Source: an uncultured virus (IMG/VR IMGVR_UViG_3300032117_000008) (lineage: Duplodnaviria > Heunggongvirae > Uroviricota > Caudoviricetes). Taken from it: a stretch of DNA of 64,000 nucleotides. Shown in pieces: positions 1 through 64,000 of this stretch; the stretch's first letter is position 1, and the number at the start of each line of letters is the position of its first letter. The stretch is taken from IMG/VR virus record IMGVR_UViG_3300032117_000008; one strand, 5' to 3'. A model generated the notes under the pieces. That model saw only the letters and a program-made list of their open reading frames with translations. It ran no database searches and was not told where the DNA came from. The translations under genes and the position numbers were made by a program.

Positions 1-38
1 ATAATAACCTTTGTAATTCGTTATCATCTATTTATAAA

Positions 39-590
39 ATGGAGGTTCTTATTAATATCTTCTACGTTGACGAAGATCCTATGGACGCTGCTCAGGCGCT
101 CGTAGATAAACACGTTGTTAAAATGATTCTCGAGAGCGCACAGCTGCTTTCGACAGCACATCGAGTACTTGATGGTCAAGAAATCGAAGGTAAATCAGCA
201 ACTGGTCGTAAAGCTCGTCGTTGGATTCTTCCAGACGCTCGTGACGATGTTATGTATGCTGCTACGCATATCAATCATCCGTCAGCCGTTTGGTGCCGCA
301 CTTCTGTACGTAACTACGATTGGCTCGTAGATCACTTTTACGCTTTGATGCGAGAGTATAATCATCGTTATAACAAAACGCACAAATGCTACGGTGAACT
401 CTCATATATGCTTCAATCTCCGCCGCATAACTTGAAAGCTTGGGAGTGGACTGAGATGCCATCTTGTATGGCAGAAGAGTATATTATTTCTAAAGACCCG
501 ATAATCAATTATCGTAATTATTATCGCGAAGGTAAGAAAAATTTACACAAATGGACTAACAGACAACCTCCGGAGTGGATCAATGCGTAG
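39..590 (+). CDS. Pyrimidine-dimer DNA glycosylase (DenV-like) family protein
   Basis: NIFYVDEDP..A..DKHVVKMILESAQLLSTAH and THINHPSAVW motifs. Confidence 0.7.
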   Translation: MEVLINIFYVDEDPMDAAQALVDKHVVKMILESAQLLSTAHRVLDGQEIEGKSATGRKARRWILPDARDDVMYAATHINHPSAVWCRTSVRNYDWLVDHFYALMREYNHRYNKTHKCYGELSYMLQSPPHNLKAWEWTEMPSCMAEEYIISKDPIINYRNYYREGKKNLHKWTNRQPPEWINA

Positions 591-786
591 TTGGGAATGG
601 GACTGGTTTATTGGATGGACCTGTGCGACAGTAATGGTTTTAGGTATTGTAAGTATGATTTACTTTGGCGTTCAAAGTACGAATGAGAAATATTATGCAT
701 CTATGGATAAGTGCATTTCTGTTGGTGGTTCATTTGTTCCTACATCTCAAGGTAATGCAATTTGTCTTATGAGTAACAAGCAATGA
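583..786 (+). CDS. Small membrane protein
   Basis: One hydrophobic segment; overlaps neighbours in the operon. Confidence 0.6.
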   Translation: MRSWEWDWFIGWTCATVMVLGIVSMIYFGVQSTNEKYYASMDKCISVGGSFVPTSQGNAICLMSNKQ

Positions 787-1073
787 ATAAAGACGAAATG
801 ATTTTGTCTTTAGAAAAAGAATTAGAAGAAGAAATAAAAACTTGGAAGAGAAATTCTCCAAAAGAAATACACCGTAAAAAAGAAGAAAGAATTTTTTTAT
901 TTCGTTCTGTTATTGCGTATTTAAAGGGAAATTTTAAATTGAGAGAATCTTCTCTTGATTCAAAAATTAGTAAAGCTTATGGTAAAGATGCTATCAAGCA
1001 AGCTGCAGATGGTAAATTTTTTAGAGATACACTAGGGTCTGCTTGGGCTATAAAAAAGGAAGAATCAAAATGA
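783..1073 (+). CDS. Hypothetical protein
   Basis: Start and stop overlap both neighbours. Confidence 0.55.
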   Translation: MNKDEMILSLEKELEEEIKTWKRNSPKEIHRKKEERIFLFRSVIAYLKGNFKLRESSLDSKISKAYGKDAIKQAADGKFFRDTLGSAWAIKKEESK

Positions 1074-1453
1074 CTATGTTTACAGACGTTCGTGATTTTC
1101 ATCAGGCATTTGGTCAGCGTATTGGCGATAAGCCAGAGTTTCCTGATGACGATGAGCGCAAGCTTAGAGTAAAGCTTCTTAGAGAAGAAGTCCGAGAATA
1201 TATGGACGGTGAATCATTCAATGATCTTGTTGAAGTCGCTGATGCACTAGCTGATATTATTTACATCGCTTGTGGTACTGCCGTTTCTTATGGCATTCCT
1301 CTCGACGATATTTTTGCTGAAGTTCATAGAAGTAATATGGCTAAACTTGTTGATGGTAAAGTACTTCGTCGTGAAGATGGTAAAATAATGAAGCCCGAAG
1401 GTTGGACTCCTCCAAACGTTAAAAAAATCTTAGAAAAGAAAATAAGAAGTTGA
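1070..1453 (+). CDS. MazG-like NTP pyrophosphohydrolase (PRA-PH/DR2231 type)
   Basis: LLREEVRE, EVADALADIIY, EVHRSNMAK, RREDGKIMKP. Confidence 0.85.
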   Translation: MTMFTDVRDFHQAFGQRIGDKPEFPDDDERKLRVKLLREEVREYMDGESFNDLVEVADALADIIYIACGTAVSYGIPLDDIFAEVHRSNMAKLVDGKVLRREDGKIMKPEGWTPPNVKKILEKKIRS

Positions 1454-1519
1454 TAATACGTCACAATTAAGCTATAATTGATGCATATATAGTATGTGTA
1501 GATATTGAAGGAGAACAAT

Positions 1520-2893
1520 ATGGTTAAACGTATAGTAGCAAAACAAATTTTTGATTCAGAACATATGTTGGGTAAGTTCCCGACTGAATCTGATTATGAT
1601 ATTGTAATCAATGAAGATACAGATTGTTATTTACCACCTCTTTGTGATATATCCCGAAAAGCCAGTTGTGATCTAGAGTGTAGCGATTGTATGAAAGGTA
1701 ATGACGAACGTAGAATAGCTTTTAAATTTCGTAAAAATTATTTCTCTACAGAAGAACAAAAGTTGGCTTACGAGGGGCTTCGTGAAGCTGCGACACAAAG
1801 TCAAAACAGAGGACTGGCTGCTGGCCCGCGTGGAGAAATATTGGAAGCTCAAGGACCAGGCGGCCGCGATTGGGTGAACGCTTATGAATTAGAAATTCTT
1901 AATTTGTTTTTAGACAACGGTGCTGATCTTGGGGAATTTACTGGAGAAAAGAAAACTGTTGAATCTATTAGAAAAAAGTATAAAGAAGGTAAAGGCGATA
2001 AGGAAGAAGTTCGCGGACACGTTTGGTTACGTAGCGAAGTTATGAAAGAATATCCTGATTATTTTGGTTGGTTTGATAAATGGGTTGATGGTCTAAGTAA
2101 TAAGCCTCATGAAATGATCAAAGCTGAAGCTGAAAGAGCTTTTAATGAATGGATTTCGGACACTAATTACGCTCAATCCGTTTTTTCGGGCGTCGCTGGT
2201 TGGTATGATCGTTACCCGAGAATTCCTTACGGCCGCGCGACTTCTTATACTGAAAAAAACCCAGAGCTATTTAAGAAAGCTTATCCTTTCCTACAATCTT
2301 TGAATCGCGGATTCAAAGATTTGTTGCCATGGCGTTGGAACAACCAAAAAGAAGCAGCTGATAAGCTTGACCCCAGATATCTAGTTCCTGGAACAGTTTT
2401 TACAACTATTACTGTTAACAAATCGTTTAGGACTGCTTGTCATAGAGACGCCGGAGATTTAAACGAAGGTTTATCGAACCTGTTGGTTCTAGGTGATGGA
2501 GAATACACAGGCGGATATCTAGTGTTTCCGCAAGTAAGAATAGCGGTTAATGTTCGTCCTGGAGACCTATTGTTGGTGAATAATCATGAAGTAATTCATG
2601 GTAATACTGAAATTAAACTCAATCATGAAAAAGCAGAACGTATTTCAATCGTTTGTTATTTCCGTGAAAAAATGCTTGAGCTTAAATCTTTCGAATATGA
2701 AAATCTACGTAAACAATTTGTCGACGAGCGTAGATTGAATAAATCGCATAAACTTTGGAGACCTCTTTGGAACGGAGTTTCCCCCGGTATGTGGGAAGAT
2801 CAAGAGTGGTATGATTATCTGAAAGCTCATAATATGGAAGATCCGTATAAGAAAGAAGCTGCAGCTAGTTTAGAGGATTTCTTTGATGATTAA
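1520..2893 (+). CDS. TET/JBP-family 2OG-Fe(II) dioxygenase
   Basis: TACHRDAGD (HxD), HGNT (distal His), RISIVCYFRE (2OG-binding Arg); RBS AAGGAG. Confidence 0.8.
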   Translation: MVKRIVAKQIFDSEHMLGKFPTESDYDIVINEDTDCYLPPLCDISRKASCDLECSDCMKGNDERRIAFKFRKNYFSTEEQKLAYEGLREAATQSQNRGLAAGPRGEILEAQGPGGRDWVNAYELEILNLFLDNGADLGEFTGEKKTVESIRKKYKEGKGDKEEVRGHVWLRSEVMKEYPDYFGWFDKWVDGLSNKPHEMIKAEAERAFNEWISDTNYAQSVFSGVAGWYDRYPRIPYGRATSYTEKNPELFKKAYPFLQSLNRGFKDLLPWRWNNQKEAADKLDPRYLVPGTVFTTITVNKSFRTACHRDAGDLNEGLSNLLVLGDGEYTGGYLVFPQVRIAVNVRPGDLLLVNNHEVIHGNTEIKLNHEKAERISIVCYFREKMLELKSFEYENLRKQFVDERRLNKSHKLWRPLWNGVSPGMWEDQEWYDYLKAHNMEDPYKKEAAASLEDFFDD

Positions 2894-4025
2894 TGAAAAT
2901 AGTGTCCATCCTATAGGTAGATGGAGCGAAATAGAAAAAACAAAAGAAATAATTGACCTCAAACAAGGTATGGATTTTCGCGAACCACAATATCGCCGCG
3001 AAGTATTTTTAAGATTTTATGAATTTCATCTTAAATATCGCTCTCATCCAGGGGCGGTATATTTTATGTTTCCTTATTTACAATACAAATTTTCTTTAAC
3101 AGAAGAAGATATGTATTGGTTGACGTTTATTAACGGCGTAAGTCAAAATATAGTAACAACTTGGACCATCTTTAAAAAATATCCAAATTTCAATATTAAT
3201 CCGAATGAAATTCAACAATATATATTGGATAATTGGAATAAATTAGAATGGGATATGGACCGCCGCTATTGTAAAACTAAATTTGGTAAAGCTCTAGAAT
3301 CTTATCAAACTTTAGTTGGTAATGAAACACAAAAACAATTTTGGGAAGAATTGGGTAGTTTCAAAAACTGTTGGGAAACTGTGTTAAATAAATTTTATGC
3401 TTTTGGTAGGCTTTCGACCTTTTCTTTCCTTGAATATCAGCGTATAATTGGGCTTGATGTAGATTGTGATGAATTATTTTTGACGGATATGTCTGGTAGT
3501 AAATCTCATAGAAACGGTTTAGCGATTGTGTTAGGTAGAGATGATCTAGATTGGCACAATAAAACAAATCCGAATTTTCAAGGATATAAAAAAGAACATT
3601 TAAGTTGGTTGATCGAAGAAGGAGAATTACTTCTTGAAGAATCTAAAATAAGATTTAAAAACAAACCTTTTTATAAAGACGTTTCTTATTTTACTCTTGA
3701 ATCAACGCTTTGTTGTTATAAATCTTGGCACCGTAAAAATAGAAGATATCCTAATGTCTATGTGGATATGTTTCATGATAGAATTAAAAGAGCCGAAAAG
3801 GTTTGGGAAGGTAAAGAAGATTTTAATTTATTTTGGGAAGCTAGAGAAAAATATTTACCGAATAATTTAAGGTTAGAATGTAATCCTTCAGATCCAGGTC
3901 TTCACCCAATTAAACAAAATCATTATTTAAAGACTGGTCAAGTTATAATGATGGATAATGATTGGGAATGTTTTAAGAATGATTTTAATCAAAATTTGAA
4001 TAATAATTTGGAGAAATTTATATGA
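2883..4025 (+). CDS. Putative alpha-glutamyl/putrescinyl-thymine pyrophosphorylase (clade 2-like) amino acid:DNA transferase
   Basis: HhH-like FGRLSTFSFLEY, GSKSHRNGL, ESTLCCYKSWH, RYPNVY; sits between the TET/JBP gene and a P-loop kinase. Confidence 0.65.
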   Translation: MMINENSVHPIGRWSEIEKTKEIIDLKQGMDFREPQYRREVFLRFYEFHLKYRSHPGAVYFMFPYLQYKFSLTEEDMYWLTFINGVSQNIVTTWTIFKKYPNFNINPNEIQQYILDNWNKLEWDMDRRYCKTKFGKALESYQTLVGNETQKQFWEELGSFKNCWETVLNKFYAFGRLSTFSFLEYQRIIGLDVDCDELFLTDMSGSKSHRNGLAIVLGRDDLDWHNKTNPNFQGYKKEHLSWLIEEGELLLEESKIRFKNKPFYKDVSYFTLESTLCCYKSWHRKNRRYPNVYVDMFHDRIKRAEKVWEGKEDFNLFWEAREKYLPNNLRLECNPSDPGLHPIKQNHYLKTGQVIMMDNDWECFKNDFNQNLNNNLEKFI

Positions 4026-4561
4026 AAATTATTGCTATTGGCGGAGAACCTGGTTCCGGTAAATCCACGTTGATGAAAATGATATTGGAAAAATATAAAT
4101 TTGAACCCAAGTATACAAGTTATAAATTAGTTCCTTACCTTCAATTTGATAACATTTACGTATTGGGTAAATACGAAGAAGGGGAAGTATTTTCAGGGAC
4201 AGATCGTATGTCAATGGCAGTACAACCGGAAGCAATAAAGTTTCTTGACTTTTTGAGTAAAGATAGTATAGTATTATTTGAGGGTGATAGGTTATTTACT
4301 TCTTCTTTCCTAGAACATTGTATTGATAATTTCGATACAACAGTAATTTATCTATCAACTACGAAAGATATTAGAACAGAACGTTATAAAGAACGCGGTA
4401 GCGACCAAAATGAAACTTGGTTGGCGGGTAGAGAAACTAAATTGAATAACATAATGACAAACTTCAATATTATGTTTAACGTTGAAAAGTTTGAAAATAA
4501 TAATAAAAAAGACCAATTGGTTGTCTTTGAAAGAATTGTGGATATTATTAATGACAAGTAA
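4022..4561 (+). CDS. P-loop kinase, putative 5-hydroxymethyluracil-DNA kinase
   Basis: Walker A GGEPGSGKST, GTDRMS, FEGDRL, ERGSDQNETW; gene context. Confidence 0.7.
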   Translation: MKIIAIGGEPGSGKSTLMKMILEKYKFEPKYTSYKLVPYLQFDNIYVLGKYEEGEVFSGTDRMSMAVQPEAIKFLDFLSKDSIVLFEGDRLFTSSFLEHCIDNFDTTVIYLSTTKDIRTERYKERGSDQNETWLAGRETKLNNIMTNFNIMFNVEKFENNNKKDQLVVFERIVDIINDK

Positions 4562-4847
4562 AGATAAAAAAATCTCATACAAATATGCTGAAGATCGGAT
4601 TATTGAAGATTTCAAAGCCTATATAGATAAGACATACGATGCTCATTACAAAACAGAAAACGATGTTCAATGTTTTGATGCATGGATTGCTCTCGGGGAC
4701 GCCACTCCTACTTTTCGTAACACAGGATTAAAATATCTTTGGCGTTATGGTAAGAAAAATGGTAATAACAAAGATGACTTGATGAAAACCCTACATTACA
4801 CGCTAATGTGTTTGTTTAACGATCATTATAAAAATAAAGGTGAATAA
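4551..4847 (+). CDS. DUF3310-like (T7 gp1.7-related) protein
   Basis: HY..., LKYLWRYGKKNG...DLMKTLHY. Confidence 0.65.
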   Translation: MTSKDKKISYKYAEDRIIEDFKAYIDKTYDAHYKTENDVQCFDAWIALGDATPTFRNTGLKYLWRYGKKNGNNKDDLMKTLHYTLMCLFNDHYKNKGE

Positions 4848-4850
4848 AGT

Positions 4851-5708
4851 ATGGAAATTAACATTAACGTAGAAGAATTAAGAAAGCGTAAGCTTTTTAT
4901 CGCCACTCCAATGTATGGTGGCGCATGTGCTGGTATGTTTGCTAAGTCTTGTGCTGATCTTTCGGCGATTTGTGCTCAGTATGGAATACCGCTTCAATAT
5001 TATTTTTTGTTTAACGAATCACTGATTACGCGCGCAAGAAATTACTGTTGCGATGAGTTTATGCGTTCCGATGCAGAACATTTGATGTTTATTGATTCTG
5101 ATATTGGATTTAATCCCCAAGACGTTATCGCCTTGATGGCTCTTCAAGCACAAAATCCAGAAAAGTATGATATCATTGGCGGACCTTATCCTAAAAAGTG
5201 TATTTCTTGGGAAAAGATTAAACGTGCGGTAGATAAGGGTGTTGCCGATGCTGATCCTAACGTGCTTGAAAAGTTTGTTGGCGATTTTGTATTTAATCCA
5301 AAGGGCGGTCAACAGTCAATTGCTATTGGAGAACCTTGTGAAGTTCTAGAAATTGGAACTGGATTTATGATGATTACTAAGCCAGCAATGCAGAAGTTTA
5401 CGGACTCATATCCTCAGTATATGTATAAGCCAGATCATGTTCGCACTGAGCACTTTGACGGTACTCGCGAGATCATGATGTATTTTCAAGCTGAAGTCGA
5501 TCCAGTCTCAAAGAGATACTTGTCCGAAGACTATTGGTTTTGTCAAAAGGCTCAACAAATTGAACTTAAGACATGGTTCTGCCCATGGATGAAAATGCAG
5601 CATGTAGGAACGTATATTTTTGGTGGTTCTCTTGCTGATTTGGCGTCAATTGGCGCTGCCGCTACTGCTGACCCTTCTCAGCTAGGCGGTAAACAGAAGA
5701 AGAAGTAA
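4851..5708 (+). CDS. GT-A fold glycosyltransferase-like protein
   Basis: IATPMYGG, SLITRARN, FIDSD (DxD), GTGFMMI, SEDYWFC. Confidence 0.7.
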   Translation: MEININVEELRKRKLFIATPMYGGACAGMFAKSCADLSAICAQYGIPLQYYFLFNESLITRARNYCCDEFMRSDAEHLMFIDSDIGFNPQDVIALMALQAQNPEKYDIIGGPYPKKCISWEKIKRAVDKGVADADPNVLEKFVGDFVFNPKGGQQSIAIGEPCEVLEIGTGFMMITKPAMQKFTDSYPQYMYKPDHVRTEHFDGTREIMMYFQAEVDPVSKRYLSEDYWFCQKAQQIELKTWFCPWMKMQHVGTYIFGGSLADLASIGAAATADPSQLGGKQKKK

Positions 5709-5739
5709 AATATTTAAATTAACGAAAGGTGAATAAATT

Positions 5740-6393
5740 ATGAAGATTGATACTAATACAATTAATGTACTTAAGAACTTCGCAAAGATTAATCCTTCTA
5801 TCGTAATTCAGGAAGGTAATACATTGAAGACTATTTCGACGTCTAAGACTATTATGGCAAAGGCGACGGTAACAACTGAATTTGATAAGCGTTTTGCGAT
5901 CTATAATCTTGATCGTTTTATTTCTGCATTGAGTTTGTTCAACAACCCCGAACTAGATTTCAATGATAAGTACGTTAATATTTTCGACGCCAACAAGAGC
6001 ACTCATTATACTTATGCCGACGAAAGCACGATTACTAAGACTCCGGAAAAGGAAATCAAGCTTCCTTCTATCGACGTTACTTTCACTCTAACCAATGATA
6101 ATTTGAAGGACGTTGAAAAGGCTGCTGGCGTTTTGGGACTTCCGGAAATTGTCGTTGTTGGTGACGGAAAGCTAATTAGCTTGCAAGCCGCCGACACCAA
6201 GAATCCTTCTGGTGATGTGTATTCTGTTGAAATCGGAACAACCAATAAAACTTTTAAGGCTATTTTTAAGTCTGAAAATATCAAGATCATCCCTGGAGAT
6301 TATGAAGTTAGTATTTGTTCTAAAGGTATTTCTTGCTTTAAGGGCAAGGAAGCTGATTATTGGATTGCAGTAGAGCAGTCTTCAACTTTCTAA
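5740..6393 (+). CDS. 45: Sliding clamp gp45
   Basis: LKNFAKINPSI, FAIYNLDRFI, C-terminal YWIAVE; precedes gp44. Confidence 0.92.
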   Translation: MKIDTNTINVLKNFAKINPSIVIQEGNTLKTISTSKTIMAKATVTTEFDKRFAIYNLDRFISALSLFNNPELDFNDKYVNIFDANKSTHYTYADESTITKTPEKEIKLPSIDVTFTLTNDNLKDVEKAAGVLGLPEIVVVGDGKLISLQAADTKNPSGDVYSVEIGTTNKTFKAIFKSENIKIIPGDYEVSICSKGISCFKGKEADYWIAVEQSSTF

Positions 6394-6456
6394 GTTTACC
6401 TTTGACTTGGGAGGGGCTATAATATAGTTCCTCTTTTTTTATCATGGAGATATATT

Positions 6457-7395
6457 ATGAGAGAAGAGTTCCTGTGGGTCGAGAAGTATCGCCCAAAAAC
6501 TATAGAAGAAACTATCCTTCCGATTGAATTAAAAGCTGTTTTTCAACAGTTTGTAGATCAACAAAATATTCCAAACCTTATTCTTTCTGGTTCTGCCGGT
6601 GTTGGTAAAACAACGGTAGCTAGAGCAATGTTAGAACAGCTTGGTTGTGATTACATTGTTATTAACGGTTCTATGAATGGTAATATCGACACTCTTAGAA
6701 ACGAAATCCTAAACTTCGCTTCATCTGTTTCTCTTTCTGGAGGGCGTAAGTATGTTATTCTTGATGAGGCGGATTATCTAAACGCCAATTCGACTCAACC
6801 GGCTCTTCGTAACTTCATGGAAGAGTTTTCTAGAAATTGCGGGTTTATTCTTACTTGTAACTTTAAAAATAGGATTATCGAGCCTCTTCATTCTCGTTGT
6901 TCGGTTATCGACTTTAAAATCGGTAAAAAAGAAATGGCGAAACTCGCGATGCAGTTTATGAAGCGAGTGTCAAACATTCTTAATTCTGAAAACATAGAAT
7001 TCGATAAAGCTGTCGTCGCAGAAGTAATTCAAAAACATTTTCCTGATTGGCGTAGAGTTCTTAACGAGCTTCAGCGTTATTCGGCGACGGGTAAAATTGA
7101 TTCTGGTATTTTGGCTAACCTACAACAAGTTTCTATCAAGGAACTGGTTTCTATGCTCAAGGAAAAGAATTTTTCTGGGCTACGTAAATGGGTTGGGGAA
7201 AATCTTGATAATGATCAGAACAGTATATTTCGTCAGTTGTATGATACAGCCTCAGAATTTCTCCCTCCTACCGATGTAGCTCAACTGGTGTTGATATTGG
7301 GTAAATATCAATATCAAGCGGCTTTCGTTGCGGATCAGGAAATTAATCTTATGGCTTGTCTAACGGAAATTATGATCAATTTGGAATTCAACTAA
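6457..7395 (+). CDS. 44: Clamp loader large subunit gp44 (AAA+)
   Basis: LWVEKYRP, GSAGVGKTT, ILDEAD, SRC motif. Confidence 0.95.
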   Translation: MREEFLWVEKYRPKTIEETILPIELKAVFQQFVDQQNIPNLILSGSAGVGKTTVARAMLEQLGCDYIVINGSMNGNIDTLRNEILNFASSVSLSGGRKYVILDEADYLNANSTQPALRNFMEEFSRNCGFILTCNFKNRIIEPLHSRCSVIDFKIGKKEMAKLAMQFMKRVSNILNSENIEFDKAVVAEVIQKHFPDWRRVLNELQRYSATGKIDSGILANLQQVSIKELVSMLKEKNFSGLRKWVGENLDNDQNSIFRQLYDTASEFLPPTDVAQLVLILGKYQYQAAFVADQEINLMACLTEIMINLEFN

Positions 7396-7778
7396 TGAAC
7401 CCTTTTGATTATGTAAATTCTATTCTTTATTCAAAGAAAAATCTTATAGTTGACGAAGTGACGGAGAAATCATATTCTCCGTTTCTAACTAATAGAGCCT
7501 TGTCGTATCATAAAGACACTATACTTCACGCTCAAGAAATGAATCTTAACGGTCATTTAGACAAAAAACTTCAATTCGATTATTTCATAAATATTATACG
7601 CCCAACAAAAAGAACTAATAGTAAGTGGGCCAAGAAAGAAAAAGATAGCAATATTGAAGCCATTCAAGAATATTTTGGATATAATTATAATAAAGCTAAG
7701 ACTGCATCTTTTATTCTTTCCAAAGAACAATTGAAGGAAATAAAGAAAAAATTAGAAAAAGGTGGTTTAGATAAATGA
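7395..7778 (+). CDS. 62: Clamp loader small subunit gp62
   Basis: YSPFLTNRALS, EMN, LQFDYF, EYFGY; synteny. Confidence 0.88.
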   Translation: MNPFDYVNSILYSKKNLIVDEVTEKSYSPFLTNRALSYHKDTILHAQEMNLNGHLDKKLQFDYFINIIRPTKRTNSKWAKKEKDSNIEAIQEYFGYNYNKAKTASFILSKEQLKEIKKKLEKGGLDK

Positions 7779-8785
7779 TGAAAGTTTTAGATAATTTTTT
7801 TACCGAAGAAATATTAAACAAATTGCTCAAGGATTATAATAATTCGCCAATGAGATATGGTTGGCTTTCTCATGAGCAAAACGACCCACATGGCCATTGG
7901 TTTTTAGATTTTGGAAAAACTAATAGTAAAAATTTATCAGATGTTTCCAACAATATTCCTGAATTTTTATTACACGTTAAAAATTATATAACTGATAAAA
8001 TTGATATTTTAGATAATACTGTTTTAATTAGATGTTATATAGGAGGACATACTTTTGGAGTTGATGGTTATTATCATACAGATAGTACCCGATCTGACGA
8101 AATTACTTTTGTATTTTATTTGGTTGAGGGTAAATGGGAATTTGATTGGGGTGGAGAAACATCTTTCATAACACCAAACGAAGAAGTTTTTTCTGTAATA
8201 CCAAAAAAGAATCGTGTTGTTATTTTTCAATCAAACATACAACATTGCGCACGTGGCGTTTCTAGAAAATATAATGGTTTGAGAAAAACATTAATGTTTA
8301 AATTTAGAAGAAAACGTTCTGATAATTTTGAAAAATTAAGTAGATTTCTTGTTAAACATAATGCGCTGAATTATAATCATATGATAGGTTCATTACACGA
8401 TCATCTGGTTAGAACCTATCAATTATTGGAAAATGGTAATTTACCTGAACATGTATGTTTTGCGGCTGGATTACATTCTGTTTTTGGTACGACAATATAC
8501 AGAAATCAACTTTTAAAATTAGAAGATAAAGACTTAATTATAAATGAATTTGGCGAAAAGACTTTTGAATTGGTTTCATATTTTTCTAGAATCAATAGAC
8601 CAAAAACGTTGGAAACTTATGTTGATAATAATATAGAGTTTAATGATGGTTCGTTTATTAAACTTGATGATGATATTATATTGAATCTCAAGTATATTGA
8701 GTGTGCAAATTTAGAAGATCAAAAAAGCCTAAATATAGAAAAATACCCTAACCTTTATAATTTATGGTATAATAATGTAAAATAA
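7775..8785 (+). CDS. 2OG-Fe(II) oxygenase fused to an HD-like C-terminal domain
   Basis: HTD, WGGET, H...R triad; C-terminal SLHDHLVRTY...AGLHSVFGT. Confidence 0.7.
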   Translation: MMKVLDNFFTEEILNKLLKDYNNSPMRYGWLSHEQNDPHGHWFLDFGKTNSKNLSDVSNNIPEFLLHVKNYITDKIDILDNTVLIRCYIGGHTFGVDGYYHTDSTRSDEITFVFYLVEGKWEFDWGGETSFITPNEEVFSVIPKKNRVVIFQSNIQHCARGVSRKYNGLRKTLMFKFRRKRSDNFEKLSRFLVKHNALNYNHMIGSLHDHLVRTYQLLENGNLPEHVCFAAGLHSVFGTTIYRNQLLKLEDKDLIINEFGEKTFELVSYFSRINRPKTLETYVDNNIEFNDGSFIKLDDDIILNLKYIECANLEDQKSLNIEKYPNLYNLWYNNVK

Positions 8786-8802
8786 TAAGAAAAGAGGCAA
8801 AT

Positions 8803-9201
8803 ATGAATATTCTAGATTCGTTGATTGAAGTGAAAATAGCGGAAGAAGAAGATTTTCTTAAAATTAAAGAAACTCTAACTCGTATTGGTGTCGCTTCTAG
8901 AAAAGATAAAAAGTTATATCAATCTTGTCATATTTTTCACAAACAAGGAAAATATTATATCGTCCATTTCAAAGAAATGTTTTCGATAGACGGTAAGCCT
9001 TCAAATTTTTCAGATGAAGATAAAGGACGCCGTAATAAGATCGTCAGCCTTTTGGAAGATTGGGGATTGTTGAAAGTGGTGGAACCGCAAAAGATTAAAG
9101 AACCAATTTCTCCAATGAGTCAAATCAAAATTATCAATCATAAAGAGAAAAAAGATTGGATTTTAGAGGCTAAGTATAATATGGGTAGAAAAAAGAATTG
9201 A
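8803..9201 (+). CDS. regA: Translational repressor RegA
   Basis: FLKIKETLTRIGVAS, LYQSCHI, YYIVHFKE. Confidence 0.95.
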   Translation: MNILDSLIEVKIAEEEDFLKIKETLTRIGVASRKDKKLYQSCHIFHKQGKYYIVHFKEMFSIDGKPSNFSDEDKGRRNKIVSLLEDWGLLKVVEPQKIKEPISPMSQIKIINHKEKKDWILEAKYNMGRKKN

Positions 9202-9219
9202 TTAGAAGGAAATTATATT

Positions 9220-9576
9220 ATGTTTAAATTCTTAAAGAAAGATCCGCCAACTCCATCTGATAAAATAATAGAAGAAATTAAAAAGATTCTATTTCCTCCT
9301 CTTAAGTTACAAACAGCTTCTAAAGACGGCCAAATAACAAAATTTCATATAGATTATTCGGTCGATAGTAATTTAGACGCGGTATTGATGGATCTTCAAG
9401 AAGGATACAATGACGAGGTTTCTCAAAAAACTATTAATAAAGTAATCAATCGTCTTAATAAGGTTAGAACTTTGTTAGAAGCTTATGCAGAACTTGATAA
9501 AGACGCTCAATATATAATCGTCGAAGATTTGGAGGATAGCGAAGATGTCGAGGCTGCATCAGAAAACTTTAGATAA
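9220..9576 (+). CDS. Hypothetical protein
   Basis: ORF with RBS. Confidence 0.6.
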   Translation: MFKFLKKDPPTPSDKIIEEIKKILFPPLKLQTASKDGQITKFHIDYSVDSNLDAVLMDLQEGYNDEVSQKTINKVINRLNKVRTLLEAYAELDKDAQYIIVEDLEDSEDVEAASENFR

Positions 9577-9790
9577 ATTCATTGACGCTCTTGAAGAAAT
9601 GATAGACGCAAGAGACGATATGTGGGAGGAAGAGAAGTATTCTAACTACAGACAAATGAACCGTATCAAAGAAGAAAGATACGTGCCTGCTAGAGAAAGC
9701 GTTAGAAACTCTTTAGAAAAAATTATCGAACAAATTTCTTCTAAAAATGATTTCTACCTCAAAAATGACTTGACTTCTAAAAAATCATAG
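9545..9790 (+). CDS. Hypothetical protein
   Basis: ORF with GGAGG RBS. Confidence 0.55.
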   Translation: MSRLHQKTLDKFIDALEEMIDARDDMWEEEKYSNYRQMNRIKEERYVPARESVRNSLEKIIEQISSKNDFYLKNDLTSKKS

Positions 9791-9798
9791 GGTATAAT
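9770..9798 (+). promoter_or_regulatory. Sigma70-like promoter
   Basis: TTGACT-N17-TATAAT. Confidence 0.75.
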
Positions 9799-9825
9799 AC
9801 GTGTATGGTTTGAAAGGAGGTCGTT

Positions 9826-10239
9826 GTGACGATGCATCTTTTACCGGCGTATTATACTACTACGCGAACAAAGAAAAGAAAGCCCTCTAAAAGTAAGAAA
9901 CTTGCGGAGGCAACCGCCAAACACGAAGCCTGGGTTTTGTCTATGACAAAAGGCAAAAAAGCCGATAAAAAAGCCCTTGACTTTAAATTTAAAGAGCGGT
10001 ATAATGAGTATATGAAAGTTGATCAAAGCGATTACGTTTCTTCGGGATTGTCGGGTGATGCGTCTTCCTGTGTTAAACGTGGAGTTATGACCAACTTGCA
10101 TAAAGAATCTTCTGAAGTTCAGAAACAGATTCTTGATAAGGCGAGTCGGGTTATGCCCCTCTTTAATAAAGGTGGATTGCAATACGCGACGCCGGAAACT
10201 GATTTGACAACAGTCGGCTCTAAATCAAGAAGGGGCTGA
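9826..10239 (+). CDS. Conserved T4-like hypothetical basic protein
   Basis: AGGAGG RBS; MHLLPAYYTT and PLFNKGGLQY motifs. Confidence 0.65.
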   Translation: MTMHLLPAYYTTTRTKKRKPSKSKKLAEATAKHEAWVLSMTKGKKADKKALDFKFKERYNEYMKVDQSDYVSSGLSGDASSCVKRGVMTNLHKESSEVQKQILDKASRVMPLFNKGGLQYATPETDLTTVGSKSRRG

Positions 10240-10257
10240 TGAAAGTCAAAAAAATAT

Positions 10258-10286
10258 TTGACTTTTAATAAATCTCGAGTTATAAT
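10258..10286 (+). promoter_or_regulatory. Sigma70-like promoter
   Basis: TTGACT-N17-TATAAT. Confidence 0.75.
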
Positions 10287-10313
10287 GACTAAATAATGAA
10301 ACAGGAGAAAAGA

Positions 10314-10571
10314 ATGAATTCAAAGATTGATAAGGTATATACAGCGTTGGTCCTTAACGGCGAAGAGCTTACTGCTAAGCAGATTTCTGCTCGTTATAAC
10401 GTCGCTAATCCACATGATGTTGTATACTCTCTTCGTATGGAAGGGTATCCGATTTACTGTAATAAGCATACGAATTCTAAAGGCGTGGTAAAAAACAAGT
10501 ACCGTTTCGGTACACCGTCACGCCAAGTTATCGCCGCAGGATACAAGGCTATTGCGGCTGGTCTCGTCTAA
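10314..10571 (+). CDS. Winged-helix DNA-binding protein
   Basis: GEELTAKQISARY...VYSLRMEGYPIY; YRFGTPSR. Confidence 0.65.
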   Translation: MNSKIDKVYTALVLNGEELTAKQISARYNVANPHDVVYSLRMEGYPIYCNKHTNSKGVVKNKYRFGTPSRQVIAAGYKAIAAGLV

Positions 10572-10596
10572 AAGGTTCTAGAAATAGAACTTCTTA

Positions 10597-10623
10597 AGGC
10601 GGGGCGAAATCCCCGCCTTTTTT
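10597..10623 (+). terminator. Rho-independent terminator
   Basis: AAGGCGGGG/CCCCGCCTT stem followed by a T-run. Confidence 0.8.
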
Positions 10624-10641
10624 AATGAGTAAAATTAGGGG

Positions 10642-10670
10642 TTGACTTTAAATCGCTCCTAAGATAATAT
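10642..10670 (+). promoter_or_regulatory. Promoter for the ncRNA/tRNA cluster
   Basis: TTGACT-N17-TAATAT. Confidence 0.6.
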
Positions 10671-10708
10671 AAGTTTATAGGCTGTTTGACATTGTTAGGA
10701 ATTACGTT

Positions 10709-10830
10709 GAAACAACTTCGGTTGTTTCTTCGTCAGCGTCACGAGTATTAGTTCTTTAGAACGTCGTGACCTTGAATCCGAAGGGCTTGCTCGAAACAAG
10801 CGTATTCGTGACGCTGACGAAGAAACAATT
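10709..10830 (+). ncRNA. Structured RNA: long stem closing a three-hairpin junction
   Basis: 10720-10747 pairs with 10803-10830 (28 bp including G-U); three internal hairpins. Confidence 0.6.
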
Positions 10831-10889
10831 ATTAAGCTGGACAGATGTCCTTGATCTGAACAAAAAGAGTCGTCAGAGCTTAATGTGTT

Positions 10890-10965
10890 GGACCCATAGC
10901 ACAATTGGTGGTGCAAGTGACTTTTAATCTCTAGGTTCTCGGTTCGAATCCGAGTGGGTCCTCCA
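10890..10965 (+). tRNA. tRNA-Lys(UUU)
   Basis: Cloverleaf, loop CTTTTAA, CCA. Confidence 0.9.
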
Positions 10966-10986
10966 ATTACTACGTAAGAAAATTTA

Positions 10987-11063
10987 CGGGGATTAGCACA
11001 GCTTGATAGTGCGCTCGGTTTGGGACCGAGAGGTCGCAGGTTCGAATCCTGCATCCCCGACCA
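10987..11063 (+). tRNA. tRNA-Pro(UGG)
   Basis: Cloverleaf, loop TTTGGGA, CCA. Confidence 0.92.
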
Positions 11064-11068
11064 TTAAT

Positions 11069-11152
11069 GCCGAGACCGCCTAAGTGGCCGGGCACCCGAC
11101 TGTAAATCGGACGTTTATAACACGGTAGGTTCGAATCCTACTCTCGGCACCA
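11069..11152 (+). tRNA. tRNA-Tyr(GUA)
   Basis: Loop CTGTAAA, long variable arm, CCA. Confidence 0.88.
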
Positions 11153-11158
11153 GTTTAT

Positions 11159-11237
11159 GGACCATTAGCTGAGTTGGTTTTAGCGGGAGACTCTTAATCT
11201 CTGTCATACATCAGTTCGAATCTGATATGGTCTACCA
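11159..11237 (+). tRNA. tRNA-Lys(CUU)
   Basis: Loop CTCTTAA, CCA. Confidence 0.88.
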
Positions 11238-11241
11238 ATCG

Positions 11242-11249
11242 TATAAATA
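11242..11249 (+). promoter_or_regulatory. T4-type late promoter
   Basis: TATAAATA; further + strand copies at 12550, 13161, 15116, 16337, 18942. Confidence 0.7.
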
Positions 11250-11285
11250 ATAATATTGATCAATATACTTAAAGGTGAACAAATT

Positions 11286-11957
11286 ATGGCAGATCAAATT
11301 TCTAATTTACAAGGCGATCAAGCCTTATTCTATACTTTCCCTAATAACGGTGTTGTATTTCATAGAGTTCCTGAAGATATAATGTCTAAGGTTCGTGAAG
11401 TAACCGACGGCGCTGTTGAGAAAGAGTTTGAAGGTTCTGTAGAAGCTGGTTATAAACTTACTGCAAACATTTCAAGAGAATATGACTTTACAAAAGAACT
11501 TTCTCCAGTTTTGTTGGATTATATTAATAGCTTGATAGATTTACACAATCATAGATCGCAACCGCATTTTATCAACGAAGTAGTTAACGTTGCTTCGCAT
11601 CCAAGACGGTTTAAGTTTAAAGACGTTTGGGCTAACTTCCAAAAGAAGCACGAATTTCATCCTCATCATATTCATGGTGGTGTTTATTCTTTCGTTATCT
11701 GGACGAAGATACCTTATAATATTCAAGATGAAATAGCGGTTTTTCCAAAGGCCACTCTTAAGTGTGCTTCAATGTTTGTCTTTTATTACACAGATATTCT
11801 TGGTCAAGTTAGAAGTCATCCTATTCCGGTCGATCATCCTTATGAAGGTATAATTTGTCTGTTCCCCAAAGGATTAGGTCATTCAGTTAACCCTTTCTAC
11901 ACTTCAGATGATTATAGAATTGCGGTATCGGGCGATATCGTTATGGATACGGATTAA
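11286..11957 (+). CDS. Putative 2OG-Fe(II) oxygenase (phage type)
   Basis: WANFQKKHEFHPHHIH, HSVNPF, RIAVSG. Confidence 0.75.
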   Translation: MADQISNLQGDQALFYTFPNNGVVFHRVPEDIMSKVREVTDGAVEKEFEGSVEAGYKLTANISREYDFTKELSPVLLDYINSLIDLHNHRSQPHFINEVVNVASHPRRFKFKDVWANFQKKHEFHPHHIHGGVYSFVIWTKIPYNIQDEIAVFPKATLKCASMFVFYYTDILGQVRSHPIPVDHPYEGIICLFPKGLGHSVNPFYTSDDYRIAVSGDIVMDTD

Positions 11958-11969
11958 TAGGAGTTATAT

Positions 11970-12554
11970 ATGGAACATTTTTATCAGAACGTTGAAGGTT
12001 GGTTTAATTATCCGGATATGTTTAAGTATGCAGTTGATACTGCGCCCGACAAGGCTCATTTCGTTGAAATAGGTACTTGGAAAGGTCAGAGCTCTGCTTT
12101 TTTGGCTGTAGAAATTATCAATAGCGGTAAAGATATTAAGTTAGATTGTATCGATAATTTTACCGGATCTGTTATCGAACCTGGTCAGATGTTTGATCCG
12201 GACAATAAGGCGGGTCGTTTGTTGGGTGTTTTTAAGGATAATATGAGGCCTGTTGTTGGTCATTACGAAGCAATTAAGGGAGATAGCACAGAATCGGCTA
12301 GTCTTTACGAAGATGAGTCTTTGGATTTTGTCTTTATTGACGCTTCTCACGATTATGAATCTTTTCGTAAAGACCTTTTGGCTTGGTTTCCAAAAGTTAA
12401 AGTTGGTGGTTTGTTGGCTGGACACGATTTCGCAGATCCTTATCAAGGAATTATGAAGGCTGTTAGAGACCATCTCGTTAACGAGAAAGTCGGAGTAACA
12501 CCTTCTACTTGTTGGTTTTGCTTCAAGACGCAAAAGGTTCTCGCTAACGTATAA
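11970..12554 (+). CDS. Class I SAM-dependent methyltransferase (Methyltransf_24-like)
   Basis: VEIGTWKGQS, FVFIDASHDY, GGLLAGHD. Confidence 0.85.
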   Translation: MEHFYQNVEGWFNYPDMFKYAVDTAPDKAHFVEIGTWKGQSSAFLAVEIINSGKDIKLDCIDNFTGSVIEPGQMFDPDNKAGRLLGVFKDNMRPVVGHYEAIKGDSTESASLYEDESLDFVFIDASHDYESFRKDLLAWFPKVKVGGLLAGHDFADPYQGIMKAVRDHLVNEKVGVTPSTCWFCFKTQKVLANV

Positions 12555-12566
12555 ATAAAGTTTTAT

Positions 12567-12645
12567 TCCTGTCAATCCGAGCTTGGTGCATGGACGTGGC
12601 TGTTAACCACTGATTAGGTAGGTTCGATCCCTACGACAGGAGCCA
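12567..12645 (+). tRNA. tRNA-Asn(GUU)
   Basis: Loop CTGTTAA, CCA. Confidence 0.88.
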
Positions 12646-12650
12646 ATAAT

Positions 12651-12724
12651 GGGGGCGTAAGCTAACGGTAAACTGACGCTTTTGCACGGCGTACTTGAGA
12701 GTTCGATTCTCTCCGTCTCCACCA
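12651..12724 (+). tRNA. tRNA-Ala(UGC)
   Basis: Loop TTTGCAC, G3:U70, CCA. Confidence 0.88.
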
Positions 12725-12748
12725 ATCTAAAAACATAAAGGATATATT

Positions 12749-12880
12749 ATGGATTATGAGAAGCTTAAAAAAGTTTTGTTTGTTTTAATAATGCTTAAGA
12801 ATAAACATATAGAAGATGAAAAAACCATAACTTGTATTGAAGAGGCTATTTCATATATAAACGAGTCTTTGGGAATTTAA
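12749..12880 (+). CDS. 43-aa hypothetical protein (MDYEKLKK...)
   Basis: AAAGGA RBS; below the ORF-track cutoff. Confidence 0.45.
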   Translation: MDYEKLKKVLFVLIMLKNKHIEDEKTITCIEEAISYINESLGI

Positions 12881-12882
12881 AT

Positions 12883-13164
12883 TCATATGGTCGCTCAGTT
12901 GCTAGGAAGCTCGTAGCTTGGTAAAGGAGAAATCTAGAATCTCTACCATATGATAATTAAGGTTTGTCGCTTAATAGACACGCGCCGACCCACGGTTAGT
13001 CGGTAATTCCGGGCTGAAAAGTTCCGAGTCTAGGATGGTGGTCCTAATGTTCTAAAACCACAGCGAATTATAATTATCGTGTCTAGCAGACGTGCGAAAA
13101 TTCTGTGAAGGTGAATAGGGAAGTCGCGCTCCCAAAGGGCTGGAGAACTGATACGATAATTATA
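12883..13164 (+). ncRNA. Run of stem-closed structured elements of unknown class
   Basis: Closing stems 12883-91/12945-53, 12967-71/13062-66, 13069-83/13150-64; internal hairpins; no ORF. Confidence 0.45.
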
Positions 13165-13195
13165 AATATAAATCAACGTAATATTAAAGATAAAA

Positions 13196-13831
13196 ATGCT
13201 ACTTTGTACTTTTTGTAATAAAGAATGTAAAAATAATAATTCTTTGAGAAATCATCAAAGAATGTGTAAATTAAATCCCGATCGTAAAATTAGAATTTAT
13301 GATTTTAGCATCAGAAAACATTCTAATCAATATAAAAAGGCTAAAGAATTAGGTTTACAAAAACCTAAAATATCCAAAGAAGCTTTAGAAAGAATAGCTG
13401 ATACAAATCGAAAAAGAGGTCAAACAGAATCTGTAAAAATAAAGATGAGTAAGCTTGCTAAAGAAAGAGGATTGGGTGGCGTTTCACAATCTAGAAGAAT
13501 AAGATATAAAGATAAAATTCTTGGTTCAACATATGAATTGATTGTTGCACAATCATTAGACGAGAATAATATAAGATGGGATACTTGTAAAAAATTTAAT
13601 TATGTTGATAGAAATGGTAAGCATAGAACATATACTCCAGATATGTATTTGATTGATTATAATATATATTTGGACCCAAAAAACGATTATTTGATCAATA
13701 ACAATAATCCCAGTTTAGGATTTTCTGATGAAGAAAAAATAAATAAAGTTTGTGATCAAAATAAGATTAAAGTGTTAATCTTGAATAAGAACCAACTATG
13801 TTGGAATGAAATAATTAAATTGCTGAAGTAG
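13196..13831 (+). CDS. Zn-finger plus PD-(D/E)xK putative homing endonuclease
   Basis: CxxC...HxxxC N-terminus; YTPDMYL...YLDPK; own late promoter at 13161. Confidence 0.7.
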   Translation: MLLCTFCNKECKNNNSLRNHQRMCKLNPDRKIRIYDFSIRKHSNQYKKAKELGLQKPKISKEALERIADTNRKRGQTESVKIKMSKLAKERGLGGVSQSRRIRYKDKILGSTYELIVAQSLDENNIRWDTCKKFNYVDRNGKHRTYTPDMYLIDYNIYLDPKNDYLINNNNPSLGFSDEEKINKVCDQNKIKVLILNKNQLCWNEIIKLLK

Positions 13832-13898
13832 CTTTAATTGGTAGAGCAGCGCACTTGTAATGCGAAGGTTGAGGGTTCGAGTCCTTTCTTCAGCACCA
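13822..13898 (+). tRNA. tRNA-Thr(UGU)
   Basis: Loop CTTGTAA, CCA. Confidence 0.92.
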
Positions 13899-13963
13899 TA
13901 TTAAAAGGAAACAAAAAATGATGCGAGTACAATGGATTTTGTTGTTTGCTAGATAAATTTTAT

Positions 13964-14036
13964 TGCGGGGTAGTGGAAAAGTGCCATGCTAGCCTCATAA
14001 GCTAGAGAACTGGAGCGTCACCAGCGACCGCAACCA
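13964..14036 (+). tRNA. tRNA-Met(CAU), atypical (T-loop AGCGTCA, weak acceptor stem)
   Basis: CTAGC-CTCATAA-GCTAG arm, CCA. Confidence 0.7.
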
Positions 14037-14043
14037 AATTAAT

Positions 14044-14117
14044 GGTCCTATTGCCGTCAGGGAAGGCTACCCGCTGTCTACGGGTAAAGGAGGGTTCGAG
14101 TCCCTTTAGGATCGCCA
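14044..14117 (+). tRNA. tRNA-Asp(GUC)
   Basis: Loop CTGTCTA, G73, CCA. Confidence 0.9.
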
Positions 14118-14123
14118 TTATAT

Positions 14124-14199
14124 TGGGGATTAGTTCAGTTGGTAGAACGCCAGACTCTGAATCTGGATGTCCGAGGTTCGAGTCCTTGATCCCCAGCCA
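14124..14199 (+). tRNA. tRNA-Gln(CUG)
   Basis: Loop CTCTGAA, CCA. Confidence 0.92.
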
Positions 14200-14215
14200 A
14201 TTAAAGGATTTTGAT

Positions 14216-14422
14216 ATGACTGACGTAATCGTTCAATATAATTATGATATGAAACAACATACTCGTGTTGTTCGTAATGTCGAAATTGTTAATGATGTCT
14301 TCAATTTATTTGAACAAAATTATCCAGAATATCGCATCTATCGTATTATGGAAATGGATACAACCATATGGTATGGTCAACCAACTCCTAGTGATCCAAG
14401 AATAGAATATATTGGTGCCTGA
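14216..14422 (+). CDS. Hypothetical protein (stop codon inside tRNA-Cys)
   Basis: AAAGGA RBS, MTDVIVQY... Confidence 0.5.
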   Translation: MTDVIVQYNYDMKQHTRVVRNVEIVNDVFNLFEQNYPEYRIYRIMEMDTTIWYGQPTPSDPRIEYIGA

Positions 14423-14488
14423 GTAGGATGGCAATGCACAGGTCTGCAAAACCTTGAGAACCCAGTTCGATTCTGGGAGGCACCTCCA
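14414..14488 (+). tRNA. tRNA-Cys(GCA)
   Basis: Loop CTGCAAA, U73, CCA. Confidence 0.88.
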
Positions 14489-14497
14489 TAGAAAGTC

Positions 14498-14821
14498 TTG
14501 TATATGAAATATTATGATTATATCAATTCAAAAGAATGGCAAAAAAAGAGAAAAGATTTCTACTCTTCAAATTTATATAAACAAATAAAAGGCGAAGGAA
14601 AATGGAATTGTTATTGTTGCCAAGCGTCTAACGTCCCATTAGATTTACATCATAGAACATATAAACGTCTTGGAAATGAACATATAGGTATAGATTTAGT
14701 TCCTGTCTGTAGAAATTGTCATAATGAAATTCATAAACTTGAAAAAAGTGGGGTACAGCTTTGGAAAGCTACGAAAAAAATAAAAAATAAAAGAAAAAGG
14801 TCAGTTAGCTCAACTGAATAG
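14498..14821 (+). CDS. HNH endonuclease
   Basis: CYCC...LDLHHRTY...VCRNCH. Confidence 0.8.
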   Translation: MYMKYYDYINSKEWQKKRKDFYSSNLYKQIKGEGKWNCYCCQASNVPLDLHHRTYKRLGNEHIGIDLVPVCRNCHNEIHKLEKSGVQLWKATKKIKNKRKRSVSSTE

Positions 14822-14875
14822 AGCATCGCGCTACGAACGCGAAGGTTGAGGGTTTGAGTCCTTCACTGACCTCCA
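14799..14875 (+). tRNA. tRNA-Arg(ACG)
   Basis: Loop CTACGAA, CCA. Confidence 0.9.
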
Positions 14876-14880
14876 TTTAA

Positions 14881-14950
14881 ATTGCTGTCGGTGTTGATGG
14901 GAAACACTATTTCGACAAGAGAATAACGCCGTTCGAATCGGAGCAGCAGT
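14881..14950 (+). pseudogene. Degenerate tRNA-like element
   Basis: ATTGCTG/CAGCAGT stem, GTGT/ACAC D-arm, CCG-TTCGAAT-CGG T-arm; no CCA. Confidence 0.55.
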
Positions 14951-14952
14951 AT

Positions 14953-15023
14953 GCGGGGGTGATGTAGTGGTAGCCTGTTACCTTGCCAAGGTAATCGTAC
15001 GAGTTCGATTCTCGTTCCCCGCT
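14953..15023 (+). tRNA. tRNA-Gly(GCC), CCA not encoded
   Basis: Loop TTGCCAA, U73. Confidence 0.85.
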
Positions 15024-15024
15024 C

Positions 15025-15099
15025 GCGTCGGTAGTATAGTGGTTATTATTCTTGGCTTCCAACCAAGAGATGCGGGTTCGATTCCCGCTCGACGCTCCA
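15025..15099 (+). tRNA. tRNA-Gly(UCC)
   Basis: Loop CTTCCAA, U73, CCA. Confidence 0.9.
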
Positions 15100-15156
15100 C
15101 TGAAAAACGAACTTTTATAAATAACTTTATATAAAAGTTACTTTGGAGGTTCAAAA

Positions 15157-15669
15157 ATGTTATGTGAATATTGTAAAGAAACTCATTCAGGTGAATATGG
15201 TTCTGGAAGATTTTGTTGTAAAAAATGTGCTTCGGCTTTTTCTACTTTCTCAAAAAGAAAAGAAATTAATTTAAAAGTTAGTGAAAAATTAATTGGAAGA
15301 TCTCCATCCAATAAAGGAAAGAAACAAAGTCAAGAACATATTGAAAAACGCCTTTCCGCAATAAATGAAGAAACTAGAAACCGTATATCAGAAAAAGTAA
15401 AAAAGAAAAGAGAAAATTTGTATTTGTCAAAAATGTTTGAAGATCTTAGTTCTGGTCAAAAAAGAAGAAGAGTTTTTGAAGAACAAAACTTTAAATGTAA
15501 TAACTGTGGAATATTTGAGTGGTTAGGTCAACCCATAAAACTTGAATTAGAACATAAAGATGGCAATACGAATAATAACGATAGAAATAATTTAGAAGGT
15601 CTTTGCCCAAATTGCCATTCATTTACAATGACATGGAGAAAAAGAAAATCTGCGCTTGTGGTGGAATAG
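15157..15669 (+). CDS. HNH homing endonuclease
   Basis: CNNC...LELEHKDGN..NN...NLEGLCPNCH; late promoter at 15116. Confidence 0.85.
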   Translation: MLCEYCKETHSGEYGSGRFCCKKCASAFSTFSKRKEINLKVSEKLIGRSPSNKGKKQSQEHIEKRLSAINEETRNRISEKVKKKRENLYLSKMFEDLSSGQKRRRVFEEQNFKCNNCGIFEWLGQPIKLELEHKDGNTNNNDRNNLEGLCPNCHSFTMTWRKRKSALVVE

Positions 15670-15732
15670 GTAGACACGCCAGTCTTAGAAACTGGTCTTC
15701 GGGTGCAAGTTCAAGTCTTGCCAGGCGCACCA
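15652..15732 (+). tRNA. tRNA-Leu(UAG)
   Basis: Loop CTTAGAA, Leu-type D arm, CCA. Confidence 0.9.
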
Positions 15733-15739
15733 TTATAAT

Positions 15740-15815
15740 GCTGTTTTAGCTCAGTTGGTAGAGCACCTGTTTAGTAATCAGGATGTCGGGAGTTCGATCC
15801 TCTCAAACAGCGCCA
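15740..15815 (+). tRNA. tRNA-Thr(AGU)
   Basis: Loop TTAGTAA, otherwise canonical cloverleaf, CCA. Confidence 0.8.
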
Positions 15816-15816
15816 A

Positions 15817-15893
15817 GCCCTTGTGACGGAATTGGTATACGTATCGGCTTCAAACTCCGAGTTTTGTAGGTTCGAGTCCTACCATGGGCACCA
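15817..15893 (+). tRNA. tRNA-Leu(CAA), short variable loop
   Basis: Loop TTCAAAC, Leu-type D arm, A73, CCA. Confidence 0.8.
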
Positions 15894-15898
15894 ATTAT

Positions 15899-15974
15899 GC
15901 TCGCTTAGTGTTGTTGGTCAGCACACTTGATTGTGGATCAGGTAGACTTGGTTCGAATCCAAGAGCGGGTACCA
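15899..15974 (+). tRNA. tRNA-His(GUG), no G-1, A73
   Basis: Loop TTGTGGA, CCA. Confidence 0.88.
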
Positions 15975-15989
15975 CTAAATACAAATAAT

Positions 15990-16067
15990 GCCGATGGGGC
16001 GGTATTGGCTATCGCATCAGATTCATATCCTGATTAAAGTGGGTTCGACGCCCACCACTCGGCACCA
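15990..16067 (+). tRNA. tRNA-Met/Ile2(CAU)
   Basis: Loop TTCATAT, CCA; bulged acceptor stem. Confidence 0.75.
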
Positions 16068-16080
16068 AATTAAGAATTGT

Positions 16081-16156
16081 TCGGGGATGGTGTAATGGTA
16101 ACATCTCGGCCTTTGACTCCGTAAGACTGCAGGTTCGACCCCTGCTCCCCGATCCA
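16081..16156 (+). tRNA. tRNA-Gln(UUG)
   Basis: Loop CTTTGAC, CCA. Confidence 0.82.
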
Positions 16157-16164
16157 AATTTAAT

Positions 16165-16240
16165 GCTTCTCTGGTGTAACTGATGTGCACGTGCGTCTGA
16201 AGAACGTGAGGATACGGTTTGATTCCGTGGGGAAGCTCCA
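16165..16240 (+). tRNA. tRNA-Phe(GAA)
   Basis: Loop CTGAAGA, CCA. Confidence 0.82.
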
Positions 16241-16245
16241 TTAAT

Positions 16246-16335
16246 GGAGAGTTGGCCGAGCGGTCTAAGGCACCTCACTGCTAACGAGACGTAGGGGAAA
16301 CTCTACCGAGAGTTCGAATCTCTCACTCTCCGCCA
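16246..16335 (+). tRNA. tRNA-Ser(GCU)
   Basis: Loop CTGCTAA, long variable arm, G73, CCA. Confidence 0.9.
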
Positions 16336-16352
16336 TTATAAATAGAAACAAT

Positions 16353-16428
16353 ACCTCGTAAGCATTTAGGGGCGATGTTTCGGTCTCCAAAACCGAAGAG
16401 CAGGGTTCGAGTCCTTGACGGGGTGCCA
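16353..16428 (+). tRNA. tRNA-Trp(CCA)
   Basis: Loop CTCCAAA, G73, CCA. Confidence 0.88.
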
Positions 16429-16437
16429 AAATAATGC

Positions 16438-16466
16438 TTGACTTTAAACAAGTCTTAGAATATACT
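16438..16466 (+). promoter_or_regulatory. Sigma70-like promoter
   Basis: TTGACT-N17-TATACT. Confidence 0.7.
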
Positions 16467-16480
16467 ATATAAAGAATAAT

Positions 16481-16570
16481 GGAAAGGTGGCCGAGTGGTT
16501 GATGGCTCTAGTCTTGAAAACTAGCGAACCTGAAAGGGTTCCGTGAGTTCGAATCTCACCCTTTCCGCCA
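16481..16570 (+). tRNA. tRNA-Ser(UGA)
   Basis: Loop CTTGAAA, long variable arm, CCA. Confidence 0.92.
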
Positions 16571-16574
16571 TTAT

Positions 16575-16651
16575 GCGACGGTCTTCTAACGGCCTAGGAA
16601 ACCTGACTTTCAATCAGGGCAATGAGGGTTCGACTCCCTTCCGTCGCGCCA
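16575..16651 (+). tRNA. tRNA-Glu(UUC)
   Basis: Loop CTTTCAA, CCA. Confidence 0.9.
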
Positions 16652-16695
16652 ATACGCCGGATTAGCACAGAGGTAGAGCAACCTAAAATAATTTT

Positions 16696-16769
16696 GGGGG
16701 ATTAACTTAAAAGTAGAGTGCCTGTTTTACAAGCAGGAAGAAGAGGAGCGTTACCTCTATCCCCTACCA
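16696..16769 (+). tRNA. tRNA-Val(UAC), nested in the interrupted tRNA
   Basis: Loop TTTACAA, T-loop AGCGTTA, CCA. Confidence 0.8.
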
Positions 16770-16910
16770 TTTCTTTAATTGACTCTAAATTAATGTGTTT
16801 TTTGCCAATAACAATTACATATATATTGTTTTGGTTTGATGCATTTATAATTTTATTAATATCTGTCTTTATAAGATATTCGTTTTTAGGGTCTAAATAT
16901 AATAAATGAG
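16768..16910 (-). pseudogene. C-terminal remnant of a PD-(D/E)xK endonuclease
   Basis: YLDPKNEYLI...KI...NQNNIYVIVI resembles YLDPKNDYLI...KINKVCDQNKIKVLIL of 13196..13831. Confidence 0.65.
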
Positions 16911-16950
16911 ATTTTAGGCGGTTCGAATCTCTCATCCGGCACCATTTAAT

Positions 16951-17024
16951 GCTTCTGTAATTCAATGATAGAATAATCGACTGATAATCGATCTACCGTG
17001 GTTTGATTCCACGCAGAAGCACCA
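16951..17024 (+). tRNA. tRNA-Ile(GAU)
   Basis: Loop CTGATAA, CCA. Confidence 0.88.
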
Positions 17025-17034
17025 AAAATACTAC

Positions 17035-17063
17035 TTGACTTTTAACTTAAGTCGCGGTATTAT
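17035..17063 (+). promoter_or_regulatory. Sigma70-like promoter of the RNA array/DUF2828 unit
   Basis: TTGACT-N17-TATTAT. Confidence 0.7.
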
Positions 17064-17078
17064 AAATGATAAGAATTA

Positions 17079-17297
17079 AGGTTAGATACAGCACACAACC
17101 TATGTTTGAAATCGCGATAACAGCGAAGGCAGTGATTAGAGGCATCTTCTGGAAAGCTTGACTTTCCTTCTGAGATTTAGCCATCGAAAGATGGGGGAAC
17201 TTTGATGAACACTGGGTGGTCGAGAATCCTTCGGGGTTACTCGTAATAACCTGAACCTCTTCGGAGGATGGTGGACCACAATACCGCGACTAACCTG
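17079..17297 (+). ncRNA. CAGCA-motif RNA unit 1 (large, multi-hairpin)
   Basis: AGGTTAG/CTAACCT closing stem, CAGCA at 17089, GAAA and UUCG hairpins. Confidence 0.65.
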
Positions 17298-17306
17298 ATA
17301 AGTTTA

Positions 17307-17370
17307 AGTATCATTTCAGCAATCCAAAATGCATTTGACTTGTAATCAAAAAAAGCAAAAAGTGATACTG
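17307..17370 (+). ncRNA. CAGCA-motif RNA unit 2 (Thr-like anticodon arm)
   Basis: AGTATCATTT/AAGTGATACT stem, CAGCAA, TTTGA-CTTGTAA-TCAAA. Confidence 0.6.
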
Positions 17371-17378
17371 TTTAATTA

Positions 17379-17434
17379 AGATTGAGTTCAGCAATAATAA
17401 AATCTATATGCAAAATAGAAAAAAGTTCAATCTG
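17379..17434 (+). ncRNA. CAGCA-motif RNA unit 3 (Cys-like anticodon arm)
   Basis: AGATTGAGTT/AGTTCAATCT stem, CAGCAA, TCTAT-ATGCAAA-ATAGA. Confidence 0.6.
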
Positions 17435-17456
17435 TTGATAACAAAGGAGAAGTGAA

Positions 17457-18890
17457 ATGTCAACATTTGTTAATGCCGTTAAGAACCAGACTGCTCGTAC
17501 TACTAATGGTATGAAGGCTCGTAAGTCTACTGCCAATTCAGTTACTGATCTTTTCTATAAGATTGGTGCATCTCGCGGTAAGAACGTAATTCCTGACTTT
17601 ACGGCAGCTTATGTTCAAGATAAGGAATTGGCTGGCCGTGTTGTTCTTTGGGCGCGTGATATTCGCGGAGGCGCTGGTGAGCGTAAGATTTTCCGGGATA
17701 TTCTAGAATATGCTTGTGATCATGATCCTGCATATGCGGAGCGTCTTTTGAAGCGTGTTCCCGAGCTTGGACGTTGGGACGATATCTTTGTTACCAAGGG
17801 TGATTTGCGTCAGATCGCATTTGCGATGGTTCGTGATGCTCTTGAAGCCAAGAATGGTCTTGCTGCTAAGTGGATGCCACGTAAGGGTAAGGAAGCCGCT
17901 GAACTTCGTTCGTTCCTTGGAATGTCACCTAAGCAGTATCGTAAGACACTGGTTAGCTTGACCAAGGTTGTTGAGCAGGACATGTGCGCTAAGAATTGGG
18001 ATGAAATTAATTTCAACCATGTTCCTTCGCTTGCTTCTTCTAGATATAAGAAGGCTTTCTCACGTCACACTGAGAAGTATAAGGAGTGGACTACTGCTCT
18101 TGTTTCGAAGGATCCTGAAGTAGCAAAGACTGTCAAGGTCAATGCTGGTGCGGTTTATCCGTATGATGTGCTGAAGGGTGTTTCTCCTTACGGTTACAAT
18201 GCGTCATATAATCAGTCGAACCTCGATCACATTCGTGCTCAGTGGGATGATCTTCCTAACTTTGTTGGTGATGCAAACATCCTTCCGCTCGTTGACGTTT
18301 CTGGTTCAATGACTTCACCTGCTGGTGGCTATAACTCCAAGTCGAAGGTAACTTGCCTTGACGTTTCTGTTTCTCTTGGTCTTTACCTTGCTGAAAAGAA
18401 CACTGGTAAGTTTAAGGATACGTTCTTGACTTTCTCTGGCAAGCCTGAGCTGCTTCATCTTCGTGGTAACATCCTCGATAAGGTTAAGCAGATGGTAACT
18501 TCGAAGTGGGACATGAACACTAACCTGCATCTCGCGCTGGATAAAATCCTTCTCACTGCAATTGAAGGTAATGTTCCTCAGTCAGAAATGCCTGCAATGC
18601 TGCTGATTCTTTCGGACATGCAGTTTGATCAGTGCACTACTCACGATGACTCTGCTATGGAAATGATTGCTCGTAAGTATATCTATCATGCTTACAATAT
18701 GCCTAACATCGTTTTCTGGAACTTGAATGCACATGAAAATGTGCCTGTTAAGTTCGATGAACGAGGCGTTGCTCTTGTTTCTGGTTTCTCTCCAACTATC
18801 GTTAAGTCGGTGTTGGCTGCTGATTTGGAGGACTTTACTCCGGAGGCGATCATGCTTAAGACATTAATGTCTGATCGCTACGACTTCTAA
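17457..18890 (+). CDS. DUF2828-type TROVE-like/vWA (Ro60-related) protein
   Basis: RDIRGGAGER, GRWDD, AAKWMPR, VPSLA; vWA MIDAS DVSGSM, SDMQFD, FWNL. Confidence 0.8.
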   Translation: MSTFVNAVKNQTARTTNGMKARKSTANSVTDLFYKIGASRGKNVIPDFTAAYVQDKELAGRVVLWARDIRGGAGERKIFRDILEYACDHDPAYAERLLKRVPELGRWDDIFVTKGDLRQIAFAMVRDALEAKNGLAAKWMPRKGKEAAELRSFLGMSPKQYRKTLVSLTKVVEQDMCAKNWDEINFNHVPSLASSRYKKAFSRHTEKYKEWTTALVSKDPEVAKTVKVNAGAVYPYDVLKGVSPYGYNASYNQSNLDHIRAQWDDLPNFVGDANILPLVDVSGSMTSPAGGYNSKSKVTCLDVSVSLGLYLAEKNTGKFKDTFLTFSGKPELLHLRGNILDKVKQMVTSKWDMNTNLHLALDKILLTAIEGNVPQSEMPAMLLILSDMQFDQCTTHDDSAMEMIARKYIYHAYNMPNIVFWNLNAHENVPVKFDERGVALVSGFSPTIVKSVLAADLEDFTPEAIMLKTLMSDRYDF

Positions 18891-18900
18891 ATTTCTAATT

Positions 18901-18927
18901 AAGGGTGGGTTCATCCCCGCCCTTTTT
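18901..18927 (+). terminator. Rho-independent terminator
   Basis: GGGTGGG/CCCGCCC hairpin plus T-run. Confidence 0.75.
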
Positions 18928-18987
18928 TAATATCCATATTTTATAAATAAGAATGGCCCTTTGGGTAATAAAAATATGGAGGTTATA

Positions 18988-19185
18988 ATGGATAAAGTTA
19001 TTAAAGCACTTGTATGGGTAGCAGATAGAGTTAAAGAGCCTAGCACATGGGCTGGCGGCGGACTAGTGGCAGTATCAATACATACATTATTCCCCGGTGC
19101 TTTGGGAGATAGTATAATTGCTGTTGGTGTTGCTGTTGGCGGACTTCTAGCTATTGTTATGCCTGAAACTCCAGCAAGTAAATGA
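18988..19185 (+). CDS. Small two-TM membrane protein (holin-like)
   Basis: RVKEPSTWAG followed by two hydrophobic helices; late promoter at 18942. Confidence 0.55.
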   Translation: MDKVIKALVWVADRVKEPSTWAGGGLVAVSIHTLFPGALGDSIIAVGVAVGGLLAIVMPETPASK

Positions 19186-19745
19186 TTAATATAGACGATC
19201 AAACAATAGCGAATTTAAAAAACGCTATTCAAATTGCATCTAATCTTAATTGGTTTGAATTACGTCAAAAATTTCAAAATTCAGATTGGTTAGGATTAGG
19301 TGTTGTTTCTTTGGAAGATGCTTTTGAAATTGCAAAACCTTTTGTTCCTCAAGCAAATGTTGCCGAGGCAGTAATTAAAATGTTGGCTGGATTTGCCGAC
19401 AGTTATCCAAAATCAAATTCTGAAAAATTAGATATTAAGAAAATTATTCAGTCTATTCTAATAGCAGAAGGAATAGATTGGAAAGGCATAAAAGATGCAT
19501 TAATGGGAAACAACCCATTTCTTGCTGGTAGTTCATTAATAGACGATATAGCTAAACTTATTTCGCCATTTGTTCCTCTATCAGCACCAGTTTTAAAAAT
19601 ATTGGATATTTTGGTGTTTTTAGGTAAAAACACAACGCCGATGGACGCTGAAATGATGGTGATTATTCAAAAATTAAAAGATGGTCAAGAATTAGACCCA
19701 ACAGAACAAAAAATTTATCAACAATATATAGGAGAATCTAAATGA
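19182..19745 (+). CDS. Hypothetical protein with internal duplication
   Basis: Two similar halves (W...K...IAKPFVP / W...K...IAKLISPFVP). Confidence 0.55.
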   Translation: MINIDDQTIANLKNAIQIASNLNWFELRQKFQNSDWLGLGVVSLEDAFEIAKPFVPQANVAEAVIKMLAGFADSYPKSNSEKLDIKKIIQSILIAEGIDWKGIKDALMGNNPFLAGSSLIDDIAKLISPFVPLSAPVLKILDILVFLGKNTTPMDAEMMVIIQKLKDGQELDPTEQKIYQQYIGESK

Positions 19746-20098
19746 ACAAGAATATTTTAATTGGAACAGTATTAGTATCAGGATTAGCTTTGGCTGGTTG
19801 TAATGTTGCGGGAACAACTATCACTGCTGCACAGATTCAAGCGGCAACTCTTCAGGCTTGTCAATTCATTCCAACCGCTGTTGAACTTGCTGGAATGATT
19901 CCTAATGTATCATCTAACGTAACCACTGATGCAAATTCTATTGCTAACGCTATTTGTGCTGCTGTTAAGAATGCTTCAGTAACACCAGCCGCTCCTGTTA
20001 AGGCAGGCGCTGTACGTAAATCTAATGCACCTGTTGTCGCTAACGTAGTACTGCCTAACGGTCAGGTTGTTAAAGTTACTGGTGTGTTTGTTCAGTAA
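19742..20098 (+). CDS. Lipoprotein
   Basis: Signal peptide with LAGC lipobox. Confidence 0.7.
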   Translation: MNKNILIGTVLVSGLALAGCNVAGTTITAAQIQAATLQACQFIPTAVELAGMIPNVSSNVTTDANSIANAICAAVKNASVTPAAPVKAGAVRKSNAPVVANVVLPNGQVVKVTGVFVQ

Positions 20099-20172
20099 TG
20101 AAATTGTTACTTTAATACATCATTTAAAATACGAAGATAAATACTCCGGGAGCGCATTCCGGAGTATTTTTT

Positions 20173-20526
20173 ATGGCAAACTGGGTTAAAAGAACAATAA
20201 AAGGTCCTGGCGGAGTTAGATTTACCACAACAACGAATTATGGTAAAGGATTTACCCATTCACAATCTATTGGTAATAAAAATGGTAGAACTACGATTTC
20301 TCAATCTCCAAACGGAAAAACTAAACTAACACAAACATATCACGCTGGTGGTATGACTATGAGAAAAACTATTTTTTCTTCTGGTCCTAAGAAAATTAAA
20401 TACAAAAAAATGAGATCAAAGAAATTATCCAAAGCCGAAACAGAAGCTTTGAATTCTTTGATCTCATCGAAATATTTTTGGGGAGTTTTAATTTTCGTGT
20501 TATTAATTTTTATGTTTATGAAGTAA
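20173..20526 (+). CDS. Hypothetical protein with C-terminal TM anchor
   Basis: ORF with a hydrophobic C-terminus. Confidence 0.5.
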   Translation: MANWVKRTIKGPGGVRFTTTTNYGKGFTHSQSIGNKNGRTTISQSPNGKTKLTQTYHAGGMTMRKTIFSSGPKKIKYKKMRSKKLSKAETEALNSLISSKYFWGVLIFVLLIFMFMK

Positions 20527-21178
20527 ACACTTCCAACACTCTTTTAACATATTGAGAACGCTCCAGTTTAAATACTTGGGGCGTTTTTTCATTATCAACT
20601 GTGATAATAATAACGATTTGTGGAACTGCTATTTTATACGTCCATTCAAACATCATGGAATAAACTGTGGATTGAAGTAAATAGTTTTCGATCCATTCTA
20701 ATTTCTTAGGTTTCCTTGAAGTTTTGAAATCTATGATAGACAAAACGCCATCATATTCACCAACCAAGTCTGTTCGACCGGCACACTTAAGAGATTTAGA
20801 ATAAAGAGGTAACTCAACGCCGAATAAATTATCAACATGTTTATCTAGTATTTGTTTAATAGGATCAAATGATTCTATATTAACAGGCATTTGATTTTCA
20901 AATATGTTGTTTTCGTTTAGAACATATTTCTCAGCCATTTTATGTATGGCTGTGCCTCTTCGAGCGGCTTGAGTTGAAATTCTTTGAGCTTCAGCTTCAC
21001 CGACTCTTTTCTTCCACTCAATCAATGCAGTTTTGTCTAATTTTTCGCCTAGTATAGTTGTTACTGATTTAAGTTTAGTGACGCCATCGGGCAGCACGTA
21101 GTGGCGCCGCCCGTTAATATTTTCGGTTTTTAATTCGACGAATGGTACAAAATTATGTTTGAATATTTTACGTGACAA
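20516..21178 (-). CDS. PD-(D/E)xK (Cas4/RecB-like) exonuclease
   Basis: SVTTIL, RGTAIH, AGRTD, IIDFKTS, Q...Y. Confidence 0.85.
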   Translation of the reverse strand: MSRKIFKHNFVPFVELKTENINGRRHYVLPDGVTKLKSVTTILGEKLDKTALIEWKKRVGEAEAQRISTQAARRGTAIHKMAEKYVLNENNIFENQMPVNIESFDPIKQILDKHVDNLFGVELPLYSKSLKCAGRTDLVGEYDGVLSIIDFKTSRKPKKLEWIENYLLQSTVYSMMFEWTYKIAVPQIVIIITVDNEKTPQVFKLERSQYVKRVLEVFTS

Positions 21179-21914
21179 TTCTTAATTCTTCTTTTGATAT
21201 AATATAATCTTTTACCATTTTTGATCTAACAATATCCTCGCGTTGAAAATCTATGAATTCAAAAGATTTCATTCTTTTAATAATACGCATGAAATCGTTG
21301 AGACCATTCTTTTCTTGATCTTTAGTGAAATCAGATTGTCTAAAGTCTCCAGAGAATATAATTTTACAATTTTTACCAACACGAGTAATTACAGAATCAA
21401 GCTCGTGGAGAGTTAGATTAGCTATTTCATCAACGACAATAATACAATCATTAAGAGTAACACCGCGTATGAAAGAAGTTGATATAAACTCAACAAGGTT
21501 CTTGTTTTTGAGGTAATCATAGGCATCTCCTCTTCCAAATAATTCAGAACATATCGCATAATAAGGAGATTCATAAACTTTGGCCTTTTCTTTAGGACTT
21601 CCGGGTAGGAATCCCATATCTCTTGTTGGAACAACGCTTCTAACAATAACAAGCTTTTTGTAAACGCTGTTTTCGGATAATATCTGGTTCAAACTTAGAT
21701 ATAAAGATATGAAGCTCTTACCCGTTCCAGCAATCCCGTGAAGCATTAAATTTTTGCCTTGTTGATAGGCTTCAAAAGAACGTTTTTGATTTTCGGTTAA
21801 TGGTTCTACGTGTTTAAGATTAAAATTTAATTTTTCTTGATTTGTATTTTCTTTTCCGTTTTGCTGACGAAGGATTCTTTTTTCTTTTCTTGTTAGACGC
21901 TTACTATGTTCCAT
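21168..21914 (-). CDS. phoH: PhoH-family ATPase
   Basis: GIAGTGKS, RSVVP, GFLPG, RGVTL, TRVG, GDFRQSD. Confidence 0.92.
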   Translation of the reverse strand: MEHSKRLTRKEKRILRQQNGKENTNQEKLNFNLKHVEPLTENQKRSFEAYQQGKNLMLHGIAGTGKSFISLYLSLNQILSENSVYKKLVIVRSVVPTRDMGFLPGSPKEKAKVYESPYYAICSELFGRGDAYDYLKNKNLVEFISTSFIRGVTLNDCIIVVDEIANLTLHELDSVITRVGKNCKIIFSGDFRQSDFTKDQEKNGLNDFMRIIKRMKSFEFIDFQREDIVRSKMVKDYIISKEELRIVT

Positions 21915-21925
21915 TTTTATCCTGA

Positions 21926-22168
21926 TTAAAAAGTATTAACGGTGCTTCTACTTATTCCTCTCTGGGCTTCTCTTTTCACCTTTTTAAGGACATCCCTAAA
22001 TCCAGAGTCTGGTTTTTTTAGACCTCTACCGGAATGGATTAACGGAGCTCCGTTAACGAGTTGAGTTACTTGGGGATTTTCTTTCAAATAGATTTCAAGA
22101 GCTGAAATGCTCATGAAATTTTCATACTCTTCGCCGGTTTCATTGTTAATAAACAAATAAGTTGGCAT
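21926..22168 (-). CDS. FmdB-like small protein
   Basis: MPTYLF.N.ETGE N-terminus. Confidence 0.55.
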   Translation of the reverse strand: MPTYLFINNETGEEYENFMSISALEIYLKENPQVTQLVNGAPLIHSGRGLKKPDSGFRDVLKKVKREAQRGISRSTVNTF

Positions 22169-22170
22169 AT

Positions 22171-22362
22171 CTATTTCCAATCATCTTCGTGATAGTCGTC
22201 TTCATCTTCTTCGAGCAACCCGGAAATATCCTTAGTTTTAAGGGCTTTTTCTATTCGCTTTTGTTTCTTTTTTTCTAGGTAATAACTACGGTTGTCATAG
22301 TTATCTTCTTCTTCGTAAGAAAAATCGTTCTTTTTGAACTTTTTAACGTTCTGTTTGCTCAT
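22171..22362 (-). CDS. Hypothetical protein
   Basis: Operon-packed ORF. Confidence 0.5.
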   Translation of the reverse strand: MSKQNVKKFKKNDFSYEEEDNYDNRSYYLEKKKQKRIEKALKTKDISGLLEEDEDDYHEDDWK

Positions 22363-22769
22363 CGAATAAGTCCGGGTAATGCCTCTACTACGTGTTGAAG
22401 GGTAATTCCTTTAAGGGGTTTCTTATCTTTAATATGACAAAGAAGCTCAGCGTCCTTGGGAGCTAAATTTTCAAGTAGTTGAACGAACATCGTTTCTCTT
22501 TTGTTTTGATTTAGATTATCGTGAAACCCTTTGATGAAATATCTAAGTTTCGTACATTCTCTAATTAGAACACCTTCCTGGTCGTTAAGATCGTTCGGCT
22601 TATATGGAGGTGCACCTTCTGGTAACAACCAAACAATAGAGGGATCGTAACATCCTTGAAGAACCACACGTAAAACCAAACTATCGTTGGCTTTTATTGC
22701 GGCTACTTTTTCTTCAGTTTTCTTGAGTTTCCCAACCTTTTCTAGGAACTCAGCTACACCAACCTGCAT
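22359..22769 (-). CDS. Conserved T4-like hypothetical protein
   Basis: LPEGAPPYKP, KRETMFVQLLE; next to rnh. Confidence 0.7.
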   Translation of the reverse strand: MQVGVAEFLEKVGKLKKTEEKVAAIKANDSLVLRVVLQGCYDPSIVWLLPEGAPPYKPNDLNDQEGVLIRECTKLRYFIKGFHDNLNQNKRETMFVQLLENLAPKDAELLCHIKDKKPLKGITLQHVVEALPGLIR

Positions 22770-23609
22770 TTAGAAATCTCCAATATTTTCCATTAAATTT
22801 TTAAGTTTGTTGCTGATGAAATAATTCATCAACTTAGATTTATCTTTATTGTTTTGATTATTATATTGCTCTATAACCTTACTTCTAATTTCTTCTGGAG
22901 TAAAGTTAAGATCAATAAGCTCTTTATTACGTTGATAGTTTCTAGCTACCATACTATCGTATTTAGACGGGTCTAAATTCATATAATGATCGAATTTTTT
23001 AGAAGTCAACGGTTTCTGACGGTCCCCAACAACAAAGCAATTATCAGCAGAAAGTACGTTAGGTACGCCATCGCCAGAGTCACCTTTTAAAATATGTTCT
23101 TTAAGGAATTTTTGGGGATCGTTATGAGACAACCACTTTTTTCTAGTGGGGTCATATTGTTTAATGTTGTTGCGATTATGAAGTTGAACGAAATCTTTAT
23201 CCCCAGAAAGTATAAGAATTTTATCGTCAAATTCTCTAACCAGAGTTCCTATAATATCGTCAGCCTCAGCAGATTCAACATCAATAACTCTATACGGGAA
23301 AAATTCTTTGAGCTCTGCCCTAATCTTATTCATACATTCGAAAATAGATTTCCAATCTAACTCTGAAGCAAGACGATTCTTTTTACGGTTGGCTTTATAA
23401 TAAGGAAAAGCTTGTTTACGCCAATAGTTTGTATTGTCGCAAGCAATAATCATTTCTCCATATTCATCACCAAACTTTGACTTATAAGAACGAAGCGAGT
23501 TGAGGACCATATGTCTAATCATATTTTCTTCAACTTGAGCGTTTGTATGGTTGCCTAGTTGCATCATAAGATTAGACAACATCACCTGAGACAGATCAAC
23601 GATAATCAA
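22770..23609 (-). CDS. rnh: T4-type RNase H / 5'-3' exonuclease
   Basis: YKANRK, EADDIIG, SGDKDFVQL, GDSGDGVPN. Confidence 0.92.
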   Translation of the reverse strand: MIIVDLSQVMLSNLMMQLGNHTNAQVEENMIRHMVLNSLRSYKSKFGDEYGEMIIACDNTNYWRKQAFPYYKANRKKNRLASELDWKSIFECMNKIRAELKEFFPYRVIDVESAEADDIIGTLVREFDDKILILSGDKDFVQLHNRNNIKQYDPTRKKWLSHNDPQKFLKEHILKGDSGDGVPNVLSADNCFVVGDRQKPLTSKKFDHYMNLDPSKYDSMVARNYQRNKELIDLNFTPEEIRSKVIEQYNNQNNKDKSKLMNYFISNKLKNLMENIGDF

Positions 23610-23613
23610 AATT

Positions 23614-23997
23614 TCACCTTTTGTTTGAGATATTTTTCAATTCTATATTAAGAGAGTCAGTTATTTTTAGAGCACCAGTTTCTTCTTTATCCGGAACAAA
23701 CACGCTATCGGCAATTTTTTGAAATGGATGATATATACCGTAATATTTACACATTATAGATCTTAACGATTCTACGACAAAAGCGCCATCTTTAATATCT
23801 TCATCTTCTTCGTCAGAAATATTAAATCCAGCAATTTCTAATTGATTGAAAATGATTGGGGCTAAATTGGATAGAGTTTCTTGAATATGATAGTGTTTCA
23901 TCATTTCGACGTTACGATTTATTTCTTCCATAGAAAATTCAGGAATCTTAACATTTAAATTTTGTTTTGGAAAAATTACGACGTTGTTACTATCCAT
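23614..23997 (-). CDS. Hypothetical protein
   Basis: ORF downstream of TTGACG-N17-TATAAT (24025-24053, minus strand). Confidence 0.6.
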   Translation of the reverse strand: MDSNNVVIFPKQNLNVKIPEFSMEEINRNVEMMKHYHIQETLSNLAPIIFNQLEIAGFNISDEEDEDIKDGAFVVESLRSIMCKYYGIYHPFQKIADSVFVPDKEETGALKITDSLNIELKNISNKR

Positions 23998-24069
23998 TTA
24001 ATTTCTCTTTGGGTTTCATAATATATTATACCTTATAATTTATTTTTCGTCAAGCACTATTATTTAGGT

Positions 24070-25068
24070 TTAGCAGCTGCTTGTTATTCTTGAACCGTAA
24101 TCCGTGAAACCGAAATCGTAAATTTTACAGTTGGTGTCTCTAGTTACTGATTGTATCACTTTATCGCGATTATTGGGATCGACGTAAAATAAGAAGAAAC
24201 CACCACCGCCTGCACCGAGAAGTTTTCCGCCTAGAGCGCCAGCCTTTAGAGCTCTATCATATATCTGGTCGAAGTAGTCGTTAGTGATGTCGGCGGCGAC
24301 ACCCTTTTTATCCATCCACGCTTCATGGAGCAAACTACCGAAATCGTCGAGTTTATTTTCGCTCAGCAATTTTGCACCAATAAAAGCTTTATCTCTAGAC
24401 CTTCTGACTAAGTCAAACTTATCTTTTTCGTTCATTGCAGCCGCTTGTTTCTGTAAAATAGAATTTGCATTACGTCCGCGACCAGAATAAACAAGTAACA
24501 ATCTCCTTTCTAGATTACTCCAAAGATTTCGATCGTAAGTTAAAGGTTTAATATCAACAGAACCGTCACCATGAAACTCAAATAGGTTCATACCGCCATA
24601 AGCCGAGGCGTATTGATCTTGCTTACCGACTGGATACTTACATAGTTCTCGTTCGATATAATATGCCTTTTGAGCTAGATACTCGCGCGTCAACAACGAG
24701 TAACGGCTCTGTTCGTCTCTATGCGCCAGACAATTAACCAGACCGATAGTGAAGGCCGAAGAAGATCCAAGTCCAGATCCTTTAGCTAAAATATCGGCGA
24801 TCGAAGCGATCGTATACTCTTTAATCACGTCGTAGTGTTTCAAACTTTCTCTAGTAATAGCGTGTTGCATCTGTTCGACGTCGGGGAATTCTTCGATCGT
24901 GTCGTACATGATCTTAATTCCCAAATGAGGAGTCTTATGAAGCATCACGTAGATGTACTTATCAATCGTAACAGACAAAGCAGCGCCGCTTTCCTTTTCA
25001 AAGAAAGAAGGCATGTCGCTGCCGCCGGAAAAGAAACTAATACGCAAAGGCGTTTTAGAAAGAATCAT
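24070..25068 (-). CDS. hddA: GHMP kinase, HddA-like heptose-7-phosphate kinase
   Basis: PLRISF..GGSD, GSGLGSSS, GKQDQY, GGKLLGAGGGGF. Confidence 0.8.
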   Translation of the reverse strand: MILSKTPLRISFFSGGSDMPSFFEKESGAALSVTIDKYIYVMLHKTPHLGIKIMYDTIEEFPDVEQMQHAITRESLKHYDVIKEYTIASIADILAKGSGLGSSSAFTIGLVNCLAHRDEQSRYSLLTREYLAQKAYYIERELCKYPVGKQDQYASAYGGMNLFEFHGDGSVDIKPLTYDRNLWSNLERRLLLVYSGRGRNANSILQKQAAAMNEKDKFDLVRRSRDKAFIGAKLLSENKLDDFGSLLHEAWMDKKGVAADITNDYFDQIYDRALKAGALGGKLLGAGGGGFFLFYVDPNNRDKVIQSVTRDTNCKIYDFGFTDYGSRITSSC

Positions 25069-26072
25069 TAAATTGTCCTGTAAATAAATTTTTGTTGTGG
25101 CTTGCCACGAGACTCAACAGTCTTATATTTACCGAGTTGATCCTCAATCATCACATCCCACTTATGTTTGATTAGATTGATGTTGTAACGAGTATCAACA
25201 AAAACCTTATTGAACATAATCATATTTTGTTCCTGATTGCTTTTCACAAAATTAATTGCATTATTCAGATGATTGATGAAAATATTCGCGTGATGATTTT
25301 TGTCCATAAGATCGGCATGATACATAAGATTCAATCCGCCAGAAGTTTCTGGTAATGCACCAACATCAGAATGAACACAGACCAATCCAGCTGACATAGC
25401 TTCTAACATAGCTCTACAGCTGGTTTCGTACCAAATACTTGGATAAGCAAAAATATGAGCCTTGTTCAACGCTTCCTTCAATTCTTCATTAGGAACGTAT
25501 CCATGATAAGTCATTTGAGGATGATTTCTGATTTGATCATACATAGGCTCAAACGACTTATCAGCATCTTCCCAACCGTAAATCTTAAAACTTGAATATA
25601 CATCTAGATGAATTTCTGGATGCATCTTCGCCAATGAATCAAACACCGGCAAAAGAATTTCCAATCCTCTTTGCGGGGTTGAAGTGTACACCAATCGAAT
25701 CTTGTCTTTTGGTTTAACCAAAGCTGATTGTGGCGCTGGTTCAATACCGGATTCAATTACGATTGACTTAGGATCGTGAGCCAATCCATGAATTAGCTGA
25801 TACCTTTGCATCTGCCAGTTAGAAATAAAAACAAACTTATGATAGTTATCCCTAAAAGATTGATCCCTGAACTTCGCCGATTCAGGATCTTCTGGTAGAT
25901 CATGACACCAGAAAACTCTAATTTTTTCCCAATTTAGTTCGCGTTCCCTTGAACATACAATTTGAAATTCTTCCAAATCTTTTGGATTAATTAGAGAAGC
26001 TAGCTTACGTTTAGCAAGCTCAGTTCCGCCGTTAGCCTTTATAGAAATTTCGTTTTCTTCAAATCCAATCAT
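25068..26072 (-). CDS. GT-B glycosyltransferase (GT4-like)
   Basis: YTSTPQRGL, ETSCRAMLEAMSAG, GALPET. Confidence 0.8.
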   Translation of the reverse strand: MIGFEENEISIKANGGTELAKRKLASLINPKDLEEFQIVCSRERELNWEKIRVFWCHDLPEDPESAKFRDQSFRDNYHKFVFISNWQMQRYQLIHGLAHDPKSIVIESGIEPAPQSALVKPKDKIRLVYTSTPQRGLEILLPVFDSLAKMHPEIHLDVYSSFKIYGWEDADKSFEPMYDQIRNHPQMTYHGYVPNEELKEALNKAHIFAYPSIWYETSCRAMLEAMSAGLVCVHSDVGALPETSGGLNLMYHADLMDKNHHANIFINHLNNAINFVKSNQEQNMIMFNKVFVDTRYNINLIKHKWDVMIEDQLGKYKTVESRGKPQQKFIYRTI

Positions 26073-26800
26073 ATTGTGTACCCCGATTTAATAGCATCAT
26101 TATAGAACATTTGGCAAGTTTCTTTAGAAAATTGTGTTAAATCTTTACCGAAACCCTTAACCTTTTTGATGAGATCAGGAGTCATGGTTATAATATCACA
26201 ACCGGACCATTCGGCGTGTTTAATGTTATAAGCTTCTCTAGAAGAAGCCCATAGAAATTCTGCTTTACCGCCTTCGTTTCTAATATCATCATACAAACCA
26301 ACACAACGAGAAACAATTGATTCCGGATCTTCACCAGCGTCCGCAATACGACCAGCGAAAATTGAAATTATACTAGGAACTTCTGGGCAAAATCTATCGA
26401 TTATATTGCTTACTTGATATTCGGTAAAAACCGCAGTAACGTTAAGATTAATTCCTTCATAACTTAAACTTTGAATCAAATCATAAGTATCTTCGCCCGA
26501 AGTATACATGACAGGAATTTTTACATATACTTGATAATTCTTTTCGTTACCCCAATCACTGATAATTCTAGCTTGTCGACGAATTTCGTCAGGTTCATCG
26601 GCGAACACTTCTAAACTTAGAGTTGTTTCGGGCCTATTCCTTGCCAAAAATTTAATAACGTTTTTGGCAAATTCTTCATAATTCATAACGCCAGCTTGAC
26701 GCATCAAAGTTGGATTAGTTGTAAACCCCGTTATTGTTTTATCTCCAGCCGCATCGATTATTCCCACCATATCGGCGCCATCGGCGTATAATTTAATCAT
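26069..26800 (-). CDS. tal: Transaldolase (TalC-type)
   Basis: GFTTNPTL, YVKIP (Schiff-base Lys), NVTAVF, FAGRIAD. Confidence 0.85.
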   Translation of the reverse strand: MIKLYADGADMVGIIDAAGDKTITGFTTNPTLMRQAGVMNYEEFAKNVIKFLARNRPETTLSLEVFADEPDEIRRQARIISDWGNEKNYQVYVKIPVMYTSGEDTYDLIQSLSYEGINLNVTAVFTEYQVSNIIDRFCPEVPSIISIFAGRIADAGEDPESIVSRCVGLYDDIRNEGGKAEFLWASSREAYNIKHAEWSGCDIITMTPDLIKKVKGFGKDLTQFSKETCQMFYNDAIKSGYTI

Positions 26801-27327
26801 TTATTAATCTCCTCAATCAAGGTACAAGCTTCTAAAACATTAGAAACAATATAATCAGGTTGTATATTTCTATATTCGTAAGGGTATGTGTATTCTTCAC
26901 CAACGAAAATAGTTTTTAGTTTGCTTCTATTACCAGCAACTATATCTTTCCAACGATCACCTATTATATAGGATTTACTACGATCGATCAAGTATTTTTT
27001 AATTATATCTTCAATCATACCGTTGTTGGGTTTATACATATTGGAATTTCTATCGTCAGCGTAGTATATATCATCTATTCTCAACCAATTAGAAATCATT
27101 CTATGCATATTATCTAAATCTTTGTAAGACAATGGACCTTTGACGTCAGGTTGATTTGTTACAACAAAAGTTTTATAGTCCATATTTCTGACGATATTCA
27201 CCGCTACTTTAACATTATCAATAAATTGAAACTCGTCGAGAAACCAAGGGGCTGTTTTAGAACCATCTGGTCTTTCGACGAGTTTATTAATTACACCATC
27301 ACGATCAAAAAAAATTGCTCGATTCAT
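26797..27327 (-). CDS. gmhB: Heptose-1,7-bisphosphate phosphatase (HAD)
   Basis: FFDRDGVIN, VTNQ, KP..GM, IGDRWKD. Confidence 0.82.
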   Translation of the reverse strand: MNRAIFFDRDGVINKLVERPDGSKTAPWFLDEFQFIDNVKVAVNIVRNMDYKTFVVTNQPDVKGPLSYKDLDNMHRMISNWLRIDDIYYADDRNSNMYKPNNGMIEDIIKKYLIDRSKSYIIGDRWKDIVAGNRSKLKTIFVGEEYTYPYEYRNIQPDYIVSNVLEACTLIEEINK

Positions 27328-27328
27328 T

Positions 27329-27913
27329 TCACCACTTTGTTTTATTAACCTGTAAAGAAGGATTGGAAACTATAGCATGCCAAATAACAGCTTGAAAAGC
27401 TTCGCTATGTGGCGTGATTCTGGAAGGTTGAATAGGAGGAACTACTACACAATAATCAGCGTTGTAAGCGGTGTATCCGTCTTTCTTACCGACTATACCC
27501 AATACGACGGCGTTTTTTGATTTTGCTTGATCGATGGCCTTAATTAATCCTACAGAAACGTTTTTATTCTTATCGCCACCACCAACAGATAAAATAAAAA
27601 GAGCATCTTTTGAACTTAACTTACTGATTTTAAGATATTCATCAAATACGGTGTCAAACCCTTCGTCATTTGTTCTAGCAGTAAGCTCTGGAACGTTATC
27701 TGTGGGGCAATAAGACTCGATACCACAAAGCTTACGTAGGTCGTTGACCAGGTGAGAAGCGTTTCCTGCTGATCCTCCAACACCGAGAACGAAAACCCTC
27801 CCGTTTGATTCTCTGACTCTTTTGAGAGCGGCAACTAACTTCTCCACCATATTTTTATCTATAGCTTCGGCAATAGAAACTACTTCTTCAAAGTATTTAT
27901 CACTAAAACTCAT
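27329..27913 (-). CDS. gmhA: Phosphoheptose isomerase (SIS domain)
   Basis: GVGGSAGNASH, TARTND. Confidence 0.8.
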   Translation of the reverse strand: MSFSDKYFEEVVSIAEAIDKNMVEKLVAALKRVRESNGRVFVLGVGGSAGNASHLVNDLRKLCGIESYCPTDNVPELTARTNDEGFDTVFDEYLKISKLSSKDALFILSVGGGDKNKNVSVGLIKAIDQAKSKNAVVLGIVGKKDGYTAYNADYCVVVPPIQPSRITPHSEAFQAVIWHAIVSNPSLQVNKTKW

Positions 27914-28313
27914 TCAACTTATTCCTCAATCTAGAAGAGCTCCACCGGTGGAATCTCTTATTGTAAATTATTTCAATATTTCTATGAATACAAAGAGCTT
28001 GACCAGTATGTACTTCCCCGTAATGATCATAACCTATAAATCTTTTTTGAATGTCTATGATACTTAGTAAATTTTCTAGATCACCTTCAGTCTCGTAGGG
28101 ATATATCTCGTCTACGTAACGAATAGATTTGAGTTGTATAAACCTTTCGAGCAAACTTTGAACGGGGTTATTTTTTAATTTTGGTCTGTCGATAGTCGGA
28201 TCGGTTTGTAGACCGACGATCAGCCTGTCACATTGACTACGACATTCTTCAAGCATAGCGCAATGACCAGCATGAAGAATATCAAATGTACCACACGTAA
28301 ATCCAGTAATCAC
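27903..28313 (-). CDS. Cytidylyltransferase-like nucleotidyltransferase (TagD/HldE-C type)
   Basis: GTFDILHAGH, WSSSRLR. Confidence 0.8.
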   Translation of the reverse strand: MITGFTCGTFDILHAGHCAMLEECRSQCDRLIVGLQTDPTIDRPKLKNNPVQSLLERFIQLKSIRYVDEIYPYETEGDLENLLSIIDIQKRFIGYDHYGEVHTGQALCIHRNIEIIYNKRFHRWSSSRLRNKLNEF

Positions 28314-28684
28314 GCCTGTCTCGTCAAATAGTTTGGTCTAATATACTTAGCACCAAAGAATTCCTTAACCAAATTGATTACCACTTGATCATCATATTCC
28401 TTACATGAAAAAACATCGAGGTAAAGTGCGTTACCACCATTTCCGTCATCAGGAACAAAATGAGCACAAATATTCGATGTTTCAATAAGCTGGACCAAAG
28501 TATAGCCAGCCTTATTACCAGAACCAAATTCAACGATCTGCGGCTCGCCGTAAGCGACCATATCGATATCCTTGACTAGTCTCTTAGTGAAATTGTAAAT
28601 ATTTTCATAACTCGTGATCGCGCCGTGATCGAGTTCGGCACAATCCAAAAGTAAGCTATAGCCCCAATAAGATTTATCATTCAT
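28310..28684 (-). CDS. S-adenosylmethionine decarboxylase-like proenzyme
   Basis: GYTLVQLIETSNICAHF, YLDVFSCK. Confidence 0.75.
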   Translation of the reverse strand: MNDKSYWGYSLLLDCAELDHGAITSYENIYNFTKRLVKDIDMVAYGEPQIVEFGSGNKAGYTLVQLIETSNICAHFVPDDGNGGNALYLDVFSCKEYDDQVVINLVKEFFGAKYIRPNYLTRQA

Positions 28685-29284
28685 TTATATTTCCTTTCAT
28701 TTTACAGTTTTCATTATGCCATCTAATTAGATTTGTTTTTCCTCCGATGTTTTTTGAACAAACAAAACAAATATATTTCTTTTTAGGAATACGAAGTTTT
28801 TCTTTTATGTTTTCGGAGAATGTTTTTCCTTTATTTGGACTAGGTATCTTTTTATTTTTTCTAGTTTCTGAAATTTTCTTTTTAGTTTCTAAAGATACTT
28901 CATGTCCTAATAATGAAACAGAACGTTTTATGTTAGCTTTTTCTAATTGTTCTGAAGTTTTATGACGATGACCATTAAATTTACCTTCCGTCTTAGCTTT
29001 TATATAATTTTCGCTCTTAGAAGTGTCGCCGCCATCGCCGCCATCCGTTTGATTGTATAATATACCATTTCCAATATCTTTTCTACCAAATAATTTTATG
29101 TAAGATTTTTCCAAAAAACAAGCGGTTTCATTAGTTATATTTTTATGATAAAATATAATTTTTGATTTATTTTTTGGAACGCTTATTGTATGTTTTTATA
29201 AGCTCTTCTACCCTTACCTTTACCAATATAATATGGTGTATTGTTTTCTTCTCTAAGATACGCATAAACGTGATAAATATTCAT
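28677..29284 (-). pseudogene. GIY-YIG/NUMOD3 endonuclease with a one-base frameshift
   Basis: VYAYLRE..TPYYIGKG in one frame and LYNQTDGGDG in another; shift falls in an A5 run near 29193-29197. Confidence 0.75.
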
Positions 29285-29349
29285 AGCTGTGTCCTTCGTT
29301 TGACATAGAGTCAGTGGGACTGGTACTCCGCGACTGACACAACTATTTA

Positions 29350-29796
29350 TTAAAAATCGCCCGGCTGGACTTGCAAACAACGAAGACCTTCTGTTCTCCA
29401 CATATCAACAACACGTTGACGATCTTCAAATACTATTGTCGGATTATAACCGTCTTTACGAATCTGGTCAAGAAGTTCTTTCTTAACAACATCATCCGAT
29501 CTATAATCATTGAGTGGTCGCATATAAAGCTTGTCAAAAAGAAAGTCTAGATAATGCATTCTCAACCAATTAATGGTGTCGTCTCGCTCGTTTTCCATTC
29601 TTCCTGTACAGAGTACCAGCTTCGAACCAGAAGCTTTAAGTGATTCTAGAATATAGATGATGTCAAAATGCGGCTCGTCTTCCATGACACCCTTTTCATA
29701 AGACTTCCAATCTTTGGGAGACTTACGGATATGGTGAACTCTATGGGAATTGTCGGCTATGGTGCCGTCGATATCAACAATAACATCATGCATCAT
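29350..29796 (-). CDS. PNKP-type 3'-phosphatase (PseT C-terminal HAD domain)
   Basis: DIDGTIA, TGR, MRP..D.R.D..VK, FEDR. Confidence 0.85.
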   Translation of the reverse strand: MMHDVIVDIDGTIADNSHRVHHIRKSPKDWKSYEKGVMEDEPHFDIIYILESLKASGSKLVLCTGRMENERDDTINWLRMHYLDFLFDKLYMRPLNDYRSDDVVKKELLDQIRKDGYNPTIVFEDRQRVVDMWRTEGLRCLQVQPGDF

Positions 29797-30070
29797 AATT
29801 AATCCTGTTGATGTATTTAAGTTTTTGTTCTTCAGGCCATCCCTTTAGATAAGGACTATCTTCATCGAACATACGAAGGTATTCTTCTTTATTTATTTCT
29901 CTATGAGAAAAGATCACTTGGCCGAGATGTTGCTGACTAAACTCATGAAAATTTTCAGCGTCACTTTCTCTAACGACTTCATCAAGAGCAGGATCAATAT
30001 TATCTTCAACCTCAACACAATAACGAATACGGTGTTGAGATATGCATTCGACTATAACCAACTTTTTCAT
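29786..30070 (-). CDS. Hypothetical protein
   Basis: Operon-packed ORF. Confidence 0.6.
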   Translation of the reverse strand: MKKLVIVECISQHRIRYCVEVEDNIDPALDEVVRESDAENFHEFSQQHLGQVIFSHREINKEEYLRMFDEDSPYLKGWPEEQKLKYINRINYDA

Positions 30071-30077
30071 TTTATCC

Positions 30078-30341
30078 TCAGTAATTGTGGCTCACGTTCT
30101 GAACGTAAGTTACGGAATCTACACGGAAAGAACGCCAACCGTTGTTAAGGATATCCCAAACAGCAATAACGTCGGTATTTTCCCTATGAAATTTATGATC
30201 TTCATTGATATTATACTTTGGAGGCAAAAGATCAGGCCTTAGAGTACAACGCATTGTGCGCTGTTCGCCGTTAACTTTATTAAACTGAACTTCAATCACG
30301 TACATACGTAGATCGTTCAAAAGATCGTCGCGATTAATCAT
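30078..30341 (-). CDS. WYL-like/SH3-fold small protein
   Basis: FNKVNGEQRTMRCTL, VWD...GWRSFR. Confidence 0.7.
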   Translation of the reverse strand: MINRDDLLNDLRMYVIEVQFNKVNGEQRTMRCTLRPDLLPPKYNINEDHKFHRENTDVIAVWDILNNGWRSFRVDSVTYVQNVSHNY

Positions 30342-30342
30342 A

Positions 30343-30606
30343 TTAAATTCCCTCATTCAAAAGTTTACGATTATCCTGTGTTTCTTCAGTTAGATACTTT
30401 TTAAGATTTTCAAACCCGCCAATGTTGAAACCATCTATAACAACAACAGGAAAAGATTTCGCGTTCGGAAAAATTTCCAAAAGGCTTTCTCTAGAAAAAT
30501 CTTCGTCTAACTTTAGTTCTGTATAATTAATTCCTTTAGAGCTAAGTAGCATCTTAGAATTAACGCAGAATTTACAATTCGATTTAGTATATATTGTAAC
30601 GTTCAT
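30343..30606 (-). CDS. Glutaredoxin
   Basis: CKFC, SFP, IGGF. Confidence 0.88.
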   Translation of the reverse strand: MNVTIYTKSNCKFCVNSKMLLSSKGINYTELKLDEDFSRESLLEIFPNAKSFPVVVIDGFNIGGFENLKKYLTEETQDNRKLLNEGI

Positions 30607-30766
30607 CCTAGCATAATCTCCCAATATTTCTTAATATCCTCAGAATTTGAGGAATCAAATCCCAAAATAAACATATCATATTCAACAAGCAGTTCTAGAT
30701 CGCTTTTCATATTATATCTCCTTCATAACCTTACTTAGTATAACCTGATACGGTTCAAAAGTCAAG

Positions 30767-30955
30767 TCATTCATCTTCTTTAACCACCTTTAGCCCCATT
30801 TTTACAAGGTATTTAATTTGGTCAATATCCGAATAATCTATGACTGCATAACCATTCTGAGTGCTCGGAAAACGGTTAGTTATACTTTCTATTCTTTTAA
30901 GAATGTCTACGCACCAATTAAGGTCAGCTGATTTAACTAATTCTTCTGTTGTCAT
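30767..30955 (-). CDS. Hypothetical protein
   Basis: GGAG RBS. Confidence 0.45.
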   Translation of the reverse strand: MTTEELVKSADLNWCVDILKRIESITNRFPSTQNGYAVIDYSDIDQIKYLVKMGLKVVKEDE

Positions 30956-30996
30956 AACAAACTCCAAATTAAAAGGGTGGGATTTCTCCCACCCCA

Positions 30997-31638
30997 TTAT
31001 ATATATCTGTATGCTACTACTCTGCTTCTAGCATAAGTACCAACACCGACTTTTCTGCCATGGTTTCCCGAAATCAAAATAGGATTACCATGTTTATCAT
31101 AACCAGAAACAACCCCGACGTGACCACCGCCTCGACGAGTTGTTACGGCAACACAGTTAACACAACCATAAGATGCTGGTTGTCCCCTGTGTTTATATGA
31201 CATAGCAGTTCGATCATTACCAGAATGTGTGATCATATTCATGAAATCAGCACACCAAAGGCTACGAGGAAGTCCTAGTTGTCTAGCTGTTGCACCAACA
31301 TATCTTAATGCTTTATTAGCCAAACCGTTTCCTTGTCTGATCGACTGTTCGATAAACCCAAAATGTTCTTGGGTCTTTCTTTTGTTATTATCAAGAGTTT
31401 CAACTACATTTCTTGCTCTATCTTTCGCAAAAAATGCGGCTGGACTATTGTCATCATTCGAATAATATATTTGCGGTTCTTGTTTTTGACCAATCACCAT
31501 ATTCACTTTTTTGTTTTTATGCTTGTATACTACAACATGATGATAATGATGTCTCTTATGTCTTGGTCTAGCATTAGCTGTAGAAACTACGCCAATACTA
31601 ACTAGCATTGCTACTAGTGAAAATATAAGCTTTTTCAT
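30997..31638 (-). CDS. Secreted CHAP/NlpC-like peptidoglycan hydrolase
   Basis: Signal peptide; WCADF, GHVG, SGN. Confidence 0.75.
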   Translation of the reverse strand: MKKLIFSLVAMLVSIGVVSTANARPRHKRHHYHHVVVYKHKNKKVNMVIGQKQEPQIYYSNDDNSPAAFFAKDRARNVVETLDNNKRKTQEHFGFIEQSIRQGNGLANKALRYVGATARQLGLPRSLWCADFMNMITHSGNDRTAMSYKHRGQPASYGCVNCVAVTTRRGGGHVGVVSGYDKHGNPILISGNHGRKVGVGTYARSRVVAYRYI

Positions 31639-31678
31639 TACTTTTCCTTTTGTTTACGTCGCTATTAAGAGAAATATA

Positions 31679-32047
31679 TTATCTCAAAACTTCCATTATC
31701 AATCTAGTTTTACCTTGACTAATAAAACCAAGTTTTTGAGCACCGCCTCTTGTAACGTCCAACCCCGTCCCTCTTACGAATGGACCCCTGTCATTGACAA
31801 TAGCAACTATGGACTTTCCATTATTCGGATTAGTCAGTTTGAGTTGAGTTCCAAATGGTAGGGTACGATGAGCGACAGAATATCCATTTGGATCGAAATG
31901 TTGACCGCTGGCAGTTCTTCGACCAGAAGAATACCAGGAGGCAACAATACCGCTTTTTTGAGCGGTAATTTTATTTATAGGATAAGAATTTGTAGTTTGA
32001 CAGCCGCCAAGGAAAAAGAAAATCGGCAAAAGATACAAATATTTCAT
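31679..32047 (-). CDS. RlpA-like lytic transglycosylase lipoprotein
   Basis: LGGC lipobox; ASWY, TASG, AHRTLPFGT, NDRGPF. Confidence 0.88.
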   Translation of the reverse strand: MKYLYLLPIFFFLGGCQTTNSYPINKITAQKSGIVASWYSSGRRTASGQHFDPNGYSVAHRTLPFGTQLKLTNPNNGKSIVAIVNDRGPFVRGTGLDVTRGGAQKLGFISQGKTRLIMEVLR

Positions 32048-32067
32048 GATGTAGACTTTCAAAATAG

Positions 32068-32143
32068 TGGTTGTCCTACCGGGAATTGAACCCAGATCTG
32101 ACGCTTATAAGGCGCCTGCTCTAACCGATTGAGCTATAGGACG
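32068..32143 (-). tRNA. tRNA-Ile(UAU)
   Basis: GGCGC-CTTATAA-GCGTC arm, CCA; C1:A72 mismatch. Confidence 0.8.
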
Positions 32144-32807
32144 ATAATTTACTAATTATATCATAATTCTGTTTTTTTATTAAGTCAATTTCTTTTTGTT
32201 TGATTACTAATATTTTTTTATCTAATTGGCTCCATTTAGCCCTATCACGATCTGTTTCATATCCCTTTACTTCAATATAACAATTATATTCTTCAATTAA
32301 AAAATCTGGAAAATATAAATGCCAATCATCATTCCAAAAATAAGAAATTGGTTTTATATTACTTCTGATCCATTTAATATTATTTTTATCTAAAAATTTT
32401 GCAACTTCATATTCCCAAGTGCTATTAAATCTAACACCATCGATTGTAAAATGTTTTGATCTTCCAACTATGTTTTTATCAGAATAAGATTCTGGGTGTT
32501 CTAATACCGCCTTTTTCATTATTTTTGAATGTTTTTTTCTATTTTCAGGATTAGAATAGTATTCTTTTGTTTTTATAGAAGCTTTTTGTCTTTGTTCTAA
32601 AGAAGCGGGAGGACACAATAATCTTTTTTGTCTTTGTTTTTCTTTATATTCAGGCGATTGATGAAAATCAAATTTAATTTCTATTCCCGCTTCTTTTCGT
32701 TTTTGAATCCAAGTTTTTTCTTTATTTGTATTTTCTTTACATAGTCTCTCATGATTTCTTAAAGAATTCAAATTTTTCTTTAATTGATTGCAGAATTTAC
32801 ATTTCAT
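32121..32807 (-). CDS. Zn-finger plus PD-(D/E)xK putative homing endonuclease
   Basis: CKFC...NSLRNHERLC; YFPDF...IEVKG; late promoter 32835-32842. Confidence 0.75.
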   Translation of the reverse strand: MKCKFCNQLKKNLNSLRNHERLCKENTNKEKTWIQKRKEAGIEIKFDFHQSPEYKEKQRQKRLLCPPASLEQRQKASIKTKEYYSNPENRKKHSKIMKKAVLEHPESYSDKNIVGRSKHFTIDGVRFNSTWEYEVAKFLDKNNIKWIRSNIKPISYFWNDDWHLYFPDFLIEEYNCYIEVKGYETDRDRAKWSQLDKKILVIKQKEIDLIKKQNYDIISKLSSYSSIG

Positions 32808-32858
32808 ATAAAATACTCCTATTAATTATAGAAGTATTTATAAAAATTAAATTTTAAA

Positions 32859-32891
32859 GAGCGACCGGCTTCACCTTTAAGCTACGCGCCT
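32859..32891 (-). pseudogene. Orphan tRNA 5' half
   Basis: AGGCGCG-TA-GCTT-AAAGGTG-AAGC-C-GGTCG-CTC, then AT-rich sequence. Confidence 0.6.
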
Positions 32892-32898
32892 GTATTAT

Positions 32899-33387
32899 TT
32901 AAGCAGCAATACTTTCGTTGTTCGTTAGAATTTCCTTCAAACGATCAGCACAAAATGAAGCTGCTGGTGCCTCTGGCTTAACCTTTGGAGTAACACCACA
33001 CATACCACGAATATAACCAGTTGCCTGTGTGATAACACAAGACGAACCATGCATTTCGTTTGGATTGATATCAAGGTGCAACTCGAAATGACGATCACCA
33101 ATGGCTTCGGCAAGGTCGATATACATCTGAGCAGCACGATAAACTTCGTTCATCAGACGAAAAGCTGGCTTTTCTTTCTTCTGATCAAAATCACGTTCTA
33201 CATCTGACTTACCAAATACCTTACAACCCTTGTTGCCATCAATATGAACAACAACAGCCACAGTATAATCAGCATACCAAACCTCATTCTTACGATAACG
33301 TTCGGAATCAGCGCCGATATAAATCTTTGTCTCGTTAGAAGAATTCTTGATGAAATCAATTACTTCCTTAAGATCAAACTCTTTCAT
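32899..33387 (-). CDS. RNase H-like YkuK-family protein
   Basis: IYIGADS, RLMNEV, LHLDIN, AASFCAD. Confidence 0.75.
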   Translation of the reverse strand: MKEFDLKEVIDFIKNSSNETKIYIGADSERYRKNEVWYADYTVAVVVHIDGNKGCKVFGKSDVERDFDQKKEKPAFRLMNEVYRAAQMYIDLAEAIGDRHFELHLDINPNEMHGSSCVITQATGYIRGMCGVTPKVKPEAPAASFCADRLKEILTNNESIAA

Positions 33388-33411
33388 TTTACACCTTTAA
33401 AAAATTAGAGA

Positions 33412-33501
33412 CTACCTCTTACGATTACGTCGTGCCCTGCGCTTCTTAGAACCAACCTTACGGCGACCCTTACGCGGGCGATTCTTATGCGGATGACTCA
33501 T
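33412..33501 (-). CDS. 29-aa Arg/Lys-rich peptide
   Basis: GGAG RBS; MSHPHKNRPRKGRRKVGSKKRRARRNRKR. Confidence 0.6.
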   Translation of the reverse strand: MSHPHKNRPRKGRRKVGSKKRRARRNRKR

Positions 33502-33599
33502 GTTACAGTTCTCCATTCTTCTTCATTAGAATCCAAAGAGCCTTACCAGCATCTTTACCAAACTTATTCTGCATCTTAATCAACTTCTTATGTGCCTTC

Positions 33600-33872
33600 T
33601 TATTCATCATTACCTCCTTCGAAAATATCAACAAACTCAGTTTTACGTTGTTCGTCACTTGTATAATACTCTAGAACGCGCTTAAAACATTCAAGATATA
33701 TCATATCGTCTTGTAAGTCTCTTACTTCATGTTGACGAATCGACTCCTTAGATAAGAACCTATCTATCTCTTCGATAAGAGTTCTTGCCGAATCTGCTAG
33801 ACTTTGGATTAGCACAGTTTCCTCAAGCGAACTAAAGGCTTCGGGTGTCAATTCCAACATAACTTTCATCAT
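33600..33872 (-). CDS. Hypothetical protein
   Basis: GGAG RBS before MMKV. Confidence 0.55.
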   Translation of the reverse strand: MMKVMLELTPEAFSSLEETVLIQSLADSARTLIEEIDRFLSKESIRQHEVRDLQDDMIYLECFKRVLEYYTSDEQRKTEFVDIFEGGNDE

Positions 33873-33890
33873 ATATCTCCGATCAGAAAT

Positions 33891-33969
33891 TGGTGCCCGT
33901 GGTGGGATTCGAACCCACACTGTATTGATTTTAAGTCAATTGCCTACTAACCTGTTGGGCTACACGGGC
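33891..33969 (-). tRNA. tRNA-Leu(UAA)
   Basis: ATTGA-CTTAAAA-TCAAT arm, CCA. Confidence 0.85.
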
Positions 33970-34586
33970 GTTAATAATTTATAAGCTCTATCGTAATTTT
34001 TACCTTTGGGTGTTAACCCAACTTCGAGTAAAGCTTGTCTTATATTACTATGTTTTTTAAGAGAAGTCAATAATTTTTCATCAGAAACTTTCATTTTACC
34101 ATTATTTATGTTTTTACCTCTATAAAACTTTGTTTTAGCATGACAATTTGGACATAATAACAATAAATTATTTTTTATATTATTTAGATTATCACCGTCA
34201 CAATGTTCCAATTCTAGAGGTATAGGTTCGTTTAACCATTCTGACAAATTACAAGATTCACATTTATAACCTCGTTCCTTTATTAAGACTTTTTTGTGTG
34301 ATCCTTTACCATTATAAGAAAAATCAGCATTATATTTTTCTTTGTTCCAATTCATTTTTCTTTTAGATTCTTCTGACGTATTTAAATATCTGTTAATGTT
34401 TTTATATTTTTGATACGCTTTTATAGAACCTTCACTATTTTTTCTTCTAATTTCTGGACATTTTGTTGCTCTAATTTCGCACATCAATTTATTAGACCCA
34501 TTTCTGAATCTAGCAATATTACCACATCCGTAAGAACATAATTCTGTTGTTTCTATATTTTCTGCTATTCTTTTCAATTTTATCAT
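33960..34586 (-). CDS. HNH homing endonuclease
   Basis: CESC...LELEHCDGD..NN...NL.LLCPNCH. Confidence 0.85.
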   Translation of the reverse strand: MIKLKRIAENIETTELCSYGCGNIARFRNGSNKLMCEIRATKCPEIRRKNSEGSIKAYQKYKNINRYLNTSEESKRKMNWNKEKYNADFSYNGKGSHKKVLIKERGYKCESCNLSEWLNEPIPLELEHCDGDNLNNIKNNLLLLCPNCHAKTKFYRGKNINNGKMKVSDEKLLTSLKKHSNIRQALLEVGLTPKGKNYDRAYKLLTPV

Positions 34587-34718
34587 TCCGCCAAGGGGGC
34601 GTCTATTTTTATATACTACCCTATTTCTTCAGGAAAGTCAAACTCTTTTTTTCGCTAAATAATGTAGGTCGCGAGATTGCCGTCTCCACCTACTCTAAAC
34701 CTGATAGGAGGTCCAGCA

Positions 34719-35189
34719 ATGTTTATTTATTACGTATACGCATATCTTCGAGAAGATGGTACGCCATATTATATTGGCAAGGGCAAAAATAAAAGAGCTT
34801 TCTCTAAAGATCATAGTTGCGAAATTCCATCAGATAAATCTAAAATCGTTTTCTTAGAACGTAATTTATCTGAAATCGGAGCTTTTGCTTTAGAGAGAAA
34901 ATACATCGCTTGGTATGACCGTTCAAACCTTCTCAATAAAACAGATGGTGGTGATGGAACCACAGGAGCTACATTTTCTTTAGAATCTCGTCAACGTATG
35001 AGTAAAATGCGTAAAGGGATTCCTAAGAAACCGTTTTCTGAAGAAACTCGATTAAAAATGCGATTAGCAAAATTAGGCAAAAAACAATCAGAAAAACATA
35101 AAGAAAATCTCAGTAAAGTTCGAAAAGGAAGAACTTTAAGCGAAGAACATAAAGCCAAAATTAAAGCTGCTTTTGCTTCAAAAAAGTAA
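34719..35189 (+). CDS. GIY-YIG/NUMOD3 homing endonuclease
   Basis: YVYAYLREDGTPYYIGKG, NKTDGGDG, NUMOD3-like SEETR/SEKHK/SEEHK repeats. Confidence 0.85.
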   Translation: MFIYYVYAYLREDGTPYYIGKGKNKRAFSKDHSCEIPSDKSKIVFLERNLSEIGAFALERKYIAWYDRSNLLNKTDGGDGTTGATFSLESRQRMSKMRKGIPKKPFSEETRLKMRLAKLGKKQSEKHKENLSKVRKGRTLSEEHKAKIKAAFASKK

Positions 35190-35568
35190 GATGTTTTTTG
35201 TGAACACGACACATTATATGAGAGTTGTACCATTCGTCCGAAAAAAGCACAGCATTTTCAAACTGATATTTTGCCTCGTAATATGTCGCTTCTCCTTTGG
35301 ATTTACAGAGACGAATTATTTCACGAGTAAAACTATTTTCGCCGTATTTTTTAACGTCTTCCTGAAGATCTTCGGAAGAACCAAAATATGATTTCCAATC
35401 CGATTCAACTTTGGTTCTTTTTTTCTTTCCCTTAACTTGTTTAGTTTTCAGAAAAAAGAAAGTTTTCTTTCCGATATATTTTCTATTGTTTGCAGTATTA
35501 GTTATTATATACACAAACGAAGTATATTCATTATTAAATTCATATTCTTTATTTTCGTAAATCCACAT
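35161..35568 (-). CDS. GIY-YIG (Seg-like) nuclease
   Basis: FVYIIT...KYIGKK, YFGSS, E...Q, YN. Confidence 0.78.
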   Translation of the reverse strand: MWIYENKEYEFNNEYTSFVYIITNTANNRKYIGKKTFFFLKTKQVKGKKKRTKVESDWKSYFGSSEDLQEDVKKYGENSFTREIIRLCKSKGEATYYEAKYQFENAVLFSDEWYNSHIMCRVHKKHLTFLKQKQL

Positions 35569-35601
35569 CCCAAACTCCATTGTTTGGGATATTTAGTAAT
35601 G

Positions 35602-35748
35602 TCAACAACCTTCGTCGTCTTGTGCTTCCCATTCATCGGATGTATCATCATAAACTAACTTATTCGCACAAAAAGGACAAAATTCTGGTTCATCTAATTC
35701 GTCGTGTTCAATTGTAAATTCTGCCTCACAATCTTGACAAGTAATCAA
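35602..35748 (-). CDS. Small zinc-ribbon protein
   Basis: CQDC...CPFC, acidic tail, TTG start. Confidence 0.55.
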   Translation of the reverse strand: MITCQDCEAEFTIEHDELDEPEFCPFCANKLVYDDTSDEWEAQDDEGC

Positions 35749-36197
35749 TTTTTTGGTTCTCCTATGTATTTCTTATATGTTTTAATCCAGTCTGTTGAAA
35801 TTTGTTGTTGAGCATCTTCCATTGTGATTATACCATCACAAATCATTCTATGCAACTTATTTTCTAGTCTATCTTTGACATGAGCGTTCCAAGGCATTGT
35901 AGTGTAGCTTTGAGGCCACAGGTTCTTAATATCATTAGAACCACCGAGTTCTAAAGAAATCAAATGATCAATTTCGAACTTGTCTGCTTTGGGATCAATA
36001 CCATATTCCTTGAAAACCTTTTTCTTTGTGGCCGAAGAAACATTACGAACAGTTCCTGTGTATCCAGAAAGACAAATCTTTTCCATTGTTGCTTCCTGAT
36101 CAACTACACCGGGCGTCAAAGCAGGATCAGGTAGAATTGGAAATTCCTTCGCTGATGCCGAACTAATTAATAATGAAAATAATACTTCTAAAATCAT
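35745..36197 (-). CDS. Exported HNH-like protein
   Basis: Signal peptide; EIDHLISLELGGSN...NLWPQ. Confidence 0.6.
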   Translation of the reverse strand: MILEVLFSLLISSASAKEFPILPDPALTPGVVDQEATMEKICLSGYTGTVRNVSSATKKKVFKEYGIDPKADKFEIDHLISLELGGSNDIKNLWPQSYTTMPWNAHVKDRLENKLHRMICDGIITMEDAQQQISTDWIKTYKKYIGEPKN

Positions 36198-37309
36198 AGA
36201 CTAAATCCTTTAAACGTGTCATTCGTTACGTCCTTCTTAACGCCACCAATGACGTAAGAAGTTATTTCTGTTTCTTGTGGAGCAACTTGTACTTCAGAAC
36301 CAGAAATCCATTTCTGAGTCCATGGCAAAGGATTACTACCGCCCTTATAGGTTGTATTTAGTCCTATCGCTGTCATTCTCTTGTTAGCGATCCATTCTAT
36401 ATATTCGTTTAATAGTTTTTCGTTAAGACCTATCATAGAACCATCTTTGAATAGATAACTAGCCCATGTCTTTTCTTGTTCAACCGCGTCAACAAACAAC
36501 TTAATACATTCTTGTTTTGTTTCTTCTGCAATCTTGGCAAAATCTTCATCTTCTTTGACCAAAGCCTTAAGTAATTGCTGAGTACCAGCAAGATGAAGAT
36601 TTTCATCACGAGCGATTAATTTAATAATCTTGGCATTACCTTCCATCTTCTTAACTTCGGCAAACGCCCATGAACAAGCAAACGAAACATAGAAGCGAAT
36701 GCCTTCGAGAACATTAACAGACATCAATGCAAGCCAAAGAGCTTTCTTATGTTCATATTTCGACGGACACCAATCTGTCAATCCATACTCAGGAATCTCA
36801 TTGCAAGAAGATATTTCATTAAATGAAATTAAATTATCATAATACTTGCTGATATCATTGGCACAATCTACGATTTCTTTGATATCCATTAATTCATCAA
36901 AAACCTTAGAAGGATTTGGGTATATGTTTCTGATAATATGAGTATAAGATCTACTATGGATTGTTTCACTAAAAGTCCATGTAGTTATCCAAGTTTCTAA
37001 CTCTGGCAGCGAACATATTGGACTAAAAGCGGCTGTCGGCGCTCGACCCTGTACGGAATCAAGAAGGATTTGTCGCTTAAGATTGCTTGTGAAAATGTGT
37101 TGCTCATGAGAATTTAGACCCTTGAAGTCTTTAGAGTCTCTTGAAATATCTACTTCTTCGGGTCTCCAAAAGAAACCAAGTTGTTGATTTGTTAATTTTT
37201 CGATCCATGGATACTTCTGCTTATCATATCTAGCAATAGTTACCGGATCGTCAAAAAACAAATTTGCTTTGATAGAATTTTTTTTGTTATTAATATCAAA
37301 TACACTCAT
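36194..37309 (-). CDS. nrdB: Ribonucleotide reductase class Ia beta subunit
   Basis: FFWRPEE, ETIHSRSY, EGIRFY, RDENLH, VAPQE. Confidence 0.96.
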   Translation of the reverse strand: MSVFDINNKKNSIKANLFFDDPVTIARYDKQKYPWIEKLTNQQLGFFWRPEEVDISRDSKDFKGLNSHEQHIFTSNLKRQILLDSVQGRAPTAAFSPICSLPELETWITTWTFSETIHSRSYTHIIRNIYPNPSKVFDELMDIKEIVDCANDISKYYDNLISFNEISSCNEIPEYGLTDWCPSKYEHKKALWLALMSVNVLEGIRFYVSFACSWAFAEVKKMEGNAKIIKLIARDENLHLAGTQQLLKALVKEDEDFAKIAEETKQECIKLFVDAVEQEKTWASYLFKDGSMIGLNEKLLNEYIEWIANKRMTAIGLNTTYKGGSNPLPWTQKWISGSEVQVAPQETEITSYVIGGVKKDVTNDTFKGFSL

Positions 37310-37561
37310 TTAATTATTACACCCGTAATTACCACAATTTTCTTTACAACCATCAAAATTGATAGGACATTTAAAACCATCAAAACATTCGTTGATGGTC
37401 TTTTCCCACTTTTCGTTTCTGGCATCTAATTCTGTCGCCAAATCACGGAGATTTTGAGCCGAAACATATCCATCAAGACCCTTTGGCCACCAATAAACGA
37501 ATCCGTCGTCTGATGTTACAAACTCGTCTTTTTCGTCAGCCATTTTAATAATGTCTTTCAT
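37310..37561 (-). CDS. Hypothetical protein
   Basis: AGGAG RBS. Confidence 0.55.
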   Translation of the reverse strand: MKDIIKMADEKDEFVTSDDGFVYWWPKGLDGYVSAQNLRDLATELDARNEKWEKTINECFDGFKCPINFDGCKENCGNYGCNN

Positions 37562-37749
37562 ATATTTCTCCTAAAATATTTTTTATCATATTCAAGATAA
37601 CCATCAGGTACTTCAAACAATTTTCCACTTTCTGGTTCAAGTAAACAAGGCTGCATAGTATCTTTAATATGTACTAGAACGTAAGTTCTTGATTCTAGCT
37701 TATCAAATATTTATTTATATGTCAACTTATTTAACTCTATCTCAATCAT
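37558..37749 (-). pseudogene. Paralog of 37863..38051 with an in-frame TAA
   Basis: KLTYK*IFDKL...VPDGYLEYDKKY versus KLTFEEIYSKL...IPEGYLEYDKRF. Confidence 0.6.
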
Positions 37750-37862
37750 TAAATTTTACAACTCTCGTAGGATTCGCTTCTATTTTTCTTCAATCTTCCA
37801 ATCTCCCAACCATATAGATTTTTGCTGTTGGGTCTGTTTCGTGAACAACTATTTGAAGACCA

Positions 37863-38051
37863 TTAATACTTTCGGTAGTAGAATCGTTTGTCATATTCAA
37901 GGTATCCTTCTGGTATCGTATAAAGAGTGTTATCATTGGCATTGAGAAGATATGGTTTCATCTCCTCCTTTGTATGCACCACAACATACTCACGCATATG
38001 AAGCTTACTATAGATTTCTTCAAAAGTCAATTTTGTTTTCTTAGCTTTCAT
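37863..38051 (-). CDS. Hypothetical protein
   Basis: Has an adjacent paralog. Confidence 0.55.
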   Translation of the reverse strand: MKAKKTKLTFEEIYSKLHMREYVVVHTKEEMKPYLLNANDNTLYTIPEGYLEYDKRFYYRKY

Positions 38052-38055
38052 TGCA

Positions 38056-38292
38056 TTATTCCGCCCAAACTTCAACACCTAATGAAACCATTCTCATTGC
38101 AACTTCTCTATTCTTATGATCTGAACCATAAGCACCACACTGAGCAATAATACCAGAATCTTTATGCGTAACACGAATATCATGAGGTGGAATACCTACT
38201 TGTTGACCTGTAGGTTTCTCTGTTGACCAAGTATCACGATATATAAGTTCTACTTTGTATTGACTACTGATTGTATCTCTCAAATCTTGCAT
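38056..38292 (-). CDS. Stand-alone RF-1 (peptidyl-tRNA hydrolase domain)-like protein with TGQ in place of GGQ
   Basis: PTGQQVG...IRVTHKDSGIIAQC...SDHKNREVAM. Confidence 0.55.
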   Translation of the reverse strand: MQDLRDTISSQYKVELIYRDTWSTEKPTGQQVGIPPHDIRVTHKDSGIIAQCGAYGSDHKNREVAMRMVSLGVEVWAE

Positions 38293-38951
38293 TTAAAATC
38301 CTTCCAGTTGTTATCTTCATTTGGAACCCAACCTTCTCTAAATTTATTAATCATATTATGATGTGTCATCATTGGTTTATCGAACCCAAAATTTATAGCC
38401 ATTGCGTGGTATGATTTTTTTGTTTCTTTCCACCAATTATAATACTCATCAGCCTTTGCCCATTCTTTTTTTGTTTCATTCGTTGCTCTTGAATGTTCCC
38501 ATGGCAATTTTCCATGCATCGGATTTTTAGAACCTATTTTACCTTCACTACATTTTTTTCTATATTCATCTGTAATATAACTTCTATCAACTTCAACAGG
38601 ACCATTCTTTTGTATATATTCTCTTCTAGATTTACCGACAGCATTTGGATTATTTCGTTTCATATTATCTGAAATTCTTCTTCTAATCCATCCGTACAAC
38701 TTATTGCTTGGTCTATTTGTACACATCATATTTGCAGCAAAAGCTAATTCAAATATTTCAGGATATATTTTTACTAATAGTTGATGCGCTAGATAATGTT
38801 CTTCTGGTAACAAATAGACAAGATTACTCCAATCATCAGAACCATTCATACATCTTGGGATGATATGGTGAAGTTCGTAATATATTTGTCCATTTGTTAC
38901 TCTATTTTGTGCTCTGATTATCAGATTATCATATATTTTTTTATAGTCCAT
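38280..38951 (-). CDS. HNH homing endonuclease (MobE-like position between nrdA and nrdB)
   Basis: YELHHIIPRC, NLVYL.PEEHYLAHQLL; late promoter at 38972. Confidence 0.85.
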   Translation of the reverse strand: MDYKKIYDNLIIRAQNRVTNGQIYYELHHIIPRCMNGSDDWSNLVYLLPEEHYLAHQLLVKIYPEIFELAFAANMMCTNRPSNKLYGWIRRRISDNMKRNNPNAVGKSRREYIQKNGPVEVDRSYITDEYRKKCSEGKIGSKNPMHGKLPWEHSRATNETKKEWAKADEYYNWWKETKKSYHAMAINFGFDKPMMTHHNMINKFREGWVPNEDNNWKDFKCKI

Positions 38952-38994
38952 AATTGTTTCCTCCTATGGACTATTTATATTTTACAAGTCTTTA

Positions 38995-40068
38995 CTATAT
39001 TTTACAAGACTCGCAGGATTCATCTTCAACAACACCAGCAGCCAAAGGTGCTTCTTCGTATTCACCAGCGCCATCTGCAGTGTTCAGATAGTATAATTGT
39101 TTGCCACCATACTTATAAAACATCAGCAAGTGCTTTAACATTTCCGACATAGGGATTTGTTCTTCTTCATAGAACTTTGGGTTGTACGAGGTATTAACGG
39201 ATATTCCTTGATCAATGAACTTTTGCAATACCCCGCAAATCTTAAGATATCCTTCGGGTGACTGTTGGTCCCAAAGTAGGTCGTATTTCTTCTTAAGTTT
39301 ACGAACTTCTGGTACAACTTGTTTAAGGACGCCATCTTTAGACTGTTTAACAGAGACAAGCGATCTTGGCGGCTCAATACCATTCGTTGCGTTGCTAATC
39401 TGTGCTGATGTCTCTGATGGCATGAGAGCCATAAGCGTTGAGTTTCTGATGCCAACTCGTAATGCTTTAGCGCCCAACGAAACCCAATCCATCCTATACG
39501 CAGGCGATACGATTTCGTCCAATTCTCTTTTATAGGTGTTTATGGGGAACACACCTTGGCTGTACTTTGTTTCATTACTTTTTGGACACGCACCTTTTTC
39601 CTCCGCTAGATCAATGGACGCTTTAATTAAATAATATGACCAAGCTTCTGCGAATGAATGAAGCTTACTCAATCCATCATGATCAATTGACTGATAGCTA
39701 AGATCATTACGAGCCAACCAATAAGCGAGGTTAATAATACCGACACCAAGAGGTCGTCTGGCCATAGTGGAGTTTTTGGCAGCAAGAACTGGATAATCTT
39801 GATAGTCAAGTAACTCGTCCAAAGCACGAACAGCGAGAGTACAAGGACGTTCGAAATCTGCAGGATCACGAATTTTGCCCCAGTTTATCGCACTCAAAGT
39901 ACACAGACTAATCTCTCCATTTTCATCGTTAATATCTTTCAATGGCTTTGTAGGCAAGTCAATTTCGCAGTTATGAACTAAAATACCATTAGCATAAAAG
40001 TTTTCATTTTTATCTACAGTAATATCATAGACATCTTCTGTATAATTTAAATGTTCAATTTTTAACAT
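38995..40068 (-). CDS. nrdA: NrdA C-terminal part, preceded by the split-intein C-fragment (39970-40068)
   Basis: VYDITV...NFYANGILVHN|CEIDLP; LCTLSAIN, MPSETS, C-terminal CESC. Confidence 0.92.
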   Translation of the reverse strand: MLKIEHLNYTEDVYDITVDKNENFYANGILVHNCEIDLPTKPLKDINDENGEISLCTLSAINWGKIRDPADFERPCTLAVRALDELLDYQDYPVLAAKNSTMARRPLGVGIINLAYWLARNDLSYQSIDHDGLSKLHSFAEAWSYYLIKASIDLAEEKGACPKSNETKYSQGVFPINTYKRELDEIVSPAYRMDWVSLGAKALRVGIRNSTLMALMPSETSAQISNATNGIEPPRSLVSVKQSKDGVLKQVVPEVRKLKKKYDLLWDQQSPEGYLKICGVLQKFIDQGISVNTSYNPKFYEEEQIPMSEMLKHLLMFYKYGGKQLYYLNTADGAGEYEEAPLAAGVVEDESCESCKI

Positions 40069-40759
40069 GTTTTCTTTTTCCTTCTGAATCTATGATAACT
40101 TTAGTTCCAACGTTGGGTCCAACAGTGCCAGTATATTTTTCTCTGTATATTTGTCTCTGTTCTTCAGAACGAAAATATGGATTGAATTTCATATCTAACT
40201 CTTTTTCAAGAATAGCAGCATATTTTTTATAACTTCCATCAAATCTCATTGGTCTGAATGATTTAGGAAATCTTATCCCTATCTTTTTACATTCTTTGAC
40301 CATTGTCTTTTGACCTACAATTCTTCCAAGATCATAACACACCTTTTTACCAATTTCAATCAATTCTTCGTTTGTGTATCCCGTACTATTATTATTTTTT
40401 AATCCTATATTATTTTCAGATTGTTTTTTTACCCATAATTCATATTTTTTATCAGGAACAATCCAACCACCGCATCCTCCTGGTTTAGCATTATATCCTT
40501 TTTTATTATTCATGAGATCAAATCCAACAATCATCTCTTCTTCTTTTTTCTTACAAATATCAACATTATTATGTTCAAAAATAATTTCATGATCCCATTG
40601 ATCTACACCATATTTTCGAATAGCAGAATGAAATCTAAATTTACTTCCCTGCCTAACAGATGATAGATGAGATTTCCATCTTTGTTCTAATGTTCGAACA
40701 GAGTGACCAATATAACTTTTACCGTTCACTCTGTTCGTTATTTTGTAAACTATAGCCAT
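40055..40759 (-). CDS. GIY-YIG homing endonuclease between the nrdA halves
   Basis: IVYKITN...YIGHS, GYN..PGG; late promoter at 40796. Confidence 0.85.
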   Translation of the reverse strand: MAIVYKITNRVNGKSYIGHSVRTLEQRWKSHLSSVRQGSKFRFHSAIRKYGVDQWDHEIIFEHNNVDICKKKEEEMIVGFDLMNNKKGYNAKPGGCGGWIVPDKKYELWVKKQSENNIGLKNNNSTGYTNEELIEIGKKVCYDLGRIVGQKTMVKECKKIGIRFPKSFRPMRFDGSYKKYAAILEKELDMKFNPYFRSEEQRQIYREKYTGTVGPNVGTKVIIDSEGKRKHVKN

Positions 40760-40815
40760 ATAAATGATTCCTTGATAGAAGTGTTATCTCAGAACTATTT
40801 ATAATAATTTATAAA

Positions 40816-42435
40816 TTATATTACCAACAACTCATCATTTTCTAAAATATTTTGCGCCTCTACATATCCTCTGTTTTTTGTATAGATGCGATGATCTGGT
40901 GTGCAAACAATAGAGTTGCCATTTTCATCAGTTATTTTCATCAATGATGCATTCTTTCTAGTCATAGCAGCAGCTTTAATTTGTCTAAATTCATCTTTAC
41001 CAGTATTATTGTTTCTACTAAGAACTTTCATTTGAATTGTAACATCCTTGATCATTATATCTTGAATTGAACCGTCAATCATTTCAACAGTTACATAAGT
41101 TTCTCCAGTCACACAGCAGAGATTTGACTGGCGAATTGGTGCAAGTTCTTTAATGAACGAACCATGATCATTCGCATGGTCGACGTTCTGCAAATAGATA
41201 CGACCAGTGTTCTTGCGCTCTTCCATGAACGATGAGAATAGGTCCACAGCAGGTATTGATTTCTTTCTGATCGCCGGATCCGCCTCGTATTTTTGATATA
41301 GCGATCTGAATTTATCAAGATCAATAAAAAAGCTATCATAAAGACCAGGGACGTCGCTAGGGCTGAATAGAGTAATATTCCCACCAACAAGAAGTCGTTC
41401 ATACATCACCTTATTAAACTGGACACCATAGTCCAAACCACGAATACGATTATCTTCTGTGCCTTTATTATTCTTGAGAACTAGTAGGTCCTCAACTTCC
41501 AAATGCCAGATAGGGTAGTAAAGAGTCGCTGCGCCGCCTCGAACACCGCCTTGGCTGCAGCTCTTAACTGCTGATTGGAAGTGCTTGTAAAATGGGATAA
41601 CACCAGTGTGAGTAGTATCACCAGCGCGAATGGGAGAGCCGAGAGCACGAATACGACCAGCATTAATACCAATGCCAGCTTTTTGAGACACATATTTAAC
41701 AATTGCGGAAGCTGAAGCATTGATTGAATCAAGACTGTCATCTGTCTCGATAAGAACGCACGAAGAGAATTGCTTTTGAGGCGAACGGAGACCTGCCATA
41801 ATAGGAGTCGGCAGCGATATTTCAAAAGTGCTTGTCGCATCGTATAAATCCTTTACCCATTTAAGTCTGGTTTCTTTAGGATAGTTACGAAACAGTATCA
41901 TGGCAATCAACATATAAGCCATTTGAGGAGTTTCATAAATCTGTCCAGTAACTCTGTTTCTGATTAAGTATTTTCCTCTTAATTGTTCCATGCCCACATA
42001 AGAGATAGAATAATCCCTATCGTGATTAATATAAGTATCCAAAACATCCAGTTCAAAATCATCATAAAAAGAAGAAATTTCAGGATCGTAGTAACCAAGA
42101 GAAATAACGTGTTTAACATGATCTTTCAATTTCCATGGTAGGTGACTTTCGTATACTTGTTTTCTTAGATGATAGTTGATCAGACGACCAGCAACGTACT
42201 GATAACCGGGATTTTCTTCTGAAATAAGATCGGCGGCAGCCTTGATCAAAGTTTCTTGAATATCTGATGACTTAATCTTATTATAAAATTGAATATGAGA
42301 CTTAAGTTCTATCTCTGATTCGGAAACGTTGTTGATTCCTTCACAAGCCCAACTAACCACTTTATGAAAACGATTTAGATCTAACGGCTGAGTCGATCCG
42401 TCTCTTTTTGTTACTAGAATTGAATTATCAATCAT
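40816..42435 (-). CDS. nrdA: NrdA N-terminal part ending in the split-intein N-fragment (40816-41115)
   Basis: ATP-cone VTKRDG, PTPIMAG, SSCVL, QSNLC|CVTGET...TPDH. Confidence 0.92.
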   Translation of the reverse strand: MIDNSILVTKRDGSTQPLDLNRFHKVVSWACEGINNVSESEIELKSHIQFYNKIKSSDIQETLIKAAADLISEENPGYQYVAGRLINYHLRKQVYESHLPWKLKDHVKHVISLGYYDPEISSFYDDFELDVLDTYINHDRDYSISYVGMEQLRGKYLIRNRVTGQIYETPQMAYMLIAMILFRNYPKETRLKWVKDLYDATSTFEISLPTPIMAGLRSPQKQFSSCVLIETDDSLDSINASASAIVKYVSQKAGIGINAGRIRALGSPIRAGDTTHTGVIPFYKHFQSAVKSCSQGGVRGGAATLYYPIWHLEVEDLLVLKNNKGTEDNRIRGLDYGVQFNKVMYERLLVGGNITLFSPSDVPGLYDSFFIDLDKFRSLYQKYEADPAIRKKSIPAVDLFSSFMEERKNTGRIYLQNVDHANDHGSFIKELAPIRQSNLCCVTGETYVTVEMIDGSIQDIMIKDVTIQMKVLSRNNNTGKDEFRQIKAAAMTRKNASLMKITDENGNSIVCTPDHRIYTKNRGYVEAQNILENDELLVI

Positions 42436-42447
42436 CTATACCCCTTA

Positions 42448-43125
42448 TTAATTTTCTATATCCAAACTATCTTTTAACGAAGGAAATACGTTGGTAATCT
42501 CGTACCAAGCGTCAGTTGCGATTTCTCTATGTTCCTTCTGGGTTTCTGGTCCCATACGAAGTTGACACCAATGAATATAACTTCTCAACGTTCCATTCAT
42601 ATATAGGCGAGAAACTGTTAACCCTTCCGGAAGAACAGCACGTGCTTGTTCCTTCGCGATACCGTTTTTAATAGCCCATTTGTATGTTTTTTGCACAGAA
42701 GTAGTCAAGTTATTTTGAAGTTGTTCCCAAGTACCTTGGAGAGATTCATCATCAATCTCAATACTGTTCTGACGATTTTTCTGATCTTGAAGACGAGCTT
42801 CACGAGTAACGAAACCTAAATCTTGTGTTGGATCAGCATAACGCTGAGAAAATTCCTGAAACGAAAATGATCTATGTCTGAGAATTTGTCGGGCGATATC
42901 TCTAGTAGTTTCTATAGACATAGTAATACTAACTGTTTCAAAAACGCTCCAGTGCTTATGTTTTATGCAGTATCTGAGTAATTTAGGAGCAGTTAAACTA
43001 TTCATTTGATTAGATGGGTTCGAAACCCTTGCACAATATGCAATAAACTCATCTGGTGTCATTTTAACACCTTTTTCATTATCAATTATTGGTTGTGTTA
43101 CCGCTATAATTTTTGCGTTATTCAT
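42448..43125 (-). CDS. thyX: Flavin-dependent thymidylate synthase
   Basis: HWSVFE, RHRSFSFQEFSQRY, ARAVLP. Confidence 0.95.
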   Translation of the reverse strand: MNNAKIIAVTQPIIDNEKGVKMTPDEFIAYCARVSNPSNQMNSLTAPKLLRYCIKHKHWSVFETVSITMSIETTRDIARQILRHRSFSFQEFSQRYADPTQDLGFVTREARLQDQKNRQNSIEIDDESLQGTWEQLQNNLTTSVQKTYKWAIKNGIAKEQARAVLPEGLTVSRLYMNGTLRSYIHWCQLRMGPETQKEHREIATDAWYEITNVFPSLKDSLDIEN

Positions 43126-43126
43126 T

Positions 43127-44239
43127 TTAAATATCTCTTTCATTTTCATAAAAAGCAACCGCGATTGGAAAACGCAAGCTACCGTCTGGCGTAATATTCT
43201 GGTAACGAACCGTTGCCGTCTTAGGAATTGGTTTACGATTCAACAACTCCTTGGTGAACTCCTGTGTTCCCTTAATACCAGCATTGAATACAACTCCTTC
43301 TTTGGTCTTGCACTGAACGCTTTTGGCGTATCCAGACCAATTACCCTGACCTTCAAGTATTTCAATGACTTCAAATTCTTCGTCAATAAATTCCTTACGC
43401 TTCAACAAACTCTTTGAACGTTTATTTTCGTAAGGAGCATCAATACGAATCATTTGACCTTCATAGCCGTTCTCAAGAAAGTTAGCATATTGCTGATCAA
43501 GTTTTTCTGAATTTTCAGCGCTGAAAGTGTCTACCAGCTTGATCACATTACTCTTAAGTGAACCAATAATACTTTCTAGATAAGTCAGACGATTATAAAA
43601 ATGTTCTTTCCAAACCATATCATAAACATGATATTGAATCATTGAAGCAGATTTGTTCAAGTCGTCTTGAGTTGGTTTGGTTTGACGGGCGATAGAAATC
43701 AACTCATTAAAATTGTCTCGTAGCTCATGATTATATAGTTCACCATCAAGGATCAAGTTTGGACTAAGCTCGAATAAAGGAGCTAACTCTTGAATGATGT
43801 GAGGGGCCGAAACTATGGGCTTACCCTGTCTTGAAAACAATCCGTTCTTGGTCGCTATACAACGCATTCCATCAAGCTTCGGCTGAGTGAATACGTGCTT
43901 CCACTTTGAATCCCAACCTTTATACTTATCAGCAAGCATAGGTTCAATAATCTTAGAACCTTCTTCGATCGTTTCTTTCGAAGTATGATATTTACGATCG
44001 AGTTTCTTTTTGTAAAGAGCCTTAACTTCTAGATCGGCCTGTTGATCATCGGTAGTCGCGTTGGCTTTGCCGGCATTCTTACCGTAAACTTCTTTCCATT
44101 CTGAAATTACAAGCTTACCACCTTCAATACCAGAGACAGTACGATACTTGTTTCCCAAGCGCTCCATCATCCAAGTACGAGTATTACCGTTCTCGTCGAT
44201 GTGGTAGAGTGTGTCATACTTAATCAAGATTTTCTCCAT
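43127..44239 (-). CDS. ATP-dependent DNA ligase
   Basis: PKLDGMR, LDGELY, EGQMIR, KRSKSLLK, LRFP. Confidence 0.92.
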   Translation of the reverse strand: MEKILIKYDTLYHIDENGNTRTWMMERLGNKYRTVSGIEGGKLVISEWKEVYGKNAGKANATTDDQQADLEVKALYKKKLDRKYHTSKETIEEGSKIIEPMLADKYKGWDSKWKHVFTQPKLDGMRCIATKNGLFSRQGKPIVSAPHIIQELAPLFELSPNLILDGELYNHELRDNFNELISIARQTKPTQDDLNKSASMIQYHVYDMVWKEHFYNRLTYLESIIGSLKSNVIKLVDTFSAENSEKLDQQYANFLENGYEGQMIRIDAPYENKRSKSLLKRKEFIDEEFEVIEILEGQGNWSGYAKSVQCKTKEGVVFNAGIKGTQEFTKELLNRKPIPKTATVRYQNITPDGSLRFPIAVAFYENERDI

Positions 44240-45246
44240 TTTGTAAGAGCCAGTTTGGCCGAAAGATCACGGTAAGTGTTTTGATTAATTATATATGAAA
44301 TGAACTCAGAAGTCAAGCCCGCTAAAATCGCGTCGTTGATATCTTTATGTTCGAAGTTTTCGGGCCATATACAAACTTTATATCCTTGCATGATAGCCTT
44401 GTCAATTTTCTTTACGGTTTCTTTATTTCTTGGCTCGTTGTCGTAAACAACGACAAGACGATCTTTCGTAAAGGTGTTGATCGCAGACACCAAATCGCCG
44501 CCTGCAGTAGCGATACTGTTAGGAACAAACATACTATCAATTGGGCCTTCAAACACATAAACAGTCCTACCAAAATCAACTCTATCAAGTCCATAAACTT
44601 TAGGAATTGAATCATTAAGAACGATTGTAATATATTTGACTGACGAATTAACCAACGCTCTACCTTGATAGGCGTGCATAATTTTACGAGAGTCAATAAA
44701 GGGTATAAGAAGGCGAGTTTCATCGCGTTCAAGAGAATCAACATCAAACTTATTAGGTACAAGGTTATTAGTATAATGCTTAAAGTTAGGGCAGGAAAAT
44801 AAAGTTGCGTGATAAGGTGTTGGGATACGTCTGGCATCTACAAATTTCTTCACTTTATGTTCTGGGGATAACTGACTAACTTTCTTCAGTCCCTTTAATG
44901 GTCCGCTCTTCATAAAAAGAGGAGGCTTCATTTTTTCAACGAAAGCTTCTAGATCTTTTTGTTCTGGCGATTTATTGTCTTGAATTCTTTCAAGCAAATA
45001 TTCATTATAAACCGCTTGATCAATCATTTTAATGAAATTAGGAACAGAAGCGGTAGCACCACAGTTATGACAATGAAATAGCATTTTACCGCTCTTTTCG
45101 TAAATGTATCCTCTAGCTTTATTCTTATTTGAATCGGAGTCACCACAAACTGGACAACGGAAATTATAAAGGCTTGCGCTTTTCCGTTTAAACTTGTCCA
45201 GTCTGGTTGAAATGATTCCGATATATTTTTGTTGTAACCAATCCAT
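44224..45246 (-). CDS. 61: DNA primase gp61
   Basis: RCPVCGDS, CHNC, EGPIDS, DNEPRN, KDIND. Confidence 0.95.
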   Translation of the reverse strand: MDWLQQKYIGIISTRLDKFKRKSASLYNFRCPVCGDSDSNKNKARGYIYEKSGKMLFHCHNCGATASVPNFIKMIDQAVYNEYLLERIQDNKSPEQKDLEAFVEKMKPPLFMKSGPLKGLKKVSQLSPEHKVKKFVDARRIPTPYHATLFSCPNFKHYTNNLVPNKFDVDSLERDETRLLIPFIDSRKIMHAYQGRALVNSSVKYITIVLNDSIPKVYGLDRVDFGRTVYVFEGPIDSMFVPNSIATAGGDLVSAINTFTKDRLVVVYDNEPRNKETVKKIDKAIMQGYKVCIWPENFEHKDINDAILAGLTSEFISYIINQNTYRDLSAKLALTKWRKS

Positions 45247-45313
45247 AATATAATCCTATCATTATCATCAACCACAAAGTGATTATACCGCGTTTTTGAT
45301 AAAAGTCAAAGGA

Positions 45314-45703
45314 TTATTTAATGATTAGTTTTAGAATATTTTGACCATAAGAAAGTAGAAAGAAAATTGCAGTGAAACCGCCCATATACACCCAAATAGT
45401 TTTTTCCATTTCACTAATTCTATCTGTCATCTTTTCATGTTGTTCGTTCGCTTCGACTCTTATTTTAGTAATTTCTTCTAAAATATTTTTATCTTCTGAA
45501 CGAATAGTGTCATAAACATCTTTTAATTTTAATTCGGACGTTCCTCTAAAATCTTGTAGAGCGCCACCTAAATTATCAATTTGTTTTTCTTGTTGATTTA
45601 AACGTTGTTCGTGAACAGCTAACATTTTACTAAGGTCTATTGAAATTTCAGTTAATTTTTCGATAGCGTCTTCTATTCTTTCTGCAGCGGATCTTTCAAC
45701 CAT
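45314..45703 (-). CDS. Coiled-coil protein with a C-terminal TM segment
   Basis: IEKLTEIS...LAVHEQRL. Confidence 0.6.
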   Translation of the reverse strand: MVERSAAERIEDAIEKLTEISIDLSKMLAVHEQRLNQQEKQIDNLGGALQDFRGTSELKLKDVYDTIRSEDKNILEEITKIRVEANEQHEKMTDRISEMEKTIWVYMGGFTAIFFLLSYGQNILKLIIK

Positions 45704-46254
45704 TATTTTCTATCCTGTGATGTTTCGTTTTTTGAATCTTTACCTAAAATGTCACGGAGAGTTTTAGACTTTTTTTGTTGTCTAGGCATTAATGAATGTT
45801 TTCTATTTTTTAAAAGCATAGGGCTAAAGCCTTGAATGTTTCCGGCGTTAGGATCCGCTGCAGAAGCTCCAATTGCGTTGGCTGCTGCCATACCATCTTC
45901 GTTGATGGGGTTATCTCTAAATGCTTTTGGATAAGTAGTGTCGTAATCTCTCATTATTCTTCCGGCTAGCGCATTGGCTTCATCTTCTTTCATTTGTTCT
46001 GAAGCTCTATTTCCGTTGATTCTCTGCTTATAATGAATTAATTCATGAGCAATAGTTCTCATTACGTCTATTGGATGACGTCCTGTAATTCTTACTGTTA
46101 TTGATGTGCCTTTTCTATCGCCGAGAAAATGGCCGAAAGCGTTTTTTGTATTTTCTTCTTTACCAACTAGGCTTATTCTAGGCAACGAAGATAGACCCAA
46201 ATGTTTGGCTGCAAAGGAAATAAAATTTTTAACGTCTTTTACTGAGGTATTCAT
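45703..46254 (-). CDS. HExxH metallopeptidase-like protein
   Basis: RTIAHELIH...EDEANA. Confidence 0.7.
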   Translation of the reverse strand: MNTSVKDVKNFISFAAKHLGLSSLPRISLVGKEENTKNAFGHFLGDRKGTSITVRITGRHPIDVMRTIAHELIHYKQRINGNRASEQMKEDEANALAGRIMRDYDTTYPKAFRDNPINEDGMAAANAIGASAADPNAGNIQGFSPMLLKNRKHSLMPRQQKKSKTLRDILGKDSKNETSQDRK

Positions 46255-46643
46255 TAAACTTTCCTTAACTTATCAATTATTTTATTATCCATTGGTATAG
46301 TATCAGTATCAATTATAGATTCTTCGCCAACGTTATATATTTTATCAGGTAAAACATTAATAAGAATTAAAAAAGGCTTTATGTATTTAATCTGAGGTTT
46401 AAGTTTCAGATATAAAATTTTACATAAAGCCTCTGGTCCAAAACAATTATTCAAAATAATAATATGATTAAGTATCAATCTTTCTTTGAGGTCATCATTT
46501 TCTATATAACGAGTTATCAGTTTTTTAATATATTTAATTCTGTTAAGATCTTCCATAAAGTCTTCGGTGGACGTGTATTTTGCGTTATCATAATGTTGAG
46601 CACAATATAATAAAAAATTTTCTTCAGTCAATTTATCATTCAT
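46254..46643 (-). CDS. Conserved T4-like hypothetical protein
   Basis: EDLNRIKYIKKL, ERLILNHII. Confidence 0.7.
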   Translation of the reverse strand: MNDKLTEENFLLYCAQHYDNAKYTSTEDFMEDLNRIKYIKKLITRYIENDDLKERLILNHIIILNNCFGPEALCKILYLKLKPQIKYIKPFLILINVLPDKIYNVGEESIIDTDTIPMDNKIIDKLRKV

Positions 46644-46645
46644 TT

Positions 46646-46939
46646 TTAAAAAGAACTTAATGTAGTTCTCACCCAATTGTTACTAGAAATACAAACGTAA
46701 AAATGTGTATTATCATAAGCAATACTTCCGGCAATTCCATAAGAAGAAGAATTTGCCGGTGCAATGTTAGATAAAATAAAACAATTTGAAAAATTACTTA
46801 AAGGAATTGTTCTAACCGAAGGAGAACCATTAGCAACTGAAGAATTGCTAATGGCGTTGTATAATATAAGTATTTTATCAGTAGCAACAACGTTTGAAGC
46901 GTTTGGAAGTTGTGATACTGCTACTGAATTGTTAGACAT
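46646..46939 (-). CDS. Putative virion structural protein
   Basis: G.AGSIAYD...YVC...NNWVR fibre-like motif. Confidence 0.5.
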   Translation of the reverse strand: MSNNSVAVSQLPNASNVVATDKILILYNAISNSSVANGSPSVRTIPLSNFSNCFILSNIAPANSSSYGIAGSIAYDNTHFYVCISSNNWVRTTLSSF

Positions 46940-46953
46940 AATTTATTTACCTA

Positions 46954-47943
46954 TTAAACGTATTGATCAACTGTGTTAGAAGTTACAGTGTTTGCTACAC
47001 CCGTAACGCCTGTAGAAGAAGTAGTATTCATTCCAATAGAACCCATAGCAACAAGAGTTTCGTAGAATACACGACCAGCGCGTCCGCCTGTACCTTCTGT
47101 TCTTAGAACCCATCCAGTGTGCGCAACGGCTGGATTATCAGTATTAACGTCTACATAACCAGTTGCTGTTGTACCTTGAATAGTATGAACTTGACCCGGA
47201 GTTGTTGTTGCAGGGGTAAGAGTGATTACGCTACCGCCAGGAGTTGCAGCCAACTGAACACCTGTTGTATTCGCCAAAGCAACGTAATAAACTGAATTAC
47301 CTGTTAAACCAGGAATAGCAGTGTTACCTGTAGGAACTCCGTAAGTTAACTTATCGCCAACTTGCCAGTATGAATTTGCTGTTGAGAACAATAAAGTACT
47401 ATTAACTACACCAACCGTATTCGCTGTAATGTTAATAGCTGCCGGCGCAGGTAAATTAGAAAGCGAAGGAGCGGTAATATAACCAGATCCGGCCGTTACG
47501 ATATTGAGACTTGTAATTTTACCAGCGTTGGTTGTTGTGTTAGCAACAGCATTAATTGAAGCTCCGGAACCACCGTTGGTTACTACCGGAGTAAAATTAG
47601 CTGTGTTAGCTTGATAACCAGAACCACCAGAAGTTACGTAAGATAATACAACGTTACCGCCAACAGTAGACATCATAGCTGCATTTACCGCGAAAACGCC
47701 GACAGCTTTGTTTGCAACAAAAGCTCCTATAGTAACGTTACCGTACATAGCGGCGTCGACAGATGCTCTTGAACCCGATGATGTATTACCGAAATGTGCA
47801 TTAGAATCAAAAGAAACGTTAGCAGTTCCTGTTTGACCGCCTCTAACTAACGCATAAGTTCCGATTGGCGCGCCATTTGAAGTTTCTTTTGTAGTAGTGC
47901 TGTTAGCAGTTACGCCTTGATCGTTTCTACCCCATTGTGCCAT
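46954..47943 (-). CDS. Putative virion structural protein
   Basis: Gly/Thr/Asn-rich; GSGY repeats; HTGW...GRAGRV.YETLVAM; late promoter at 47976. Confidence 0.65.
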   Translation of the reverse strand: MAQWGRNDQGVTANSTTTKETSNGAPIGTYALVRGGQTGTANVSFDSNAHFGNTSSGSRASVDAAMYGNVTIGAFVANKAVGVFAVNAAMMSTVGGNVVLSYVTSGGSGYQANTANFTPVVTNGGSGASINAVANTTTNAGKITSLNIVTAGSGYITAPSLSNLPAPAAINITANTVGVVNSTLLFSTANSYWQVGDKLTYGVPTGNTAIPGLTGNSVYYVALANTTGVQLAATPGGSVITLTPATTTPGQVHTIQGTTATGYVDVNTDNPAVAHTGWVLRTEGTGGRAGRVFYETLVAMGSIGMNTTSSTGVTGVANTVTSNTVDQYV

Positions 47944-47984
47944 TATTTTTTCTCCTTTAAAGAATTATTTAATTGTATTTATAA

Positions 47985-48251
47985 TTATTGTTTATCTATG
48001 GTCAACATATCTAAAAGATACGAAGAATGTCTACTGACCATTTTTTCTTTACCATCAACTATTAAAATATGATGATCTTCAATTGAAGGATTTCCTCGAG
48101 TAGAACTAACCACAGCCGGATTGTTATTTACAACAGGATCATATTTTTCGCCGCCGATGTCTATTTCTCCATTGGCGTCAACACTTTGATTGTTAGGGGC
48201 AAGACTGAAATCTTGCCCGTTAATAATGATGTTATTCGCTATAAGCGGCAT
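47985..48251 (-). CDS. Hypothetical protein
   Basis: AAGGA RBS. Confidence 0.5.
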   Translation of the reverse strand: MPLIANNIIINGQDFSLAPNNQSVDANGEIDIGGEKYDPVVNNNPAVVSSTRGNPSIEDHHILIVDGKEKMVSRHSSYLLDMLTIDKQ

Positions 48252-48260
48252 TTTATATCC

Positions 48261-49595
48261 TTAGTTGCTCATATGAGTTTGCATAAACTTACGTTCAACA
48301 GCACTTTTTTCATGAGGTTTTTCAGCAGCTGCGTATTCTTTGTTGAAATCGTTAACGTGCTTGACCGGAACGTGATATTGTTTATCAGTCTGTGGATGCT
48401 TAAGTGTAACAACTTCTTTGCCGCCAGAGAAATGAGAACGCGCTGTTCTTACTTGAGCGGGAACATTCTTTGTTTCTGCTTGAGCTTCGTCCTTTTCGCC
48501 TGAAGATAAACCTTTTTGCTTGTAAGGCCCACGCTTTGTTCCAGCTTTAACACCACGCTTCTTTGCTTCTTCGTCCATACCGTAATCCGAATTTGTATCA
48601 TGTTTATCAGAACGATTTGCAATATCATCTCTAGCAGGAGCAACAGAAGGCGCGTCTCCTTCAATAACCGAAGCGAAATGTGCTAGTTCTTCTTCGCTGA
48701 ATAATTTTTCGACTTCTTCTTCCATTGGCTTCTTACCAGAACGAAGAGCCTTGAAATCAGCAGCGTCTAGCTTCTTTTTATCTCCACCAAGAGCAGCAAT
48801 TTTCTTTTGTTTTGGAGAAAGTTCTTTTTCTTCTTCCATTGATTCACAAACACAAGGTGATTTGCCACAATTTGGGCAAACAGCTTTCATTTTCTTAGCA
48901 GCTTCAAACATATTAGCTGGCTTTGATTCCTGTAGCTTCAGGAATGCTGCTACTAATGGAGACATTTCTTCTTTCATTGATTTCTTTCCTTTTGATTTTG
49001 ATGGACCGCCGTCTTCAAATTCGCTTGTGTTTCCTATACGGTTGATAGCCGCGTCTGCGTTTTGAGCTATTTGGCTTTTTTGTGGAGCAGGAGCGGCGGG
49101 AGTTGGTAAAGGAGCGCCATTTGGTCTTGGCGAAGGAGTTGGAGTTGCAGCGGCTGGTTTAGGTGCTGCAGCGGGTGCTGGTTTTATGGTAGAAGCGGGG
49201 GATGAAGTAACAGCAGTAGTTTTCGAAACTGTGGGAGCTAGTATATCCGGAACTTTGCCGTTCGATCCAGGAGCCGGTTCTGGCGGTCTATTTGTTGGCT
49301 CTACTGTGCCAACGCCGGTTTGACTATAGTCTGAGTAACTCATTTTTGGTGTATTAGAAGTAGCCTTCGTGGTTGTAGAAGTAGAAGAGGCCGGAGTAGT
49401 ATTTTGAGATGTTGCTGTATTAGCAGCGGGTTTTCTCAACCCCATTCTATCTCCAACCCATTTTCTAGCGTCGTCCCACAAACTTTCATTTTTAACTGCA
49501 TTCCAATTACTCTCAGCGTTCTTCATACGCTGTTCATTAACTTTGCGTTGTACTTCAGCAAGAGCTTCAGAAATTGATTTTGTTTTATCAGTCAT
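48261..49595 (-). CDS. Low-complexity putative internal head protein
   Basis: Pro/Ala/Thr tract; LSPKQKKI, DFKALR; many xxEE sites. Confidence 0.55.
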   Translation of the reverse strand: MTDKTKSISEALAEVQRKVNEQRMKNAESNWNAVKNESLWDDARKWVGDRMGLRKPAANTATSQNTTPASSTSTTTKATSNTPKMSYSDYSQTGVGTVEPTNRPPEPAPGSNGKVPDILAPTVSKTTAVTSSPASTIKPAPAAAPKPAAATPTPSPRPNGAPLPTPAAPAPQKSQIAQNADAAINRIGNTSEFEDGGPSKSKGKKSMKEEMSPLVAAFLKLQESKPANMFEAAKKMKAVCPNCGKSPCVCESMEEEKELSPKQKKIAALGGDKKKLDAADFKALRSGKKPMEEEVEKLFSEEELAHFASVIEGDAPSVAPARDDIANRSDKHDTNSDYGMDEEAKKRGVKAGTKRGPYKQKGLSSGEKDEAQAETKNVPAQVRTARSHFSGGKEVVTLKHPQTDKQYHVPVKHVNDFNKEYAAAEKPHEKSAVERKFMQTHMSN

Positions 49596-49646
49596 CTATT
49601 AAATCCTTTTTTAAAATTCTTTTTACTATTTAATATTTTTTAAATT

Positions 49647-50834
49647 TTAATTTGAAACTGTGTCTTTATCTGGTTTCTGTAAATTCGGATTCCAAACAAC
49701 ATCACCGATTACTTTGGTTGGCCCATTACCGCTATCTTCGCTTGGAGACGAACCCTTATCACCCTTAACAATTTTTTTAATAGTGTTTGCGCGTTTTTTA
49801 CCCTCATCAATAATTTTAGTCTTGATCTCGGCGTTTTTAGCCAGTTTTGATTTTCTATCAAAAGGACTTGTTGCTGAATTTTGTCTAGCAACGTTTTCAA
49901 TTGTCTTACGATCTTTTGTGCCTTCAGCTTCTTCTTTGATTTTCTTTTTACCGCCATCTTCTGTATTCATACGAGCAGACGGCCCTGGATTACTTTTACC
50001 GCCCATAGAACCAATTGGAGTATCTCCTCCAGCAGTATCAAATGCGCTTTCTTTTTTTACTTTTTTCTTTCCGCCATCTTCATCTTTCAATGAAGTTAAA
50101 CCAGCGTCGCCAAAAGCCTCATTAAATGTTTGTTTCTTGCCTGAATTATTATGAGTTACGGCATAAGAAAACTCATCGCCTGCCGGATCATCTTTATGTC
50201 TCATATGTCTGCTTTGTAACATTCCATGCCATTGTTTCATAGCATCTTCATGATTTTTGGCTCTTACTGTGCCACGAACTGAATAACCCGCTTCAGATTT
50301 TTTATGATTGGCAATAACATCATAAGCGTCATCATCCCATTGTTCTTTGATTTTCTTTTTACCACCATCTTCTGGTTCCGGATTGCTCTGACTAGAAGTA
50401 ACACCACCTAAATCAGAAATTTCTTTAATTTCTTTTTCTGCAATATTATGGGTTTTGCTACCGATTTTGTTCTTTATTTGCACAGTTTTATTAGTTGTAC
50501 GTTGAGCGTGATCGTTCTCGTGAGATCTTGTATCTCCAGGAGGTTTAATATGAACTGGTGGTGTAATAAATTGATTACCGGAAAATTCATGAGAAGGCGT
50601 TAGAACTTTACTTTTTTGATTTGGATTTAATCTCAACTGTTCTTTAACTTCTTTTTGACCAGGAGTTTTTACTGATTTGACAATTTCTTTACTCTTGCTT
50701 TTTCTATCTTCTTCACTGGCTTCTTCCCAGTCTCCACCAGGAGGCCCTTTTTTCTTGGCTGGATTAACGTTTTGTTCTTTTTCTTCTCTAAGAAGTATAT
50801 TTCTAATAGCGTGACCTAAACTAACGTATGCCAT
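49647..50834 (-). CDS. Charged putative internal head protein with EDGGKKK(I/V)K repeats
   Basis: Three near-identical repeats. Confidence 0.55.
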   Translation of the reverse strand: MAYVSLGHAIRNILLREEKEQNVNPAKKKGPPGGDWEEASEEDRKSKSKEIVKSVKTPGQKEVKEQLRLNPNQKSKVLTPSHEFSGNQFITPPVHIKPPGDTRSHENDHAQRTTNKTVQIKNKIGSKTHNIAEKEIKEISDLGGVTSSQSNPEPEDGGKKKIKEQWDDDAYDVIANHKKSEAGYSVRGTVRAKNHEDAMKQWHGMLQSRHMRHKDDPAGDEFSYAVTHNNSGKKQTFNEAFGDAGLTSLKDEDGGKKKVKKESAFDTAGGDTPIGSMGGKSNPGPSARMNTEDGGKKKIKEEAEGTKDRKTIENVARQNSATSPFDRKSKLAKNAEIKTKIIDEGKKRANTIKKIVKGDKGSSPSEDSGNGPTKVIGDVVWNPNLQKPDKDTVSN

Positions 50835-51283
50835 TATTTTGCTGCCTTTATAGTTGCTCTAATCATCCAACCAAGTTTTTCCAAAGCTTCTATACGGCCT
50901 TGGAGATAATTAGTTATACCGTATTTCTTTAATTGTTCTGAAGTATCTGCCGCTTTTGTTAACAAACCAATAATAGCTTTATTGTCTCTTTCAATTTCTC
51001 TCAACATATCTATTGGAGAAGGAATATTTAATTGATCTTCTATCTTAGTTAATTCTTGAAAACGATAAAGGCTACCAGGAGCATATGCTTCTAATGTACG
51101 AATTCTTTCTGCAATATCGTCAACAGCCTCGAAAGAATCTTCATAAATTGTTTTAAGGAACTCGTGATATTGAGGAAAGTTTGAACCTTCAACGTTCCAA
51201 TGAAAGTAATGAGCTTTCAAGTAATAACTGAACGTACTTGCCAAACACACTTTTAATTGATCAACTAATTCTTTATTTTGCAT
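50834..51283 (-). CDS. dps: Dps/ferritin-like protein
   Basis: HYFHWNVEG..F...H, DDIAERIRTL. Confidence 0.88.
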   Translation of the reverse strand: MQNKELVDQLKVCLASTFSYYLKAHYFHWNVEGSNFPQYHEFLKTIYEDSFEAVDDIAERIRTLEAYAPGSLYRFQELTKIEDQLNIPSPIDMLREIERDNKAIIGLLTKAADTSEQLKKYGITNYLQGRIEALEKLGWMIRATIKAAK

Positions 51284-51284
51284 T

Positions 51285-52367
51285 TTATTCCTTTCCTCCG
51301 CCACCAGAGCTTCCGCTTTTACCTGGAGGTAAGCTTTTTATTGACCCATCGGCCATTCTAATTTTAACGTTCTTTAATTGTTTAACGTGTCCAGCAGCGT
51401 CTCTTATCGCGATTTCTTTTACTACACGTTTAATAGTTTTTGTTGACTGACCCGGAGTTTCTTCTTTATATACTTTATCTAAATTATCAGTTCCAATAAA
51501 TCTACTGTTTGGTTTCGTAAAATCATCGGAAGTTTTTTCAGCACCCGTATAAGATTCAGCTGCACCGACCTTAGTTTTTTCTCTGGCTTTTTGAACCGCT
51601 TTTAATAAAGTGTCACTACCGACTTCGGTTTTACTTGGTTTATTGTTAACTATTCTAGCTTTATTAACTTTACCAACTAATTCGGGTGATAATTCATTTA
51701 ATGAATCTTCTTTAACAGGAACACAATTAGGAACGGTTTTGCCGTTCTTTTTCTTTGTTCCGTAAGCTTGATAACCTTTCCAACAAGGATTATCCATCAT
51801 CTTCTTTTCTTCAAGGTCGTTTTCTTCACAATGCCATTTACGTAATGACTTATTGATACGTGAATCCGGATCATGAGCAGTTTTAGCCGAAGTCAAACGT
51901 TTCTTCATACCGCTCATACGGGCGCAAAAGCTTTTACGTCTATTTGCTGATTTTGATCCTGGCTTTAATTTTGAAGGTTCCGTTGTTACTGCTGTTTTAA
52001 GATGACTTCCCGGATGTTCTCTACGATAGGCCATTACACCAGCTTTTGTTAAACCGCCTTCTGGGTTTTTATATTTTGAATCTTGCCAATTTTCCAATAA
52101 ATCTTCGTCTAATTGCAGCGCAAATCCGCCCGCAATAAATGAATTGACGCGATCAAATGCAAATTGTTCCGGAGTTCCTTCGAAGGAATCGTTCCAGATT
52201 GAATAACCTCTACGATATACTTCTTCAAGTATATCAACGGGTATGCTTGTTTTTTGGGATTTTTTATAAAGCGATAATTTCGCCGAGTTAGTGAGATTCA
52301 CAACAGAACCTGCAAGTTGCTCTACAACAACTAGCTGAGGATCAAATGTACTAAATTTTTTAACCAT
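51285..52367 (-). CDS. Putative internal head protein
   Basis: GGLTKAG...RRKSFCARM, CWKGY...VPNCVP modules. Confidence 0.6.
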   Translation of the reverse strand: MVKKFSTFDPQLVVVEQLAGSVVNLTNSAKLSLYKKSQKTSIPVDILEEVYRRGYSIWNDSFEGTPEQFAFDRVNSFIAGGFALQLDEDLLENWQDSKYKNPEGGLTKAGVMAYRREHPGSHLKTAVTTEPSKLKPGSKSANRRKSFCARMSGMKKRLTSAKTAHDPDSRINKSLRKWHCEENDLEEKKMMDNPCWKGYQAYGTKKKNGKTVPNCVPVKEDSLNELSPELVGKVNKARIVNNKPSKTEVGSDTLLKAVQKAREKTKVGAAESYTGAEKTSDDFTKPNSRFIGTDNLDKVYKEETPGQSTKTIKRVVKEIAIRDAAGHVKQLKNVKIRMADGSIKSLPPGKSGSSGGGGKE

Positions 52368-52472
52368 TGGAGTTTTCCTAAGACTTATCCAAGAACTTCT
52401 TGCAGGTCTGCCGTGGCCTTTTACTGCACTAACATTCTTATTTATAAATTATAATTGTTCAGAAAAATTAAC

Positions 52473-53729
52473 TTATGTTATAGCAGCTACGAACGTATTG
52501 TTTGAAGTTCCATCTAAACAGAAATACTTAACATACATCGTATTGTGAGAGCTGAGATAAAAAGATGAACCGCCTGTAGCCTGTGTTGAGGAAACGCCAT
52601 GGTTGAACTGCTGAGTACCGCCGACATTGTTAAAGATGAATAGCTCAACAACTTTACCAGCTGTCAAATTTTGTATGTTAGCTGTAACAGTTCCTTGATT
52701 GGTATGAATATGAACAAAGTTGTCAGTCGAAAAGTCAATCAATACTGTGTTTGAAATGACATTTGCTATTCTTACATTCGGAGGCTTATAAGCTGTAGTT
52801 TGTACGGTATTATCAGTAAAAGTAATAGTTGTATTTGCTTGGATGTTTTGGTTAAAGATAACGCTTGTGTTTACGGAAGTAGAACCGATTATCAAGTTTT
52901 GCGATGCATTTGCTAACTGAACAGTATAGTTTTGCAAAACGATACCGCCAGCATTGAATCCAGCGTTAGCATTGAACTGTGTATTAGTTCCTGCGCCCTG
53001 AGTGATATAAAACACTTGATTAGCGAGAGAAAGCGTTTGATCAGGATTTCCACCTATCACGTCTTGGAATGTAATAGAATTTGCACCAACAATAACTTCA
53101 TCAATATATGCTTGCGCCCAGCGATTTGTTGTATTACCAATAGTATATGTTAGAGTCGTTGATGGTATAATATCAGAAGCTACATTAAGTAAGTTTGGAC
53201 TAGAGACTGGATCGTCAAACACAAACTTCTTTGTGGCTGCGTCGTAACGAAGATAGAGACCGTCAGCGATAGATGATCTATTGACGTCATCTAAATGGCG
53301 AAGGTTGACTTCACCACCGCCACCAAGTTGCGAATGTCTTTGAGCAAAACGATGAAAATCAGCAATTGATTTTTTAATAATATCTAATTCTCGACGATAA
53401 ATGTCGGGTATACTATTTTGTTCTGCCGAACCCTTTTGGTCTGTTATTTTGGACAAAGCTTTTACATACTTATTAACAATAGGTTCTTTATCAAGAACTG
53501 GTTCCGGCTGTCTACCCATTTCAACAATAACTTCAGATTCTGTTATTGATTTTTCTTCAACAATGGTTTCTATTTCTATTTCTTGAACGGTATTAATTTT
53601 ACCTACAGCTTTTTGCATACTTTCTAATATGGCAGTTTCTTTTGCTTTCTTTATCTTAAGATCTTCCAATACGTTTTCAACGCCAAAAGCTTTGGCAAAT
53701 TTTTCCAAAAGAAGTTTTTCGTCGGCCAT
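52473..53729 (-). CDS. Putative virion structural protein
   Basis: GGGGEVNLRHLDDV; beta-rich C-terminus. Confidence 0.6.
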   Translation of the reverse strand: MADEKLLLEKFAKAFGVENVLEDLKIKKAKETAILESMQKAVGKINTVQEIEIETIVEEKSITESEVIVEMGRQPEPVLDKEPIVNKYVKALSKITDQKGSAEQNSIPDIYRRELDIIKKSIADFHRFAQRHSQLGGGGEVNLRHLDDVNRSSIADGLYLRYDAATKKFVFDDPVSSPNLLNVASDIIPSTTLTYTIGNTTNRWAQAYIDEVIVGANSITFQDVIGGNPDQTLSLANQVFYITQGAGTNTQFNANAGFNAGGIVLQNYTVQLANASQNLIIGSTSVNTSVIFNQNIQANTTITFTDNTVQTTAYKPPNVRIANVISNTVLIDFSTDNFVHIHTNQGTVTANIQNLTAGKVVELFIFNNVGGTQQFNHGVSSTQATGGSSFYLSSHNTMYVKYFCLDGTSNNTFVAAIT

Positions 53730-53730
53730 A

Positions 53731-54354
53731 TTATTTTCCCGCGTTCATACCTGCTTGGGTATCGTTGAATAGTTTTTTTGCATCTTCATCTGGAACGTGA
53801 GAAGGAACGCCATGTCTGAAACTATCAAAATCGCCTGCTTGCGCGGCCATTCTCATTTTACTTGAAGACATACCCTCAACTCCTTCGGCGTCAGGATCTC
53901 TATCGCCAGCCGACACAACTTTTAATTTATTGAAATTGTAATAACCATGTTTACCAGGAACACCGTTATATTGTTTTAACATTTTAGTAAATTCAGGAAC
54001 TCTATCAGAACCAACTACGACAGTTGCTTCCGGGTGTCCAGCTGCATGTAATCTACTTAGATGATGTAAAATTGTTGGCGTTTCTTTGGAAGAACCAACA
54101 AAATTGGTTTGTGGAAAAAACTTTCTTGCATGCTCTAACTTTTGATCAATACTTAATGGATTCTTATTTGAATCTTGAGAGTGAGAAAGAATAATTTCAT
54201 GATGAGCACCTTGTTTGTTGGCCAAATCATGAACCTTTTCAATAACTTTTTGATGACCAATTGTAGGACCCGGATTCATTCTTCCGTAAGTCAATACTAC
54301 TGGTCTTGTATCTTTATTTGACTCTCTTAAGTATTGAAGAAAACTACGTAGCAT
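53731..54354 (-). CDS. Cytidyltransferase-like (HIGH-type) nucleotidyltransferase
   Basis: GRMNP.PTIGH, VGSDR, MSSSKMR. Confidence 0.8.
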   Translation of the reverse strand: MLRSFLQYLRESNKDTRPVVLTYGRMNPGPTIGHQKVIEKVHDLANKQGAHHEIILSHSQDSNKNPLSIDQKLEHARKFFPQTNFVGSSKETPTILHHLSRLHAAGHPEATVVVGSDRVPEFTKMLKQYNGVPGKHGYYNFNKLKVVSAGDRDPDAEGVEGMSSSKMRMAAQAGDFDSFRHGVPSHVPDEDAKKLFNDTQAGMNAGK

Positions 54355-55582
54355 TAGCAGCCGCCTGTTGTTTTTGGAAAGCGCCCTTCAAGAAATTTTG
54401 ACGGGCAAATTCTTTTCTGTTGACAAATTTAGTCATTTCACCTTTTTTATTGGCAGCAACAACGCCTTCCGGATTTGTTCCTTCACCACCAATTGAATGA
54501 CCCCATTGATTGTTTTTGGCCATTACGCCAGTCAATACATCTTTGGCCTTTTGAAGATGATTATGAAGCTCCAAAGCTTTCTTAAAATGATCTTTATTGT
54601 CATATATTTCTTGCATCATCGCAGCGTGAGCTTGACGTTTTTTATTTTTTGCTGCTTCAGTTTTTACAGAATCTAAATCTTTTTGATGTCTTGCTTGAAG
54701 ATGAGCCAAATAACCTTCAACAGAAGGCTCTCCGCCTTGTCTAACCATATCGTTTACATGAGTTTCAATATTTTGACCATGTTTAGAAACAACATCAAAA
54801 GCTTCTGGTTTCATACTGCGATAAGTTCTTGTTGCTGCTTCTCTATGACTAAGAAATTCCTGTTGTTCAGCGGGCGTATAATTAGCCGGATTTATTGTTA
54901 TTGTTGGATCAATATTATGAACATCCGGATGATTACTTAATCTAGCTCTTTCTTTATCATCTAATGGGCCAGCTGACATACCTTCGAGTCCAGCTCCTTT
55001 TGGTCCTTTGTATTTTGTATGAATTACAACGCCCATTTTTGCCGCCTTAATTTTTGCTGCATCGGCTGAATCAGTAGGTGTTGAATACGTAATAGTGTTT
55101 GGCGTAAAACTATGACGACCACCAGAGGTTGTAATATCAGGCTTAGTATACTTCATATCGCCTTGATATACATCTACGGCCTTTGCGTTTTGTGGCATAA
55201 TTTTAGGAAGATGTTCAAAAGCAGCATGCATTTTTTTAGCCAATCCTGGAGCATGCCCATAGTGTTTATCGATATCTTCGTGACTAAATGCAAGTTTTGG
55301 AGTTTTATTAAAAGCGCCTTTTGTTGCAACAAAAAACTGACCTGTTTGTGGATGATGACCAAATACTATAGAGGGCGCACCATCAAACTTTGTGGAAAAA
55401 TGAGTCGCCGAATTTTTACCCAATAGTTTTTTATGAGCGTCGTCTAGAAAATCAGCAGCTCTAGCAACACCTTCATGACCGTCGTAAATCGCGTTATCTT
55501 CTAAGTGACGAAGATGAGTTAATGGTTTACCTTCAGTTTGTTTAACAGGAGCTTCTATTAAATAAGTTTTAAAATTAAGCAT
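54344..55582 (-). CDS. DUF6267-like protein with ligase-type motifs
   Basis: HLRHLED, TKFDGAP, YQGD, PNTITY, EGVV, KFVNR.EF. Confidence 0.7.
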   Translation of the reverse strand: MLNFKTYLIEAPVKQTEGKPLTHLRHLEDNAIYDGHEGVARAADFLDDAHKKLLGKNSATHFSTKFDGAPSIVFGHHPQTGQFFVATKGAFNKTPKLAFSHEDIDKHYGHAPGLAKKMHAAFEHLPKIMPQNAKAVDVYQGDMKYTKPDITTSGGRHSFTPNTITYSTPTDSADAAKIKAAKMGVVIHTKYKGPKGAGLEGMSAGPLDDKERARLSNHPDVHNIDPTITINPANYTPAEQQEFLSHREAATRTYRSMKPEAFDVVSKHGQNIETHVNDMVRQGGEPSVEGYLAHLQARHQKDLDSVKTEAAKNKKRQAHAAMMQEIYDNKDHFKKALELHNHLQKAKDVLTGVMAKNNQWGHSIGGEGTNPEGVVAANKKGEMTKFVNRKEFARQNFLKGAFQKQQAAANAT

Positions 55583-57015
55583 TATTGCGCTCCTTGTGCT
55601 TGCATATTTTGAGCGTGTTCGGTGTCAGCCGGACTATAGAAACTTGTACCGCTATGTTCTCCAGTACTATTACCAAATATAGGATGAGTCTGTTGATGTT
55701 TTAAAGCCGCTACTTGTTGTGGTGTTGGTTTAGTAGGTGATTTACTATTCTTTACTTTTTTTGTTGTTGGAGGTGTTTCTACAGTTTTCGGATAACTTCC
55801 ATTTTGTTTAACATCAGAAGTTTTTATGCTGGCATTTACTGGATAAGAGCTGACAGGGTTTCTAGAAGTAGTAGGTCTAGTATCTAACGCTAAATCCATG
55901 GGGCCAACTTTAAAAGTTGATTTTCCAGAATAACTGTGACCGTTTAAACCATTTCTTGTAATTGATTTAGTAAGATAATCACTAGTATCATAAACTGAAG
56001 CTTCAGGTTTATTTCTTTCTGTAGAAACAAGTATAGATGGAGCTTGATCTTTATGAATATTAGCCATATCTCTAATTAAAGATTCTTTAATTTGATCGTG
56101 TTCTGGAGAAGTTGAAGGATGATCTAAAATTTTAGAAATAGAATCATGTAAAGCTGCAGCCATTCTAGTTTTCATTTTTAAATTTTCATTTGCCATATCA
56201 TTATAAGCTGCTCTTAACTTAGGATCTTTACTGTCTCTTAAATGACTCACAGCGTGTTTACTCAAATTTCCACCAATAACCTGACCATTCGAATTCATCA
56301 TAGGTTTATAAGTTAATTTTTTATCGCCTAATTCATTAAAATATTTAGATAAAACATCATGATGTTTTGCCAAAGCAGTTTGTTGAGAAAGAACTCCTTC
56401 TTTTCCTATATTATTTAAAGTTTCTTGTAAACCGCTTTTTTCTCCATGCATTAATTGATGATGTTTATCAATTATACCAGACATAGTTTTTACACTAGGA
56501 GAATGTATTTTTATTGTAGAAGAAGGAGATTTAGCATATTTTAAAGAAGCTCCCAAATGTTCTAAATAAACTTTAGATTTATCAGGTTCTCCTCTATCAT
56601 TTTGCGTACTAATTTCTAAATCAGCTCCTCCAGACCTACCAACATTTTCTTTACCAATATGTCTAGAATCTGAAACGCCCAAATTATAATTATTTCTAAG
56701 ATGATTTATAATAGCAGAAGCAGTTTTTTTAGAATCTTCATGCATGTTTCCCATTTCTTCGTCGCCGAAATGAGCTCTCGCATTTCCCAATTCAGGAATT
56801 TGCGAAAATTTATTCGGATCATATTTTTGATTTAACATATGCTGCATAGCAGCAGAATGAGAACTTTCTAAATTAGAACCATTTTGTAATGAATTTTTTA
56901 AATGATTAATATATTTTTGCAATAAATGATGAGTAAGATGTTCGTTAGCATGGCCAGAAAAAGCAGTGTCAGCTCCTTTAGATTCAATTAAAAAATCCTT
57001 AAAATTAATCATCAA
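55582..57015 (-). CDS. Putative virion-packaged protein, possible nuclease fold
   Basis: MINFKDFLIE N-terminus; E...ADLEI...SLK. Confidence 0.5.
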   Translation of the reverse strand: MMINFKDFLIESKGADTAFSGHANEHLTHHLLQKYINHLKNSLQNGSNLESSHSAAMQHMLNQKYDPNKFSQIPELGNARAHFGDEEMGNMHEDSKKTASAIINHLRNNYNLGVSDSRHIGKENVGRSGGADLEISTQNDRGEPDKSKVYLEHLGASLKYAKSPSSTIKIHSPSVKTMSGIIDKHHQLMHGEKSGLQETLNNIGKEGVLSQQTALAKHHDVLSKYFNELGDKKLTYKPMMNSNGQVIGGNLSKHAVSHLRDSKDPKLRAAYNDMANENLKMKTRMAAALHDSISKILDHPSTSPEHDQIKESLIRDMANIHKDQAPSILVSTERNKPEASVYDTSDYLTKSITRNGLNGHSYSGKSTFKVGPMDLALDTRPTTSRNPVSSYPVNASIKTSDVKQNGSYPKTVETPPTTKKVKNSKSPTKPTPQQVAALKHQQTHPIFGNSTGEHSGTSFYSPADTEHAQNMQAQGAQ

Positions 57016-57659
57016 ACTTTCCTCGTAGTAATAGTTGTTTCCCCAGTTTCTGGGTTATGTTGTACATGATGCGCGTGAAACTCTACATCTTTATGTTTCT
57101 TTTTCAAAGACAACATAGCTTCTAAATTCTCCGCTGAATCATCATACAAATGAACTCTTTTATAACCATGTTTATCAATAGCGTCCGATATAATTGCTTT
57201 CTTTGCCTCTGAGGGTTTTTTCTTTTCGTTCGGAGGATTACCAGATCTTCTAACGTGAACCTTACCGATATCGATACCAAACTTCATCATATGATGAGCA
57301 AATTTAGGCTGATCGTCTAAATCTTGGCGCGCTGTTAGTATTTCTACTTTACGACCTTTATCAGACAATCCTTTCAATTTATTTATGACTTTCTTAATAG
57401 GTTTCGCTGATTTACCAAACACATCTGAAGATTTGAACTCGCCAAAATCATATGAATGTCCAGGAGGCAATTGATGAGTATTGAATTCAGAACTCGTCAA
57501 GGTTCTAACTCTTTTGCCTGATGAATCTTTGACGTGAACTCTAAGCTTGCTGTTATCGTGATGAACCAAAGTATCGTCTAGATCGTAATAATGAATTTCA
57601 TGCTTTGGATTATTGGTTTCTTCAACAATAAAATCAGCGAAATCTTTAAACGTTATCAT
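57012..57659 (-). CDS. HAD phosphatase (RNA-repair type)
   Basis: YDLDDTL, LTAR, K, YDD; late promoter at 57686. Confidence 0.75.
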   Translation of the reverse strand: MITFKDFADFIVEETNNPKHEIHYYDLDDTLVHHDNSKLRVHVKDSSGKRVRTLTSSEFNTHQLPPGHSYDFGEFKSSDVFGKSAKPIKKVINKLKGLSDKGRKVEILTARQDLDDQPKFAHHMMKFGIDIGKVHVRRSGNPPNEKKKPSEAKKAIISDAIDKHGYKRVHLYDDSAENLEAMLSLKKKHKDVEFHAHHVQHNPETGETTITTRKV

Positions 57660-57705
57660 TATAATTCCTATATTAGATTATGGTTTATTTATAGTTTTTA
57701 GATAA

Positions 57706-57735
57706 TAAAAAAGGCGAGCTTTTCAGCCCGCCTTT
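57706..57735 (-). terminator. Rho-independent terminator
   Basis: AAAGGCGGGCT-GAAA-AGCTCGCCTTT plus T-run on the minus strand. Confidence 0.75.
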
Positions 57736-57739
57736 AATT

Positions 57740-57844
57740 AACGAAAATACGGTTAAGGGGAACCCCACCCATGTTTTCTTAACTATTCCGTGTCTCTTTA
57801 TAGACTCTTGCCTCTTGCGACGTTGCGCAATACGTATTTTCGTT
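57740..57844 (-). ncRNA. Structured intergenic RNA
   Basis: Perfect 12-bp closing stem with internal hairpins. Confidence 0.45.
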
Positions 57845-57848
57845 TGTA

Positions 57849-58058
57849 TTATTTAGTCTTTCTTTTGTTTTTATTTTTCTTAATTTCAATTTTTTTCAGA
57901 AAAAAACTTGGAGTGAACCCATCGAATCCGCTACCAAGGTTGAGCTGACGCATAAATTTGCGACAACCTTCTTTGTTGTCGAAAGTTTTGATAATTTGTT
58001 CTGTTGCTGTTTCGAAAACCTGATGAACACCGTTATCAACCTTCATCTTATAATTCAT
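57849..58058 (-). CDS. Hypothetical protein
   Basis: TTGACT-N17-TATACT promoter at 58085-58113; GFDGFTPSF. Confidence 0.6.
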   Translation of the reverse strand: MNYKMKVDNGVHQVFETATEQIIKTFDNKEGCRKFMRQLNLGSGFDGFTPSFFLKKIEIKKNKNKRKTK

Positions 58059-58120
58059 GATTTCATCCTTTTTTCTCAGTTTATAGTATACTTTAGATTT
58101 TTATGAAAGTCAAGCGGATT

Positions 58121-58531
58121 TTAACGATTCGGATAAAAAATTTCCAAAGGCTTTTTCTTTTTAACGGCATAGTCGTGAGTATACCAAGTTCCGCCATTCT
58201 TTTGATGTTCTGTTTGGTATGGTACAACCATTAAAACGTCACAACTATCAACAATATTTCTATTTCTTTCAAAATAAGAGTATGGTGGTCGATATTCGTC
58301 CGATTTGTGAAATGCTCTAAGTTCAGATTTAATGGGCGGATGACAAACAATTTTACAACCCAATTGTTGAGCTATGTTAGCAACTTCAACATCAACTCCA
58401 ACACAATCTCCATGATGAAGTTCAATGTTGCCAAGAAGATAAATCATACCTTCAAGATATTTTTTAACTTCTTTTAATTGTTTATCATCCATACCGGAAC
58501 GAGTTCCAGTTACGCCTATTTTATGTATCAC
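58121..58531 (-). CDS. SLOG-superfamily protein
   Basis: GVTGTR, HGDCVGVD, RN..IV, GGTWYT. Confidence 0.65.
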   Translation of the reverse strand: MIHKIGVTGTRSGMDDKQLKEVKKYLEGMIYLLGNIELHHGDCVGVDVEVANIAQQLGCKIVCHPPIKSELRAFHKSDEYRPPYSYFERNRNIVDSCDVLMVVPYQTEHQKNGGTWYTHDYAVKKKKPLEIFYPNR

Positions 58532-59031
58532 TTGACTAACTCTTCAATATGAACAGGTGTGTAATCACGAACTTCAACGCAACAATTTATATAACGTTTA
58601 TCTTGCATAAGTCCTCTGTGGGCGCCTTTATGAACGTGACCATGAAGATTATACTTACGTTTATACAATGCGCTTTCGTGCAAAGGAACGTGAGAAAGAA
58701 TACAATCAAATTCCTTGAAATCTCTCCACATGAGTATTTTCTCAAAATTGTTTAGAAGATGTTCACTTTTTCCATTGTCATGATTGCCAAGGATCAATCT
58801 TTTTCTTCCGCGCAATCTAGAAAGCATTTGGTGACCTTTACCAAAATAAACGTCACCAAGATGATATACAATATCATTATCCTTAATCGTTTTGTTCCAA
58901 CGTTCAACCATATACTCATTCATATGATGAACATCATGAAACTCACGTACAGGTCCGCCATCAAAACCTGTAAATTTAAGAATGTTTTCATGACCAAAGT
59001 GCGTATCACTTATTATATAAATGTCTCTCAT
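58528..59031 (-). CDS. Calcineurin-like metallophosphoesterase
   Basis: SDTHFGH, HLGD, GNHD, HGHVH. Confidence 0.88.
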   Translation of the reverse strand: MRDIYIISDTHFGHENILKFTGFDGGPVREFHDVHHMNEYMVERWNKTIKDNDIVYHLGDVYFGKGHQMLSRLRGRKRLILGNHDNGKSEHLLNNFEKILMWRDFKEFDCILSHVPLHESALYKRKYNLHGHVHKGAHRGLMQDKRYINCCVEVRDYTPVHIEELVK

Positions 59032-60431
59032 TTAAACCCCGAAAATTTAGATCTATCAAATTTATTTTTTGGTTTAGAACGTTCGTAATCTTCCTCGCCA
59101 AATTTAGTATTATCCATTACGGGACCTTCAAGGATATCTTCTTGTGCTGATTGTTCTACATCATAGAGACGCATTTTGCTACGATCAACCCCAAGAACAA
59201 ACCTACGATTAATGTTGGGATCATTGTATCTATTCTTAAGCTGCTTAACCATAATTTGACCGAGGTCTTGAAGTTCTTCTGATGAGATGAGTGCAAACAT
59301 AAAATCAGCTGTGGCTGGGAGTCCAAAGGATTCTGATGTATCTTCCAATCCCACGTCGCTGTTCGAATATCCGCTTCTAGTTGTCTGAGTTGCACTGACG
59401 ATAGGAACATTGAATTCAACTGCCAACCCTCGTAGCTCTTCCGCGATTGACTTGATAAGGGTATAAGAATTGACGAGGGAACCATGTTTAATCCTTGATG
59501 ACATACAAATGTTTAGATAATCAATATAGATAATATCAGGCACAAACTTCTTTTTCAACTTCAATTCGTTTAGCAGATGTCGAAAGTTGGCCGAACCAGC
59601 ACAAGCTGTTGGATATTCTTTAATTACCAACTTACCTGTCGTTTTTCTTTTAATTCTAGCAATTTTCTTATCGTATATTTCTTTTGACAACTGCTTAAGA
59701 TCGTCAACTGTTACATCAAGCAAGTTCGCATCAATACGTTCAGCAATACGTTCTTCGGCCATTTCTAGTGTGATATAAAGAACATTCATACCAGCTGACA
59801 AATTGCCCGCCGCGCAATGACACATGAAAAGAGATTTACCAACACCTGTACCCGCCAAAGCGATATTAAGAGTCTTTTTTGGTAACCCGCCTTGAGTGAT
59901 CTTATTGAAGAATTCTAGATCGAACGGTATTCTATCTTCTTTCGTATGATAGAATTCATAGCGTTCATTCGCGTCTTCAATGAAATCATGCCCAACGTGT
60001 GTATCAAATGATACGGCGAGCGCGTCTGATAAGATCTGTGGTATGGCCCCTTTAGAGGTTTTCCCATCACCGTCATCCAATATCCGAATGGATGACATGA
60101 TCGCGTTGTAGATAGCCTTATCTTGACAGAACTTTTCCGTCTGGTCGCTGAGCCATTCAAGTTTTGTTTCTTTATCTTCCGCGAAGGCACTGATAATTTC
60201 CTTTGATTGGTTGAAAACTTCTTGATTGATTCCGTCTTTATTAGACAGGTCGATCGCCAAGGCTTCTTTGGATGGAAACGAGTTATACTTGTTAACGTAT
60301 TCCTGAACGAGTTTAAAAATAATTTTATGTGATTGATCCGAAAAATATTCTTCCTTAAGAAAAGGAATAACTTTACGGGCGTACTGTTCGTTATAAATTA
60401 GATTAGAAAAGATTGTTGTTTCAATCATCAA
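59028..60431 (-). CDS. 41: Replicative helicase gp41
   Basis: AGTGVGKS, LEMAEE, DYLNI, ATQTTR, SESFGLP, QLKNRY. Confidence 0.95.
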   Translation of the reverse strand: MMIETTIFSNLIYNEQYARKVIPFLKEEYFSDQSHKIIFKLVQEYVNKYNSFPSKEALAIDLSNKDGINQEVFNQSKEIISAFAEDKETKLEWLSDQTEKFCQDKAIYNAIMSSIRILDDGDGKTSKGAIPQILSDALAVSFDTHVGHDFIEDANERYEFYHTKEDRIPFDLEFFNKITQGGLPKKTLNIALAGTGVGKSLFMCHCAAGNLSAGMNVLYITLEMAEERIAERIDANLLDVTVDDLKQLSKEIYDKKIARIKRKTTGKLVIKEYPTACAGSANFRHLLNELKLKKKFVPDIIYIDYLNICMSSRIKHGSLVNSYTLIKSIAEELRGLAVEFNVPIVSATQTTRSGYSNSDVGLEDTSESFGLPATADFMFALISSEELQDLGQIMVKQLKNRYNDPNINRRFVLGVDRSKMRLYDVEQSAQEDILEGPVMDNTKFGEEDYERSKPKNKFDRSKFSGFK

Positions 60432-60646
60432 TGATCCCTGATATTAGTGAAATATCCCAATACATAATTTTCTGCAGCATCAGACACGTAATGAATAGAA
60501 TTGTTTGGATAAGCTATTGAATGAATATACTTTTCTTTTTCAAAAAAGTCAATAGCGTAATAATCGTCGTCTATACGGTTAATTACAGCCTTCTTCAATT
60601 TATCGTCAGAGTAATACTCGTCAATGATTTTATTCGACATCTTCAT
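60428..60646 (-). CDS. Hypothetical protein
   Basis: Between uvsX and 41; DAAENYVLG. Confidence 0.6.
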   Translation of the reverse strand: MKMSNKIIDEYYSDDKLKKAVINRIDDDYYAIDFFEKEKYIHSIAYPNNSIHYVSDAAENYVLGYFTNIRDH

Positions 60647-61673
60647 TCTCCATTATAGCGCCAGTCGCCATCTTATACTTGTTTTCAATAAAATTAGCGA
60701 AGTCGGTTTCCTTAAAAAGAGTTGTCCAAAATTCTTTATTATCAACAATTTCACTGGCTCTAAATGAAGGAGTGCGAACTTCGCCTGTTACTCTGTCAAC
60801 AGTCGCATACCAACCAACCTTTGGCTTTGTTATATAATTACCTTCTAAGGCCACATCGAGAAGGCCAGACCAACGGTTAATACCACCTTCAAAAGAAACG
60901 GTAATCGGTATCTTTGATTTTTCTTTGACAAATCTAGACTTTTCAACATTGATAACAAAATGATATCCTGCAATCTCATTTCCTTCTTTATCCTGCTGGC
61001 GGCCGAGAATCCAAATACTATCAGCGCCGTAATAAGCGCCAGTACCGCCACCAACAATCGCTTTAGGAAACATACCAATTTCCATGTAAGTATGATTGAT
61101 CGCGACCATAGGAATATCTTTGAGTGAAAGATGAGGCGTAATCATACGAAACAATGATTTAAGTTGCTTTGCACGAGTCATATCGGCGACAGATTTTTCA
61201 TTCAGCGCATCTTCAACTTCCTTTTTAGAAGCTAGATTACCGATCGAATCAATTAGAATCATTACATGATCGCCGCGTTCGATATTCTTTAATTGAGTCA
61301 TTATATCAAACTTAAGTTCTTCAATATCCGTAATAGGTGTATGGACAACAGAATTAAGATCAATACCGAAAGTTTCAAAATAAGACTGAGGCGTACCGAA
61401 CTCTGAATCGTAAAATAGAATTATACCATCTTTATATTTCTTAAGAAAAGCCGAAGCAAGTAGAAGCGAAAAGCCGGACTTGAAATGTTTAGAAGGACCG
61501 GCAAGCATTGTTAGGCCCGGAGTAATACCGCCATCAATAGAACCAGACAACGCAACGTTAATCATTGGAACTGATGTTGGAATCATATCTTTCTTAGTGA
61601 AAATTTTACTATCAATTAGACTCGCTGTAAGATCTATTGTACTGTTTTTAATAAGTTTTTCTTTAAGTGACAT
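60630..61673 (-). CDS. uvsX: UvsX RecA-like recombinase
   Basis: AGPSKHFKS, YDSEFG, DSIGNLAS, KSRFVKE. Confidence 0.95.
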   Translation of the reverse strand: MSLKEKLIKNSTIDLTASLIDSKIFTKKDMIPTSVPMINVALSGSIDGGITPGLTMLAGPSKHFKSGFSLLLASAFLKKYKDGIILFYDSEFGTPQSYFETFGIDLNSVVHTPITDIEELKFDIMTQLKNIERGDHVMILIDSIGNLASKKEVEDALNEKSVADMTRAKQLKSLFRMITPHLSLKDIPMVAINHTYMEIGMFPKAIVGGGTGAYYGADSIWILGRQQDKEGNEIAGYHFVINVEKSRFVKEKSKIPITVSFEGGINRWSGLLDVALEGNYITKPKVGWYATVDRVTGEVRTPSFRASEIVDNKEFWTTLFKETDFANFIENKYKMATGAIMENEDVE

Positions 61674-61724
61674 TGTTTACCTCTTATTTACGTATTATTA
61701 GTATAACTTATGTTTTGCAAAATA

Positions 61725-62063
61725 TCAACTGTTAATATAGTCATCCATCTTCTTAATGAAGTCTTTAATTTTCTTTTCTCTATCAGGCCAAACAATCGTA
61801 TCCTTTTCAGGATTCTTCATCAAATTATTAAGCAAAGGCATGATCATTTTGCGTAACCCTTGAGCTTTGTCCTCGACATTTGATTTTATTTGGTTTTGTA
61901 TTTCGTTACTATCGGAAAATGTAAACCCGAAATCGTCTTCAACTTCTTTATTTTCAATCATAGTTTTTCCTTTTAGTGGTTTGTCTTGATATGGGCAATT
62001 TCTTTTACCACAATCTTTTTTATCATCATCAAAACAAACAAAACAACCCCGATCTTGACTCAT
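61725..62063 (-). CDS. Hypothetical protein (start could instead be 61961)
   Basis: DDFGF...PLLNNLMKNPEK..I.WP.R. Confidence 0.55.
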   Translation of the reverse strand: MSQDRGCFVCFDDDKKDCGKRNCPYQDKPLKGKTMIENKEVEDDFGFTFSDSNEIQNQIKSNVEDKAQGLRKMIMPLLNNLMKNPEKDTIVWPDREKKIKDFIKKMDDYINS

Positions 62064-63373
62064 CCAAAAAAATCCTCCAACGTTGATCTTTGTTCTGCTT
62101 CCCAACCAATAACATCGGTTATAGACTTCAATGGTTCCAAAAACGATTTATTGAATTGCATATCACGATCTATATAATTATCAAGGTTAAATTGTTCGGG
62201 TAATAGATCAGAAGTCGCGATAACTGTGTCTTGAACGGGATTAGGTATCTTCAAATATGCAAATCTAATTTTATCTCCATCAGAAAGAGGAGGTATATTC
62301 GTAATATTATGCTTTTTGAGCATATTATTGAATAATAGAGCTCCCTTAACCTGAATTGGAGTTCCTTTCTTGTAGATATCAGCGGAATCTTTATACTTGT
62401 TTATTCCTTTCAATCCTCTTGGAAAAGCTACATCCTGAAACGGTAAAGAAGCAAATTCATTTCTAAATTCCTCAATGAATTTTTGTAGAGAAGCTTGATC
62501 CTCGTTCATTATTATACTAAGAGCTTTCTTAATATTTTCGCGGCAAGCATGTGGTGTTGAAGAACGAACAGCTTCAATACCAGACAATTTCAACTTGGGC
62601 TTATCATATTGAACACCTTCAACATTCCAAGCGTTAAGAATATACATCTTCTTACCACGCCAAATACCTTTGTTGGCAATGGTTTCACGCTTCATCTGCA
62701 TCTTCTGCTGATAAGCATTCATCATTCCAGCAAGTTCGTCATAACAAATATCAAGATATGGTTGAATCTTTTTTTCGCAGAATTGATCGATCAACTTAAC
62801 AGCTTTAAGCTCATCGCTGCCTTCAGGAATCAGTCGTTCAAATGTAACATAGATAGAATCAGTATCAGAAGCGATAACGTAATCAACATTTTCAGTCTTA
62901 CAAATCTTATTCATAAACTGATTCATCTTATTGATAATAAATTTAATTGTTAATTGACCTGACGAAGTAATAGATTCTGCATTATCAAAGTTAAACCAAC
63001 GAAAATACATATTAGACAAGGCTCCATAAAAGCTGTTGAGTTGAATTTTTTTGGCCATTTGGAGATTATTATATCTAGAAACTAATTTTTCATCTTCCTT
63101 GCTTTTGGTTTTTTCATATCTTTTTTTAGTCTCAATCATCAATTTTTTATATTTCGACCTGTCATCGAACATTTTTTGCATAAGCGCCGTTGCAAAACCA
63201 TGAGAATCATTTTTATATAAACAACCGTTTGCAGTCAAAGAATAACCTTCTATTTTTGGCGTCGTTTTATTTTTAAATATAAAAGAGTTATCATAAGATT
63301 CAGGTCGAATGTCATCTAACATTTTTTCCAGAGTATACAATTCTTCATCAGTTAAATTTTCTAAAATGTTCAT
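62060..63373 (-). CDS. 43: B-family DNA polymerase gp43, C-terminal part of a split gene
   Basis: KKIQLNSFYGAL, DTDS, KKMY, C-terminal clamp-binding TLEDFFG; no motif A or exonuclease domain. Confidence 0.9.
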   Translation of the reverse strand: MNILENLTDEELYTLEKMLDDIRPESYDNSFIFKNKTTPKIEGYSLTANGCLYKNDSHGFATALMQKMFDDRSKYKKLMIETKKRYEKTKSKEDEKLVSRYNNLQMAKKIQLNSFYGALSNMYFRWFNFDNAESITSSGQLTIKFIINKMNQFMNKICKTENVDYVIASDTDSIYVTFERLIPEGSDELKAVKLIDQFCEKKIQPYLDICYDELAGMMNAYQQKMQMKRETIANKGIWRGKKMYILNAWNVEGVQYDKPKLKLSGIEAVRSSTPHACRENIKKALSIIMNEDQASLQKFIEEFRNEFASLPFQDVAFPRGLKGINKYKDSADIYKKGTPIQVKGALLFNNMLKKHNITNIPPLSDGDKIRFAYLKIPNPVQDTVIATSDLLPEQFNLDNYIDRDMQFNKSFLEPLKSITDVIGWEAEQRSTLEDFFG

Positions 63374-64000
63374 TTCTCCACCTAATTGCTCTAGTTACAT
63401 TAGAATTTATTCGACCATCTTTAGCGTAATAATTCTGTTTAGATAACCAATTATTAAATTCTTCTTCGCTCATATTGATATATTTGTATTTGGTCTTTTT
63501 TCTTTGTTCAGATATTTTTTCTAACTTTTCTTTTGAACATGGTGCAGATAATCTATTTTTGGGATAATTTATTTTCATACCCGTCTTTTTTTCTCTCATT
63601 TTTTCTATACCTTTTAGTATAGTTTTTCTATCTGCACCGAAATAAGCCTTTCCAATCATATCAACTCGTTTTTTACCTTTTTTAGATTCAACGACTGCAG
63701 TTCTAGCCGATTCATATAGATAAGAATTATTGAAAATTTTTTGTCTATACGTATCACCTTTTCCATAAATCATCCAATGAAAAGCCATGGCCATTTTCCT
63801 AGTTTTTTCGTCTTCTGATCCATAACGTTTACGAAATATTTTCCATAAAAGTTTATGAGAAATGTAATGTTCTCTTAAAGTTAAAGGAACTACGAAATCA
63901 TTTGGACCATAAATTGACACGGGAAAAACATGATGATATTCGTATAATTTTCTGTCTATTTCTTTTCTATTTTTCGCTCTTCTTATAATTAAAATATATT
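63348..64000 (-). CDS. HNH homing endonuclease, 5' end outside the window
   Basis: YEYHHVFP...LTLREHYISHKLL; frame open to the window edge. Confidence 0.75.
   Translation of the reverse strand, partial: YILIIRRAKNRKEIDRKLYEYHHVFPVSIYGPNDFVVPLTLREHYISHKLLWKIFRKRYGSEDEKTRKMAMAFHWMIYGKGDTYRQKIFNNSYLYESARTAVVESKKGKKRVDMIGKAYFGADRKTILKGIEKMREKKTGMKINYPKNRLSAPCSKEKLEKISEQRKKTKYKYINMSEEEFNNWLSKQNYYAKDGRINSNVTRAIRWRNEHFRKFN

Follow-up and report, generated by a model that had tools for sequence, protein, structure and literature searches.

Positions 1520–5708 of the window, by which we mean the whole 64,000-nt stretch of DNA analysed here, raise the question of whether a T4-like phage can build a hypermodified base entirely on replicated DNA, and on which base. 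We consider it likely that the part from 1520 to 4561 is a minimal cassette with which such a phage hypermodifies thymidine wholly after replication. The window comes from a record of 78,898 bases (G001, 47% complete); another record, G006, comes from this phage too and reaches about 31 kb further upstream, and the two together are estimated to cover about 65% of its genome. The relative G002 is 92% complete.

The sequence-only reading had proposed genes for a TET/JBP-type oxygenase, a transferase, a kinase, a DUF3310-like protein and a GT-A protein, and all five are present where it put them, tightly packed on the + strand. The TET gene overlaps that of the amino acid:DNA transferase (AADT, formerly aGPT-Pplase) by 8 nt, the AADT gene overlaps the kinase gene by 4 nt, and the kinase gene overlaps the DUF3310-like gene by 11 nt (80 nt with a TTG start); gaps of 3 nt and 31 nt separate the latter from the GT-A gene and the GT-A gene from that of the gp45 sliding clamp (5740..6393, + strand; gp45-slide_C, E = 2.9e-14; phrog_223, E = 2e-74). 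No terminator-like site was found between the kinase and gp45. Upstream lie two conserved neighbours, also named in that reading: a DenV-family Pyr_excise-like protein (39..590, + strand; PF03013, E = 1e-6, 29.4 bits, cut-off 23) and a MazG-like nucleotide pyrophosphohydrolase (1070..1453, + strand; PRA-PH, E = 9e-21), which adjoins TET on the upstream side in many related loci. The sequence TTGATA-17-TATAAT (1450..1478, + strand) in the MazG–TET gap matches a sigma-70-like promoter at 11 of 12 positions, the best score within 1–9300; such matches in the region are not above chance (44 observed, 36.6 ± 6.3 expected), and the site is a promoter candidate by its position and score only.

Environmental T4-like loci repeat this order, with TET followed by a variable cassette and then by DUF3310–GT–gp45. 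AADT lies downstream of TET in 22 of 43 loci, and the alternative cassettes consist of GATase, amidoligase-like, GNAT, AADT and kinase genes or of a TAGT glycosyltransferase.

The first gene (1520..2893, + strand) encodes a TET/JBP-type Fe(II)/2OG dioxygenase (5mYOX), a predicted thymine dioxygenase, and its match to PF12851 lies above the cut-off (E = 3e-28, 98.5 bits against 34.9), which bears out the family proposed for it. The reading frame opens at TTG 1505, from which residues are numbered here, and the cluster representative begins at ATG 1520. The H-x-D...H...R site is intact, with H313, D315, H365 and R379 invariant in 46 sequences, and the nearest solved folds to the AF2 model (pLDDT 81) are NgTET1, CcTet and TET2 (E = 1e-9).

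For the second gene (2886..4025, + strand; alternative start 2883), a clade-2 AADT, the proposed family was reached indirectly: the window protein itself matches no Pfam model, even at E ≤ 10, and the assignment is therefore made through homologues. PF18724 (amino acid:DNA transferase) is found in 92 of the best 120 out of 1122 homologues and in 10 of 12 aligned relatives, and identity is 40% with mycobacteriophage gp3 and 38% with the phage Montesquieu enzyme annotated as clade 2. The putative active-site residues E273 and C277 (motif TLESTLCC, codons at 3699..3713, + strand) are invariant in all 12 aligned AADTs, including one ViI-like AADT and that of Cr30; M6 gp51 and ViI gp247 both require this Cys and the Glu near it (PMC8989533).

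The third gene (4022..4561, + strand) encodes a P-loop kinase (Ploopntkinase3; PF18751, E = 1e-10, 41.9 bits, cut-off 27), predicted to be a 5-hmU DNA kinase. Its identity with the mycobacteriophage Prince kinase that adjoins a thymidine hydroxylase and an AADT is 28% (E = 9e-14); PF18751 kinases also stand beside AADTs of phage Montesquieu, and in related loci the kinase is always directly 3' of AADT. Because PF18751 has no match in the ViI-like phage PS5, we assign the protein as a 5-hmU DNA kinase from context only.

The supply of thymine and the enzymes that are missing from the records bear on the substrate. ThyX, previously noted in the window, is confirmed (42448..43158, − strand; Thy1 PF02511, E = 4e-42). 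A dUMP hydroxymethylase had not been seen in the window, and the search beyond it for this enzyme or a C5-methyltransferase agrees: profiles PF00303 and PF00145 have no match in G001, G006, G002, DLP6 or C48C1, nor PF00145 in G003–G005 or Cr30. Either enzyme could sit in the roughly 35% of the genome beyond G001 and G006, and the relative Cr30, whose genes include TET, a kinase and one resembling AADT, encodes a ThyA-like protein, which counts against the reading proposed here. The earlier proposal that the oxygenase makes hmU (or hmC) on DNA is supported for hmU, with hmC the less likely product.

We infer the following pathway, the oxygenase, transferase and kinase forming one cassette of the hmU-on-DNA type, as had been suggested. 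ThyX would supply ordinary dTMP and the DNA would be replicated with T, after which the dioxygenase would turn a subset of the polymer thymines into 5-hydroxymethyluracil and the kinase would phosphorylate the hydroxymethyl group to give 5-phospho-hmU. In AADT, Cys277, aided by Glu273, would attack C6 and expel the phosphate, and the enzyme would then load the exocyclic methylene with a free amino acid or with a comparable nucleophile, an amine or a hydroxyl. Since no tailoring enzyme (PLP, radical SAM, FAD, GNAT or GATase) was found in the cassette, the final base is probably an untrimmed adduct, carried by part of the thymines only.

Pathways of this type are already published (Lee et al. 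2021/2022, PMC8989533; O'Toole et al. 2026, PMC13229309), both of which describe TET_JBP/5mYOX genes that neighbour those for P-loop kinases and AADTs, with no dUMP hydroxymethylase. In the metavirome clusters of Lee et al., TET_JBP adjoins a kinase and a clade-2 aGPT-Pplase/AADT, and thymine is likewise proposed to be oxidised in situ to an acceptor for downstream enzymes; the window cassette differs in having three enzymes without a tailoring gene, in lying within a T4-like replication module next to gp45, and in the polymerase-like tails of TET and AADT, which the available text of that report does not mention (PMC8989533). The T-dioxygenases of O'Toole et al., of clades C1 (ParB-dependent) and C2 (ParB-independent), are also post-replicative Fe/2OG enzymes with no adjoining C5-MT, and the clade C1 context of P-loop kinase and AADT is that of the window (PMC13229309). 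The window TET differs in having no ParB-sized gene within 3 kb, an N-terminal region of 240 residues and a tail of the clamp type. Over the catalytic core it is 26% identical to a ParB-associated mycobacteriophage enzyme. Five contig numbers of the window phage were not found in the 12 supplement files of O'Toole et al. As a point against the reading proposed here, these authors could detect no activity in E. coli, on T or on 5mC, for some clade C1 enzymes that lack ParB (PMC13229309).

Similar in layout is mycobacteriophage Prince, whose genes 1–4 encode a ParB-like protein, a thymidine hydroxylase, a 'DNA glycosylase' that is an AADT, and an 'adenylate kinase'. Prince shares the order oxygenase–AADT–kinase, its AADT is 40% identical to that of the window, and both kinases match PF18751; Prince differs in its ParB-like partner gene, its distantly related oxygenase and its AADT, which ends without a tail, and it is a siphovirus without a gp45-type clamp. 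With ViI and M6 the window shares a homologous AADT (28% identity to ViI-like proteins, E = 2e-20) with the Glu/Cys pair, and the logic of kinase then transferase. These phages, in contrast, make hmU as a nucleotide through a dUMP hydroxymethylase, for which no counterpart was found in the records of the window phage; the kinase family also differs, and the window lacks a PLP or radical-SAM tailoring enzyme. In the sister loci L048 and L022 TET is followed by TAGT (PF20691), following base J logic, which takes the place of AADT and kinase at the same position; the window has no TAGT.

The same genes could instead act on cytosine, with the dioxygenase oxidising 5-methylcytosine and the cassette building a cytosine hypermodification on 5hmC, which we regard as very improbable. 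Phage TETs of clades A and B reportedly take part in 5hmC-based cytosine hypermodification, as Burke et al. are said to have described in 2021. The TET/JBP family includes 5mC dioxygenases, the closest known structures, NgTET1 and TET2 among them, belong to enzymes acting on 5mC, and half of the genome is unseen in G001. Against this, the PF00145 searches were negative in G001–G006, DLP6, Cr30 and C48C1, the partners AADT and P-loop kinase are thymidine-pathway enzymes (PMC8989533), and O'Toole et al. report a C5-MT in only 6% of 5mYOX pathways, with kinase/AADT contexts linked to T-dioxygenases (PMC13229309). A sugar on the base is a further alternative, improbable as we judge it, in which the GT-A protein (4851..5708, + strand) would glycosylate TET-made 5hmU in a base-J-like manner, in parallel with AADT or after it, giving a mixed or sugar-bearing modification. 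Its gene follows that of the kinase on the same strand at a distance of 290 nt, and the stretch up to gp45 shows no terminator-like site; the protein has a true GT-A fold (predicted pLDDT 94.6; top Foldseek match STIV A197 glycosyltransferase, E = 1e-9) with an invariant DxD (D82 and D84) and a Lys-rich C-terminus; DLP6 and Cr30 carry both TET and GT-A; and glycosyltransferases are the commonest 5mYOX neighbours (31%; PMC13229309). However, the next fold matches after STIV A197 are protein O-glycosyltransferases, no Pfam model matches, TAGT PF20691 included, and unlike TAGT the protein has no clamp tail. Moreover, TET-less phiM12 has the same gene, placed between gp46 and gp45; at least 50 more records without TET contain it too, and it is unchanged beside every cassette type, even those that bring their own TAGT. 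The DUF3310-like gene (4482..4847, + strand; alternative start ATG 4551; DUF3310 at 19 bits, below the cut-off of 24; phrog_480, E = 9e-22) likewise stays near gp45 whichever cassette lies upstream, and phiM12 has it as well. These two genes are therefore not specific to the pathway, and the link to it in the sequence-only reading is unsupported; GT-A is probably outside the cassette, as a conserved neighbour of gp45.

For the thymidine cassette of TET, AADT and kinase, the unpublished part, in the portions of the literature searched, is the polymerase-like tails. TET ends in ...AAASLEDFFDD (SLEDFFDD, 2867..2890, + strand) and AADT in ...NLEKFI (NLEKFI, 4005..4022, + strand), resembling the ...RSTLEDFFG end of gp43, encoded by a split gene whose C-terminal part lies at 62060..63373 (− strand; TLEDFFG at 62063–62083) and whose N-terminal part lies outside the window. 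The likeness pointed out earlier between TET and gp43 thus holds, and a strict tail pattern ends only 3 of 105 window ORFs: TET, AADT and gp43. Both tails are putative gp45-binding peptides. T4 gp45 is bound by the C-terminal tails of gp43, gp33 and gp55 and by the LDFLF motif in a loop of T4 DNA ligase (PMC2988020, PMC6212786). Like such C-terminal ligands, the window tails are short hydrophobic–acidic peptides that end the protein after a variable linker, in the form seen in the phage's own gp43; in the portions of the literature searched, known gp45 ligands do not include any DNA-base-modifying enzyme.

It may also be, although we think it rather unlikely, that the tails are not clamp ligands but acidic–hydrophobic ends arisen by chance or inherited with the lineage, or that they bind another shared partner, TET and AADT being free enzymes like ParB-independent 5mYOXs. 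Stand-alone T-dioxygenases exist (PMC13229309), the kinase, whose substrate must likewise be DNA, lacks such a tail, and only 22 (strict pattern) or 43 (loose pattern) of 120 AADT homologues have one, which leaves it absent from 77 to 98. Yet all 12 AADTs in T4-like TET loci end in [LI]xx[FL][FLMV], two counts found the tail retained in 101 and in 108 of 120 TET homologues, and at least 90% of 46 TET sequences preserve L456 and F460, preceded by a linker of variable length and sequence. In addition, four unrelated families in T4-like loci bear the tail (TET, AADT, TAGT and a 259-aa ORF), and the choice of FF or LF co-varies with the cognate gp43 tail in the window phage, DLP6, C48C1, Cr30, G002 and G008. 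A complex prediction with three gp45 chains and TET residues 400–462 scored 0.59 against 0.04 for the best control (at least 80% of contacts agreeing between runs, partner pLDDT at least 69), graded as weak support. The pass mark was reached by 116 of 157 solved complexes and by 2 of 215 mismatched pairs; only 18 of the 157, and both of those mismatched pairs, passed with a score of 0.60 or below. Similar clamp–peptide complexes are already solved, so this pass may reflect memory.

Taken together, the earlier suggestion of coupling to gp45, the proposed docking platform, gains from the conservation, the within-genome control and the co-variation with gp43, and little from the complex prediction. 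Probably TET and AADT are tethered to gp45 clamps that stay behind on newly made DNA, an arrangement that, if true, would couple modification to replication.

The genes of the cluster described in the sequence-only reading were found at the places given there, all on the + strand. They are flanked by gp46/gp47, recombination genes just beyond the window edge, and by the gp45-gp44-gp62-RegA genes, of which gp45 (5740–6393) encodes the sliding clamp. The phage is an uncultured T4-like myophage, and the IMG/VR record that corresponds to it (G001) comprises 78,898 bases at an estimated completeness of 47%. A Pyr_excise-like gene (39–590) is followed by two small ORFs, a MazG-like gene (1070–1453), the TET/JBP dioxygenase (1520–2893, PF12851), an amino acid:DNA transferase or AADT, formerly aGPT-Pplase (2886–4025, 379/380 aa, PF18724 via homologues), a P-loop kinase (4022–4561, PF18751), a weakly matching DUF3310-like gene (4482/4551–4847) and a GT-A protein of 285 aa (4851–5708). 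Neighboring genes overlap or are separated by 3–31 nt. The best sigma-70-like site in the first 9.3 kb (1450–1478, 11/12 positions) lies ahead of the dioxygenase gene, a terminator-like hairpin lies 3' of gp45, and the + strand of the cassette gene stretch contains no TATAAATA site. A megablast search with positions 1–9200 gave no match in the phage collection.

The dioxygenase matches PF12851 with 98.5 bits (cut-off 34.9, E 3e-28), and this domain is present in all of the best 120 homologues listed. The Fe(II) triad HxD...H and the 2OG-binding Arg (H313, D315, H365 and R379, numbered from TTG 1505; minus 5 for ATG 1520) are invariant in 46/46 aligned sequences. According to the AF2 model (pLDDT 81), the predicted fold is a double-stranded beta-helix like that of solved TETs, with NgTET1, CcTet and TET2 as the top Foldseek matches (E 1e-9 to 1e-7, probability 1.00, about 250 columns); a PDB sequence search with the profile gave marginal TET2 matches only. 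For the first 240 residues, no separate fold match was found. At residues 41–62 (about 1625–1690), there is a five-Cys cluster, C-x5-C-x7-C-x3-C-x2-C, which may be a zinc site; most homologues keep it, and it is absent at loci L033 and L043.

Of 7999 candidates scored, 2737 belong to the family at E<=1e-10; the protein-cluster table also includes a 124,865-base contig whose TET is identical. The isolate members of the family are the T4-like phages DLP6, Cr30 and C48C1 (46–47% identity). The ParB-associated "thymidine hydroxylase" of mycobacteriophage Prince is a distant relative (26% over 140 residues, E 7e-6). No ParB-like activator gene was found near the dioxygenase gene, all neighbors within 3 kb being identified or shorter than 120 aa, and the best E in a tblastn search with the ParB-like protein of Prince was 0.96. 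A PF02195 search for ParB also found nothing; it must be considered insensitive, since it missed the annotated ParB-like gene of Prince as well. Five IMG/VR sample numbers of the contigs of this phage were not found in the 12 supplement files of PMC13229309, and a pelagimyophage study mentions a 2OGFeDO protein in freshwater genomes only in passing (PMC7029224).

Direct scans of both the AADT and the GT-A protein were empty, so membership was reached via homologues for the former and via the fold for the latter. The AADT itself has no Pfam match at E<=10, the Pfam and NCBIfam scans are empty, and a PDB sequence search with its profile returned nothing usable. Among its 1122 homologues at E<=1e-5, 92 of the best 120 (53–80% identical) carry PF18724, which matches 10/12 aligned AADT relatives with a best E of 2e-57, and some homologues are named "aGPT-Pplase clade 2" in their sources. 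Sequence identity amounts to 40% with Prince gp3, 38% with the enzyme annotated as clade 2 in Glutamicibacter phage Montesquieu and 28–29% with ViI-like proteins. Residues E273 and C277 (motif TLESTLCC) are invariant in 12/12 aligned AADTs, one ViI-like protein included; in passages of Lee et al. (PMC8989533), a conserved Cys and the neighboring Glu are reported as essential in M6 gp51 and ViI gp247, and thiolate attack on C6 is proposed. The earlier assignment to the aGPT-Pplase group is supported by the homologues and the Glu/Cys pair, although not by a direct Pfam match of the protein. On this comparative basis, we predict a clade-2 AADT with putative amino acid transfer to 5-phospho-hmU.

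The kinase gene shares 4 nt with the AADT gene, at the stop codon of the latter, and in most related loci that reach far enough, the kinase directly follows the AADT. It matches Ploopntkinase3 (PF18751, E 1e-10) and has the Walker A motif GEPGSGKST; the same family includes the kinases beside the Prince hydroxylase/AADT pair and beside the Montesquieu AADTs. A PF18751 search of a ViI-like genome gave no match, and tblastn with the window kinase matched only Cr30 and actinophage kinases. Because the ViI-like genome has no such match, the predicted role as a 5-hmU DNA kinase, which the sequence-only reading had proposed to check against the 5-HMUDK family, is drawn from adjacency to the AADT and not from homology to the characterized kinases ViI gp67 and M6 gp54.

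The oxygenase had been proposed to make hmU (or hmC) on DNA, in a fully post-replicative pathway. ThyX is encoded in the window. Neither PF00145 (C5-methyltransferase) nor PF00303 (ThyA-like) was found in G001 (47% complete), in G003–G005, DLP6 and C48C1, or in G006, which is another record of this phage (14 of 14 genes 100% identical) and extends about 31 kb further upstream. The search for a dUMP hydroxymethylase or C5-methyltransferase was likewise negative in G002, a relative of 92% completeness with a 64%-identical TET, G001 and G006 being parts of a genome of which about 35–50% is missing; Cr30 encodes a ThyA-like gene. 5mC as the substrate was considered and set aside. Thymine is the substrate predicted from context, that is, from the lack of C5-methyltransferase and ThyA-like genes in the records examined and from the thymidine-pathway partner genes.

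Lee et al. (PMC8989533) reported metavirome contigs in which TET_JBP stands beside T-hypermodifying genes and a dUMP hydroxymethylase is missing. O'Toole et al. 2026 (PMC13229309) show phage 5mYOXs, the TET/JBP superfamily, to be post-replicative T-dioxygenases; clade C1 is "consistently linked" to GATases, P-loop kinases and AADTs, and a C5-MT occurs in only 6% of 5mYOX pathways. The claim of fully post-replicative hypermodification agrees with both studies, which makes it sound yet not new: pathways in which TET initiates the hypermodification of thymidine after replication have been published. What the cassette contributes is a minimal three-enzyme member from abundant environmental T4-like phages (>2,700 TET homologues). 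These gene contexts were reportedly first predicted by Iyer et al. in 2013.

The adduct, the substrate of the kinase and the extent of modification are points that we infer. On the - strand at 24070–28684, there are genes for a GHMP kinase, a GT1 glycosyltransferase, a transaldolase, a HAD phosphatase, a SIS isomerase and a cytidylyltransferase-like protein, followed by AdoMet decarboxylase (speD, 28310–28684); the sugar-nucleotide set resembles an NDP-heptose-type pathway that brings a transferase along. Neither speD nor the sugar-nucleotide cluster (24–28 kb) was retained as a source of the adduct donor, presence in the genome being the sole basis. In the isolate DLP6, 18 restriction enzymes were tested (PMC5349666).

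The frame DenV-like-MazG-TET ... DUF3310-GT-gp45-gp44-gp62-RegA recurs among 43 IMG/VR loci with a TET relative, and the content between TET and DUF3310 varies, so that this slot is a cassette site. It holds the AADT and kinase only in the window phage (5 loci, 98–100% identity); GATase_6, an amidoligase-like gene, GNAT, a 28–30%-identical AADT and a kinase in, e.g., L026, L043, L024, L036, L044 and L049; the TET-associated glycosyltransferase TAGT (PF20691) alone in L048 and L022; and a 259-aa ORF with AADT and kinase in L037 and L038. An AADT lies downstream of TET in 22/43 loci, many of the remaining loci ending too early to tell. The window has the leanest version, without a tailoring enzyme. 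The cultured phage Cr30 (L002 10027–11256; record 51899–52321) encodes a TET, an AADT-like protein of 21% identity that retains the invariant Glu/Cys, and a kinase of 38% identity; their annotations read hypothetical or "SNF2 DNA repair protein". Cr30 could be a laboratory model; DLP6 has, of these genes and the GT-A, only TET and the GT-A.

The sequence-only reading also placed the glycosyltransferase in the candidate pathway and listed a DUF3310-like protein among the packed genes; in a rival reading, the GT-A enzyme would add a sugar to 5hmU. Judged from its model (pLDDT 94.6), the 4851–5708 protein has a genuine GT-A fold: STIV A197 (E 1e-9) is the best structural match, ahead of the collagen and polypeptide O-glycosyltransferases ColGalT1, LH3 and ppGalNAc-T, and R63, D82, D84 (DxD), D227 and H251 are invariant, D82/D84 in 40 sequences. 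At E<=10, it has no Pfam match except Anp1 at 0.02 and no match to TAGT (PF20691); a PDB sequence search gave nothing usable. The same GT-A accompanies all cassette types without change, its gene is found between gp46 and gp45 also in phiM12, a phage without TET, and it occurs in 65 phage records versus 13 records with TET. Since the GT-A does not track TET, we keep it, together with the weakly matching DUF3310-like gene, outside the pathway, and sugar transfer to 5hmU by this enzyme seems unlikely. The GT-A family has 5531 members at E<=0.001. Many relatives are 640–1180 aa long and match the query in 2–4 separate stretches, as if intein-interrupted, which would fit an important, highly conserved enzyme.

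At the C-terminus, the TET ends in ..AAASLEDFFDD, the AADT in ..NNLEKFI and the split gp43 polymerase in ..RSTLEDFFG; T4 ligase has LDFLF as its clamp motif (PMC2988020, PMC6212786). The strict pattern [LI][DEKGSNA]2[FWY][FILMWY]x0-3 occurs at the end of only 3/105 window ORFs, namely TET, AADT and gp43, versus 9/105 with a looser pattern. The tail is kept in 101 of the best 120 TET homologues (108/120 by a second pattern, 119/120 by the loose one), with L456 and F460 at least 90% conserved, and the preceding linker varies in length and sequence.

In 16 T4-like loci, the tail is present in TET (16/16), AADT (12/12), TAGT-position ORFs (4/4) and the 259-aa ORF (3/3), whereas the GATase, amidoligase-like, DUF3310 and GT-A ORFs lack it and one kinase fits the pattern. 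The last two hydrophobic residues track the cognate gp43, being FF in the window phage, DLP6 and C48C1 and LF in G002, G008 and Cr30. In G002 and G008, gp43 ends in ..[ST]LEDLFT, TET in ..SSL[EA]DLF and AADT in ..GLEDLFG; as close kin, these two count as one event. The AADTs of Prince and Montesquieu, phages without a gp45-type clamp, have no tail, and 22 of the best 120 AADT homologues have it by the strict and 43 by the loose pattern. Taken together, these comparisons suggest that the likeness of the TET and AADT tails to gp43 is not due to chance.

A complex of three gp45 chains with TET residues 400–462 was predicted for the TET tail only. It scored 0.59 versus 0.04 for the best control and was graded "weak support": the pass mark is reached by 116/157 solved complexes and 2/215 mismatched pairs, but at scores <=0.60, only 18 of the 157 solved complexes passed, plus both passing mismatches. 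At least 80% of contacts are shared between the runs, with a partner pLDDT of at least 69; the pass may reflect likeness to known structures, because clamp-peptide complexes have already been solved. The clamp coupling suggested in the sequence-only reading is in our opinion its valuable part, supported by the comparative evidence yet unproven, with physical binding putative.

Several further features were observed in the window. It encodes two further 2OG-Fe(II) oxygenases, one of them an FlmC-like protein fused to DUF6817 (65 bits versus a cut-off of 240), and, near the replication genes, a Methyltransf_24 protein (7775–8785, 11256–11957 and 11970–12554, all +). At 17457–18890 (+), in the variable region that follows the replication genes, there is a 477-aa DUF2828/DUF7788 protein. 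The gp43 gene is split, with the N-terminal ORF outside the window and the C-terminal ORF inside (62060–63998 (-); also L010:8785–10092), and a 190–216-aa ORF between the halves (63348–63998) is possibly a homing endonuclease. The RNR large subunit also consists of two ORFs (38995–42435 (-)), with intein splicing-domain halves at the end of the first and the start of the second and a free-standing GIY-YIG endonuclease ORF (40055–40759) between them, an arrangement which we take to be the known "fractured gene" or split-intein layout.

Our literature search yielded no text that connects gp45 with a TET/JBP enzyme. Burke et al. 2021 noted only that clamp-loader genes lie near some TET contigs, and in O'Toole et al. 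(PMC13229309), "clamp" refers to ParB and KorB only. These authors call the rationale of post-replicative modification a mystery and suggest that the 5mYOX is held on DNA by its ParB, which is a DNA clamp in its own right.

We tentatively propose, as a serious possibility that falls short of a firm expectation, that in T4-like phages gp45 activates thymine dioxygenases of a ParB-less subclass, acts as their processivity factor and also serves the enzymes that come after them (AADT, TAGT, methyltransferase-like protein), which would give a clamp "tool-belt" that writes hypermodified bases onto DNA just behind the fork. Several modifying enzymes that are unrelated to one another thus seem to recruit gp45, a clamp other than ParB, through a transplantable peptide.

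If true, the proposal could explain the inactivity of some ParB-less phage TETs expressed alone in E. coli, and it suggests co-expression of gp45/gp44/gp62 as a practical handle for activating "silent" phage TETs. The proposed gp45 tether offers a simple, testable mechanism coupling base modification to replication; it would be a third mode of DNA engagement, beside those of the stand-alone and ParB-dependent 5mYOXs, and a phage counterpart of DNMT1-PCNA coupling.
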